From Haliotis rubra (lineage: Eukaryota), in NCBI RefSeq assembly GCF_003918875.1, contig NW_025767612.1, positions 2,294,001 through 2,358,000 of the forward strand: a stretch of DNA of 64,000 nt, written 5' to 3'. Below, in pieces: positions 1-64,000 of the stretch (positions within the stretch are counted from its first letter, which is position 1; each line of letters starts with the position of its first letter). The notes beneath the pieces were generated by a model. It was not told the origin of the DNA and ran no database searches. It saw only the letters and a list, made by a program, of their open reading frames with translations. A program made the translations under genes and the position numbers.

Positions 1-178
1 ATCAATGTTCGCTGTCTTTTCCGACAAGAGTGAAGAAGCAAGCTATCACAGCCTGTGTGGTTTGAAAGAAGGGTGAACTGGTATGGCAAGATGGCTGAAA
101 TAGCAGACGACATTTACCTTAAGCCGTAGCTGACTGACTTTGGGAAGCCTACCTAAACAGAATGTGTGGACCTAAGGA

Positions 179-1036
179 ATGAATGCACCTTCGAGGGACG
201 TCTGTCACGGAACTGATCTCACGGACACTGGGCTGTACAGATGTATTAAATCATGTAATACCGCATCGGCTCTGTTATGTATTGAACAAGGGGAAGATGT
301 ACATTCAAGGTGTAAGCTTACAGGAAGGACGTATTTGCATCTTGTGATTCTAGCTGCACGGTCGACGACTGAGAAACAGTATGTACCGTTTGTTTATTTG
401 TTGTCTAATTCCGAGATCGATTTGGATCGTCGTGACAACGATGGGCAGACAGCTCTGCAACTCTCAATCAAAGGCAATCTACTTCAGATGATGGTAGCTG
501 TGCTGAAATGTGGCGCAACGGCGGATTCGGACGACGAAGAACTTATAGCCAAACACGCAGGGTATTTCGCGGCAGAGTATCGGTGTTCGTTCAGGAAGTT
601 CTCCCCGGGTTTGTGGCAATCGGTTGCAGATAACAACAGATTCCGGGTCAACAAACTAGTCAAGTCGTGGTGCAGAGTCAACATCAGCAAGGGCAAGAAC
701 AGTTTGATAGAATTTGCTAAGGAGAGCGGAGCAGACGACAGCCTAATTCAATTGCTAATCAAGAACGAAGCATCGATTGAGTTCGCTCATGCGACACTTG
801 CAGGAGATGAGGAAAGAATGAAGGTATTATTATGCAATGGATCGGTGGACCTGGCGACGCAAGATCTGTCCCACAGAGACAATTTCTTTGGCGCCTATAC
901 TCCATTAACTCTCGAGACTGCAGCAGTCAAGTATGGACACAGACATGTCCTCCCTCTCATTTCTGGACACGCATCAACTTCAATATCCTCTGAAACAAAA
1001 GACAACCCCAGCTCGGTCGTCTGCGCCATCGTTTGA
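179..1036 (+). CDS. Ankyrin-repeat protein with C-terminal CaaX box (285 aa, single ORF)
   Basis: Ankyrin-like motifs TGRTYLHL, DNDGQTALQLSI and LETAAVKYGHRHVLPLI. The protein ends in CAIV-stop. Confidence 0.8.
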   Translation: MNAPSRDVCHGTDLTDTGLYRCIKSCNTASALLCIEQGEDVHSRCKLTGRTYLHLVILAARSTTEKQYVPFVYLLSNSEIDLDRRDNDGQTALQLSIKGNLLQMMVAVLKCGATADSDDEELIAKHAGYFAAEYRCSFRKFSPGLWQSVADNNRFRVNKLVKSWCRVNISKGKNSLIEFAKESGADDSLIQLLIKNEASIEFAHATLAGDEERMKVLLCNGSVDLATQDLSHRDNFFGAYTPLTLETAAVKYGHRHVLPLISGHASTSISSETKDNPSSVVCAIV

Positions 1037-1663
1037 ACCAAACCATGACACTATCCCCAGGGTATTTTTGGATAAAGATAACTTGTCTTTCCAATGATGC
1101 GATCATTATGATACAGGAATTCAGGTATGGATTCGTTCAATGCAACGCTGTGTTGGTTATACATTAGCGTCACTGTTAAAAGGTACAGTTTTTATTACAA
1201 ATATGTGTTTTTTTGTTCAAGTAAGATTTTAAATAAGTGATATAAGCCTGAATATATTCTGAAAATTGAAACGCTTTATTGAGGGTGTAAAGAAAGGTGG
1301 AAATCCCTCTTTGGCATATATACTTTTGATTAGAGGTATTATATATGTTTGTTGCGATTGAAACATAAAAATGTTTGTTGACGATCGGATCCCATTGATA
1401 TTTCGACAATTTGTTTGGACGTAGGTACACAAATCAGTCTGAATACATCGTATCTCGATGGTGTTTAACTTACTGGGGCGTGAAATGGGGGGTTATTATG
1501 TTCTTATCTATTGATCCATGTCCATATCTTGTTACGCATTATTGGACCGAATGAAATGTTTGTGTTTTTGTTCAGGTAAAATTTTAATAAGTGATTCAAG
1601 TGTGAATCAATTCTGAAAAATAAAACGCTTTATTAAGGATGCTAAAGGGGGGTGTATATTATA

Positions 1664-1806
1664 AGTTGTTCACTGGTCACGATGGGTGCATGGGTTGATG
1701 TACCCTCGATGTTTGTTTATGTTCCCTGAGCCCGAAGGGCGAGGGGAACATAAACAAACATAGAGGGTACATTAACCCATGGGCCCCGAGGGACCAGTGA
1801 ACAACG
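1664..1806. mobile_element. Palindromic MITE-like element inserted in one copy of a local ~360-bp duplication
   Basis: Arms ttgttcactggtc...atgtttgtttatgttccc and gggaacataaacaaacat...gaccagtgaacaa surround a gcccgaagggc loop. Flanks 1200-1550 recur at 1555-1650 plus 1910-2165. Confidence 0.6.
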
Positions 1807-2736
1807 TATTTATCTTACCGAACACCTCAATGTTAATTTTGAATTGTTTGAAGCACGGGTACAAATCATTTTGTAGCCATCGCTAGATTTTGCTGACAAG
1901 AAAACAGATTTTGGTACATATACTTTTTGATTAGAGGCATTATACATATGTGTTGTGGTTGTTGCATAAGGCTTGTTTACGTTGGATCGAATAGGATTCC
2001 ATCGATATATCGACGATTTGTTTGGGCCTAGAGTATATACAAATCGGTCTGAATACGTCACGTCTCGATGGAGTTAACTTTGCTATCGAGGGGCGTGAAA
2101 GGAGGTTATTTATGTACTTATTTATTGATCTACGTGCGTCACGTGCTAAGCAATATTGGAACGAATCACACACATACCTCACCAGCAGTATTGTGTGCGA
2201 GGCACCTTCCAGTCTTCCGTAAGAACCTTATATCGGAAGACTTTCAGCAATAGATTAATAATTTATTTGTATTCTGGACGCTTGTGTGGTGTTGTTGATA
2301 TACACAGAAACTGTAATACCGGTTTATATTCACTCCGTTGAGCTCATGTTTTAAGGTATATATGCAAAACTACAATCGATACGTGTATACATGGTTGTCT
2401 TCTCACTGAGTTGCTTAGTGCTATTGCGTGCTACTGTATAGTGTTATTGTATACAGGGGCTCACCAACGAATTAATCCTCCTAGAGCCAACACAAGCTAT
2501 CGAATCTCCATTCTCCATTCACCAGGGTCACCATAGCCGTATTATTTTTTAAATATATAATACACAGTTTTTGTTATAAACTATTCTTAAATACCTGTGG
2601 TGTTTGTTGTTGTGTCCGTGTTAACAGTGGTTCCTGAAGTGCCTGGAGGACTGTAATAGTGAGTGAGTGAGTGAGTGAGAGAGTGAGTGAGTGAGTGAGC
2701 GGGGTTAAACTCCGCTTTGAACAGTATTCACGATGT

Positions 2737-2936
2737 GAGTGAGTGTAGTTGTACGACGCACTCAGCAATATTCCAGCTATATGGCGGCGGCCTGTAAATA
2801 ATTGAGTGATCTACGCATTTGCGATACGATGACATGTGTCAACCAAGTCAGCGAGCCTGACCACCCGAGCCCGTTAGTCGCCTCTTACGACAAGCATGGG
2901 TTACTGAAGACCAATTCTAAGCCGGATATCCACGGG
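2737..2936 (-). mobile_element. SINE-like family B copy (Meta-domain-like core, (ACTC)n tail)
   Basis: Contains the reverse complement of cccatgcttgtcgtaagaggcgactaa and of the gctggaatattgctgagtgc tail. About 15 copies occur in the window. Confidence 0.75.
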
Positions 2937-3053
2937 TCTACTCACGATGTATCACGGCGTGTCACATCAATGTGGAATGAAGACCAATTCTAAGCCGGAT
3001 ATCCACGGGTCTACTCACGATGTATCACGGCGTGTCACATCAATGTGGAATGA
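2906..3053. repeat. 72-bp direct tandem duplication
   Basis: tgaagaccaattctaagccggatatccacgggtctactcacgatgtatcacggcgtgtcacatcaatgtggaa occurs twice. Confidence 0.9.
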
Positions 3054-3212
3054 CAGCCCCTGATACAGGTATCACACATTTACAACATGGTATACGGGTA
3101 TGGTGTTGACAAACCTGGAAACGGTATCGGGGAGAAACCGGAATCAGTTTTCTAGCGTACCTAAGGGTCGCAACTCCGCACAGCGACTTGCGGCGGCGCC
3201 TTAGACCATAAG

Positions 3213-3351
3213 GGAGTGTCTCGCTTAGAAACAGCGTTAGAAAGACATATAGGTGTATAGACCTAACCCTATTACTATATAGAATAATAATAGGGTTAGG
3301 CCTTTACACCTATATGTCTTCCTAACGCTGTTTCTAAGCGAGACACGCTCC
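3213..3351. mobile_element. Foldback/hairpin MITE-like inverted repeat
   Basis: Near-perfect ~60-bp arms gtgtctcgcttagaaacagcgttag...ctaaccctatta and taatagggttag...ctaacgctgtttctaagcgagacac. Confidence 0.75.
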
Positions 3352-3377
3352 TATGCCCTAGACGAACAGCGAGAGCG

Positions 3378-3538
3378 TGAGTGAGCTGGGTTTTAAGCCG
3401 CTTTTAGCAATATTCCAACAATGTCACGGCGGATGATACCAGATATAGGCTTCACACATTGTACCCATGTGGGGAATCGAACCCGATCCTTCGGCGTGAC
3501 GAGCGAACGCCATGACCACTGGGCTACCCCACCGCCCC
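3378..3538 (-). mobile_element. tRNA-derived SINE family A
   Basis: Pol III A-box-like and B-box (ggttcgattcc) motifs on the minus strand, (ACTC)n tail, and TSD gacgaacag on both sides. Confidence 0.85.
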
Positions 3539-4020
3539 ATTGACGAACAGACCATGCACCAGCACACTATGGTATTCAAACGTCTTGATAAAATTACCAT
3601 CATCTAAGGGCTGGTATTGAATGACAGACTGGAATCAGAAGGATAGCTATGTCATTATATTATTCTATCCATCGCCTGTCTTCACAGTCAACACTGTCAA
3701 CTGTGTCCCTGGGCGCCATTGACGACGAGTGAACCCCTTCTCCCGTCAGTGCACTGCTGATGCTGATGATTGTGGCATCATCCTAGATCTTGAGATTTGT
3801 CCAAGTGATTTGATAGTGCCCAGATGTTAGGGTACACATCATGTGTTCATTTAAAGTCCCGAACGAGGCGTGCTAATTATAGCGTTATGAGGTATCTCTT
3901 CACTCGTACCCATAGCACCGGTGTCGTCAGCTGAAGGGATATCCCACTGTGACGTAGGTAGCTCACGTGTTATTTTAGGCCTTCCAACGCGATAGTATCC
4001 CTCGATGACTTCCTTTATTG

Positions 4021-4251
4021 TGAGTGAGTGAGTTTAGTTCTACGCCGCATTCAGCATTATTCCGGCCTGTAAATAATCGAGTCTGGACCAGACAATCCAG
4101 GGATCAACATCATGAACATCGATCTACGCAATTGGGATACGATGACATCTGTCAACCCAGTCAGCGAGCCTGACCACCTGATCCCGTTAGTCGCCTCTTA
4201 CGAAAATCATGGGTTACTGAAGATCAATTCTAACCCGGACCTTCACGGGTC
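4021..4251 (-). mobile_element. SINE-like family B copy
   Basis: Full-length copy with TSD tcctttattg. Confidence 0.85.
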
Positions 4252-5163
4252 TCCTTTATTGAAGGAACTCTTCATTATAAATTATTAAACGCATGTACAA
4301 GGACGATTTTGTTGAGAATCCTTGTCTATATTGCGTTAGAAGTAACTTAATCTTAGTCCCAAGCGTGGCGTTCCGAGTACAATCTTCGGACATCGAATAC
4401 TCCAGCACGCATGGGACACGTAACATTTATCTCCTGATACGAGCTCATTACAGAAGGTTCAAGGGGTGTCTTAGTTGTTTGGGGCGTCCATAGTCCCTCC
4501 AGAGGTAGTGAAATTAGAATCCCTATGGATGGCCTAGTACTTTGGGGGCGTCCTTGATTCCTCCACAGGTAGTGAAATTCGTATCTCCAGAGATGGCCTA
4601 GTGCTTTGGGGACGCCCTTAGCTCCTCCAGAGGTAGTGAATTCGAATCCCTAGGGGTGGCCTAGTGCTTTGTGGACGTCCTTAGTTCCCCCAGAGGTAGT
4701 GAATTTCGAATCCCTAGGGATGGCCTAGTGCTTTGTGGACGCCCTTAGCTCCTCCAGAGGTAGTGAAATTCGATTCCCTTGGGGTCACGCAGTGCTTTGG
4801 GGTTGTCCTTTGTTCCCCCAGAGGTAGTGAATTCGAATCCCAGATTCTTATGTCTGTTTAAGTTTTTTCGTCGTTTTTCTTGTGAATCACCCAATGAGTT
4901 GGTTAAGATTACATTCCCTTGCTATCCCATATCAGATGAATAATATGAAAATGTAAGAAAGAAACCCATTAAATGTGACCTAAACATTCAGCAACATTGT
5001 TGTAACTGAAATCTGAGTTGGCTTTTAACGGCGCTACCCTGATCATCAGTATATATTTATATAGTCTATATTCATGTTCAGTGTCAATATGATATGTTCA
5101 AAAAGCCAACAAAGTATATAGAGGATGTTTAACTTCTTTCATACGGACTATTCACAACACCTG

Positions 5164-5323
5164 TGAGTGAGTATGGTTTTACGCCGCTTTTAGCAATATT
5201 CCAGCAATATCACGGCGGGGGACACCAGAAATAGACTTCACACATTGTACCCATATGGAGAATCGAACCCGATCCTTCGGCGTGACGAGCGAACGCTTTT
5301 AACCACTGGGCTACCCACCGCCC
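5164..5323 (-). mobile_element. Chimeric SINE family A copy at the duplication junction
   Basis: The left part matches the copy at 6203. The right part and its flank match the copy at 3378. Confidence 0.8.
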
Positions 5324-6202
5324 CATTGACGAACAGACCATGCACCAGCACTATTTATTAAACGCATGTACAAGGACGATTTTGTTGAGAATCCTTGTCT
5401 ATATTGCGTTAGAAGTAACTTAATCTTAGTCCCAAGCGTGGCGTTCCGAGTACAATCTTCGGACATCGAATACTCCAGCACGCATGGGACACGTAACATT
5501 TATCTCCTGATACGAGCTCATTACAGAAGGTTCAAGGGGTGTCTTAGTTGTTTGGGGCGTCCATAGTCCCTCCAGAGGTAGTGAAATTAGAATCCCTATG
5601 GATGGCCTAGTACTTTGGGGGCGTCCTTGATTCCTCCACAGGTAGTGAAATTCGTATCTCCAGAGATGGCCTAGTGCTTTGGGGACGCCCTTAGCTTAGG
5701 ATTCGAATCCTTTGGGGACGCCCTTAGCTCCTCCAGAGGTAGTGAATTCGAATCCCTAGGGATGGCCTAGTGCTTTGTGGACGCCCTTAGCTCCTCCAGA
5801 GGTAGTGAAATTCGATTCCCTGGGGGTCACGCAGTGCTTTGGGGTTGTCCTTTGTTCCCCCAGAGGTAGTGAATTCGAATCCCAGATTCTTATGTCTGTT
5901 TAAGTTTTTTCGTCGTTTTTCTTGTGAATCACCCAATGAGTTGGTTAAGATTACATTCCCTTGCTATCCCATATCAGATGAATAATATGAAAATGTAAGA
6001 AAGAAACCCATTAAATGCGACCTTAAACATTCAGCAACATTGTTGTAACTGAAATCTGAGTTGGCTTTAACGGCGCTACCCTGATCATCAGTATATATTC
6101 ATATAGTCTATATTCATGTTCAGTGTCAATATGATATGTTCAAAAGCCAACAAAGTATATAGAGGATGTTTAACTTTCATACGGACTATTCACAACACCT
6201 GT

Positions 6203-6362
6203 GAGTGAGTATGGTTTTACGCCGCTTTTAGCAATATTCCAGCAATATCACGGCGGGGGACACCAGAAATTGACTTCACACATTGTACCCATATGGAGAA
6301 TCGAACCCGGGTCTTCGGCGTGACGAGCGAACGCTTTAACCACTAGGCTACCCCACCGCCCC
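6203..6362 (-). mobile_element. tRNA-derived SINE family A
   Basis: A and B boxes plus the family tail. Confidence 0.85.
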
Positions 6363-6552
6363 TACCTTGATTGGAAATGGACGGTATATTGTGGAGTAAG
6401 TTCCTTAATCGCGAAAACAGTTTCTGTAAATCTCAGCTTCGGCCATTATGCATATTTCGCTGGAACCCACGTGATCTTTCCGCTCGTGACGTCAAATGTG
6501 CCTGGAGTCCGCCATATTGCCAAAGACCAAGCGCTACAGTAGTACAAATCAA

Positions 6553-6788
6553 ATGGTTTTATAGTGCTAGCCCACTGAGCCACAGTTAAGCATGAATACC
6601 CCGCTCAGATACATTATACTGACACGGAGCCGACCAGTCCTTGTTGTACCCATTACTGCCAAGCGCAACCAACAAGTTCCAAATTCAACGTCTTTTGGTA
6701 TGGCGCGGCCGGGGTTCGAACCCGCGACCTTCCGCTCTCTAGGTGGACGCTCTAACCACTACACCACGGATAGTGTAGGAGGCGGTGT
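6553..6788 (-). mobile_element. tRNA-derived SINE family C, partial
   Basis: Head gtggtgtagtggttagagcg...ggttcgaaccc and body matching 30314-30667. Confidence 0.75.
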
Positions 6789-7643
6789 CCTTTCGAAAGA
6801 AGAGAAGGGATTCACGTTTAGCCTGTGCGCGGCGTCAGAATATAATGTTCACTATTCTTTTAATAGTTTTCATGTTCCCTTTATATGTACATCACTGCAT
6901 TGTATCGTGCATGACCTGTTGATACAAAACTACAATTACATCATGAAGAATTGGTCTCTAGCGATCATGCTTGTCGTAAGCGGCGACTAACGGGATCGGG
7001 TGGTCAGAATCGCTGACTTGGTCCGTATCAGAATTGTACAGATCGATGGTCATATACGATATCAATACATGGATGTCTGGTTCAGATTCATCTATGTACA
7101 GACCACCAAAATATAGCTGAAATATTGCTGAGTGTGGCGTAAACAACAGACAAACGAAACATCGACTAATATTTTAATATTTCGTTTCACCTCAATATGC
7201 CGATGCAAGTTCCAGTCTAATGGTGAATGGAAGTACACTTCTCAAACTTTTGCTGTTCTTAAAAGCGACTAGAAATGTTGACTGACTGATCAAGATATTC
7301 TATTCAACCAGCTTACGAGTATTATTAGATACATCAAGCATTATCTTGAACATGTCAGGTTTTCCAGATTATTCCAATAATTCATCAAACGTAATTTCGA
7401 TCCAGTCAATATCCGTTGATATGAAAGATTAAACCAATTTCCACAGGAAACAACAAAACACTCTATAAATTCCCTTTTATTTCAAAGAGCCACGAGTGTG
7501 AGAAGTTCTTGTGGCTGAAGAACGACGTACTTGGAACAGGAACGATTCGCCATATCACAAAAAGGAAGTAGAGTAGAGTTATCTCCCCTTGAGTAGTAAA
7601 CGGGTTGCCAAACATACGAAGAGGGGAGACGAAAGCAATCAAA

Positions 7644-10600
7644 ATGTCAGCAATTTATCGCAGCATGATTGCTGCAGCTGACAAATTTGTTCCTCACAGT
7701 CTAGTGCCTTTGTGGAATAGTCCAGCAGGTACTCACATCATGTAAACCCGACTCGTCGCCATTACTTAGTGTGTCAAGGTCATAGATTGTTTCTGATTAA
7801 TAGAGATTCACTGTACTGAAAACAGAACCGCAAGAGAGGAATGTGTTTTGCTGGTGGCTACAAAATAATTCAACAATTCTCTTACTGATTATGGGGTGAA
7901 AACTCTCTTACGTCAGTTCAATGCATAATAAAAGATTATCATGGAATATTTTTCAGTCCTAGTTGGTGTTCGAAACCATTTAGTATGTACCTGTGAGATA
8001 TTCCAAATATTTTGTTATGTTCCAGTGCTATCTTGAAATTGCTAACTAAGAGTAAGACTCGTCATGTAAATGTCATACCATGTTGGATCAGGGCTCGCAT
8101 CTGCTTGGAAAAGCTTGAAATATGCACGTTTTACCCTAAAAATACCTTGAATTCGTTTAAGCCTTGAAAAGGCCCTAATTACCAATTATTTGCCTGATAC
8201 CCCAGTTTGGCCAAATTTGTCAGGTTATGATTTTGTAGCAGCTAAAACAAGTAGACAAAGTCATCAATATCCCCCGCAACGGCAAAATACTCTTTATGAA
8301 TATGTCTACTAGTTATGATTATGTCAAATGGTTTGGAGTGTATACAGCAAAGTGGAAGGAGAGTATTGAAAGGTTTTTAAGATCTGCTCCAGAGAGGAGC
8401 ACTATCCTCAAATTCAGTTGAAGCCTAACCTGTTGCCATGGCAACAAGATGACATCCTCATAGTCACAGCCAAAGTCACGTTTCCATGGAAACCACAAAA
8501 AATAAAATTCATACTGGGTGTAACCCCCCAAAGGCACATCTAGGGATCATGCTTGATATGTGTACCAAGTTTGATGAAGCTAGCATGTATAATTTAGGAG
8601 ATCTGCTATGGACAAGATGACATCTTCATAGCCACAGTGTAAAACCACAAAAAATAAACTTCATATCTGGGTCTAAACCCCAAAAGGCACATCTAGGGAT
8701 CATGCTTGACATATGTACCAAGTTGGATGAAGCTAGCATGTATAGTTTGGGAGATCTGCTCTGGACAAGATGACATCCTCATAGTCACAGCATAAGTCAT
8801 GTTTCCATGGAAACCGCAAAAAATAAAATTCATATCTGGGTGTAACCACCAAAAGGCACATCTAGAGATCATGCTGTGACATGTGTACCAAGTTTGGTTA
8901 AGCTATCACTAATAGTTTAGGAGATATGCTTCGGACCATGTGTGACGGACGGACGGAACTCGTTTCTATATCCCCGGCAACTTCGTTGTTGCGGGGGATA
9001 ACAAACAATACCTTGCAATTACAATGTGTTGAAACAAAACTTCCCAGAGCAACATTGTAGCTAAGAGTTACTTCCCTTTGATGGTTGGTCCCACATTCAA
9101 CCCACTTAATGTTTGTTCATGTTATACATGTATTTACATGTGTTTCTATTGGGCGTGAAAATTGTTGTTTGGCCTAAAAAGGCATTCAGTTTAATGTCTG
9201 ATAATCTGAAGTAAACCTTCACCTGTTGCTCATTTCTATGTTCTGTGTTTCAGGTCCAAAAACAATCTTCTTCTGGGCTCCTACTTTCAAATGGGTATGT
9301 TACCTGAATGCTAAAATAATTACAGTAACTGTCATCATAGTACATAGATAATACACATACTAGTGAAATACAAATGAATACTCTAATCAATTTAATATGG
9401 TACCTACATCATGTACGTGTTGATATGGTAAATGACTCTTAATTCAGATATCTAACATGAAAGTATTTGAAGGTAAAATCTGTATCGATCTCTTCTGAAG
9501 TTCCAAATGTGGCCATGATAGTTTGGAATGATGTCATATGTTTTCACTTACCCCGTTGGCTTGCTATTTACTTCCACTGGTCCTCACACAATCAATGTGA
9601 TTTTCTGATAGAAGATATCAACACCAAGCAGACGACATATCAGATGGCATTTTGACAGAACAAAAACTATGTCATGTCTTTATGATCTGTTTTGTCACTA
9701 GGGGGCCGTGGGGTAGCCTAATGGTTAAAGCGTTGGCTCGTCACGCCGAAGACCCGAGTTCGAATCCCCACATGGGCACAATGTGTGAAGCCCATTTATG
9801 GTGTCCCCTGCCGTGATGTTGCTGGAATATTGCTAAAAGCAGCGTAAAAACCAAACTCAGTCAGTCAGTGTTTTGTCACTAGAGTAATAGCAGGACAGTG
9901 CTTCTTGATCGACAAGCTACGAGTGTAGTCACATCTTGTTAAATATCACACATCTATTGAAAATGGCTGAGCTGAAATATATGTTGAACGGTATAATGGT
10001 ATGATTTTGAACTATGGCCAGATCTCATTATTTCTTATGGACAGCAGGGGTGGAAATAACTTAAAAATTGCTAGTGTACTCTGGTACAGTGGCACATGTA
10101 AAATCACTTTTTCCATTATACTGGCCAATTTTCTTGTTGATTGATTAAATAATCAACATTATTAACATTGGAAAGTCAACTGGACACCGGTACAGTGTGA
10201 TATACAAATTTGCTTGCCCGACCGAAAAAAACACTGGACTGGGGCATCGGGCAATGGGTTATTTCCACCCCTGGACAGTCACAATAATGTGCCTTGTCAG
10301 TGTCAGTACTTCCAACCAATTGTATGATTAAATGCAACATACAAGCAAGCACTTCAGTATGTTGAAGAGCCATGATATCTTCCTACAGTGATATATCCAA
10401 TCAATAATGATGGGTAAACTCTCTGCCATTTGGCACTTTTTAGTGTTAATTCATAAGTTTCAAAGAACTTTTCTATTTTACAGGCATTAGTTATTGCAGG
10501 TATAGGTGACATTGCTCGTCCTCCCGAGAAACTGAGTCTATACCAGTCATCAGCTCTTGCTGCTACAGGTAGGCTAATCAATGATGCAATATTGCTAGGT

Positions 10601-12789
10601 GCAAAATAAAACCCTTTTGGGATTAAGGATTACAAGTATCACTATGTTGATCATACTAGGCAAATACTTGGTAAAAGATTCGGAGAGTGACTGATTGCAT
10701 GTCACATCATGTCCTGGCAGTAATATATTGTATTGCAATATATTGTGATTCAGGTACCCACATTGAAATACATATTGAACTCTACTGAGAGCTGAAGTGT
10801 TTGTGTGATTAGCATTGGTTGTACATGCAGATCCTGTTTTGTACACTACTAAGGCCCTAAAATGTGTGTTATGGTTGCTGAAAGCGATGTAAAACTAAAA
10901 TCACTCACTACAGTATATAACATATAAAGTTTTGTAATAAATTATGAAAGGAAATATCAGTTGTGAATGGAAGTCTGTGTGGGCTTTACTTACATTATTG
11001 AGATAATCACAAAAGTTCATATATGGTTTTACCCACTATACCGTTTCTCAGAAGGTGTTTTGCAATACATGTCATTTGAAAAGTGTTTTTCAGTATACCA
11101 GTATGCTGGCAATGTATGATGTTGTTCATTATATAAGTGGCTGGTTTGTCTCGTCCAGACTTGATTAATATATGCCTTAAATGTTACGGAGTTCCACCAA
11201 CTTTTATACATGTATCTCCATTCTATTATTACCCAGGACCCATTCACCACCATAGCTTGGTTTTAAAAGTAATGCTGCCACCTCCAGTAATCAGTCTCCA
11301 GAATGATATGAAAATTCTCTCACTGGTGGGAGTAATGTGATTGGACGACATTGTGCTGTTTGAATCAGGCTAGAGATTAAGCTGTTTTGTAAAAAGGGGC
11401 CAGGTATTTATCTGGTAAAACAGACTCCATGGACAGATTCCATTCTTTGGTTCCTATAGTTGCAGCTACAGATAGCTGCAATATTACTGATACAGCACAA
11501 AACATTAACTAACTACCCTCCCTTTCGACCTGTGAATATCCGGGTTAGAACTGATTGTCAGTAACCCATGCTAGTCGTAAGATGTGACTAACTTAATCGG
11601 GTGGTCAGACTCGCCGACTTGGTTGACACATGTCACGCGTAGATCGATGCCCATGGAGTTGATCACTTGATTGTCTGGTCCAGACTCATTTATTTACAGA
11701 CCACTGCCATATAGCTGGAATATTGCTGAGTGTGGCGTTAAACAATCCACCAACCCTCTCTATCGTTACCCTCAGTATGTCATGTTCTGATCACATGTGA
11801 TTAATGTAATCTTCTTTGACAGGTTGTATATGGGCCCGCTACTCCCTTGTGATCATCCCAAAGAACTACAATCTTTTCATGGTGAACATCTTTGTCGGTT
11901 TGACAGGAATATTCCAGCTGAGCAGAATTTTTACGTAAGTTTAATGTGCTCCTCATTCTTGTTTAAAATACAAAGATGGTGATAACACATCCTCAGTACA
12001 TTATAAAGCATCAAAACGGAATGATGTTCGAAATGCCATTGTTGTTACTAATAGTAATAGTGTTATTATCTAAGACTGCACAGGGCATTGTGTAGTGTGC
12101 TACTTTATTGATAGATTCTACTATAACAGCACTGGTGTTTTGGCTTGGATTATGGAGTTTGATCTGCATTCTGAACATGAAAGCATTATAATGTCCTTGT
12201 TAGGTGAGGTGAGATGAAATGGTGTTTAACGTTGTACTTAAGAATATTTCGTTCATATGACTATGTGCATGCGTGTGTATGTGTGGCTGCTTGTACTAGC
12301 CCAGACTTAAACTGGTTTTATAGTGCTAGCTCACTGAGACACCATGCCGCAGTTAAGCATGAATACCCCACTCAGACACATTATACTGACTCTGAGCCGA
12401 CCAGTCCTTGCAGTACCCATTGATGCCGAGTGCCTGGTAGGGACCAACAAGTACCGTATTTTAACGTCTTTTGGTATGACATGGCCAGGGAGTGAGCCTG
12501 CGACCTTCCACTCTCTGCTTTTTCCCTAACCACTACACCACGGACACGGTTGAATGTCCTTGTAAATATGGTCTAATGCATACTTTGGTTGGTTACTTTC
12601 TTTCTTGGAAAGTGGACAGTTGCCTTGTTCAAGAAGACTTAATTCTGTGGCACACGTTTTGTATGAATCATGCTGTGTGATAATGCTTTCTGTTGCTGTT
12701 CCAACAGGTATAGAAGATCTCTTCAGGAGGGACAGCCTGCCTTACCAGCCCCAGAAACTAAAGCAGCTGAGGAAAAGAAAACTTCGTAG
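7644..12789 (+). CDS. MPC2: Mitochondrial pyruvate carrier 2 (134 aa, 5 exons)
   Basis: Exons 7644-7728, 9254-9294, 10484-10568, 11823-11934 and 12708-12789, all GT-AG with consistent phases (405 nt). Translation includes PLWNSPAGPKTIFFWAPTFKWALVIAGIGDIARPPEKLS...CIWARYSLVIIPKNYNLFMVNIFVG, the hallmark MPC2 motifs. Confidence 0.96.
8244..9004 (+). mobile_element. Non-autonomous Helentron/HINE-like element in MPC2 intron 1
   Basis: 5' aaaacaag start, subterminal tatcccccgcaac with inverse gttgcgggggata at the 3' end, 3-4 internal ~150-170-bp tandem units, (GACG)n microsatellite, 3' hairpin and A-rich end. Confidence 0.7.
9701..9870 (+). mobile_element. tRNA-derived SINE family A
   Basis: Full copy with TSD tgttttgtcactag. 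Confidence 0.85.
10045..10273. mobile_element. MITE with 16-bp TIR
   Basis: TIRs caggggtggaaataac and gttatttccacccctg, flanked by an apparent 5-bp TSD gacag. Confidence 0.8.
11526..11745 (+). mobile_element. SINE-like family B copy
   Basis: Matches the family consensus. Confidence 0.75.
12202..12550 (-). mobile_element. tRNA-derived SINE family C (V-SINE-like body, (CACCT)n tail)
   Basis: Full copy with TSD aatgtccttgt at 12190 and 12553. Confidence 0.85.
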
Positions 12790-14184
12790 ACAGTCTGGTG
12801 CTGCATAATGGAAGGTGCAGTGTACGCACAAAATACCAAAACAAACCTAACAGGCTTTAAAATTTATACTAATATCTAAAGATAGATTTCAACATTCTGA
12901 TAAAACATGAAATATCCAAAGGGAGATAACTCTGGAGTTACTAATTTTGACTTGTGAGCCACTTTTATAAAGCAAAGCAATATTTATATAATTATGTAAA
13001 TCTGTAAGAAAATAGTGGTCACATTATGTTTGTTGTGTAGAGAAGATACTAACAGTATTGAAATATTTATTCAGAATGTAAAGTGAATGTGTTGGTTGTG
13101 AGAGAAAGCATGGTAACGGAGTGTTTATTCAGTCATGTCTACAGCAGAGATACATATCAGTATATGTACAATTAGGATTCAGATTTGCAGGATATCTTAT
13201 CTGTGTGGCCAGTGAGCATCTGTGGAGACTTCCACCATTAGTAAGTCTGTGTGTTTGATCAATTATCTGCAATGAGTGATTCAGAACCCTTGTTGCAGAA
13301 TTCATTAGGATCTGGGTGACCGGTGATATTCATGTCAACGTTTAATGATGAGAGTGAAAATTTATTTGATTTTGATGTTAACAGAAAATGCTGTTTTTAC
13401 CTGTAGGTATTTGCATTTATGTTTTGGTGAACGTGTGAAAGGCAGACCAGAGTACGAGGGAGACACAATTTTGCCACAATAAGCTAGTCCCCAGCTCAGT
13501 TTGGACTAGTAGTAGTAGCTAATGTAAAATCAGTAGTCCTTACAAATTTTCACAAATCTCTTATCACAACACTGTTTTCCCGTTTCTATCCATGTAAATA
13601 AAACCACCTTGCAAGACAGGTTTTGTTGATCACGGTATTAAATGTAACTTTTGGAATAAGAGTCTTTCCTCATCAGTACTCCTTTCCTTGCCTCTTTTAA
13701 AAATTGTGTTTGTTATCCAACAGCTTGATGAACTTCTTGCCATATTGTTAACTGGTTCAGGATGTAGGGTGTTTATCTATGGTGGTAGACTCGTCTTGAT
13801 GGAAAGGAGGAACATCATGGTGACAAGGGACATAACTCTGTGTTTTAAGGCCCTTATCAGGGAAAAAATAAAATTTTATGTATACAACTTTGTTTTGTGT
13901 TATTTATGGGCACTGGAATATGCTTTTGCTTAAAGACTTGCTGCATCATACACAGATCTAAGGTTTGATTCCTGATGTGGATGTGGAGTGTTAAAAGTTT
14001 AGGTATTAGGGTCAGCTGTCCAATGTGTCTATATTATTTGACCTCTATAATCTGGAACCTCATAAATATTTTATATTTAACATTGGGGTTGTAAAAGGAA
14101 CCCTGGATTTTAATGGCAAATCTTGAAAACTGGGTTTCCAGTTACACACAACATGTGTAGCCCATTCTTTGTGTCATGTCTGGG

Positions 14185-14426
14185 GTGAGTGAGTTGAGTT
14201 TTACGCCACACTCAGCAATATTCTAGCTATATGGCGGCGGTCTAAATAATCGAAGTCTGGACCAGACAATCCAGTGATCAACAGCAGGAGCATCGATCTG
14301 CGCAATTGGGAACCGATGACGTGTCAACCAAGTCAGCGAGCCTGACCACCTGATCCTGTTAGTCTCCTCTTACGACAGACAAGCATGGGTTACTGAAGAT
14401 CAATTCTAACCCTGATCTTCACGGGT
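14185..14426 (-). mobile_element. SINE-like family B copy
   Basis: TSD gtgtcatgtctgg. Confidence 0.85.
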
Positions 14427-15479
14427 AGTGTCATGTCTGGTATATTGAAAGGTCATGTTGTTTACATGTTTTGATTCAAGCACCCTTTGCATCACACTAA
14501 GACAACATGTATTTTACTCTTAAAGTTCGATAAAGAAACTGGAACAATTACTCAATTGTACATTTTCCGTGACATCACAATACCTGTGATCAGTGATGGT
14601 TGTTGGGCAAGGTCACAATGCCCTGAATCAGGTGTGAACTGTCTGATTATATCCTGCCGTCCTGACAGTATTATCATAATGATAACCCACATTTTGAATG
14701 ATGACCAAGTGTGCACTCTTTTACAGATACAAACTTAATGTGGACAGTGTCCTGTGTAATTCATGCGGTTATTTATTATTAACTTCGGTGTGTTTTCCAT
14801 GGTTTGGCTTTGTGGCTCGTTTTGTTTTGAAACTGCGAACATATTCTTATATCAATGAATAATTGTTGAAACGTCCCAGTTGGTATAATTTCATATATGG
14901 TAATTATTTTCAATAACTCCCACACCATATGTAGCTGCTTGAACAGCCTAGATTGCATGGTTAGACATGCTGGTTGTATAGTGCTAGGTAACCGATGCCT
15001 TGCTACCATTAACATTGACACAGCCCACCAAACCACTGCTCTCGGGGCAGGCACTATCCATCTCAGTGTGAGTTTAGTTTTATGCCACTTTCAGCAATAT
15101 TCCAGCTATATAGCGTCGGCCTGTAACAATCCAGTGATCAACAACATGAGCATTGATCTATGCAATTGGGATACGATGACATGTGTTGACCAAGTCAGCA
15201 AGTCTGACCACCCGATCCTGTTTGGATTTTTTGGATGGATGCCACTTTGAACAATATTCTAGTTATCAACATGATCAAGGCTGTTAGCTCTATGTGCAAG
15301 CACAAAGTCACTTAGATCACAGATGTTTCCCACTTCAGTGAAACCCAAGGGTATGGTGTAGACAAACCTTGAAACATAATCGGAAGGGACCAAGATTTGA
15401 ACTCATGACGATCATGTCGGAAGGTTCAAAGAGTCCAAAGTGTTGTATTGTATGTTTTGAATGGTGCTGACAGGACCAG

Positions 15480-15630
15480 AGTGAATGAGTTTGGTTTTAC
15501 GCCGCTTTGAGCAATATTCCTGCAATATCACGGCAGAGGACACCAAAAATGGGCTTCACACATTGTATTCAAGTGGGGAATCGAACCTGGGACGAGCGAA
15601 CGCTTTAACCACTAGGCTACCCCACAGCCC
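15480..15630 (-). mobile_element. SINE family A copy
   Basis: Matches the family consensus and is flanked by aggaccaga on both sides. Confidence 0.75.
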
Positions 15631-17611
15631 AAAAAGGACCAGAAGGATGATTATGGTGAATCCATGAGCAATTGATCCTGATGGGGCCAAGGGAGAAAAC
15701 TTTTATAGAAGCAGAGCATCATGTGCCACTGAGCCACCATGCCTTTCTCTGTTCATGTACAATGAGTGAGTGAGTTTAGTTCTATGCCACACTCAGCATT
15801 ATATCAGCTATTTGGGGTCAGTCTGTAAATAATAAGAGTCTGGACCAGACAATCCAGTGATCAACAGTTTGAGTACTGATCTACGCCGTTAGCCGCCTCT
15901 TACTGACAAGCATGGGTTGCTGAAGATCAATTCTGACCCGGATCTTCATGGGTATCACATGCACAATGAAGACAATTTGTATCATTATGTTTATTGTGTC
16001 ATAGAGAATTGATTGATGCAAGTATTGCATGGTCTCAAAATTGCCTCATATTGCATCTCCTGGGGAAATATTCACAAATAGATAAGAATGAGTATATGTC
16101 AGTAAATCATATTCAAATAAAATGTCTTTGATCTATTACAATTCTTAGTGCAAAAACTTAACTCTTAACTTCAAGCTCAATTTCATCAGTACTGAACCTA
16201 ATTATAACAATATACAGACAAACTATTAAAAATAAGACTTCTCCACTTGATTAAAAGATACATTTTCTTTACACAGCTAATTTCCTTCTCTCTGAACCTT
16301 CATGTGAGCAGGTTTCAGCAGATGGAATTTTTTCAGAAATCTTTGGGGGTTGCATGAGTTTAATCCAATGTTTAGAGCTACCTCGGTTTTAGATAATTAA
16401 CAAGAATTACCGATCGTTTAAAAATACTTGATCATTTTTGTTATCAGCTGTTCAACGCAGATATACTGAAAGTATATGTGTACTTTGTATGTAAACATTA
16501 TGCGTGAAGCTCTAAGAAAGGCAAAGCTGATCTGAAAAGGTTTAGTTATTGACTTCACTGCTTTGACATCCATTGTTTGTTTTACACTTATTAGGTTGAT
16601 TTTCTACAAATATGAGGCGTTCCCACACACATTCTTGAAATATTTCGTTGGAAAGTAACCCTGCATCTTGAGCCCTATATTAGTTGTAACCAGTCAAAAG
16701 TGTAAAGTTACCAGGTTATTCATTCCCATGTAAAGGTTTCCAGGTCGGGAAAAATATTACCTAGATGTTCAATTCCGCTGTAATTGTGGAAAAGATCATC
16801 TACATTATCTACATATGATTATTCTTTTTATTATCATTTTTTATCATAACAGAAAAATTTACCAGGAAGAAGGAATCCTGTTACTAAAAATACCTTCTGA
16901 CCATGATTGAAAAAAACCCCTAACTTTCCTGAAAGTATCAGCCTCTGGTGACAAACAAAGACGTCTTTTCCTACACAAATTAGCTGCTCACGACTGAAAT
17001 AAAGTACTTTCCTGTAATTATTAGCTTCTGAGGTGAATCGTCTACAAATCATCTGTTTCAGTCATAGATTGTGTTTGTAATCTGACTACTACTTTACAGT
17101 TATATAGTACATGATTCACATGAATAATGTTTCCTGTAATTTGTCCAGCAGATACCTTTCTGAATTCTGTACCATAGATATTATATTAACCAGCACATCT
17201 AAAGGATGAAAATGGCTAAAGAAATTACAAATATTGCTAACAGTCTCACCACTAAACCTGTTGCAACCCCCCTACTTTAACACAGACATATTATCTAAAA
17301 CAGCAGACATGATGCAGTTCTCTGGAAGATTGTCACTATAAAAAATGTTTACCAGTACTTGAAACAAAAAGACTTTATAAAAGTATTTCATGCTAACAAT
17401 TGCAAAAACAACATATGCAAAAAACTAACAAAAAGTAACGCTAACATAAGTTTAACGAAGAGTGATTAAACACAGTCGGGGCAAATAAGGCACCATATAC
17501 TTTTTGATATCTAGTTTCGTTTTGCAAGTTTTGTTGCTGGTTCAGAAAAAGTCTGAGAATTATCATCTCCTAACTGAATATTCCGCCACTTATTGTTTGC
17601 ACACATGGAGT

Positions 17612-20600
17612 CTAAGGCCTGCGTTCTGCATGTTTCAGGACAGGCCTTAGGCATCTTGAAGCGAGTCCTCTTGGTACCAGCTTTGCCCGGAACAATGGGG
17701 GCAGTTTGTCGTCCAGCACAACAAAACACAACTTCAGGGAGTGTTCTAACTTCGAATTAAGACACATATCTAAATAACTTGGAACCTTGTCCATCAACTT
17801 ACAACAAACTTTGTTGAGTGAAAACACAGACTCTATCTTGAGTTCCATCAACCCTTTGTCCGTCTCCTCACATACATCTATGTTGTTGTTGGAACGTAAC
17901 AACTCTGCTACTGGAACTGGGATCAAAGGAATCTTATTTTCATCTTGCTTTTTGATCAACATAACATTGCTAGCATCGATCTGACTCTTTGGTGAAGCCA
18001 TTGTTTCAGCAGAATTCTGTTCGCGAGAAGCCATTGTTTCAGTAGAATTCTGTTCGAGAGAAGCCATGAGGTCAGCAGACGTCAGTTTCACAGGTTTACC
18101 CGAGTTTGCTTGAGCTACCAGGGCAGTGTAAAGAGAAGAGGGGACAACATACACTTTCTTTTGCTGGTTAGCATGGTTTGCAATGTTCAAAGGGGCTCGT
18201 GGAACAGAAGGAACCTGTATAAAATTGGACGAAAATAGTGGAGCCACCGGGACAGTCACATTTGAATTTACAGTTGGTAAATTTTTGGGACAGAGTCTTG
18301 GTTGTACAACATGCACCGGTGCTGACTGAGGGAGCGCATTTGATTTGGCAGTCCCTGACAGATCCTCTTGACGTGTTGATGTAAGGAAGCTGCTTAAAAT
18401 TCTTTGGTTCCTGAGGATGGTCTGCAGAGAATTTTCTTGGGATATTGTTGTGTTTGTGGCCAGTTGTGGAGTCATGGCAGTTGAGATTGTAGTTTTTTGG
18501 GGAGGCAGTACCTTCCGGTAGCTTGGTGTTGGTACCAGTGACTGAACTGAAAACCTTTAGGGAAGCAGTGACACTTTGAGCCGTGCCATTGTGAACTGCA
18601 CTTACATGCTCTTGGCTTAGAAGCTCTGTACTTTTCTTAGCTGAATTTTGCTCTACTGAATTTTGTTCAGAAGGGGGCAAAGAAAACTGTTGATATTCTT
18701 TGATGGCAGTGTCTTCAGGAAGCCTAGTGTTGACCCTTACAACAGAATCTGAATTCTTTTTGTAACTGTGTGACACGCTTCACCACAGTTTGGTTTATTG
18801 CACACAAGTGCTGTTTACTTTGTTCCACTGAATTTGGATGAAGCAAAGTTGTGGGTATTGAAGTTGGATGAAGCAAAGTTGTGGGTATTGAAGTTGTGGG
18901 TATTGAAGTTGTGGGTATTGAAGTTGGATGAAGCAAAGTTGTGGGTATTGAAGTTGTGGGTATTGAAGTTGTGGGTATTGAAGTTGGATGAAGCGAAGTT
19001 GTGGGTATTGAAGTTGGATGAAGCAAAGTGATGGGAACTGAACTTGGATGAAGCACAGATGGGAGCATTGACTTTGCATGAAGTGAAGTTGGGGTCACTG
19101 AACTTGGTTTAGGTGTACTTTTCTGCCTTACAATTTGCTCAACTGAAGTCTGTTCTGGAGATGACAGTTCAACTGAAGTCTGTTCTGGAGATGACAGAGA
19201 AACATTTTCTTTTGGTGTCTCCTTTAATGGTGACATCGGTTTTGGAAGAGGAGATGGCATCTTTGATATTTCTGTCAATCTGGCCACCTCGGTAGAACCA
19301 AAATTTAAACTTTTTTTAACAATTTTTCTACATGGAGAAGATTCATATCCAGAATTCAAAGTTTCCACTTTAATAGATGCTACAACTACAGGACAAGGGT
19401 CTCTGGAGGCATCTGTGTCTGCAGAGGTGTGGCACACTGTTTCACATGTTGTCTGTTTCAAAGTCCCTTCCTTTATAGTTTTATCAATTGATGAAACTTT
19501 TTTGAGATTGGTGGGTCTGGAATTTGAAGGAGCTACCTCCTTCTCCAGAGGTTCTGTCTTGATTTTATTCAACGGAACTGGAAGAACTGAATCTTCAGAC
19601 TTCTGTGAAGAACTTCCTGGTCCTGAGAATGTGGATGTTGTAGATGAACTAGATGAAGGAGAACTGATGCTTTCTTTGTCTTTAACCAGGCATTGAGGCT
19701 GGAAACTTGGGTTTGAAGAAATAGATTTGGTCATGGTTGGTGGAATGAAGACACCAACCTCATGGGGAGGAGATTTTTCCTTCTGATTTGCTTTAGGATC
19801 AGGGACAGGAATGGTTTCAACAGCCACTTCGTCTTCAGTATCATGCAGCCTTACATCTGTTTGTGAGCATGTTTCCTCCATTTCGAGCACAGGGGACACT
19901 TCTCGTGGAGTTACTTTCTTTCGTTTCCTGGGTTGTCTTTTTAAAAGGTTCAACTACTATTTCACATCCATCAAATGGGTCTTTCCTCACTGCTAATGTC
20001 TGTTTTCGTCGAGACGCTTTAGGTGCTGAAGCAGTTTCTTTGGGTACCTCAGCCATCCAAAAGGAGTCTTCTTCTGCACATTTGTGACTGGCCTTTTTCC
20101 GTTTAATCTTGAGTTCTAACTTACTCTGCTCGGACAATGTCTTATGATTCTCCACAGCATTTGCAACTGCCTGAACATAGGCTTGCAGATTGTTTGGAGA
20201 GAATTCTATGGCAAACTTTGGCTTCACCGAGGTTCCAGCAAATGTGATTTTATCTTCTACATTCTCCCTGTGCTGGTCCTTGATGATAACAACAGGCTTG
20301 TCATCATCTTTATCGGCATCTTTCACCTCTGACGTCTTTGTCTCAGTTTCATTTTTTTCTGGTTGCTTTTTATGCATCTCATGCTGCTCTTTGAAATGTT
20401 CTTCAGGGGTAAGCATTTCCAACGGAACTTTGGGAAGAAGACTTGGAAGTTGCTTAGACTGGGCCTTACTGGATTCGTCCTTAGTAACAGATGATGACTT
20501 CTTTTGCTGATTGTTGTCTATTCTGCCCCTGACTTTCTTCAACAAGTTGTTCAGTATTGGGTTGGCAGCAGATGGGCTTTTGTCACTCACAGCTGACTTG

Positions 20601-21744
20601 TCATCTGAACTGATCTCTTTCTTGATCACAGACTTTTTTTTACCAGCAGCATGCTGAGGCTTCAGAATGCTAAAAGTAGTTGACAAGTTGGCAGGTGCGG
20701 CCTGTTCCACTGGGACAAGCTGGAGTTGCCCTGATGGACTTTGGATAATCTGCAAACTGGGCTGTTGGATGACTTGGGGAGTACTTGAAGGCTGTGCAGC
20801 CTCAGGTGGAGCTGCCATTACCTGTACTGCATTCTGAGACTGATTCTGCAAGCTTGGCTGAGGCATGATTTGGGGGTTGCTTGGTGGCTTATTCTTCTTT
20901 AGAGCCTCGGACAGAGCGGTCATTACCTGTACTGCATTCAAAGACTGATTCTGCAAGCTTGGCTGAGGCATGATTTGGGGGTTGCTTGGTGACTTATTAT
21001 TCTTCAGAGCCTCGGACAGAGCGGTCATTACCTGTACTGCATTCAAAGACTGATCCTGCAAGCTTGGCTGAGGCATGATTTGGGGGTTGCTTGGGGACTT
21101 ATTATTCTTCGCAGCCTGTGATGAAGCTGCCATTACCTGTATTGCATTTTGAGATAAGATTTGAATGTTACTTGCGAGAGAATTCTGCAAAACTGAGGCA
21201 CTGGCAGATGGCTGACTTTGCACAATCTGAATGTTTTGTGTGGGTTGGTTCTGTATCACCTGAACAGCATTTGATGCTGGGAAGGATGACGCACTTACAC
21301 ACTGCATAACAGGCAATGTCTGGCCAATCACAGAGGCAGTGCTACCGCCTGCCATGAACTTAGTGCTCGAAATGACATGCAGGGGGCCCCAGTGTTCTGA
21401 AGCATCGGCAGACTTGACATGATCACCGGCGATACTGATGACCCTGGCGATGTGAGGAGCCTCATCGGTCCCTGGCCGACAGATTCAGTACCTTGGGACA
21501 TTCTGGTAAATGTTTGGTTTGGCATTGCGACTGGCACAAAGCCCTGCTGCATTGTGCCAACTTTGGGAATTGGGCCCTCCACACAGCCACTGTTGACAAA
21601 GGTTGTATTTCCTTCAGTCTTGACTTCCGCATTAAAGGAGTGTTGCTTATTCATGATGACATGATGTTTGTATTTGGGAACGACAAAGGTTATATTTCCT
21701 TTAGCTTTGACTTTCTTATGAAAGGATGAGTGTTGTTTCTTCAT
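17612..21744 (-). CDS. Large (~1,380 aa) low-complexity S/T/P/Q-rich putative nuclear protein encoded in one giant exon, with 4 apparent frameshifts
   Basis: Consecutive overlapping ORFs 21328-21744, 19841-21355, 18724-19953, 18168-18776 and 17612-18475 can be joined by 1-nt changes at homopolymers near 21382-21386, 19938-19946, 18757-18761 and 18493-18502. Splice acceptor near 21816. NLS-like PRKRKKV. The true start codon is uncertain. Confidence 0.7.
18828..19065 (-). repeat. Coding minisatellite of 15/30-nt units (TTSIP / LLHPTSIP)
   Basis: aagttgtgggtattg and aagttggatgaagca units alternate in frame. Confidence 0.9.
20810..21145 (-). repeat. Coding 105-nt (35-aa) tandem repeat, about 3 copies
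   Basis: PSNPQIMPQPSLQNQSLNAVQVMTALSEALK repeats. Confidence 0.85.
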
Positions 21745-21932
21745 GATGACACGATCATTGTGTGTGGAATATTTCTTCTTGCTGCATCTCCATGGTTTCT
21801 GTTTTAGCCATTTTTCTGAAAGTAAAAGAAAACAATGTCTATTATCTGTTCAAATTTTCTGTTGACCTTGAACTCCATGTTTGTTTGTTGTTTAAGTCAC
21901 CCTCACAAATATTCCAGTCATAAGAGTAAGGG

Positions 21933-22076
21933 AGTGAATGAGTTTGGTTTTAAGCCGCTTTTAGCAATATTCCAGCAATATCACAGTGGGGGACACCAGA
22001 AATGGGATTCACACATTGTACCCATGTGGAGAATCGATGAGCGAACGCTTTAACCACTAGGCTACCCCACCGCCCC
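21933..22076 (-). mobile_element. SINE family A copy
   Basis: Matches the family consensus. Confidence 0.75.
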
Positions 22077-22229
22077 TTCAGCCATAGGATAACAGTATGT
22101 AATGAATCAAGTCGGAACCAGACAATCCAGTGATTGATACTATGCATGTGTTTCCTTAAAAAGCACAATGTCACACTTTTTCGACAATATTATGGCTTAT
22201 AATATATATATTGGGGCATATGCACTCAC

Positions 22230-22520
22230 CTTAGCTCCCTATTGGTACAATAAAAGACTTATTATCCCTTACGACTTGCCTGAAATCGATAATTGAAACT
22301 TTGAGACGAACAGCCCCCTAACAGATAACACTTGCCTTATATGGAATGTAAACGATTGCTCCGTACATCGAAAACTCTTGGATGCGGTGTTGTCAGTGTT
22401 TGCCGAACTGGCCTCAATCACAAGTTGCGTTATAGGACATTCGCAGAGAGCGTTCCAAGGGACATAACTCTATGGGGTTTGCTTGAAAACTAGTTTGGAC
22501 GGTAGAGGGCGCGAGGGTCC
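22230..22520 (-). promoter_or_regulatory. Putative 5'-UTR first exon and promoter of the 17.6-21.8 kb gene
   Basis: Minus-strand donor AAG|GTGAGT at ~22229, a CpG-richer patch, and the aagggacataactct motif at 22457. Confidence 0.5.
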
Positions 22521-24734
22521 ACTTAACGTTGCATTAATTCATTCGAGCTTTTTAATTTCATATTGTTATCTTAATACGTAATTTTTTTCAGAATAAATTA
22601 TATGGTAGCTTCGCTGGGGGCTAACAGCTAGTATTACTGAGAGAAATGCAATATTGATTTTTAGAGAAATGTGGCATGATAGTGTGCCTTTAATGTGAGC
22701 TTTGAGCACTATAACAAACACGGACACAAAAAATGTGCTCAGGTTTTGCTCTAGACATCAAAGGAGTCACCATGACGTAAAATTATATCTAAGAGTCAAA
22801 GGCAGACATTTGAGAGTTACATTTAATGTTTTTTAAACATTTCAAACTGTTCATGCATATACCTTTGTATATGAAACTAGATTGATTAAATCTTGTTATA
22901 TGTAGCTATTGAACGCCAACTCAGGAAATTAAAAAGGTGTTTAATTATGAAATTGTTTCGCCAATCAAAAGGATCTACCACATTAACAGTTGGTAATTAT
23001 ATATACTTCTGAAACTGTAAGTGAAAAGTATATATACTTCTGACATTGTGAGTATTTTATGCGCCATCTGTGACACAAGATGTATTTCTCTGTGTACTTC
23101 ATTTAGCCTGAATATTACGTCAAACATGCAGGTTTGTGCGTCAGTGCAAACCCTGTGGGCTGAACACATTTGCCACATTGTACCCAAGAGAGGAAATCAA
23201 ACCTGACAAGGAAATGCTTTAACCACTAGGCTACATACTGCATCTATTTTTAACAAGTACACAGTAACCATAACGATCAGAAAGTTAACTTGGTCAGAGA
23301 CTCAGAGCTAAGGTTTAAGGTGCTAAAAAAGCCATCGCTATTTAAAGCCAAATTTATCATTATTCCACACAACACCATCTTTTTAAAAGAAATCTCATAT
23401 GAACCTAACAAAAAAATGAACAAATAATTCCTACACATATGAAAACAAACAAAATGCATTTGAATCATAAAATGGTATCCCAACTATTCTTGTTTACAAT
23501 AATCCTTTGAAAAAATTTGGTGTATGAATTCTGATTCATACAGTTAATCTGGTCTTTTTTTCCTACATCAATGAAGAAAATAAAAAAATACACAATAGTC
23601 AATCCTTCCAATTACTTCATAATCTAATTCAACATGATTCATTAAAATATTTATTTAGATTTGATATTAATGTTCTTTTTAGCATTATCATTATTATTAC
23701 ATATTCTAAGATGCTAAAAGATCAAAGGTGCTGACGGTACTTTATCCGGCTATAACATACACCTTTTCGCATTACATCACTTTGTATTGACATAACTATG
23801 TCCTGAACTATTATAACGTTGCAGCACTCGGACTCAAGCGTCCTCATCCTTTAACTACAATAGTTCAGGGCAAAAGTGAACTTTATTACTCTATACATGG
23901 GGGTAGAGCGAACTGTATTTCTTAAATATAATATGCTAACCTTACTGCCAATCACTGCATCTTTTATGTGCACTAAATGTAATGTTTAGTGAAATGTATT
24001 ATGACGACAGACATGACAGTAAAAATTCTGAAAATTATCCAGATTGACTAATTTCAAGCAATATAGAAACAAAATGATTATGTTTTTCTTTATCTGATTG
24101 TCTGTGCTAGTAATTCAGTGCCTGTGCCTAATATAAGCAGACATATGATATACTAGTATATCCTGTATGGGATAGAAGGTCATAAGAGACATCTTCTATG
24201 AGCTAACAGAAATTTGAAAAAATAACCAGTGTATTTAGTAGTCACATCATTTGGTATATTACTTATCAGTTAGTGTGTACACTAGGTAAGAGCTGATCTA
24301 ATGACTTGGGTTAATATTCTTGATGTGGATGTTATTTTTTTAAAGGGATATAAGACTCTCAACACCGGTCCATGGTGCTCGGAAACCTGACCTTATCAAT
24401 GGATACCCTACAGTCACAATAAATATGTTTCCATTTATACGATACGTAAACGATTCCAGTCACTTTCCTAACAGATAATGGAGGCTTTATTATGACAAGC
24501 ACGAAGGGCAGAAATGACAAATACATCGCAATTCTTTATCCATACGACTAAAGATATTGGCCTATTGGACGGAAGTACGAAGCAAATATCCAACGCGGTT
24601 GTTTTCGAAACTGCTTAGCGGAAACTTACTCTTTTCTGAACCGTCTTTAAGACATGATTTAAACAGTAATGCATTCATAAAACATTACATATTATCTCCC
24701 CGCGCGTTACAAACACAAAGAACAATTGTCATAC

Positions 24735-24890
24735 CGTAATCCGGTCTACCATTTTCAGCCGAGACAAATTGTTGTTCTCTCGTGGGCGGCCATTACTAGC
24801 GGTGTCATAGATATTTTGTTCCCTGTAGAAAACAGTCGCCAGTTTCGGAAATGGCGTCGCTTCCTGTGTCATGTGATTACGTCAAGAAAA
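24735..24890 (-). promoter_or_regulatory. Putative alternative promoter and first exon
   Basis: YY1-like gcggccatt and aaatggcg, ETS-like cttcctg/tcggaa, CRE-like ttacgtca, and a minus-strand donor ACG|GTATGA near 24737. Confidence 0.45.
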
Positions 24891-25410
24891 GGACTTGAAT
24901 AGTGTCAATTTGGCCAAAACGTTATGCGAATAAAATGTTAATATTGTTAACACCACACTGCCCTCTATAATGTTGAAACCTAGCACGATAAGATAAACAC
25001 AAATAATTTGAACGGGTGATCCATAGGGTCTCTGACATTATCAGGCTATGTGATAACTTTAAAATGCATATGAAACTAGTGTTGAGTTCACGCCCTTTGT
25101 CGTCGTATTTCAAATGATGTGATGCAAATGCAGTTATGGGGCGTAAATAAGATGCAAGTGTTGACGTAATATGACAATTTAAAAAATAATCCCGATTACA
25201 AGTTACAAAGTGTAAAGATGCGCTTATAGTACAATATTCAACGTAGCGCAGATCCTTCATTGAAAGGACAGTATGTGCATCATCTTCATTTTTATGTAGA
25301 AACAATTACCAAATTTATTTCATGACGAAATGGATCCAGATATCAATTCGGTACAGCAATACAACAAATACTAGTATGATATCACGATGCGATAATTATG
25401 CAAATAAGCC

Positions 25411-25533
25411 AGGGCCCCGTTTCATAAAGCTCTCGTAGCCCTACGACTATCGTAAGTGAATGTTACAGCGTAGGAGGTACGGTTGTTAATTTACGAGATC
25501 TTAGGCTTACGAGAGCTTTGTGAAACGGGGCCT
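25411..25533. mobile_element. Short MITE (Harbinger-like termini)
   Basis: TIRs ggccccgtttcataaagctctcgtag and ttacgagagctttgtgaaacggggcc. Confidence 0.75.
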
Positions 25534-26387
25534 AAGACTACTATAGTAAATACAGAGGTTTGAACTGACGTCAGACGACCAATAGCTGCAAATAATTTGG
25601 CACTTTATCAAAACTGGATAAGTTTACTAACGTATTGGGTGGTCAGGTGGTCAGGCTCGCTGACTTGGTTGACACAGGTCATCGTATCCCAATTGTGTGG
25701 ATCGATGCTCATGATGTCAATCATTGGGTTGACTGGTCCAAACGTGATTATCTACATACCGTCGCCACATAGCTTGAATATTGCCGAGTGCAGCGTTAAA
25801 CAACAAACAAAACTGACGGGCAAAAGAAAGAACATACTTGGACCTAACCATAACATTAAAAACGCTATCAAAACGTTCCCGGTCTGAAAAAGCAGTCGCC
25901 AAAACACCGCAAACGTAAGGGACCGTTCATTATTTATGGTGTGTGTGTGTGCGTGCGCGCGCGCGTGCGTGCGTGGTGGACTGATGATTTTAAGGGGGTG
26001 AGGGGTGGTGTCACCCATTTTGTCCTGGGGAGGTTACAAAATGTATTTGTATATAACGTATGCTGTTTTGCAAATTAATTACAATGGAACACTTCAGTCT
26101 GAATGAAAGTCTGTGCAGATTTTGACAGATATGATCACAAAACTTCGAAAATGTTAATTACCCAATATACCGGTTCTGAGAAAAGAAACGTTGCAATAAG
26201 TATCGTTTGAAAGGTGTATCGCGCAATACCGGTATATCGGTAATATCGTGCAGTCCTACCTGCGTCTATAATGTCTATTTCTACAGTGAGACAAAAGGTG
26301 TATGATAGTCATATGAAAAACTATGTTTTATCTATTACTCTTTCGTTTTGGCAGTTCTGCATGGATACATATTGAGAATGTTAACTG

Positions 26388-26625
26388 GAGTGAGTGAGTG
26401 AGTTTAGTTTTACGCCGCACTCAACAATATTCCAGCTATATGGCGGCGGTCTGTAAATAATCGAGTCTGGACCAGACAATCCAGTGATCAACAGCATGAG
26501 CATCGATCTGCGAAATTGGGAACTGATGACATGTGTCAACCAAGTCAGCGAGCCTGACCACCCGATCCCGTTAGTCGCCTCTTACGACAAGCATGGGTTA
26601 CTGAAGATCAATATTCTAACCCGGA
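26388..26625 (-). mobile_element. SINE-like family B copy
   Basis: TSD aatgttaactgga. Confidence 0.85.
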
Positions 26626-27676
26626 AATGTTAACTGGAAGGCAGCTGGATGTATTATATGATACTGCGAGTTTAATGTTTCTCTCAGCGTTAGTGTGTAA
26701 AATGAGTGAGTATGGTTTTAGCAATATTACAACACCATCAGCGCATGGGATACTTCACGCATTGTGACCGTGGAGGGAATCGAACCCGGGATTTCAGTGT
26801 TACAGCAAACGAGTAAACTACTAGACAACCTCAACACCACAATTAAGCTCAGTTTGTAATCTTCAGGTACCTTTCGAAGTTGTAAAGGTTAGCATTATCC
26901 GACACACGGTTAACTATTCAAATATATTATATAACAAACTTTATTAGAGTGTTTATTTTGTTGTGGCTACATATATGTTTTGATAGTATTTTATATTTCT
27001 ATTGTATTAACTGTATAGTTTAAAGTTTAATTTTTTATAATGATTCACGTTTTTCATTTAAAGCTATACATAGGTAAACTTGTCAGCTTCGTGACAGACT
27101 AATGCTTAATCTATGAATATATATAGTTCTGATAGAAACAAATTATTCCATTTAAATTGAAAAGGCGCCCAATGAAATGGGAGATTCACAGGAAATCTAG
27201 ACTTGCTTCATTTAGAACTTTAGCATTGCAGGGAGGGCTCGTCAGAAGGGAGATACATGTGGTTAGGGACTGTGAGACTGACTAGCTTCGTAACAAATAA
27301 GGAAGTTAAACCGGGAACCATATAATAGATTATATGGTCTCTGGTTAAACATAATGACTCTGAAAGAGTGAAATTGATAACACTTTGGAGCACGAGTGAG
27401 AGAAAATGAGTTCCATTAGACATTAAACATTCATGACCAAAGGCCTCATAACGAGACAGTGAACAAAGCCGTACGAGACACTAGCCATCCTAAAGTAGAC
27501 CAACAATAAATAACCTTTATCAGCAAAGGCTATTATTGCACGCAGGTCAAGGTTCAGCATCTCGTGTGTCAAGTCAACAAACAACACCGTTCACAAGTAA
27601 CATCGTCCGTCAACTCTTCACTATACTGAAGACAGGGCTCTCTTCACCCCCTTTGCTCGGGTCGAGACACGAAAAA

Positions 27677-30600
27677 ATGAAGTGGTACGTTTTTGTTGTG
27701 TTAACTATTGTTCTTCTCGACGTGTGTGTGGAAAGCCAGAGTCAAAGGAGAAAGAAGAAGAACAGGAAATACAATATAGTATCTGACAAAAGAAAATGGA
27801 CAGTGTTTCAATCGTATAACAGAAATGATGCCATTCCTACGATGCAACCGACTCCTAGCGCGAACACCAGCATTGGGGGTGGGACCCCCTTCAACGTGGG
27901 GGGTATCTTCCCACATCTGACCCTAACCGCCGACAGCGAGGGTCCCCGGTCTGAATGTGGGACCGGAGCGTTGATGCCGTGGGCGGACAAGCTCTACGTC
28001 GTCTCATATCTCTCCGTCCCTGACGGCGGCAACGGGGACGGGACTCTACTCCATCGACAGCGACTTTAAGGTCAGTGAGTGTACTAGTCTGACATACAGA
28101 CCCTGAAACAGATATACCAAATACAGTTCACGAAAGTCTATAATATGTGGCGAGACTGGGATCCCTTTATTATATACTCATGCCAATAATGGTTGTCACC
28201 CCCTTCATTTTTTTTAATTGGAGAGGGTGTGTGGGGTGGGGTGTGTGTTGGGTTGGGGTGGGGAGGGGGTTGACAACCATTATTGGCATGAGTATATGTT
28301 ATGTACATGTATATAAGTATATAATTTAGAATTTCTTTTTCTGTAAATATGTCAATTCAGAAATTAGATGTTAGTCTGTGCGTGTATTTGGCACACTGTG
28401 GTTATCATAAACCTGGTATCTAAATATCTAAATTAGGATATTAGCTGTGTTCCTCAAAATAAGAAATAAGTTGACGGCAACTCAGTCTGTCCTTCGGGGC
28501 GGTGGGGGGGTAGTCTAGTGGTTAATGTTTTCGCTCGTCACGCCGAAGGCCCGGGTTCGATTCCCTACATGGGTACAATGTGTGAAGCCCATTCATGGTG
28601 TCCCTCGCTGTGATATTGCTGGAATGTTGCTAAAACGGCGTAAAACCATACTCACTCGCTCACTCCATGCTCTCAGGAACAGGGTACTACAGGTGTATAC
28701 CCCGAAGGCAAAGTTCCTTGTGTTGTGTTGCTGTGCGGTGCGGTGCGGTGCGGTGCGGTACGGTGCGGTGCGGTGTGTGGAGATGACAGTGACTGGTGAA
28801 GTTTAATGGGAGGTTCAGGGATCCTGGGTTGTCATTACACAGCAGAGCACTAAAAATGAGCCTGTCCCATCTGAAACTGTCCATCCTATAATATCTAGAT
28901 AAGGACAAACTTTATGGATGAACAACGTCTTTATTCAGGTGATGCGACGTTTCGATACAGATTCTTGTCAAGATTATAATTTAGGAACCGCGTTTTTTTT
29001 TGTAAATAAACTCTGTCAAAAAAGAAACGCAACCCCTGTATTTTAGAGATTTTGATCTGAAGTTTTAGGACGACACGGCATTTTTATTATTTAAGACAGA
29101 AGTCTGAAATTTGGCAGAATAATAACCCAGATGGGCATGTTTAAAATTGTCATTTCAAAAGTCATCTCACAGACACCAGTTTGTCACCAGGGGGGGCGTC
29201 TTTCTCAGTATCTCGTATGAGCACCACGCGCTGCAATCACTGCACGGCATCTCCTTGGACAAGAACGGATAAGACGCCGGATTCTTTCCTGGGGAATGGC
29301 TCTCCACTCCTCCTGCAGTGCAACGGCGAGCTGTTGCAGCGTCTGTGGCGGCGGCTGACGTTGACGTACGCGTCGATCCAGAGTATCCCACAGGTGTTCA
29401 ATAGGGTTGAGGTCTGGTGATTTAGAGGGTCATGGCAAGACATTGACGTTGGAATTCTGCAGAAAGTTCATTGTTGCACGTGCAGTATGAGGCCGGGCGT
29501 TGTCCCGTTGAAAAATCTGTGTCTGTTGGTCAATAATCGGGAGAAGGTGAAGCTCTAACACGTGGTTGATGTAACGTTGGGCTGTCAGGTTCCCTGGAAC
29601 GATCACCAAGTCTGATTTCTGGTTGTATGAGATGGTTCCCCAAACCATGACGCTTTCTCCGCCAAATCTGTCCACCTGTCGGACGCAGATGGGCGCAAAA
29701 CGTTTATGACGTCTCCTATACAGACGCTGTCTTCCGTCGTGACGTTGCAAAAGAAAACGTGATTCATCAGAAAACCAGATTCGCCTCCAGTTTTGTAAAG
29801 TCTGTATCCTTACGTTGTTGCACCACCTGAGTCGTCGGCGTCGATGTAGGGGGCGTAGTACAGGTCCAACAACTGGTCTACAGGCACGTAAACCCGCTTC
29901 TTTCAGACGGTTCCTAATCGTTTGAGCTGACACTCTCCTCAAACCTGGTATTTGTGTGGCAGTCACGGTTGGTAGGGCATGCCGATTACGCAGGTGATGG
30001 ACCCGGATGTACCGATCTTGAAGGGGGGTCGTGATTCTTGGCCTTCCACTTCTCGGGCGATCGTTGGTCAAATTGAAGTTGTTGTAGCGGCTCCAAAGTC
30101 GGGATATCGTTGTCTTTTTTGACAGAGTTTATGTTCATGTTAGTCTAACGACATCTATAAATGCTCTCCCTTATCCCTCCTTATTCTATTACGGAAGACG
30201 TTATGGGGAGTATGGGCTTACTTCGGGAGTGAATGAGCTACATGGAGTATACATTCTAACCCGGATTTTCAAGGGTTAATCAAATTTTACTAAGTAGGCA
30301 CCTTCCAAATGCCGACCGCCTCCGTGGTGTAGTGGTTAGTCCGCCCGGAGAGCGGAAGGTCGCGGGTTCGATCGCCGACCGGGTCATACCAAAAGACGTT
30401 AAAATATGGTACTTGTTGGTCCCTGCCTGGCGCTCGGCATTAATGGGTACAACAAGGACTGGTCGGCTCGGAGTCAGTATAATGTGTCTTAGTGGGGTAT
30501 TCATATGCTTCACTGCGGCATGGTATCTCAGTGGGTAGCACTATAAAACCAGCTCAAGTCTGGGCTAGTACAAGAAGCCGCACATACACATACACACGCA

Positions 30601-30713
30601 TGCACGTCGTCATATGAGCGAAATATTCTCAAGCACGACGTTAAACCCAATTTCACCTCACCTCACCATCCAAATGCCGATGAAAGAGTTATAATTACCT
30701 ACATTCACCCTAA

Positions 30714-30772
<59 letters not shown>

Positions 30773-33700
30773 ATATATTAAAAAAAACAATAACAACTAC
30801 AAAATTAATGTGAGCTTTCCACGAGAAAATTGCTCATATATTCCTGGGCTTCCATCACGTCACGTTTATGTAAGGATAAACTTATCATACAATGGTGTTG
30901 TTGATGTTGCAGCTAACCAAACTAGCGAACCATCGCTCGACGTATGCCAACCGTCTCCTGCACAAAGAATCCAATCAGATTGTCATCGGAGCCTGGTTGA
31001 TAGATGTCCATGGCAACGTGTCCACATTTCAAGACTTGTTGCATGTCCGAGTTGCAGCCACAGCAGAACACTTAACGGACCCCAAAAATCTGGTAAGGTG
31101 AAAAGTGGGTCTCGTCCTCGATTACCCAGCGTATTGTTATATCGCATGACAGACTGGATAACCGAGGGGGAAGGGAGCCTGAATCCCGTCTGCCTGTTGG
31201 CTATTTTTTGAGTCGTTGCACGTGGAGTCCATGCTTTTAATTTAAAGGGCCAAATCGTCCTTCAACTCATGACGCTGGTAACACAGAAATACAAATTAGA
31301 TAAAATTTCACACAAACCTGAAATAAGGTTCTTGAGAGGCATATAGAAGTTGGTATTCAAGTATAAAACAAAATATAATGGATGTCAACTGTATTGCATA
31401 CACAAGGTTTCTGGGCTTTTCCTTACCCATTCGTCAGGTGAATGAGCACAGATAGAATGTGTCTGACGCAGGGGCAAGGGATAGCCCAGAAACGTTATGC
31501 ATACAATACAGAAGAAGTTGACATCCATAATATTTTGTCTTATACACCTGAAATATTTGATAATTCCTCGGCCATAGTCAAATATTTTGTAATTGTACAT
31601 AGTGTTATTATCTATTACTTATTACGAATCTCTTTATTCATCGTCGGTTTCTGGAAGACAGGCCTTTATGGGATATGAGAGGGATGTTGCGTCACACATA
31701 CATCGTAAATTCTTGAATATTGGCTTCTGTTGAGGATAAAGTTATCTTTTATAAGTTCGTGAGATGTTCGTTTATGTGATTAGAAGGATACCTAAGAATG
31801 TCTGAAAACCCATAATACGAACATAGTTTATAGAATACCGTCACTGTTTCTACCTGAAACGTGCCCGCATACCGTATATATGTAGATTGGTGCTGTGTGG
31901 TCCTGTGCATAGAGCTCAGGTCACAGATCAGTTGAAGTTGAGCAAAGTTAAGCAAGAGTCCTTGGATGGGGGACCGTGTTTGGCAGCTTGACTCCTGAGA
32001 GTTTCTTGGACGTCAGTCCTGCCCCACAAGGAAACACATGTTATACATGTGGTCTCACCTGAGGCAAGTGAGTTTGTTCAAACTTGCCCATGTTCACCCA
32101 GCAGAACATAGGTACCCGGTAGGATAGGTTATGCGACTATTAACCTTCTTGGGGCTCACGGCAGCTTGGGTTATCCGGGGTAATACTAATCAGATTGTGT
32201 GTTAGCGCTTTGAGCATGTGCCTTGTACATGAAAAAGGCGCATTATATATTCACAATTATTATTTATTATTAGAATGTATGATATAATAACTCGTCAACA
32301 GGTGTACATGCTGGGCATGGATGGTCCGCTGTGGGAGTGTAACGTCTACAACTTGACCTGTGTCCAGCTATTTGACCTGGTTCAGACACTAGGGATTCCA
32401 GCCAATGAGGGCGAGCAGCCCCACTTCAAGGCCGCTCACACCATGAACGACAGACTCGTGGTGACGAGCAACACTTTCGAAGAGGCAGACTTTGAAGGGT
32501 TACAATACTTAAATATCTCTTGGAAATACATAGATGTACTTTGCTGCGCCAGCACCTTCTGTTGGCAGGATGACAGAACCATTCTTCGAGGTTTTTTTCT
32601 GTTTGCGAAGGGAAAGGGACCGGTGCAGGATCTTAATGTAGGGCAGAAATCTTAATTCCTCAAGTTCTGAGATGTCTCGTGGTACAAGATAGGATTGGTG
32701 ACATATGCTACTCACACTTTGCTAAGGATCACAAAAATCCCAAACTTTACTTAAATATAGATTTATAATTTGAAATTGTATATATTTAAAACTAGATAAA
32801 TAATGATATGGTAACCCCTCTATAGGCAAACAGCCACTTTAATCTAACCTTATACACTTGATACATGAGTAACCATCAAAATGTTTTTTATGGCACCAAT
32901 CAACCATTTTGCAAATCGTGGAACGAGTCACTGACAAGTACACAACACCTGTGAATAGCAGGTATGGGATCCACAAGATGCAGTGACATACTGAAACCTA
33001 GGATACATGCTTACAAAAAGTTTATATATTTTAAACCAAATTAGACCCCACATCATAGTTTTCTTTGAATCAATGGTTTGATCCTTAGCAAAGTGTGAAT
33101 AGTATATATAAAAGATCGGGAATGGGGGTGGTGGTGGTGTGGCTTTGTTTACAGGTAGTTACTACAGAAAACAGTGAGAAATCAAATAAGTTCGTGATCA
33201 TTACCACCCACCCCCTAACCATCCAAATTTTAAGAATAAACATATTTATCTGATCTGATATCACACTTTTGAACGGGTCACTAAAAACATGTCTCTGTAC
33301 AGCTAGTCTCTGAAATGAACATATTTTAAAGGGAAAAAAGTTTTTAAATTAAAATAGAATACAATCAAAAAGAGCCCAGATACTTTTTCATTTTCAGAAA
33401 TGTGTTAATCTACACTTTCCATGGGCTACATTGGGTATATTTGTTTCAGGGTCTGTATGACAGACTATGGTAGAGAGATAAATGATTGACTTTCAGGTCA
33501 TGGTAACCAACGGCTTTACAATGGGCCGCAAATGATGGTAACAATTTAATTGTAGCAATAGCTTGCTAAGTCTGCTATGGAAACCCTATGGAAGGACAGT
33601 TCTGGGTGATAAATCAATCTATCAGTTATTAGACACATTAGTGCCTTAGTTTCATACAGGGTATTAATTACGTCTATTCCTGGAAATGACGGTGGCGGAT

Positions 33701-36310
33701 GTCCTTCTTTCATTGTACTCAACTGTATCTAGCATTCAAGATGGCGGGCGTCTGGCAGAGTGGAAAGGCCCAGGAAGCAACTGGACAATCCTAGCGAAGA
33801 CGGCGTTCGTCGAGGTGGCTGGCAGAAGGAACTTCGGGAAGGTCATCTACGCTCTCGGCTGGGACTACCGTTCCGTCATCCTCAAGGTCTTTAATGGCGA
33901 CGACGTCGGTGAGGTCATAGCTGTTGCCTTTTAGCAATCATTCTGTTCAAATTAGACGTAATACGGTAGTGGCAGCGCTAAGACTGTTTGAAGAACGAAA
34001 CCCAGAATACAGGAAACGGATTCCTACTTCCGCATTTGAAGAGTACCATTATCGTGGACTAGCAAGGGTTTATAACATGTAACGCTTTGAGGGCGGTTCA
34101 TGCCAAATTTCGTATTGATATTGGCTACCAACTCTCATTATGTGAAACACTACTTAATTCACATTTATGCAAAACGGCATGATAAACCCCAATAAAATGA
34201 TCGACTAAATGATAGCGTTCATTGACAACTTTGTTCCGTATGCCACTATCTTTACGACCCATGTAAACAGTGAAATAGATGTATATAAAATAGTCTCCAA
34301 AGATGCCTATTTCATTATCAAGGGTATATTTCAATCCTGACAAGTCAAATGTTACATTTTTCTCAGCTTACAGAAACTGGCAGACCTATCGTCTACCAAA
34401 GGCTAGCCATGCATACGACCATCTGTGGCAGACGGAATGGCCCCGCATCAGAGAGGTCGAGACTGAACGCTACCTAATGGACATGCACGGAATGTTCTAT
34501 GAGTTGTCTCCCCTTGGTTGGGCCGGAAGCACGTGGGGTGTCCGACCAGTGTGTCAGCACTTGAGGATGATCCCCGACTACACGTCGTTCAGAGGGATGC
34601 TGGTCCTAGGTGGAAACCAGGTACGACCAGCGTCTTGAGTGAGTGAGTGAATGAATTTTAAGCCGCTTTTAGCAATATTTCAGCAATATCACGGTGGGGG
34701 ACACCATATATGGGCTTCACACATATTGTACCCATGTGGGGAATCGAACTCGGGTCCTCGGCGTGACGAGCGAACCAGTTGCGTGGATAGCCTATATAAA
34801 TATACTATAAATAAATAAATTTAGCCACTAGGTTACGTTGTATTATAGTTTGTGGGAACGTTGTATTTGACGTTGTGGGAAAGGTATAATACTGACTACA
34901 TTCATAGAATGACAATAGGTTGTATAAATAAAGGATGGAGAGCGGAGAATGAATTGTTCGATTTACGGTCGTGTCATTTCAAAGACATTATTGTATGGGC
35001 TTTATGTTACCGTGCCCGGCGTTCGACGTTAAAGGGATAATACGTCTCGCAGTCAGTATGCTGTGTCTGAGAGATATATCCATAGTAGAACTGTGGCATG
35101 GTATCTCAAACGGCAAAAGTAATTCATATAGCGGGGACCTCGACACCTGTGTTTCTGTTCTAGGTATCCTCCATCTTCGACAACAACGTGGTGACGGGGC
35201 AGGCCCAGTCTGGTCTATGGTTTGGGAAGACTGACGACCTGTGGGGGTTCGGCAAGCCGCAGGGGTGGGGCGCTGTGTGGAGGAGGGACAGGGTGGAGGC
35301 GAACACCGTCTCCGACCCCTACCTTATGACTGGTTTTGACAAGAAGGTGCTCTTCATAACGATCCTCAATTCTACGTCATCAAGTGTGACGTTTGACGTT
35401 GAGGTCGACATTACGGGCGCTGCAGGTACAGTTCAGATGGCTTTTGATGTTTGTATTGTTTTAATTATGAGTGAGTGAGTGAGTTAATATTTAACGTCAC
35501 ATCGGCAATATCTCAGCCATATCGTGACGAAGACAATTTATACAATACAAAAAGGAAAACATTGTGAAGAGTTAAACCTGTCAACGATGGACAGTAAAAA
35601 TCCTAGAGTATCACAGATATGAATATAAAACTAGAATGTAAATCTAAAACATTTTAATTGAAGAAGACAGTACAATATAAAACACGGGCTATAGATCGCC
35701 AACAACTGAAGGTAGATCACCATACTAGGGTCCATGGGGACTTACAGTGCCTTTGCTACCTGCATGGACCCTAGCTGGATTTACACCATCCCCTCAGCCG
35801 CTGGCGACTGCAGGAAGAGTTAGCCAAAATTTAAAATAACAAACATACTACGATTAAAAAGTATGGTTGAGCAAACTTGACTTTGAAAGTTTTTTGGGAC
35901 TTACGTACCCTCTCAGGAGTTTTAATTATGAAAATGCTACATTGGTATACATAATTCTATTTTTTACTTGATACCTAAATAAATTAACACACCAATTTGA
36001 TCGGCTTGGTGCTTTTGGGGTAGGATATCCATGTTTACGAGGCCATGGTACCTCATTTGGCAAGTACTACTAAACTGGCATTGGCACACACATACACACA
36101 CGCACATGCACACGCACACGCACACTGAGACTAGGTTTTCCTGCATTCTGTGTTTCAGCGCACATGGCGGGAGAAGAGTGGTTCCCCGTGGTGAGTCTGA
36201 CTGTGACGAAATCCGATTTTTTCGTGTTTCCCACTGGCTTCAGTGCCCACTGGGTGAGGCTGGTAGCTCACCAAGAAGCTGTGGTGACTGCCTACTTCCA
36301 CTACACCTAG
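27677..36310 (+). CDS. Secreted ~537-aa uncharacterised protein, 7 exons, bacterial-like sequence
   Basis: Exons 27677-28070 (one extra G in the run 28034-28037), 30913-31092, 32302-32498, 33733-33908, 34367-34620, 35164-35425 and 36159-36310, GT-AG and phase-consistent. Signal peptide MKWYVFVVLTIVLLDVCVES. Motifs SECGTGALMPWADKLY, YANRLLHKES, WQTYRLPKASHAYD, TEWPRIRE, GQAQSGLWFG, SDPYLMTGFDKK and GFSAHWVRL. Confidence 0.85.
28496..28666 (+). mobile_element. SINE family A copy
   Basis: A and B boxes plus the family tail. Confidence 0.8.
29009..30129 (-). mobile_element. Tc1 (DD34E) transposon, 5'-deleted and nonsense-inactivated, in intron 1 of the secreted-protein gene
   Basis: TIRs aactctgtcaaaaaaga and tcttttttgacagagtt with TA TSD. 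Transposase ~30110-29205 carries DRPRSGRPR, WFSDES, FQRDNA and P*PSKSPDLNPIEHLW (TGG>TGA at 29430-29432), with 34 residues between the second D and the E. Confidence 0.92.
30314..30667 (+). mobile_element. tRNA-derived SINE family C, full length
   Basis: A and B boxes, cagtgggtagcactataaaa core, (CACCT)n tail, and TSD tccaaatgccga. Confidence 0.85.
30713..30774. repeat. (TAAA)n microsatellite
   Basis: About 15 perfect units. Confidence 0.95.
31340..31560. mobile_element. Inverted pair of Penelope-like terminal fragments
   Basis: agcccagaaacgttatgcatacaata...gttgacatccataatattttgtc and its inverse at ~31345-31417. Another copy lies at ~53970-54052. Confidence 0.45.
31888..32272 (+). mobile_element. 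Degenerate SINE with 5S-like segment, Deu/Nin-like core and (TAT)n tail
   Basis: gatcagttgaagttgagcaa...agtccttggatgggggaccg (5S-like), gttcacccagcagaacataggtacccgg (Deu/Nin-like), and tail agcgctttgag...aaaggcgc...tattat. Confidence 0.5.
35471..35918 (-). mobile_element. ~450-bp non-LTR insertion with (ACTC)n tail
   Basis: TSD gttttaattatga on both sides. The tail is related to those of the other SINE families. Confidence 0.65.
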
Positions 36311-36494
36311 ACAAATCTTCTGTAGATATTCTTTTCTCTTCTTGTTTATAAGTTGTACAACCATGTTAACTTGGTTCGGTTGAAATAAATGTTTCAAAAA
36401 TGTGTGTCTCGTAGTTGTGTTTTCCTCTCTGCCAAGAACCTGTTTGTGTCAGTTATAATGATGACAAAAATACATAAGCTATTAAAGATTACTA

Positions 36495-36948
36495 AAATGC
36501 ACTCAGCAATATTCCAAGTATATGGTCTCAGTCTGTAAATAAACGAGCCTGGATCAGACAGTTCAGTGATCAATAGCATGAGCATCGATCTATGCAGTTG
36601 GGATACAGTGACGCGTGTCAGCCGATCCCGTTAGATGCCTCTTACAACAAGCATGGGTTGCTGAAGACCAATTCTAACCCGGATGTTCACGGGTTACTGA
36701 AATGAGTGAGTGTGTTTAGTTTTACGCCGCACTCAGCAATATTCCAGCTACAATGGCGGCGGTCTGTAAATAATCGATTCTGGACCAGAAAACCCAGTGA
36801 TCAACAGCATGAGCATCGATCTGCGCAATTGGGAACCGATGACGTGTCAACCAAGTCAGCGAGCCTGACCACCCGATCCCATTAGTCGCCTCTTACGACA
36901 AGCATAGGTTACTGAAGATCAATATTCTAACCCGGGCCTTCACGGGTC
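36495..36948 (-). mobile_element. Two tandem SINE-like family B copies
   Basis: Consensus matches at ~36495-36695 and ~36703-36948. Confidence 0.8.
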
Positions 36949-37324
36949 GTTACTTAAATGAAGAATGTTTAGTATTCGTACAGTAAGATGTCTTTATCAT
37001 TCTCAACTAGTTATATATCAAGAGAAGAGGAGCATTTTGAATGATTTTCAGAGGGGTGAGTGATGTCATTGGTAAAATGAACCTGAGAAAAGGAAACAGA
37101 AATGGAACAGACCTATAGTGTCTGGTTGCCATGCATGAAGCTTGCAGTTGTCCCCACAGTAAAAGCTTAACTTACCCATATGTAAGCATCTCTACATTTA
37201 CTGCTTGATCAACTTAGTCTACCGTCATATTCACACACTGTGGAGTATATATTGTTAAGGGTAGTGACTGACAACATTCACACACTGTGGACTGTATTTT
37301 CTGTCTGCCTGCAGTGAAGAGTTG

Positions 37325-37676
37325 GTGAGTGAGTGAGTTTATTTTTTACGCCGCACTCAGCAATATTTCAGCCATATGGCGGCGGTCTGTAAATAATCGA
37401 GTCTGGACCAGACAACCATGTGATAACAGCATGAGTAGCGATCTACGCAACTCGGATACGATGGCATGTGTCAACCATGTCAGCCTCCATCCCGTTGGTG
37501 GCTCAATCCCTGTTGGGGCGGTGGGGTAGCCTAGTGGCTAAAGCGTTGGCTCGTCACGCCGAGACCCGGGTTCGAATCCCCGCATGGGTACAATGTGTGA
37601 AGTCCATTGTTGGTGTCCCCCGCCGTGATGTTGCTGGAATATTGCTAAAAGTGTCGTAAAACCAAACTCAGTCAGT
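37325..37676. mobile_element. Family B fragment (-) followed by family A SINE (+)
   Basis: Consensus matches. The family A copy has TSD tcaatccctgtt. Confidence 0.75.
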
Positions 37677-37829
37677 AAGTCAATCCCTGTTAGGCTGCTT
37701 CATATAAAAATGGTCCCAGTTGTTACCCTGCCTGTCACTTGACATAAAGGGGATAACACTATGACCCACTGTCTAGTCCATATACTGCATCTGAGTGGGA
37801 TATGCCTGTGAAGCTGCCGTATGCACACG

Positions 37830-37860
<31 letters not shown>

Positions 37861-39498
37861 TGGAGGAAACAATGGTGAACTTTCAGCTTCATTGCTCCCC
37901 TGATTTCTGAGCTGATGGAGTGAGTTTAGTTCTACGCTCCTTTTAGCAATATTATGGCGGGGTACACCAAAAATGGGCTTCACACATTGTGCCCGTGTGG
38001 GAAACCTAACCCGGATTTTTGGCATGGCGAACGAATGCCTTAACCGCTAGGCCCCTGCCGGCCGATGGACAATCAGGCCATGAGAAAAGCCAACCTGGCT
38101 TTCATCTGGAGAGCTGTTAATCGACCACTAAATGCCTCTATTATCTAGACAATACACAGGTCCAAAACAATAGCGTCTACATGCCACCCTGTTGTGTTAA
38201 GCTGTTCAACTGGTGGAGGCGATAAATACGGAAGGCAATATTATCTACTGCATCAAGACTAAGGCTGTGTATTGGCAAATAAATTGTATTGCAGACTATT
38301 GCGATTCAGGTATCCGATACTGTGATATATTGGGAGCCTCAGTGTTTGACAGTGAATGACATGACAATGTACATGCAGAGCCTATTTTCTTCATATTGCC
38401 CTAAAAACAGAAATCTCGAAATTAGATTTGATTTTGAGGGATTGCATTTTCATTTAAAATAAATTATTTCATATAGAGTATGCTGTTTTGTCAACTAATT
38501 ACAATGGAAAACTTCAGTCTGAATAAAAGTCTGTAGATTTTAACGTAAACCATAGATATGATCACAAAACATACCCAATATACGGATTCTGAGAAATAAA
38601 ATTGCAATAAGTATCGTTTGAAAGGTATATTGCTACCAGTACACCATGCAGTCGTATTCAAGACTACACTCAAATAGAGCACAGAATAACTACATTATTT
38701 CAGTAATTTATTGTTTTCATGTCAAAGCCATTATGTTTTGACTAGCATACAAATACAATCATATCAGAGAAATTCTACACTAAACATGCCATTACTATCG
38801 ACAAATGCATAACAAATGACCAACAAGTATGAATTGTGTCTTCATTAATAAAATAGAATCATGATACAGCACATTTAGACGTTTACTCACAAAAAATCAC
38901 TAAATGCCATCTTATATCAGTAGAAGTCAAAATATCTTAAATGCACTTTCTTTGAAAATTTTACGGTGGAAAATAAAACATATCAATTACAACAATTTTG
39001 TGGACAACATCAAAAGTCAGTTTAAATATTATGTTTCTTATTGATAAATACAGACATCTGACTGTTAAGGTAAGTGCACCATGTGTTGATGGCTGATGGT
39101 ATGATTGAAAAAAATATTGCACAAGACTTAAGGTACTGTCCTCTTAGTCTTTCAATGTCCAGCCAATGACATCTAAAAATTTCAATACCACTGTGTTTGT
39201 TTGTTTGTTTAGAATGCATGCAGTGACATTCCAGCCAATATTATACATATGATATGTCCTTTCTCCTAAATGCACTGACCAATTTCCTGATCCATGAATT
39301 TCAGATTTGTGTTCAGCTTTCTGTCCCCAAAATATTTCCTGTCCATTCTAGAATGTTTAACTGTGATACTGGTAATTAAGCTGCCAAGTGCCCTCCTTAA
39401 ATAGAGCACTATTCAGTGTATTTGATTCACTGTACATCACATTCTAAGCTGTTCCAGAATAGTTCAGTATGCAGAGAAAGCATTACCGGTTCTGTATC

Positions 39499-39730
39499 CA
39501 TCTGCCATGTTTGTTTGGGGGTACTAATATAGAACATGTACAGTAGTACACTTGCAAAATACCAGATACCTATCTGCCATGTTTGTTTGAGGGTACTAAT
39601 ATAGAACAGGTACAGTAGTACACTTGCAAAATATAGAACATCTGCCATGTTTGTTTGAGGGTACTACACTAGTACACTTGCAAAATACTAGATACCTATC
39701 TGCCATGTTTGTTTGGGGGTACTAATACAG
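39499..39730. repeat. ~70-bp minisatellite, about 3.5 copies
   Basis: atctgccatgtttgtttg(g/a)gggtactaatatagaac...gtacacttgcaaaata units. Confidence 0.85.
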
Positions 39731-40583
39731 CATATGACAACAGCTTGGGTTACCTGGGGTAATAACATCCGTCTTGTTGAGTTCAGCTCTATATTAGTGG
39801 CCTTATTATTATATTTCTTAAAAAAACAAACAACAAAAACCAGGCAATAAAGCTCAAAATAAGCAGAAAAACTGACACCACTTGCATTGTAGTTGCTTAT
39901 TATAATTAAACCTCAATACATGTATTAAATATCAAAGCTATTCATAAACATGAAAAATTGGACATCAACATCAAAATATCACTTATAAAAGTTTCTTAAT
40001 GTCATGTTTCATGCCTCTGGACCTTATTTTAACAAACCTGTAGTATGGATCATTAACTTTGGTCACAAGAAAACACAAATGAAATTGGTCTTACGTTGCA
40101 GGAACCATAAACCCTTTAGCAAGGGAGGCAGTGTTCCAGATTAAAATATATGAAGAATTGAGCTCATGCATGTTCCCAACCAAAATGGAGGAAGGTATCT
40201 GGTATTCTACATCCTACATTGGCCTCATGAAATTATTTAGGATTTGTTGGAGTCTGGAGTGGGAGATTCCACTCAACGCCCTCATGTCAAAAGTACTTCA
40301 CCAGGAATATATTCTCATAATACTGAACAAGTGACATCATTTGGTACAACCATGTTACTGTATGACTGATATTAACATTTGGCAGATAAAAATAAAAAGT
40401 AAAAAAATATTCATCTTCACCTGTGTTTTAACTGACGCAATACATGTACTTTGACCATAAAAACTTGCTTTTTCATTGGAATAAATACGTTTAAGTCAGG
40501 TCAAAAGTTCAAGGTCAATATCATGGAAACATTAAAGAGTCAAAACATTTACCACATTCCTACATAAATATTCATCATACTGC

Positions 40584-42077
40584 TTAACTATCAAACCCGC
40601 AATCATCCTGACTGGACCGAGTCTGAAGTAACTTCCGCCGCCAATAACTTATTTCCAAGGCCAGTTTTTCTTGCTCCATTGCCATTTTCTCCTTTTCTAT
40701 GTCTAATCTCTCTTGCTCCAGTCGCCCATGAGCTCTCTCCTGGTCCCGAGCCAGTTCCAGACGCTCACGTTCCAAGGCAAGCTTCTGACGCTCCTGCTGC
40801 ATCTCCAGAGAAACTCTTTCCCGATCCATCCTCAGCTTCTCTCTCTCAACATCCTTCTCCAGGTTCAGCTTCTCTTTCTCCATGAGAATCTTCTGCATCT
40901 CCACTGCCATCTGTTCCTGTTCCATCTTCAGTTTCTCTCTGTCAAGCTTTAATTTCTCTCGCTCCAAGGACAAGGAGTCTCGCTCACTTGCTAACAGCTC
41001 TTCATGAAGCTTCATTGACTGGTCATCTAAACGCCTCCTCTTTGCACTTTCTTGAATACTGTTCTGTTTGAAACCTGATTTGTTACTTGTTGAGGTATTT
41101 GAGGTTGTAAAGGAAGAGCACGAGGTTAGGGTATCAGTTAGGATTTGAATGTCATTTGTTAGATTTAGATTTCTGTTTCGGTGGTTTCTTGAATGACTTG
41201 TGTTTCCCTGATTTGAGGTCTGTGATGATGGTTTGGATGGCAAAAATCCGCTGCTACTTGATCCTTGAGGTCTGTTTGCTGCACTGGTATGAGGAACATC
41301 TTGCTCATTATGAGGCAATGATCCATTGCTTGTGAATTTTGATTGCTGTATAGATGATAATGCTGACTGACTAGAGCCCTCCAACTTTGAGAGGTTATTA
41401 TTGCTTGATTCGGGCATGTTGAGTGGCAACTGGTCATCTATTGGCTGAAGAGAGGTAGGGGTTGATACTGGAGGTATGTAGACCTGATCCTGTGCACTCA
41501 ACACAGAGGAGTTCTCACACTTGCTGCTTTCACCAGAAGAGTGTCCTGGGCTACTTGCAAACCCTGGAACATCCTGGATACTGTTGTCTTGACTGTCCTC
41601 ATTGGCAAGATCTATCTCTATTTTCATGGCATGGGGATTAATGTCCAAGTCTTGAACCCCATCCTCCTGAGTTTCATCGGCCATGCCCAAGATCTGCAGA
41701 CTGAAATTTGATACGGGTGGAGGAGCAAGCCCTTCAGTTTGATATTTCTTGAACTTTGAAGCTTCTTTTCGAGCAGTGCAGTTTAAGTTCTGCCACCGTT
41801 TCCTAATCTCATCAACAGATCTTGAAACACCTGGTGTCATTTCATTGATACCATCACATATCAACTGCCAGACTTCCCTCTTCCTTTCATTGGTAGCACT
41901 ATCCAATGCCTTCTCATTGAGAACAAACTTGTACTTGCGTACCATGTCAATGATGTACTGCGTCTCCTTTGCACTGAAATTTGGTTTTCTGTTAAGTCTT
42001 TCAAACCCAAGGTCGGCCATTGCAAAGGCATCCTGTGGGCTTAATGTCAGATTAAAACAGTTCATGGACTGATCCAT
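40584..42077 (-). CDS. MSANTD4: Myb/SANT-like DNA-binding domain protein with C-terminal coiled coil (MSANTD4-like, 497 aa)
   Basis: RKPNFSAKE...KREVWQLI...RSVDEIRKRWQNL forms a Myb_DNA-bind_5-type domain. The C-terminal LEREKL/ERERL heptads match MSANTD4 architecture. Single coding exon with an upstream acceptor at ~42230. Orthology was not tested. Confidence 0.75.
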   Translation of the reverse strand: MDQSMNCFNLTLSPQDAFAMADLGFERLNRKPNFSAKETQYIIDMVRKYKFVLNEKALDSATNERKREVWQLICDGINEMTPGVSRSVDEIRKRWQNLNCTARKEASKFKKYQTEGLAPPPVSNFSLQILGMADETQEDGVQDLDINPHAMKIEIDLANEDSQDNSIQDVPGFASSPGHSSGESSKCENSSVLSAQDQVYIPPVSTPTSLQPIDDQLPLNMPESSNNNLSKLEGSSQSALSSIQQSKFTSNGSLPHNEQDVPHTSAANRPQGSSSSGFLPSKPSSQTSNQGNTSHSRNHRNRNLNLTNDIQILTDTLTSCSSFTTSNTSTSNKSGFKQNSIQESAKRRRLDDQSMKLHEELLASERDSLSLEREKLKLDREKLKMEQEQMAVEMQKILMEKEKLNLEKDVEREKLRMDRERVSLEMQQERQKLALERERLELARDQERAHGRLEQERLDIEKEKMAMEQEKLALEISYWRRKLLQTRSSQDDCGFDS

Positions 42078-43085
42078 GATGATACATTATAACATTATGA
42101 GATGCATCTTGGCGTTCATCACTAAACCTTCGACATCAAGTTTCTGTTGTCAGCATGATCATGTGACAAGTCTCCTTTTCCTTATATCTGGCATGTTTCC
42201 TTGTACTGTTGAGCTATTTCATATTTGAGTCTGAAACAGATACAAATACTCTTAGTTTGATTAAAAAATTATCAGAAAAGCATTTAATTCAAAATGAAAA
42301 GTAAACTGATTATGGATAAAGCAGATCATTATTCCATTCATATCAACAAACAACTTCCCTTTCATACATAACAAAATTCCTAACAATATGCCAATAGATA
42401 ATGTGCCTTTCAATTCATCACGTGAATAATCACAGCACTGCATGAATACAATGGATTTGTGCGCATTTGAATTGTATTTTCAACTCCCTGGGGAGTATGC
42501 AACCCATGCACTTACTCCCTTAACCAATATTGCTCTATGGCAAATACACAGGAAAAGAATGAGTGTGATTTTGTTCCTAATATCAATATTCCTGGATACA
42601 TTTAACCAATTTCTGAGAAAGAAAAATCTTTGTAGAAAGTATTAAATGTCGACATGAAAGTGATGAAATCCCACATTCAGTAATTGGTTTCTGAAACAAA
42701 TCAAATTTTTGGGCCAGACCTAAAGCTACTGACCCACTGAGTGTGACAAATGTTTTAAGTGGTCGACATGCTGACATGTTTGCCAAGTGTATACATCTCA
42801 TGATTCATAGCAGCTATACATAAACCTCATTGCTATTGGTAACAAGTTGATTGCTGTTGGTAACAAGTTGATGAAAAATGTTGACAAGGTAATCAAATGG
42901 ATGAGCAGGTAGAAAACTGTAATCCAACTAAAATATCCAAACTGTAGGTAGGTAGACTAGGCTCTGACCTGATCTTTGAAATTTCGTTATTGATTTTAAT
43001 GTTGAAAACAATTTTGCCTGTCATTCTTGAGCATATGTTTTGCACTATTTCTTTTTTACAAACTGAAAATGCCCTAAAGTTTAAA

Positions 43086-43395
43086 GGTGAGGTGAGGTGA
43101 GGTGAGGTGAAATTGGGTTTAACGTCGTGCTTGAGAATATTTCGCTCATATGACGGCTGTGTTCTAATAATGCGGCTGCTTGAGCCCAGACTGAAGCTGG
43201 TTTTATAGTGCTAGCTCACTGAGATACCATGCTGCAGTGAAGCATGAATACCCCACTCAGACACAGTATACTGACTCCGAGCCGACCAGTCCTTGTTGTA
43301 CCCATTAATGCCGAGCGCCAGGCAGGGACCAACAAGTACCAAACGTCTTTTGGTATGATTGAGAATGAACCCTAACTCCACCTGCCACTAAGGCG
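43086..43395 (-). mobile_element. SINE family C copy
   Basis: TSD gccctaaagtttaaa. Confidence 0.85.
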
Positions 43396-45389
43396 GCCCT
43401 AAAGTTTAAAAGTCAACTTGCCCTTTAACTTCACTGGATTTGTGACCTATGCACTGTACACAGGACCATACACTATGTGAGTTTGATATTGCGTTTTGTT
43501 TGTTTGATTGTTGTTTAACCCTATGTGAGTTTCAGATTGTGTTTTGTTTGTTTGTTTGATTGTTGTTTAAGCCTCCACTCAGCTATTTTCCAGCTATATA
43601 ACAGCGATCTATAAGTAATCAGGTCTGAACAAGAAAATACAGTGATCAACATCATGAGCATCGATCTACGCAACTGAGATAAGATGACATGCATCAATAA
43701 CATCAGCGAGTGTGACCTCCCATTCCTGTCGGTTGCCTCTTACGACAACATGGTTTGCTGGAATTCTAACCTGGATCTTGACGGGTCTGAAAAATATTCT
43801 AGACTGGGAGGGTTGAAAATTAATGTGGGAGAAAGTCGAAAAATACTGTACGTCTTTTTTGTCTTTGACACATACAACTTTTGGTGGTGGAGGAATGATG
43901 AGATTATGAAATTAGTAATAAATGCACGCTGAATGGAAAAAACAATGAATGTTTCACTTTGCTTCCTTCTGTATGGTGCTTTTTATTACCAATTTGGCGA
44001 ATTCCTTTATGACCATTTTAGTTAAAAGTTAAAATTAAAGACTATGGACTTAATGGTAATGCAATGCATATGTCAATAAATATGTATAACAGACACAGAA
44101 ACAGAGAACCTTTCAGTGCTAGACATATTTGTACCAGTGAAAATCAGTTACAGTAAGTAATGTTTATAATAAACATGCATATATCGACAGAGGGATATAA
44201 TGAACTGTTCTTTCAGTTCTGGCACCTTGTACATTTTAGTTGAAAAGTGTATATGAACTAAAAGTGGTTGTCCTTTGGAGTTCTATAACCTGAGTTTACT
44301 GTATTTACCAGTAAACTAAAATACTGTTATTGCCACTGGCACTGTCATCATTAGAGACACTGCATCTTCATGTTCTTTGTTCTTGTGATTACACAAAACC
44401 AAAAACCAAAAACACAAAACAATTGATAACAGACATAGCCCTGTTTAAATTACCCTATTGGCTAAAGATTTCTAATCCTAACAATTACTGATTACAGAAA
44501 ATGACAATGGCACATATTTACCAAAACCTCAAAGAACTCTAACCGGTTGATAACACATCTAGTTTAGAAAATGATCATTAGCAGATTTGTCTGGGGGTGA
44601 CAAAGAATACAACAAGGCCAGTAGCATACAACTTAGGGCCTGCAAAAACTGGATTTAACGGTGGTGATTGACCTACACGTTTTAGCAACAGTAAGGCAAA
44701 CAAGTAAGATACTGCAGATGTACACGAACTGCATGTTCGACACGTGCGATATGTTTATGTTTACGCACCAATATCATGTCCAATAATTCACTGCATACGG
44801 GAGTTCATAAGGCATGTCCTGTTTCAGATTTGTTCAACCATATTCTTCCATATTTGCACCGATACCATTTATGATTTCTGCCCATTTCCTCTCCATAAAT
44901 ACGGTCAGCGAACTCGTTACATTGTTTTTCCTATTTGTTTTGTCAACTCTTTTTCTGAGACGAGTCCTAACGCTGTACGGAGTTCCTGGGGTTGTTTGTA
45001 TCGAGTAAACTAAAAGCTATACTCGGAAAACATTCTGAAATACGGAACTATACATACGCGCAACAATGACCCATATATTCAGCAGATATTTCCGGAGGAC
45101 AATATGTATTTAAATATTAAAGTTTGTTTCCTTGTGTAGGTAAGATATTTAGTTTCAGGTATTCCGGACTATTCGTAAATACAAAAGCAAGCTCCTATTT
45201 TCTGCAGATAGTAATGGAGAAACACAACGTGAGAAAATGTATTGATGAGTGAGTAGTTGAATGGAAATGAAGTGACAGGCTTACAGAAGACTCTTATCCA
45301 CGGAACGTGGAAGTGTAACTGATTTTATCAAATCTGTTCCGGGCAGGCCAGGTATTTACCTGCTAAAATTACAAACAGATTGTTTTTCA

Positions 45390-45540
45390 AGAGTGAGTAG
45401 GTTTAATTTTACGCCGCTTTGAGCAATATTCCAGTAATATCACGGCGGGGAGACTAGAAATGGGCTTCACACATTGTACCCATGAGGAATCGAACCCGGC
45501 GTTCAGCATGACGAGCGATTACCTCTATGCTACCGCCCCG
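45390..45540 (-). mobile_element. SINE family A copy
   Basis: Matches the family consensus. Confidence 0.75.
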
Positions 45541-46330
45541 TTTCTCATGAAAATATCTACAAAATAGAAAAACCCAAACAACCGAATAATTTGTGTTTTC
45601 TGTTTGTCGTTTAACCCGTCAGTCAGCAATTTTCAATCCTTCAGATAATTTGTATGATTTGGAGTCACATTCTCACGTGTGATCCCCTCGGGGTACCGAA
45701 ATACGTTTAAAACATCGGGTTCTTTTAATCCCTTTGAGAAATTGCGTTAGTACTTATTTGATATTTCAGTTTAACATGTCACAACTTTATAGCCTCTGTA
45801 TCACGGGGGTCTGTGACAGATCCAAGTATGGATCCAATGGTTGTTACACAACGACACCATGTACCATGGCAACCAGTCAAAATTCATAATAAATTATATT
45901 TTCTTGGTTTGGGCCATACTCTACAAAGGAAATACGACTTATGAAACCTAACAATTGTCTAAATTAAATTCAACAAAGGTAACTAAAAGAAAAATATCGG
46001 GTGGAAAGCATGTGTTTTAGCTCAATTCTGCTTGTCACACACTGACCGTGCACAAGAATGTTACACAATGTGGAACATATATGACCACTGTAGTCTCATT
46101 TGTATCACATAGCATCTAAGGATAGACGTGGCAAAACATATATTCGCTTATATGTATCATATATAACTTGGTTTCACAATTATACACATTAAAATGCGTG
46201 TCCCGTATGTTTCACTCAACTCCGTTACATAAGAAACTACTAGAGCCTTCTCAAGTCAAGAAGCACAAGGCAAACAGGAAATGATGTCACAGAACTTTTT
46301 GGTGGAAGGAGAGACACCTTGCATCTTTTA

Positions 46331-46956
46331 ATGAGAATTTTGAAGTTGTACAATGTCAGAGGTAGGTACAGTTTGTTTTTCACTCTCAACACCGTTCAGA
46401 GTTCATTTCTGCTCATTCTGAAATTAATACAAATGTTTATTTACTTGATAAAAGGTCATGTAATGTAGAATCACTATCAAGCTGAAAAAGACACTGAGCA
46501 TTTGTTTTACCAGAGTGATCTCCCATTTTATCCTAGTGTCCTCAACTCCGTTACTCAACTCCATTACGTTGTAACGGAGTTGAGTTACTTTGAAAATATG
46601 ACCACCCAGATTGAAATTTGCTTCGGCGTTATACATATTTCACACTAGATATTGTTTAATCATTTCTTTTGATTGCAGCATTCACATCAGAGGGTGACAT
46701 TGAAAACATTTCTTGGGTGTGTCACGAGTGTCAAAAGTCAGCAATAAACAGCGATCTGTTAGAGGAGCAGCTTATATGTACAGACAAAACAGTTCTTACT
46801 GACAGTGATGGCTCCTTATGGCTTTTTTGTTGGGCTTGTAGACAACAATATCATCTGGAATGTGCAGACAATATTTATGGGAAAAATATTGATGTGAACG
46901 ATTTAGAGTTTGACCGATATTTGTGTGGCATTTGTGGATGGTCCATTTGCCTCTGA
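46331..46956 (+). CDS. Small PHD-finger protein (102 aa, 2 exons, predicted)
   Basis: Exons 46331-46361 (AG|GTAGGT) and 46679-46956 (TTGCAG|) total 309 nt in frame. C4HC3 ligands: CHEC...CWAC...HLEC...CGIC. Confidence 0.5.
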
Positions 46957-46959
46957 GAC

Positions 46960-48045
46960 ATGGCACTAACAGCATAGGAGAGAATGAGGAGATATAGACA
47001 GAAACTGAGGGAAAATCCAGAGACATTTGTTCAGTATAAAGAAAAAGAAAGGAAACGATGGCATGAACTGAAAGAAGTAAACGAAGTAAAGATGATAGAT
47101 GAAATGACAAACTCTGCAAAGAAGAATCAGAGAAAAGAATGGAGAAAGGCCTATCATCGTCATCAAGCGAGAAAATCTCATCAGAAGGCAATGGACCAAT
47201 TTCTTTCAATGAATTCACCACCAGCATCCCCAGCCTGTAATGAAAGTGACTCAGGAGCAGATGGAAGACGAACAGTTGGCCGGAAAAGGTTAAGGAGAGA
47301 CAGAGCAAAGGCATACAGAGAGCTGTCAAAAGTGAAATTTCAGTTCCAAAACCTAAAGAAACTGACAGAAAGCGTCTACAAAGAATTTTGAATAAAAGGC
47401 TGCTCAGAGCAAATGAAATGAATGGTACAGATGTCAGCCCATGAAAGACAGTACAGAGTCTTGTAGGAAATTCAAAGTTTTCTGATAAAGTGAAGAAAAA
47501 TGTACTTTTGCTTTATGGAATTGTAGCAGAACTAAACAAGAAACTTGAGAAATGCAACAAAAGAGAAAAAAGGGGTTCTAGGCAAAATTGTATCAGGTGG
47601 TATTTTAAAGAAATACCGCCTTGTTCGGGCAGCAGCAAAGGAACTTTCTTTCAGTGAAAAACAGCTTCAATGACACAAAACTCGCCAGAACTGGCTTGAA
47701 AGAACATAAATGAAACGAAAGAGACTTCAGGATTTTGTCATGGAGAAAGTCCACTGCTTCTACAAAAGACATGACAATAGTATAATGACGCCAGGGAAAA
47801 AAGAAACAATCACGGTACAGAAGATAAAGAAACAGAAGAGGTTTCTCCTTGACAGTGTAAAGAAACTATACACAAAATTCAGATCTGTGATCCCTTCCGA
47901 CAGAATTTCACTATCAACTTTCAAGGAAACTGAAACCTTTCTGGATTGTTGCTCCTACTGCCAAGGATAGAGATATGTGTTTATGCAGAATCCATGAGAA
48001 TCTGAAATTGCTTGTCCGAGGCTTAGTATTGATGAATTGTATTTC
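46960..48045 (+). pseudogene. Decayed N-terminal part of a DNA transposase (CMC/EnSpm-Chapaev-like)
   Basis: MALTA*ERMRRYRQKL..., FYKRHDNSIMTPGKKE, KQKRFLLDSVKKLY and ISLSTF/LKPFWIV...DRDMCLCRIHENL, with several stops and frameshifts. No catalytic C-terminus is seen. Superfamily assignment is from memory of the motifs. Confidence 0.65.
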
Positions 48046-48563
48046 ATGTATAATTTTTAAGTTGAATCTGTATTCACTGTAAGAGTTTGAGTCACTATAG
48101 CCTGGATCTGTCACACAAGTTGTAGGTCATAGGCCTTGCATTTTCAGGGCTGAAGGAAGAAGTTACGCTGAAAAAAGTTGAGCATGTGAAAGCCCAAGGT
48201 CATAGTTTTTCATCAAAATCAGAATATACCAACAAAAGACTCCAGTTTTGACGTGAATTTTCAAAATCTTTCCTTTTACACAAAACTGACAACCAGGGTT
48301 GGCTGCTGGGAATCTGTTCTAACACTGAATCCATGTGGGGCCATGTTTTGTGAAAAGGCATTCTGCCTAAAAAAAACATCAGAATGAGTGAAAGAGTCCA
48401 GTTTAACATGGCTTTGAACAGTATTTCAGCTGTCAGCTTGTAGGTCGAAAGCATAAAGAAATGCAGGACTCACTATATTTGTGATACTCACCAGCACTTG
48501 TATTGTGCTGAAGCATCCTTATCTGGTAGAATCTCAGATTCAAACCCACATTCATAGGAAACT

Positions 48564-48812
48564 GGACCCGTGAAGATCCGGGTTAGAATTGATCTTTAGT
48601 AACCCATGCTTGTTGTAAGAGGTGACTAACGGGATTGGGTGGTCAGGCTCTCTGACTTGGTTGACACATGTTATCGTATCCCAATTGCATAGATCGATGC
48701 TCATGCTGTTGATCACTGGATTGTCTGGTCCAGACTCCATTATTTACAGACCGCCGCCATATAGCTGGAATATTGTTGAGTGCGGCGTAAAACTAAAATC
48801 ACTCACTCACTC
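48564..48812 (+). mobile_element. SINE-like family B copy, full length
   Basis: Matches the family consensus with (ACTC)n tail. Confidence 0.85.
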
Positions 48813-49703
48813 GTAGGATCCTGGTATGCAAAAATGATGTAAATCTGATTTAAAACAAACTCTTCATGAAACATTGATGTACACTACTTTATTATTCAAC
48901 TGACAGATCTGCCTCTGAAGCCGAAGTAGGCCACTGATATAGACAATTCTAGTTGTTTCATGCATGCAATGTGTGCTGTGTTAGAGCAATAGGCAGTTAG
49001 GGTGGCAAAATGCCATAGAGATTGAATGACAGTGTTAAGGGAAGCTTCAGTATATATACATAGTTTTATGTAAACATCCTACAGATTGTGTTAGCAAATG
49101 GACACACATTGTTTGTTTAAACATGAATTTGCCATTTTCACTAAAGGAAGTCAATATGAAATGGTTTCACTAACTGACTGACTTTGATGATGGAGGCAGT
49201 GGCTTTTATCAAAGAGGTTGTGCTCCATAACACTCCTTGTCGTGATTACATCCAACTTCTTTAGTTGTTCTTAATACCCATCTAGACTGCAGCATCAGCA
49301 TTGCAAACACAGCATCTTAGGCACACAAAGATGGTATTTTAATGAATAAAATAAATGTTTTTAGAATAAGTTGTCAATCCTGCTCTGTGGCCACCTGTGT
49401 TGACAAGGCAGTGTTTCTACTGGGTGATGTCCTGTCAGCTTGTTGCAGTGTACACTGTTGTCCTTGGATGAGTAGGGAGCAGCAGATGACTCACTACATG
49501 GCGGGAACAGGTCTGGACACATCTCACTGGACAAGGCTCACATGATATTTACAGTATATTTCATCTTGCTGTATCAGAGCACTACTAGGCGACCAAACAG
49601 TGACATTTTGGATTTGTCTCTATAAAACCACTGCTGTCATGAGTAAGAAGCTGTTTTATATAACAACTTGTGTGTACAGATGAAAAGGTGCCTGTGTGAA
49701 GGT

Positions 49704-52700
49704 TCAGTGATAACTAAATATCTTCTCTGTTTCCTCTTGTGTTTTCTTCTGGAGTACTTTCGTATCAGCAACCACCTCTTGTAGTCTCTCCTGAAGTGAA
49801 GAGTGAGAGAGTGAGTTACAACAAAAGTTTAGTTAAATCATGTCACGCAAGTTTCATGTGGGGTGGGGTGAGGTGAGGTGAAATGGAATTTAACGTCGTA
49901 CTTGAGAATATTTCGCTCATATGACGACGTGCATTACTGCTGAGTGCCAGGCAGGGACCAAAAAGTACCATATTTTAACGTCTTTTGGTATGAAGCGTCC
50001 GCGATCCAACCTGCGACCTTCCACTCTCCGGGCGGACTGTCTAACCACTACACCACAGAGGCGGTCAGTTTCATGTGGGAGGACAACCTGGAGTGATGCA
50101 GGTGTTGCATGTTTACCACTTGGCGAAACGACGACTGACTCAAGTGTGGGCTTGACAAACTTAGAAACATGATCCAGGATCCAAACATATCACAGGTTTC
50201 AGCTGCACCACTCAAACAACAAATTTTTCGTGATGTAGATGACTATTAAACGTTGGGTATAAAGTTAGAGGCGACATACAAAGAACAAAATAGAAGGTGA
50301 CAGTTTATGAGTTTGGGAGTAATGGAAATGAACTAGATAACACACAAGATTTGCTTTCTATTTGATGAAGCGTACAACATTTAGTGGGGATATGGGATTT
50401 AATGATACCGTGATAGTATTTTCACTTAGCACCACAAGGTTTATTTGATATGTTTCATTCAGACTGTCGACTTTTATCACTGCAAAGAAAACCATAAGCA
50501 TGGATAAGGAGCTGATAGCTAAGGCAAATAAACATGGTGGAAGTTAATTATGCTAGAACTTACTGAAATAGCTGTTTTGTGCTCCACGACTTCCCGGACG
50601 ACCGTGTCCAGGAACTCTACCGACTGCTGCTCCTCCTCCAGTAATTCAATCTTCCTCTGTTCAGCTCTGAAGAAAGAGAACAAAGCATATATGATAGTTT
50701 CATTCAATTGCAAATGGAGTTTCCTCAAAACCTGAGTAATGTTTACAAAGCATATTATTCATTTTAATACGCAGATTTTTTTTACTTTGTCAGGAACACA
50801 AAAAGTCAATACTTTAATGAATAGTCACTTAAAATGAATAGTAACTTATAACATTGAGAGGGGTGGTGGTGTAGCCTAGTGGTTAAAGCATTTGCTCGTC
50901 ACATCGAAGGCCCGAGTTCGATTTTCCATATGGGCACAGTGTGTAAAGCTTATTTCTTGTGTCTCCCGCCGTGATATTGCTAAAAGCGGCGTAAAAGCAA
51001 AGTCACTTATTATAACATTGAGTCTTCAAAATCTAGGGCTTTATGCTGCTGTAGTATTTGAACCATGACCCCCTCCTTTTATTTAACATTTATACACTAG
51101 TGAAATGGCAATCAACCGACTACCTTCAGAGTCAGTTGTGACCACCAACATTAATTTCTATTGACCGATAAAGTTTTTGAATCCCCTGATTTGAGACTTA
51201 CAGTTTGACTGCATCCTTATACTCCCTCTGTGTCTCCTGTCGACACTGTTGCGAGGACTTCTTGCCATTGTCCCACATCTTCTGTTTGAGCTCAATATCT
51301 TCCATGATGTTTTGAACCTCTTGCTGATAGCTCTGGAAAATGGAAGGGTTAGTTACTTCTTCAATGGGCATTTGATATTTGCAAAAACATACTGCAGTTG
51401 ACATATATAATATAAAATACTTCTTGACCAAACATGATAGTGTACTAAGCAGCATTCCTGCAATGTTATCCCTGCCTTGTATGGAGATTCAGACTTAATG
51501 AATACCCCACAGTTGTAAGAACTGGACCATGATAGTATATCACTAAAACTTTCTAAAGCTATTGGCAGCCACCCAGATCGACCACACCACCTGATTGTAT
51601 CACAACCCATCTTCACTCTCAGACATATAAGATCCCACCACCACCCATCCTGATCCCCCACCACCCACCTTCACCCGCAGACATATCAGATCATACCACC
51701 CACCCTGATCCACCCATCTTCAAGCTAAGACATATGAGATCCCACCACCACCCATCCTGATCGCCCACCACTCTCTTCACCCTGAGACATATCAGATCAT
51801 ACCACACACCCACCCACCCTGATCCATCCATCTTCACCCTGAGACATATCAGATTATACCACCCACCTACCCTGATCCACCCATCTTCACCCTCAGACAT
51901 ATCAGATCCCACAACCACCCGACTTCACCCTCAGACATATCAGATCATACCACACACCCACCCACCCTGATCAACCCATCTTCAAGCTTAGACATATCAG
52001 ATCCCACCACAACCCATCTTGATCTCTCACCACCCATCTTCAACCTCAGACATAACAGCTCATACCACCCACCCACCCTGATCCACCCATCTTCACCCTG
52101 AGACATATCAGATCCCACCACCACCCATCCTGATCCCCCACCACCCATCTTCACCCTCAGACATATCAGATCATACCACACACCCTGATCCACCCATCTT
52201 CAAGCTTAGACATATCAGATCCCACCACCACCCATCTTCACCCTGAGATATATCAGATCATACCACCCACCCACCCACCCATCTTCACCCTGAGACATAT
52301 CAGATCCCACCCATCTAATCACCCACCACCCATCTTCACCCTCAGACATATCAGATCATACCACCCACCCATCTTCACCCTGAGACATATCACACATATC
52401 AGATCCCACCCCACCCATCTTCACCCTCAGACATATCAGATCATACCACCCACCCACCCTGATCCACCCATCTTCACCCTCAGACATATCAGATCCCACC
52501 ACCACCCATCCTGACCACCACCCATCTTCACCCTCAGACATATCAGATCATACCACCCCACCTGATCCACCCATCTTCATCCTGAGACATATCAGATCAC
52601 CCCTCAGACATACCCTCAGATCATACCACACACACACATCCACCCCCTGATACCACCCACCCACCCATCCACCCATCTTCATCTATCATCCACCACCACC

Positions 52701-55700
52701 ATCCTGACATATCAGATCCCACCCACCCTGATCCACCCATCTTCACCCTGAGACATATCAGATCCCACTGGCCACCCATCTTCACCCCTCAGACATATCA
52801 GATCATACCACACACCCACCCACCCTGATCCACCCATCTTCAAGCTCAGACATATCAGATCCCACACCACCCATCCTAATCACCCACCACCCATCTTCAC
52901 CCTCAGACATATCAGATCATACCACACACCCACCCACCCATCTTCACCCTGAGACATATCAGATCCCACCACCACCCATCCTGATCGCCCACCACCAATC
53001 TTCACCCTCATACATATCAGATCATACCACACACCCTGATCCACCCATCTTCACCCTCAGACATATCAGATCCCACCACCACCCATCCTGATCAGCCCAC
53101 CACCCATCTTCACCCTGAGACATATCAGATCATACCACACCCACACCCACCCTGATCCACCCATCTTCACCCTGAGACATATCAGATCCCACCCCCACCC
53201 ACCTCCTCCCTCAGACATGTAAGAGCCCACCGGCACCACAAGCCATCTAAACCCAACTCTGATCCTACCACCCACCTCTTTTTCTGTCTTGTACTCCTCG
53301 TCAGCTATGTTGAGATTCTTCTCCATCACCCTGACAGCATCCTGATGCTCTGTAACATGCTCACACAGCTGCTCCAGGGCATCCTGCTGGATTAACAACT
53401 GTCGGGACTTCTCATTCAAGCTGACATTGCACTGTTTCTTCAGCTGCATCAGCGCTGGTTTGATTGTACTGTCAAAGTCAACAGTCATTGTGTTCTGGTA
53501 GGAAGTCTTCAGTTCATAGTCAATGCCACATGCATTCTCAGCTGAAGCTGGGACAAGTTTCAAACCGTGAGCCATCTTATTGTATTCACTGCTCTTCGTT
53601 TCCATCTGAAAAAAGAAAATACAATGCTTTCATCAATATTTCTGCTATAACATGGTTTGTCAACTTCATGTGAAAGGAAATCTGAAATGAAAGTTTGTTT
53701 ACCACGCTGGTGAAAGTAAGGAGGCAGGTATGGATGGGGCTGACAAACAATATCAGAGCTAAATTTCACTTTCATCGGGTTCAACATTAATACTGCTATT
53801 TAGAATGAACACTTTATATATTGTTGTCCCATTTCTCCAGTCTTATAATAATGTACTCATCAAGTTACATCAGGGTACTCAGATTACAATAGGACCTTGC
53901 TCATAATATCAACCATTGGTTTGTTTTCCCAGGACATGATTATGTACGTGATGCCGCGACGAAGGGGAAGGAATAGCCCAGAAACGTTGTGTATACAATA
54001 AAGAAAGTTGACATCCATAATATTTTGTCCTATACTTGAATACCAACTTCTATATGCCTCTCAAGAACCTAAACAAAAAGTCATCCTTACTCTTTCTCTG
54101 GACTTAGCCATGTTCATCTCTTCCTTCCAGTTGTCAAGGTCAACCTGCTCAATCTCCTTGTCCAGGGCATCAATCTGCCGCTGCAGTTCCTGCCGGTTCA
54201 GCTTCAGGCGCTCCACATCTGCAGGGGTCAGGTTCTGGGTCTCATAGATTGCCTGCATGTGCTTGTTCTTCTGTTCCACTGACCTGTATTCAGCTTCTGC
54301 AGTGAGGACGGAGAAAGTCAAACATACAATTCTTACTCATCACTAGCATATTTCAAGGGAGATCTTCAAGCAAATAGTCAATACAACATTTAACCCTGTC
54401 AATTCAAGAGAGACAGTCACATTGAACCATCTTCAATATGAGTGAGTGAGTTTAGTTTTACGCTGCACTCAGCAATATTCCAGCTATATGGCGGTGGTCT
54501 GTAAATAATCGAGTCTGGACCAGACAATCCAGTGATCAACAGCATGAGCATCGATCTGAGCAATTGGGAACCGTTGACATGTGTCAACCAAGTCTGTGAG
54601 CCTGACCACCCGATCCCGTTAGTTGCCTCTTACGTTCATTCTAACCCGGACCTTCACGGGTTCTTCAATATGAAGATGGAGCTATGCCCATAATTTATAA
54701 ACAATTGTCAGGACTCATTTGTAAAGAGAAATTTGGAAAATATGAGTTGCAGCTGACAATGGCTATAGGTCTACTGCTAACCAGATCACAGCCCCAGTAG
54801 ACCCTCTTTCCCCACTCTTCAAGTCCATGACCTGAACATTTATTGTCCTCCCTTTAACGTCACTGACCTTGACCTCTGTTGTCCTTCCCAACCCCATGCC
54901 ATTGACCTGGATCTCACTTGTCCTCTTCACGTAAACCCAATGGCCATTGCCCAGCGCCCTCATCCAACCCTGGATCACTGATCTAGGCCTTATGTTGTCA
55001 TTATCCTTCAAGCAGCCCAATGTGACTGACCCAGCCGTGCATTGTCCTCCTCCCTCACTCAACCCAACTCTTGACCTCCCCCACTTGACCCAAGGTCAGT
55101 GACCTTGACTTGCATTGTTCTCCAATCTCACTCTACCCTAGGTCTATGCACGCCATGTCTGACCTCTCCCACTTGACCCCAGGTCACTCACCTAGACCCC
55201 CATTGTCCTCCACCCTCACCCTAGGTCTATGCACGCCATGTCTGACCTCTCCCACTCGACCCCACGTCACTGACCTAGACCTCCATTGTCCTCTTCCAGC
55301 TCCCTCTGCTGGATCTCCAGCTTGTGTTGGTAGGATGACATCTCCTCCAAGTACTGGTCGAACCGTGTCATGTCACTCCGCACAACCTCACGCTGCTCTT
55401 GTAGAACAACCAGCCGATCCTGACAAATAAAGTCAGTAAGTAGGTGAATTCTTATTCTGCATCACCTGCTTGCACATTCACACCTGTGAGCCATTATGAC
55501 TGGACTGTCACAGTAAAATCATGGAGAGAAAGTCGCCTTCAACCAAATTAACTGCATAACTAAACTTGGAGAATAATTAAATAAATAAAAAAACATCAGC
55601 CAAACATAGCTATACACAAAAGTGCAAAAATTCTCATGAAAAAATGTGTCCTCTTGTCTTACCCCATCCTGTTCAAGTAGATCCAGCTCCTGCTTGAGCC

Positions 55701-58700
55701 TTGCGTTCTCAGCAATGAGGGCATCAATACCACCACCTGTGCCTTGGTATTTGTCCTCTGCAAGAGAAAAACATTCCTTTAAATTAAAACATTAACATAA
55801 AATCAACATCAACTTTTCAAAATTCTGCATTTACACTGAAATATATCAACTATTGATTCAAGTTATAACAGTAGGACAATCTACCACTGCCTCAGCTCTA
55901 GCCCTTTATCCAGCTGAGTCAAGATGCAAGTGACTTACTGAGCATCCTCGACAACTCCTCATCATAGGCATCATATTCATCCTCCTCGGACAAGAAGGCA
56001 GCATAGGTGTTTTCACAGTACTCAAACAGCAGCTGAAATACATAATGACACTGATAATTCCACCACAGTTAAAGATGACCAACCTACAAAGGACTGCCTA
56101 TGTCTGACATTAAGGAAAAGTGAAAAACAAAAGATTTATCTCCCCAAACATATTTTCCAGGATTGTGGATGCAGTGATCAGTATTTATAGCTTTTCAAGG
56201 ATATATTCTTCTGAACAGTTTCACTGCCAAACTGTTGTTTATATACTAATGAACATGATTAATGTAAATTTTGTAATTAAGTATCGAATCTCTTGTCAAA
56301 TGGAAGTGTGACATATACTTCAGAGTAAAACCTTACTTCACATATTGTACCAAGATGGGAATTGAACTCATGCCTTTTGCAAGATGAGAAAACGCTTTAA
56401 CCACAAGGCTACCACACTGCCTCTACTGCTGTTAACATGAAAAATGTTACCTTATTCTCTGGACTGGAATCAAAATCATCTTCCTCGTGTGGGAAGAGAA
56501 TAGCTTCAATGCCTGCTTTATCACTCATGAATTGACCCATCTGGAAGGAGACGTATGCAGAGGAGTGAATGTGAGAGAGTGAATATGAGAGCGAGAGACT
56601 GAGAGCGAGTGAGTGAATGTGAGCGAGTGAATGTGAGAGCGAGTGAGAGAATGTGAGAGCAAGTGAGTGAATGTGAGAGCGAGTGAGTGAATGAGAGCGA
56701 GTGAGTGAATGAGAGCGAATGTGAAAGAGTGATTGAATGTGAGAGCGAGTGAGTGAATGAGAGCGAATGTGAAAGAGTGATTGAATGTGAGAGCGAGTGA
56801 ATGTGAGAATGAGCGAGTGAGTTAATATGAGAGCGAGTGAGTTAATATGAGAGCGAGTTAATGAATGTGAGAGAGTGAGTGAAATTTGAGTGAGAGTGAG
56901 TGAATGTGAACGAATGAATGTGAGAGTGAGTGAGTGAATGTGAGAGCAAGTGAGTCAATGTGAGAGTGAGCGAGTGAGTGAATGTGAGAGTGAATATGAG
57001 AGCATGAGAATGAGAGCAAGTGAATGTGAGAGTAAGTGAGTCAATGTGAGAGCGAGTGAGTGAATGTGAGTGAGCGAGTGAATGTGAGAATGTGAGAGTG
57101 AATGTGAGAGCGAGATAATGAGAGCAAGTGAATGTGAGAGTGAGTGAATGTGAGCGAGTTAATGTGAGCGAGTAAGAGAATGTGAGAGTGAGCGAGTGAA
57201 TGTGAACGAGTGAATGTGAGAGTCAGCGAGTGAGTGAATGTGAGAGCGAGTAAGAGAATGTGGGAGAGTGAACGTGAGCGCGAGTGAATGTGAGAGTGAA
57301 TGTGAGAGCAAATGAGTGAATGAGAGTGAATGTGAGAGTGAGTGAATGTGAGAGAATGTGAGTGGTTGAATGTGAGTGAGAGAATGAGCAAGTGAATGTG
57401 AGAATGTGAGAGTGGCGAGTAAATGAGAGAATGTGAGCGAGCGAGTAAGAATGTGAGCAAGTGAATGTGAGAGTGAGTGAATGTGAGAGAGTGAATGTGA
57501 GAGTAAGCGAGTGAATGTGAGAGGGAGCGAGTGAATGTGAGAGGGAGCAAGTGAATGTGAGAGCGAGTGAATGTGAGAGTGAGAGTGAGCGAGTGAATGT
57601 GAGAGGGAGCAAGTGAATGTGAGAGTGAGCGAGTGAATGTGAGAGGAGCAAGTGAATGTGAGCGGGAGCAAGGGAATGTGAGCGGGAGCAAGGGAATTTG
57701 AGAGGGAGCGAGTGAATGTGAGAGGGAGCGAGTGAATGTGAGAGCGAGTGAGTGAATGTAAGAGCATGCTAGCGAGTATAGCTTTATGCCGCTTGGTGGC
57801 CACGGCAACAGCAAGGTATACCTTGATGAGTTCCACCAGCCAGATGAGGGCTGCCAGGAGGTAGGGCCAGGTGTGGGGGCTGCCAATGGCAAACATGGAG
57901 CTCTTAGAGATGGAGAACGGGTAGCCCAAAACTTTGAAAATCTTGGGGATTTCCTCCTCTGGCTTTGGACCAATCTTGTATTTGGGTTCAAGGTGACCAT
58001 TAAGGAACTGGAACAGACATTTGTTTGGTAAACAAAACATGTGACCAAGACACAGAAAGGAATGTTTATAGTTTGTGAGTGAGTAATATCACGGCAGGGG
58101 GACACGAGAAATGGGCTTCACACATTGTACCCATATGGAGAATCAGACCTAGGTCTTTGGCATGGCTAGTGAACGCTTTAACCACTGGGCTACCCCACTG
58201 CCCCATGGTTACAGTTAACCTCACCATCATACTAATCAGATTGAAGTCTCAACCAAAACAAACTTAAGGCTTCTAACCTGAACATGGTCCTATGGTGTTA
58301 TTATATTGCCTAGTATCAACTGATCTTGCTTGGCCTAACATTCTTTGCCGGATTCAGGCTTTGGACTTGTGACTCAAGTCATAGACTGATAATGATATTA
58401 TAATATGTCAGAAATGAAGAGCAATGCTAAATCACAGGTGAAAAGTTTTCCTTGAATACAATCATGATAATACAAAATGTTATATATTTACAATCTAAGT
58501 AATGCTGTCTTCGAACAGAGAAGCAGGTTTAAACATTTTAAAACTTTCTTACCTCAAATATTCTAAAAAATTCTTTACTTGGTGGTGATACAAGGATCTT
58601 CTGTGAGATAGGGTGTGAATAGCCCTTATCTGTGAGCCACTGAAATCAAAATTTATAATTAAATTAAAATAATCACAATCATCACAAAGACCAATATTTA

Positions 58701-60189
58701 AAGCATTTTTTCAAGACTTTAGGCCACAAACATTTCACTTCTTTCTTTTTGTCAAAGTTATGGACAAAATTAGGGATTCATATTTCATATTATTCATTAT
58801 CCAACACAATTATGTCCTAATCTTAGTGTACAGGCTTGCTTAAACTAGCTGAGGCTGGCGTATCAAACGTATAATTATTAATATTTCACAATTTTCAGTG
58901 TACAAGTAATGTACCATGCATGGCGTAGAGTCAATTTTGGCTAAAAGACAAATGTAAGGCATTGATAGTTGCAATGAATTGTTACATCACTACTTATAAT
59001 ACTATAAATACCTCCAGGAGCTGCCTAATCATCTTGTGCTGGAAACTTTTGTCAGATATTGGTCTTGGATCTTTCGGTACATCAGTGCGACCTCGGATTC
59101 CGATGCCACTTGAATGTCTGAATAAAATATGGATGAGCTAATACAACCATTCTGTACACAACTACACAAATATACCATGATACACCCATCTGATTACTTT
59201 CAGAATGACTTGTAAAAGTTTTCCCCATTCCTTGAAATATGCACATCTTTGAGCAGGGCTCCAGATAATTTTTCAACATCAGGAGTATGTACTCCTTATT
59301 TTTTCAATATAGGAGTACTGGATAAACTTAAGAGTACATTTTGAGTACTGAATGGAATTTAATGGCGTATCAGTACTCCTTTTTTTTCATTATAGGAGTA
59401 CTGGATAAACTTAAGAGTACATTTTGAGTACTGAATGGAATTTAATGGCGTATCAGTAATCTTGTGTTTCGTTTCATATATGCACCACAACATTGCTAGT
59501 CTTGTGTAAACAGGTCAATAAACAATAAAACAATACTCTTTAAGATAAATACGTCTGTAAATGATTCTAAGACCATACAGCATTGCTGTAGTGCGTATGT
59601 GCTACGTTTTCTAAATTATTTCCTACTGTATCGTGCATATTTTGTACTCGTACATACGCCGATACGGCCCTTATCTGGAGCCCTGTTTGAGCCCAAATGG
59701 TACTTATCATTCCTTTGGAGTTGGAAACAGTGACAACTGGTAGCTGTCAGACCCAACACATGGAACATAAACGTGATAGACATAATAGTAAGCATGTTTA
59801 CAGCTACTTTAACCATACCAACTCTGGGGCCACCAGGGGCGGTGGGGTAGGCCAGTTGTTGAAGCGCTTGCTCATCACATCGGTTCAATTCCCCACATGG
59901 GTACAATATGTGAAGAACATTTCTGGCAAACATTTCAATACAGTGCTTACCTTCTCTTTTGACCTGCAGTGGTAGGATATGCACTGTATCGCGACACTGG
60001 CTTCTGAGCCCGTCCTATTGATGGCCTTCCACCCAGTGATGGTCTGCTTCCTATTGACAGTCTGTTTCCAGATGATAGCCCACATCCTGATGACTGTCTG
60101 CTGCTGGACGGCTTCACGTTATCATCAGTCCTCACTCGCAATGGCCCTGCTAGAGATGGTCGGCCCCCCAAACTGGACTTCCGCATCAT
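49704..60189 (-). CDS. NDC80: Kinetochore protein NDC80/HEC1 (632 aa, 13 coding exons)
   Basis: Exons 60189-59951, 59117-59012, 58639-58553, 58007-57822, 56540-56451, 56032-55939, 55757-55663, 55419-55275, 54296-54091, 53605-53276, 51332-51202, 50666-50564 and 49790-49704, phase-consistent (1899 nt). Basic N-terminal tail, KDPRPISDK, LGYPFSISKSSMFAIGSPHTWPYLLAALIWL, loop KLVPASAENACGIDYEL, and coiled coil. Confidence 0.95.
49866..50067 (-). mobile_element. SINE family C, internally deleted
   Basis: Head and tail present, TSD gtttcatgtggg. Confidence 0.75.
50860..51005 (+). mobile_element. SINE family A copy
   Basis: TSD cttataacattgag-like. Confidence 0.75.
51570..53270. repeat. 1.7-kb intronic minisatellite (cccatcttcaccctcagacatatcagatc + (CCA)n linkers)
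   Basis: About 30 variable units of 40-60 bp, alternating agatcatacc and agatcccacc variants. Confidence 0.95.
54439..54661 (-). mobile_element. SINE-like family B copy
   Basis: TSD tcttcaatatga. Confidence 0.85.
56562..57765. repeat. 1.2-kb intronic degenerate satellite (gagtgaatgtgagagc)n
   Basis: Fills nearly the whole NDC80 intron 56541-57821. Confidence 0.95.
59282..59457. repeat. 92-bp tandem duplication
   Basis: gtactcc...ataggagtactggataaacttaagagtacattttgagtactgaatggaatttaatggcgtatcagta occurs twice. Confidence 0.85.
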
Positions 60190-61172
60190 GTTTACATCCA
60201 ATCTGTACCTATATGAAACCAATAAAGAGCTTCCAATGTCAGTGCGATTTAATTTTTTTTAAATCATCTAACCATATACATTATTAAAGTTGTTCAGACA
60301 TCTATTCACTCATTGAATATGCTTAACTGTGAGATACAAATCATGATACAAAATGTGTCACTCCAAAAATGTACATCACTGTTATAGAGCTTCAAAACAA
60401 TTCTTGACAAATGTTGGAATAAAAATGTAAAAAGTGATGACAGTAAATGAAAGCAATCAAATGATCAAAAAGCTCAACAGTGTCCCCTCTGGCTCATACC
60501 CAAATAAACAGTTGTCTATGTTTACTGTGTATGCAATAACCAGGTGAAATAACAAACTGTTGTGGAGCATGTCATGACAATTGCATTGGACTTGATCATG
60601 TTGATTGAGCTTGTTTACACACATAATCATTTTAAATCCAAAATGGATATTTTATGAAATTGGTTTCTTCTATATACAAAAAAGCATTAAGACAAATGCT
60701 CATCATGTGTCCTTATTTTATATTTTCTCATTCTACACATTCTTATCCTCAAATTTAATCCAGTTCCGTGTGTTTCAATGTAAATTACAAAGCATAACAA
60801 TTCATCTGCGATGACGTGTTCAAACGTCCAGATTGTTCAAGACAAACCAATTCACTGAAACTAACGGCGATTAATACTTATATTTCGAGGGGAAAAAATG
60901 TGGTTTAAACTTCTTATCACATTAGTGGTGTATGAATTCGTATGCCTAATACAGTTGCATTCTACTGGTTGTCCTGGGGTGCCCTTTTCAGATTGCGGAC
61001 GTTTTGTTTGTAAACATCATCATGACATCGATGATAGAATATTCATGTATGAATTAAATCGGTGTCATTTTATTTAGCAATATTCTCACTTTGCGCGAGC
61101 GGTGCAATTAAACCACGGCTTTAACAAATACAGTCAGAGTAATGAAATATTGAAATATTGAAAAGAAATAAC

Positions 61173-61255
61173 CTTACGGAATATCCACGAAAATTGAACC
61201 AGCCGCCTTTTTAAACATGCGCATGCGCAATAGGGGTGAAACCGCTTCCGGTCTT
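61173..61255 (-). promoter_or_regulatory. NDC80 promoter and non-coding first exon
   Basis: Perfect NRF1 palindrome TGCGCATGCGCA at 61218-61229, ETS-like cttccgg at ~61244, and minus-strand donor AAG|GTTATT at ~61172. Confidence 0.65.
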
Positions 61256-62395
61256 TCTAAAAAAATCAAACTTGCAAACGGAACGAAATATCGCTCAAGT
61301 CAACAGCAATCTTTCCACTGATTGCCCAAAACGAATCTTAAATAGTACTAGGAAATTATGAGGATCTATAGATACATAAAGGCAGTACCTGTTCGTAGTT
61401 GAATTCTTGTAGTCGAATAGGTACAAATGGCACATTCTGTTCACCCCATATTTTTGAAACAACTGATAGTGACACTTTCCGTCCGATTTCCTGAAACCTT
61501 TAAACACAGTACTGTTATATTTGTATGAACGATAAATCACGACACGATTAATTGAAGAGACAAAAGCTTGTAAACATCCTTTGAAAAATGGGCTGAAAAT
61601 TATTTATGTATGTTATGAATGCGAACATTCTGCTCTCGTTAAGTACTTATAACAGTTTTAGCTGTATGTGTGATAGCCTTGTTTTGAGGATACGAACGGA
61701 ACTTCTTTGCTGCATAAGAAATACATGTAAGCATTTGCGGTGTACTAAGTTAAAAACTGTATATACCTATTTAGCTAAGTATATTTTCATATTTTTCTAG
61801 CAATGGCAAAGTGGGGTTGTATAGTTTACGGATTCAAATAAATCAAATTTGTGTTTTTAATATCATAGGTAGCCTAATGGACATCATATATTTACATGAC
61901 ATGATTAAATATCGAGATAAAAAGCACAAAATTAGGATCAAATTGGATGAGTCACTATATCATCCAGGCATTACAAAATCCTAAAAGCTTACAATGCTGC
62001 GATACTTTGTTACAATCAAACAAGAACTACAGGGGATATTTTCAAATACGGGTATATGATGGGCATCCATCCTTCCTAATGTCCTTCCAACTGTTTAGGT
62101 TGAAGAAATTTTGCCAAGGTGGACAGTAGCCCAGTCCCCGTGTCCGTCACGGTCGAGGGAGCAGGTAATGACAAGCTTGCAGCTTGGTTTGTTAATTAGA
62201 CTGTTAGCGAGAAACATCAATCGCTCTGGATCAGTGCCCCTTTTAAAGTGGTCATTCTTCATGCGGAATGGTTCGATTGCCCACCAGGCGCGTAGCAAGC
62301 CATTTTTTTCGTGTAATCCCGATAGGTTAGAAAGATTCATATTTAGATAGTATTGAGGGCATGCCCGGCCGTTTTAGCAACAATCGGTTTGTAGT

Positions 62396-62515
62396 CAAAA
62401 GGGCCAAAGGACAAAAGGGCCCAAATTGAAAAAGTCAAAAGGGCCAAAGAAAAGCCAAAAGGGCCCAAAGAAAATCAAAAGGGCCATAGATTTATGTCAA
62501 AAGGGCCATAGATCA
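62396..62515. repeat. aaaagggcca short-motif array
   Basis: Six or more copies of caaaagggcc(a/c), resembling subterminal repeats of a DNA element. Confidence 0.7.
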
Positions 62516-62547
62516 AATTCAAATAAGAACATACAAACTAAGATATA

Positions 62548-63362
62548 TACTGAAAGGCAAAAGAAACGTCGTAATATTAGAAATGACATTTGAGTATCAA
62601 TGGAGTATTTGAACCTATTTTTTTAAATATACACCAGAAGTCAAGTTTGAGGAAACATGAATCGTGGTCGTATAGCCTGCATTGCCCAATAAAGTATTGT
62701 TTGAGATTGAAGTTAGAAATGTTTTTGGTTTTTGGAGAGGGAAAAGTTCCCACAAACACAACATTGAAATCGAGATGCACGTGCATCATAAATGCATTCA
62801 GGCATAAATTGCCGGCTTGAATGGCAATCGTTCACTTGTTTTCTGAACACAGCAGCTATGACTAGGTTAACGAGAGATCAACCACAACAAGCTATTGGAC
62901 GTCTGCACGCTGGTCAACATGCTCGAGTCATTGCTAATGACTTCAGTTGCAGCGTACGAACGATAGAACGTCTTAGGGTGCGATACCACGCCACCAGCAG
63001 CACTGATGACCGTCCACGTAGTGGTCAACCCCGTGTAACAACACGTCGCCAGGACCGTCATATCGTCCATCAACACGTACAAGACCTATTCGCAAGGGCC
63101 AGAGAAACAGCTTTGGTGACCATAGGAAACCACCAGCGACCAGTCAGTGACCTACCATTCGGCGACGTCTCCAAGCCAGGAACCTGTTTTGTCGATGTCC
63201 TGGCAAAACTGTCGTGGGGGACAATGGAGAGGGGTTATCTTCTCTGATGAAAGTCGGTACTGCATTTCAGTGGCGTATTATTTAAAAAAAAATAGGTTCA
63301 AATGTTCCATTGATACTTAAATGTCATTTCCAATATTACGACATTTCTTTTGCCTTTCAGTA
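62548..63362 (+). mobile_element. Internally deleted Tc1-like element with ~90-bp TIRs
   Basis: TIR tactgaaaggcaaaagaaacgtcgtaatattagaaatgacatttgagtatcaatgga... and its inverse at ~63270-63362. Transposase N-terminus MTRLTRDQ..AIGRL..DRPRSGQPRVTT, then a WRGVIFSDES fragment. Confidence 0.88.
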
Positions 63363-63794
63363 GATCTATATTTTGTACGAATATGTAGTAATAATAGTGA
63401 TAATATATAGTGTGATCATCATACATTCAGTTGCGTGAATGTATTTAGAAACAATGACGAACTTTCAACCTTTTGTTCATACCAAAAATGACTAAATCCA
63501 ATTGAAATAAGTAGGTGTTTGACATCTGTTATCCAATTCTGTTTCCCTTCTTTGTCATAAAGTTACATCATATTATAGCATTTTCTCGGTAAACGGTATA
63601 GGATGGCATACTTAATAACCTTATCCAATATTTAATCGCTCTGATTTGTGAAGATATGATGATCACCATACAGTAGAATCGGTTTGATTTTAACATCAAA
63701 TATTCTGAAAAAGGATGTTAAGCTTAAATCCCTGAGTAATTTATATTTCTCAATATACCTATCAGTACCTTTCGTGTTTGCATTCTGAATCATG

Positions 63795-64000
63795 AGACCC
63801 GTGAAGGTCCGGGTTAGAATTGATCTTCAAAACACATGCTTGTCGTAAGAGGCGACTAACGGGATTGGGTGGTCAGGCTCGCCGACTTGGTTGACACATG
63901 TCATCATACTGTCACCGGTTCCCAATTGCTTAGATCGATACTCATGTTGCTGATCACTGGATTGTCTGGTCCAGACTCGATTATTTACACCCCGCCGCCA
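63795..64000 (+). mobile_element. SINE-like family B copy, truncated by the window end
   Basis: Matches the family consensus. Confidence 0.8.

What the first reader, a model, noticed from the sequence alone, without database searches (positions are those of the whole stretch)
27677..36310. Candidate bacteria-to-animal horizontal gene transfer, now an intron-containing gene for a secreted protein
Seen: a phase-consistent 7-exon gene with a signal peptide, several N-glycosylation sequons (NTS, NVS, NLT, NWT, NST) and a W/G/H-rich body. I recognise no animal domain in it. From memory, not a search, the colinear motifs G(G)IFPHL..SECGTGA..PWAD.L, YANR..H.ESNQ..IG, HLTDP.N.VY, WxTYRLPKASH.YD...TEWPRIR, MHGMF, GQ.QS.LWF, SDPYL..GF and terminal F..GFSAHWVR...TA.F.Y match an uncharacterised family of Planctomycetes/Verrucomicrobia/Bacteroidetes proteins. 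Spliceosomal introns full of host SINEs and linkage to MPC2 and NDC80 argue against contamination. Inference: a domesticated bacterial beta-rich enzyme, possibly acting on algal or other glycans in a grazing mollusc.
Basis: partly seen in the sequence, partly recalled or inferred. Interest (0 to 1): 0.85.

Follow-up and report, generated by a model that had tools for sequence, protein, structure and literature searches.

The report
Ancient bacterial-type propeller gene in abalone
This is a real, spliced, expressed abalone gene for a secreted beta-propeller protein of a large uncharacterised, mostly bacterial family, but molluscs did not pick it up recently: a sponge and a choanoflagellate carry it with introns at the same places.

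Summary
The seven coding blocks at 27677-36310 (+) are real. They are colinear with a 475-aa Edaphobacter protein, and exon 5 is 62-72% identical to proteins of Acidobacteria, Chloroflexi and Planctomycetes. The window has one G too many at 28034-28037. As written, exon 1 hits a TAA one base before its donor. All four public runs lack that G, so it is most likely an assembly slip.

One run holds a contig joining exons 1-2-3. dN/dS against the Haliotis cracherodii orthologue (92.6% identical, same seven exons) is 0.09. MPC-like and NDC80 genes flank it, so it is not contamination.

A mollusc-specific transfer is not supported.
- Homologues occur in many gastropods, a chiton, the sponge Sycon, the choanoflagellate Monosiga and protists.
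- All fall in one eukaryotic clade (97/96), nested among bacterial sequences when rooted on divergent bacterial forms (a choice, not an inference).
- The mollusc part follows the species tree.
- Haliotis shares two exact intron positions with Sycon, one also with Monosiga.

Any bacterial origin therefore predates animals. The gene was then lost from most animal groups.

The protein has a signal peptide, a seven-bladed propeller and a jelly-roll domain. It has no Pfam family and no solved relative. Bacterial homologues sit beside GH139, GH141-like, GH29, GH2 and GH43 genes, so a glycan-processing role is likely but unproven.

The parts
27677..28070 (+). Exon 1: start codon, signal peptide (about 27677-27733), low-complexity linker and the first propeller strands. 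Phase-0 donor AAG|GTCAGT at 28071.
   Evidence: ORF and frames. Aligns to bacterial residues 38-86. The spliced contig X3 record 17 ends here.
28034..28037 (+). GGGG run carrying one surplus G relative to all public runs. It produces an apparent +1 frameshift in the window.
   Evidence: Frames. table 4: 'left out 1' at 28034 in X1, X2, X3 and X4 (one contig each). The H. cracherodii orthologue reads ..GNG-TGLYSIDSDF...
28071..30912 (+). Intron 1, holding high-copy interspersed repeats (about 28450-28650 and 30250-30850) and a Tc1/mariner-like transposase remnant (29430-30071, minus strand).
   Evidence: Depth of 10^4 to 10^7, table 2. Pfam HTH_Tnp_Tc3_2 and DDE_3. The intron is removed in X3 record 17.
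30913..31092 (+). Exon 2 (..YANRLLHKESNQIVIG..HLTDPKNL). The phase-0 intron that follows sits at the same position in Sycon and Monosiga.
   Evidence: (X3 record 17 maps 30911-31091).
32302..32498 (+). Exon 3 (VYMLGMDGPLWEC..EQPHFKAAH..).
   Evidence: X3 record 17 and X1 record 7 map 32301-32498. Same length as in H. cracherodii.
33733..33908 (+). Exon 4 (..GGRLAEWKG..GWDYRSVILKVF..). The phase-1 intron that follows lies within 4 alignment columns of a phase-1 intron in Sycon.
34367..34620 (+). Exon 5, the most conserved segment (WQTYRLPKASHAYDHLWQTEWPRIREVETERYLMDMHGMFYEL..). The phase-0 intron that follows sits at the same position in Sycon.
   Evidence: 62-72% identity to bacterial loci L001-L012. 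380 library hits. Intron comparison.
35164..35425 (+). Exon 6: the end of the propeller (GQAQSGLWFGKTDDLW) and the start of the C-terminal jelly-roll domain.
36159..36310 (+). Exon 7: the end of the jelly-roll domain (FPTGFSAHWVR..TAYFHYT) and the stop codon at 36308-36310.

Best explanation
Window 27677-36310 holds an intact, transcribed, seven-exon Haliotis gene. The single-base frameshift in exon 1 is most likely an assembly error. It encodes a secreted protein of about 537 aa: a signal peptide, a disordered linker of about 50 residues, a seven-bladed beta-propeller and a C-terminal jelly-roll domain.

The protein belongs to a large family with no Pfam model and no solved structure. The family is overwhelmingly bacterial. 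The eukaryotic members form one clade, which lies inside the bacterial diversity when the tree is rooted on the divergent bacterial long forms. That fits one old bacterium-to-eukaryote transfer.

That event predates animals. The abalone gene descends vertically from a gene that already had introns in the common ancestor of choanoflagellates and animals. It was kept in gastropods, chitons and a calcareous sponge, and it was not seen in other animal groups.

Inferred, not shown: the protein acts on glycans in the secretory or digestive pathway, as a hydrolase, a lyase or a binding partner. The substrates would probably be fucose-containing or otherwise decorated glycans. This rests on the bacterial homologues, which sit in polysaccharide-utilisation loci next to GH139, GH141-like, GH29, GH2 and GH43 enzymes or next to sugar ABC transporters.
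For: Gene reality and integrity:
- Colinear tblastn match to a bacterial protein and GT-AG exon model.
- Identical lengths for E2-E7 in H. cracherodii, and dN/dS 0.09 at dS 0.48.
- One letter left out at 28034 in all four runs, and contig X3 record 17 joins exons 1, 2 and 3.
- Host genes on both sides.

Family:
- 18 bacterial loci found with exon 5.
- 380 representative hits with exon 5.
- More than 5000 hits at E<=1e-50 with the full-length orthologue.
- Diverse bacterial architectures: single unit, tandem units, one unit plus a half unit.

Age in eukaryotes:
- Homologues in Sycon, Monosiga, a foraminifer, diplonemids and uncultured eukaryotes whose contigs carry eukaryotic genes.
- Careful tree: eukaryote clade 97/96, molluscs 98/88, and a mollusc topology equal to the species tree. 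The eukaryote clade is nested in bacteria when rooted on the long forms.
- AU test for Holozoa, p = 0.44.
- Shared intron positions. Chance of at least 2 matches is 1.6e-4 under uniform placement.

Fold:
- pLDDT 87.6 for the full-length model of the orthologue.
- Seven-bladed propeller matches at Z about 20.
- Jelly-roll C-terminal domain, pLDDT 96.5, best Z 11.4.

Function hint:
- PUL and sugar-transport neighbours.
- The DUF5703 neighbour is GH139 (PMC12282258). The beta-helix neighbour resembles GH141 BT_1002.
- A GH139-like gene also lies next to the homologue in a eukaryotic contig.
Against: - The root is not inferred. Nesting within bacteria depends on rooting with the divergent long forms, and two nodes on that path are weak (81/82, 72/69).
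- Sycon as sister to molluscs has mixed support (87/17).
- Deep relationships inside the eukaryote clade are unresolved, so eukaryote-to-eukaryote transfers cannot be excluded.
- Absence from other animal phyla rests on the best 120 rows of two word-filtered searches, not on genome-wide tblastn.
- The runs laid were Logan contigs with guessed RNA/DNA labels, and only introns 1-2 were seen spliced.
- Function: no catalytic residues were identified, and no specific structural relative stands above generic propellers.
- Gene neighbourhood in bacteria is circumstantial, and several neighbourhoods are unrelated to glycans (DXP synthase, proteases).
Confidence: 0.72

Rival explanations
1. One reading: a lineage-specific transfer from bacteria into a mollusc ancestor, later domesticated by intron and signal-peptide gain.
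For: The family is mostly bacterial. Among named animals it was seen only in molluscs and one sponge. Identity to bacteria is about 50% over the full length.
Against: Mollusc proteins are closer to Sycon, Monosiga and protists than to any bacterium. There is a single eukaryote clade at 97/96. Two exact intron positions are shared with Sycon, one of them also with Monosiga (chance 1.6e-4 and 7e-5). Signal peptides are also present in the Sycon, Monosiga and protist proteins.
Confidence: 0.05
2. Several independent or eukaryote-to-eukaryote transfers: one eukaryote acquired the gene from bacteria, and it then spread horizontally among phagotrophic protists and into animal lineages. The Haliotis-Sycon-Monosiga resemblance would then reflect transfer of an intron-bearing gene, not vertical descent.
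For: The distribution is very patchy (Holozoa, Rhizaria, Discoba, unknown protists). The eukaryote backbone is unresolved. An intronless copy (P0165, locus L027) branches next to the animals. A neighbour pair with GH139 in a protist contig resembles the bacterial arrangement.
Against: Within molluscs the gene tree equals the species tree from chiton to heterobranchs. Holozoa monophyly is not rejected. Shared introns are simplest under vertical descent.
Confidence: 0.15
3. The copy in this window is a pseudogene, inactivated by the +1 frameshift in exon 1.
For: As written, the window has TAA at 28067-28069 in the ATG frame, before the donor.
Against: All four runs lack the extra G, including a genomic contig with 0 other differences over 346 nt (X2 record 9). 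Transcript-like contigs reach depth of about 500. dN/dS is 0.09 and there is no other lesion.
Confidence: 0.05
4. The protein is not glycan-active. It could instead be a non-enzymatic binding or scaffold propeller, or an enzyme for small molecules such as a lyase or lactonase.
For: The top structural rows are virginiamycin B lyase and YncE, tied with WD40 scaffolds. There is no CAZy-type sequence match. Some bacterial neighbours are not glycan-related. Some bacterial members have TAT-like leaders.
Against: Placement is recurrent inside SusC/SusD loci with GH139, GH141-like, GH29, GH2 and GH43, next to sugar ABC transporters, LacI and a sulfatase. Eukaryotic contigs carry GH139-like, GH39 or GH3 neighbours. 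The C-terminal jelly-roll is of the kind appended to glycosidases.
Confidence: 0.3

Closest known systems
Haliotis cracherodii 'uncharacterized protein' (P0167) and its gastropod and chiton orthologues
   Same: 92.6% identical over 525 aa. Same seven exons, with identical lengths for E2-E7. Orthologues are present in Patella, Gigantopelta, Nucella, Aplysia, Elysia, Lymnaea, Biomphalaria, Bulinus, Physella, Arion, Bradybaena, Candidula and Liolophura.
   Different: The window copy carries one surplus G in exon 1, which is absent from the public runs. None of these proteins has a described function.
Sycon ciliatum LOC135817565 and Monosiga brevicollis MONBRDRAFT_9225
   Same: 64% and 59% identity. 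Same domain layout and signal-like N-termini. Shared phase-0 intron at HLTDP..L|VYMLGMDG in all three, and a shared phase-0 intron at GGNQ|VSS with Sycon.
   Different: Other introns differ: Sycon and Monosiga share one after PWAD that Haliotis lacks. The Monosiga annotation carries an insert of about 48 aa that looks like an unspliced intron.
Uncharacterised bacterial propeller family (for example Edaphobacter sp. HDX4, L001:9206-10633; Ktedonobacter; Planctomycetota; Bacteroidota PUL proteins)
   Same: Colinear over the whole mature protein at about 50% identity, with the same motifs and the same propeller plus jelly-roll model.
   Different: The bacterial genes have no introns and carry TAT-like leaders, lipoprotein-type leaders or none. 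Many are tandem or one-and-a-half-unit fusions of 800-1400 aa. They are embedded in PULs or sugar-transport operons.
Seven-bladed beta-propellers of known structure (virginiamycin B lyase 2z2n, YncE 3vgz, WD40 proteins)
   Same: Overall fold of residues 74-427: Z 20.4, rmsd 3.7 A, 269 aligned residues for the top row.
   Different: 7-12% identity. Dozens of unrelated propellers tie within 1-2 Z units. There is no sequence relationship, so no function can be carried over.
GH13_1 alpha-amylases in animals (PMC7003070, abstract only, seen)
   Same: An evolutionary pattern of the same kind: per that abstract, an enzyme family found in some unicellular eukaryotes such as choanoflagellates and in non-bilaterian animals, with horizontal transfer and gene loss shaping its distribution in bilaterians.
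   Different: A different fold and a known function. In the present case the ultimate source appears to be bacterial, and the retaining bilaterians are molluscs.

Membership tests
Lineage-specific bacteria-to-animal HGT | Homologues are mainly prokaryotic | tested here: met
   Exon 5 found 18 bacterial loci. Bacterial architectures are diverse, and there are thousands of hits. Most hits are unlabelled metagenome proteins, so the bacterial majority is an inference from the labelled rows and the clade they fall in.
Lineage-specific bacteria-to-animal HGT | The recipient's sequence branches inside a bacterial clade, apart from other eukaryotes | tested here: not met
   All eukaryotes form one clade at 97/96. 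Molluscs group with Sycon, not with any bacterium.
Lineage-specific bacteria-to-animal HGT | Absent from sister animal lineages and from the closest unicellular relatives | tested here: not met
   Present in Sycon ciliatum and Monosiga brevicollis, with shared intron positions.
Lineage-specific bacteria-to-animal HGT | Physically integrated in the host genome and expressed (not contamination) | tested here: met
   Spliceosomal introns with host repeats. MPC-like and NDC80 flanks. A spliced contig. The orthologue lies on a 76.7-Mb scaffold.
Uncharacterised bacterial/eukaryotic propeller family (no Pfam model) | Full-length colinear similarity with the family motifs (PWAD, YANR, HLTDP, YRLPKASH..EWPRIRE, GQxQSGLWFGKTDDLW, SDPYLMTGF, GFSAHWVR) | tested here: met
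   The profile built from the 76-sequence alignment A1 matches all bacterial forms.
Uncharacterised bacterial/eukaryotic propeller family (no Pfam model) | Seven-bladed propeller plus C-terminal jelly-roll | tested here: met
   Models at pLDDT 87.6 and 96.5. Family clusters in the ESM Atlas match at TM 0.77-0.81. The models were made on the H. cracherodii orthologue, not on the window protein itself.
Olfactomedin-like domain (the UniRef name of the Arion homologue) | Match to the OLF domain profile | tested here: not met
   No Pfam family at E<=1 for the Arion, Haliotis, Sycon, Monosiga, chiton or protist proteins. The fold is seven-bladed, whereas olfactomedin domains are five-bladed (general knowledge).
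Known propeller-type carbohydrate-active enzymes (GH or PL families) | Sequence or specific structural similarity to a classified family | tested here: not met
   No Pfam, NCBIfam or PDB sequence match. Sialidase, GH43 and arabinanase rows in Foldseek have TM below 0.3. Nothing stands above generic propellers.
Known propeller-type carbohydrate-active enzymes (GH or PL families) | Genomic association with glycan-utilisation genes | tested here: met
   SusC/SusD, GH139, GH141-like, GH29, GH2, GH43, an esterase, LacI, a sugar ABC transporter and a sulfatase.
Known propeller-type carbohydrate-active enzymes (GH or PL families) | Catalytic activity on a glycan | not testable with these tools
   This needs recombinant protein and substrate screens.
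Pseudogene | A disabling lesion that is real in the organism, with relaxed constraint | tested here: not met
   The only lesion, the extra G at 28034-28037, is absent from all four runs. dN/dS is 0.09.

The most novel reading that the evidence does not exclude
The family is a new class of carbohydrate-active enzyme. It has no Pfam model, no structure and thousands of members. Its candidate role is acting with GH139, GH141 and GH29 fucosidases on methylated, fucosylated or otherwise decorated glycans. The ancestor of choanoflagellates and animals inherited it, introns included, from an ancient bacterial donor. Molluscs and calcareous sponges would then be the only animals that kept this digestive capacity.
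Probability: 0.3. Interest if true: 0.7.

Novelty: new member of a known kind. Interest (0 to 1): 0.5.

Why it matters
This corrects an attractive but wrong story. What looks like a bacterial gene captured by a grazing mollusc is an old holozoan gene that most animals appear to have lost. Alien-looking genes need sponge, choanoflagellate and protist sampling, plus intron comparison, before HGT into animals is claimed.

It also flags a very conserved protein family: about 50% identity between bacteria and animals and dN/dS of 0.09 within Haliotis. The family has no Pfam model, no solved structure and no published function that I could find. In bacteria it recurs next to fucosidase-rich polysaccharide-utilisation genes. 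That makes it a concrete candidate for a new glycan-active enzyme family, testable with recombinant protein.

On the practical side, the window's assembly has a homopolymer error that would break the gene's annotation.

Tried and rejected
- Pfam and NCBIfam on each exon, on bacterial homologues and on full-length animal and protist proteins gave nothing, even at E<=1.
- PDB by sequence, with a single protein and with a 76-sequence profile, gave only chance-level rows.
- Foldseek against PDB gave generic propellers with TM<=0.39 by query.
- VIA-align wide search: seven-bladed propellers tie at Z 18-20, with no informative leader.
- ESM Atlas by features and by shape returned only the family's own unnamed clusters. 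One is auto-named 'arylsulfotransferase', without Pfam support.
- The C-terminal domain folded alone is a generic jelly-roll. XepA/YomS, GOLD, the GH29 C-terminal domain and CBM6/32 match at Z 7-11, which assigns no function.
- Literature: no paper mentions the locus tags of the Aplysia, Monosiga, Gigantopelta, Sycon, Physella or Liolophura genes. 'DUF5703' as a word finds nothing. The Monosiga HGT catalogue's held supplement does not list protein 9225.
- A donor in the ATG frame of exon 1 does not exist, and GC donors give poorer matches to the homologues.
- Contamination is rejected (introns, host flanks). Pseudogene is rejected (reads, dN/dS).
- I could not hand the spliced window protein itself to the database, fold or family tools. 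I used exon references and the 92.6%-identical H. cracherodii protein as a proxy.
Full report
**What is in the window**

ORF listing and three-frame translation show seven open coding blocks on the + strand between 27677 and 36310. A tblastn of a 475-aa Edaphobacter sp. HDX4 ORF (L001:9206-10633) against the window finds exactly these seven blocks. They are in order, cover bacterial residues 38-475, and nothing else in the 64 kb matches significantly; the only other row has E = 5.2.

I enumerated GT/GC-AG pairs that keep the frames open and chose those that best fit the homologues. This gives exons 27677-28070, 30913-31092, 32302-32498, 33733-33908, 34367-34620, 35164-35425 and 36159-36310. 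The annotated orthologue in Haliotis cracherodii (P0167, locus L026) has seven exons of 396, 180, 197, 176, 254, 262 and 152 nt. The window has 394, 180, 197, 176, 254, 262 and 152 nt. The splice model is therefore independently supported.

In the window as written, the ATG frame of exon 1 runs into TAA at 28067-28069. That is one base before the only GT donor, at 28071.
- The +1 frame reads ..GTGLYSIDSDFK|GTCAGT. This matches the bacterial GTGLGLYRIDDTLK and the H. cracherodii ..GNGTGLYSIDSDF.
- The exons sum to 1615 nt, one more than 538 codons. The switch of frame lies at the GGGG run at 28034-28037.
- I laid four public runs on 27850-33849. Every one of them (X1 and X2 of organism A, X3 and X4 of organism B) leaves out one letter at 28034 (table 4).
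- X2 record 9 is a genomic contig that crosses the exon 1/intron 1 boundary, with no other difference over 346 nt.

The surplus G is therefore most likely a homopolymer error of the assembly, or at most private to the assembled individual. The gene is intact.

**Expression and selection**

X3 record 17 is a 621-nt contig. It lies on 27852-28068, then on 30911-31091, then on 32301-32498. This is exons 1, 2 and 3 joined as predicted, within the 1-2 nt ambiguity of the alignment (table 8).
- X1 has contigs covering only exons, at word depth of about 500.
- These are Logan contigs whose RNA/DNA labels are guesses, and only introns 1 and 2 were seen removed.
- Against H. cracherodii, dS is 0.48, dN is 0.043 and dN/dS is 0.09 over 537 codons. 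That is strong purifying selection.

**Host context**

MPC-family exons lie on the + strand at about 9.2, 10.5 and 11.9 kb. NDC80 exons lie on the - strand at 53-60 kb, with Pfam hits to Ndc80_HEC and NDC80_loop. Intron 1 holds a Tc1-like transposase remnant. It also holds repeats with depths of 10^4 to 10^7 in the runs. Contamination is excluded.

**The family**

No exon and no full-length homologue hits any Pfam or NCBIfam model, even at E<=1. Neither a single sequence nor a 76-sequence profile finds a solved structure.
- Exon 5 alone retrieves 18 bacterial loci. Identity is 62-72% in Acidobacteriota, Chloroflexota, Planctomycetota, Gemmatimonadota and Chitinophagales, and 45-50% in Bacteroidota long forms.
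- Exon 5 also finds 380 cluster representatives at E<=1e-3 in the 1.84-billion-protein library.
- Full-length queries give more than 3400 hits (E<=1e-10) and more than 5300 hits (E<=1e-50).
- Bacterial members come as single units of about 460 aa, tandem double units of about 940 aa, and one unit plus a C-terminal half unit of about 820 aa and longer.

**Where the abalone gene belongs in the family**

The window protein is 92.6% identical to H. cracherodii, so the window comes from another Haliotis species. Identity to other groups is as follows:

| Compared with | Identity |
|---|---|
| Most other gastropods and a chiton (three divergent copies in Elysia and Bulinus, 52-63%) | 63-76% |
| Sponge Sycon ciliatum | 64% |
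| Choanoflagellate Monosiga brevicollis | 59% |
| A foraminifer and two diplonemids | 57-59% |
| Best labelled bacteria | 50-52% |

Cluster look-ups gave the names of these proteins. Unlabelled metagenome proteins in the same similarity band sit on eukaryotic contigs:
- L019 carries the DNA primase large subunit, C2H2 zinc fingers and protein kinases.
- L023 carries a PI3K_C2 domain and a GH3 gene split into three pieces.
- L027 carries ALG3, a kinase and a retroelement.

**Phylogeny**

A careful IQ-TREE run (68 rows, LG+C20+F+G4 by PMSF) gives these results:
- One branch separates all labelled bacteria from all eukaryotes (97/96).
- Molluscs are monophyletic (98/88).
- Sycon is their sister, with mixed support (87/17).
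- The order inside molluscs is chiton, then (Patella,(Gigantopelta,Haliotis)), then (Nucella, Heterobranchia). To my knowledge this agrees with published mollusc phylogenies.
- Rooted on the divergent long and tandem forms, the eukaryote clade is nested among short-form bacteria. The nodes on that path are 100/100, 81/82, 72/69 and 95/91.

The root is a choice, not an inference. An earlier 85-row quick tree gave the same split at 100. An AU test does not reject molluscs + Sycon + Monosiga as one clade (delta lnL 2.0, p = 0.44). I left out proteins longer than 640 aa from the first tree and used only their first unit in the second.

**Introns**

I solved the exon structures of the Sycon gene (L024, 6 exons) and the Monosiga gene (L025, 5 exons) exactly against their annotated proteins. 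I then mapped all introns on one alignment.
- A phase-0 intron between HLTDP..L and VYMLGMDG falls in the same column in Haliotis, Sycon and Monosiga.
- A phase-0 intron between GGNQ and VSS is shared by Haliotis and Sycon.
- A phase-1 intron just before the YRLPKASH block lies 4 columns apart in the two animals, in a gappy stretch.
- A phase-0 intron after PWAD is shared by Sycon and Monosiga only.

With uniform random placement, two or more exact coincidences between Haliotis and Sycon have probability 1.6e-4. A site shared by all three has probability 7e-5. Real introns prefer certain sites, so these figures are optimistic.

Together with the tree, this places an intron-bearing copy in the common ancestor of choanoflagellates and animals. 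A transfer from bacteria into molluscs is therefore not supported. An older, single bacterium-to-eukaryote transfer is the simplest reading of the nested eukaryote clade. Later eukaryote-to-eukaryote spread among protists cannot be excluded.

Among named animals, the two homologue searches show only gastropods, a chiton and Sycon in their best 120 rows. Any other animal at 55% identity or more should have appeared there. This is not a genome-level proof of absence.

**Structure**

The model has pLDDT 87.6 and pTM 0.83. It shows:
- an N-terminal helix (residues 2-15, the signal peptide);
- a disordered stretch (residues 17-55);
- 28 strands between about 77 and 430, arranged as a seven-bladed propeller;
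- a separate beta domain (residues 435-538).

VIA-align gives Z 20.4 (rmsd 3.7 A, 269 residues) to virginiamycin B lyase and 20.3 to YncE. Dozens of WD40 proteins tie within 2 Z units. Foldseek gives only generic propellers. In the ESM Atlas only the family's own clusters match (TM 0.77-0.81), and everything else is at or below 0.45.

The C-terminal domain folded alone (pLDDT 96.5) is a jelly-roll. The best rows are XepA/YomS (Z 11.4), GOLD domains, the C-terminal domain of a GH29 fucosidase (8.3) and CBM6/CBM32 (about 7.5).

The most conserved stretch, YRLPKASHAYDHLWQTEWPRIREVE, is a loop between blades 5 and 6 with many invariant charged residues. It is a natural candidate for the active or binding site, but this is inference only.

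**Function from context**

In the Bacteroidota loci L013, L014 and L016 the homologue lies in a SusC/SusD locus with these neighbours:
- GH43 with a GDSL esterase, and GH2;
- a DUF5703_N protein immediately upstream;
- a parallel beta-helix protein immediately downstream;
- in L013, a GH29 fucosidase as well.

L018 has SusC/SusD, the homologue and GH29. The DUF5703 neighbour matches PDB 9HYQ at E = 9e-257. That entry comes from the study of GH139 2-O-methyl-fucosidases (PMC12282258). The beta-helix neighbour matches 9RX2 strongly and GH141 BT_1002 weakly.

Other bacterial contexts are as follows:
- In Chloroflexota (L002, L004) the gene follows a sugar ABC transporter and a FAD oxidoreductase, with a sulfatase nearby.
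- In Acidobacteria it sits next to LacI and a TonB-type outer-membrane protein.
- In Gemmatimonadales it sits next to a DUF4832/GH42-like gene.
- In Brocadiaceae it sits next to a SASA esterase and a TonB receptor.
- Some neighbourhoods are unrelated to glycans: DXP synthase and proteases.

In eukaryotic contigs the neighbours include a GH139-like gene (L019), GH39 (L021) and GH3 (L023).

Some bacterial members have TAT-like leaders. Others have no leader and sit behind ABC importers, which suggests action on imported oligosaccharides.

The best-supported mechanism is therefore glycan processing, possibly of fucosylated, methylated or sulfated glycans. In animals and protists the protein would be secreted or lysosomal, for digestion. 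I put this at roughly 0.4-0.5. No catalytic residue, substrate or activity has been shown.

Carriers include predatory (Nucella), terrestrial (Arion, Bradybaena), freshwater (Biomphalaria, Lymnaea) and vent (Gigantopelta) snails, a sponge and bacterivorous protists.

**Known or new**

The orthologues are in databases as 'uncharacterized protein'. The Arion entry's name, 'Olfactomedin-like domain-containing protein', is not supported: there is no OLF hit, and the fold has seven blades. I found no paper on any of the locus tags. The Monosiga gene is not found in the one held supplement of the 2013 Monosiga HGT catalogue.

The evolutionary pattern is a known kind: an ancient gene of prokaryotic type, kept patchily in animals. 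The abstract of PMC7003070 describes a similar pattern for GH13_1 amylases. The protein family itself is undescribed.

**Verdict**

The earlier notes of this scan did not bear on this gene.

Noticed in passing
window 28034-28037: The assembly carries one G more than all four public runs. This homopolymer-type error would break automatic annotation of the gene, and other genes of this assembly may suffer the same.
   Followed up: yes
window 29430-30071 (-) and 62792-63247 (+): Tc1/mariner-like transposase remnants. The first gave Pfam hits to HTH_Tnp_Tc3_2 and DDE_3. The first lies inside intron 1 of the gene. The second ORF has a similar N-terminal sequence.
   Followed up: partly
window 28450-28650 and 30250-30850: Extremely high-copy interspersed repeats, with word depth up to 10^7 in a DNA run. 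The loose-end consensus looks tRNA-like (GGTAGCCTAGTGGTTAAAGCG), which suggests tRNA-derived SINEs.
   Followed up: no
window about 9270-11900 (+): Three exons with mitochondrial pyruvate carrier motifs: GPKTIFFWAPTFKW, RPPEKLSLYQS and IWARYSLVIIPKNYNLFMVNIFVG.
   Followed up: partly
window 53066-60222 (-): NDC80/HEC1 exons (Pfam Ndc80_HEC and NDC80_loop). The region 57.0-58.1 kb also holds a long imperfect (SHSL/TFTR)n-type repeat, which creates overlapping long ORFs in other frames.
   Followed up: partly
window 40584-42077 (-): A single-exon 497-aa ORF with a Myb/SANT-like (MADF-type) DNA-binding domain and a long E/K/L-rich coiled-coil tail.
   Followed up: no
window 17612-21744 (-): Very long open frames of S/P/Q/T-rich low-complexity protein with internal repeats (SIPTT, NAVQVM..). 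The one ORF tested (19841-21355) has no Pfam family.
   Followed up: no
L025:3831-4411 (Monosiga brevicollis MONBRDRAFT_9225): The annotated protein has an insert of about 48 aa (ESYVPTFCLSPPS...LLPQQ) that is absent from all homologues. It is probably an unrecognised intron in the 2008 gene model.
   Followed up: no
L019:8001-11939 (uncultured eukaryote contig): The family gene lies tail-to-tail with a GH139-like (DUF5703_N) gene. The same pair is adjacent in the Bacteroidota PULs L014 and L016. This could be co-transfer or a functional pair.
   Followed up: partly
P0169/P0214 (Gigantopelta); P0174/P0184/P0225 (Bulinus): Some gastropods have two or three copies on the same scaffold. These are local duplications, and one Bulinus copy is much more divergent.
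   Followed up: no
P0192, P0196, P0210, P0211 and the 800-1400-aa bacterial proteins: Bacterial members occur as tandem double units, or as one unit plus a second half unit (profile positions about 280-499). The two units of the tandem proteins fall in different clades of the tree, so the fusion is old.
   Followed up: partly
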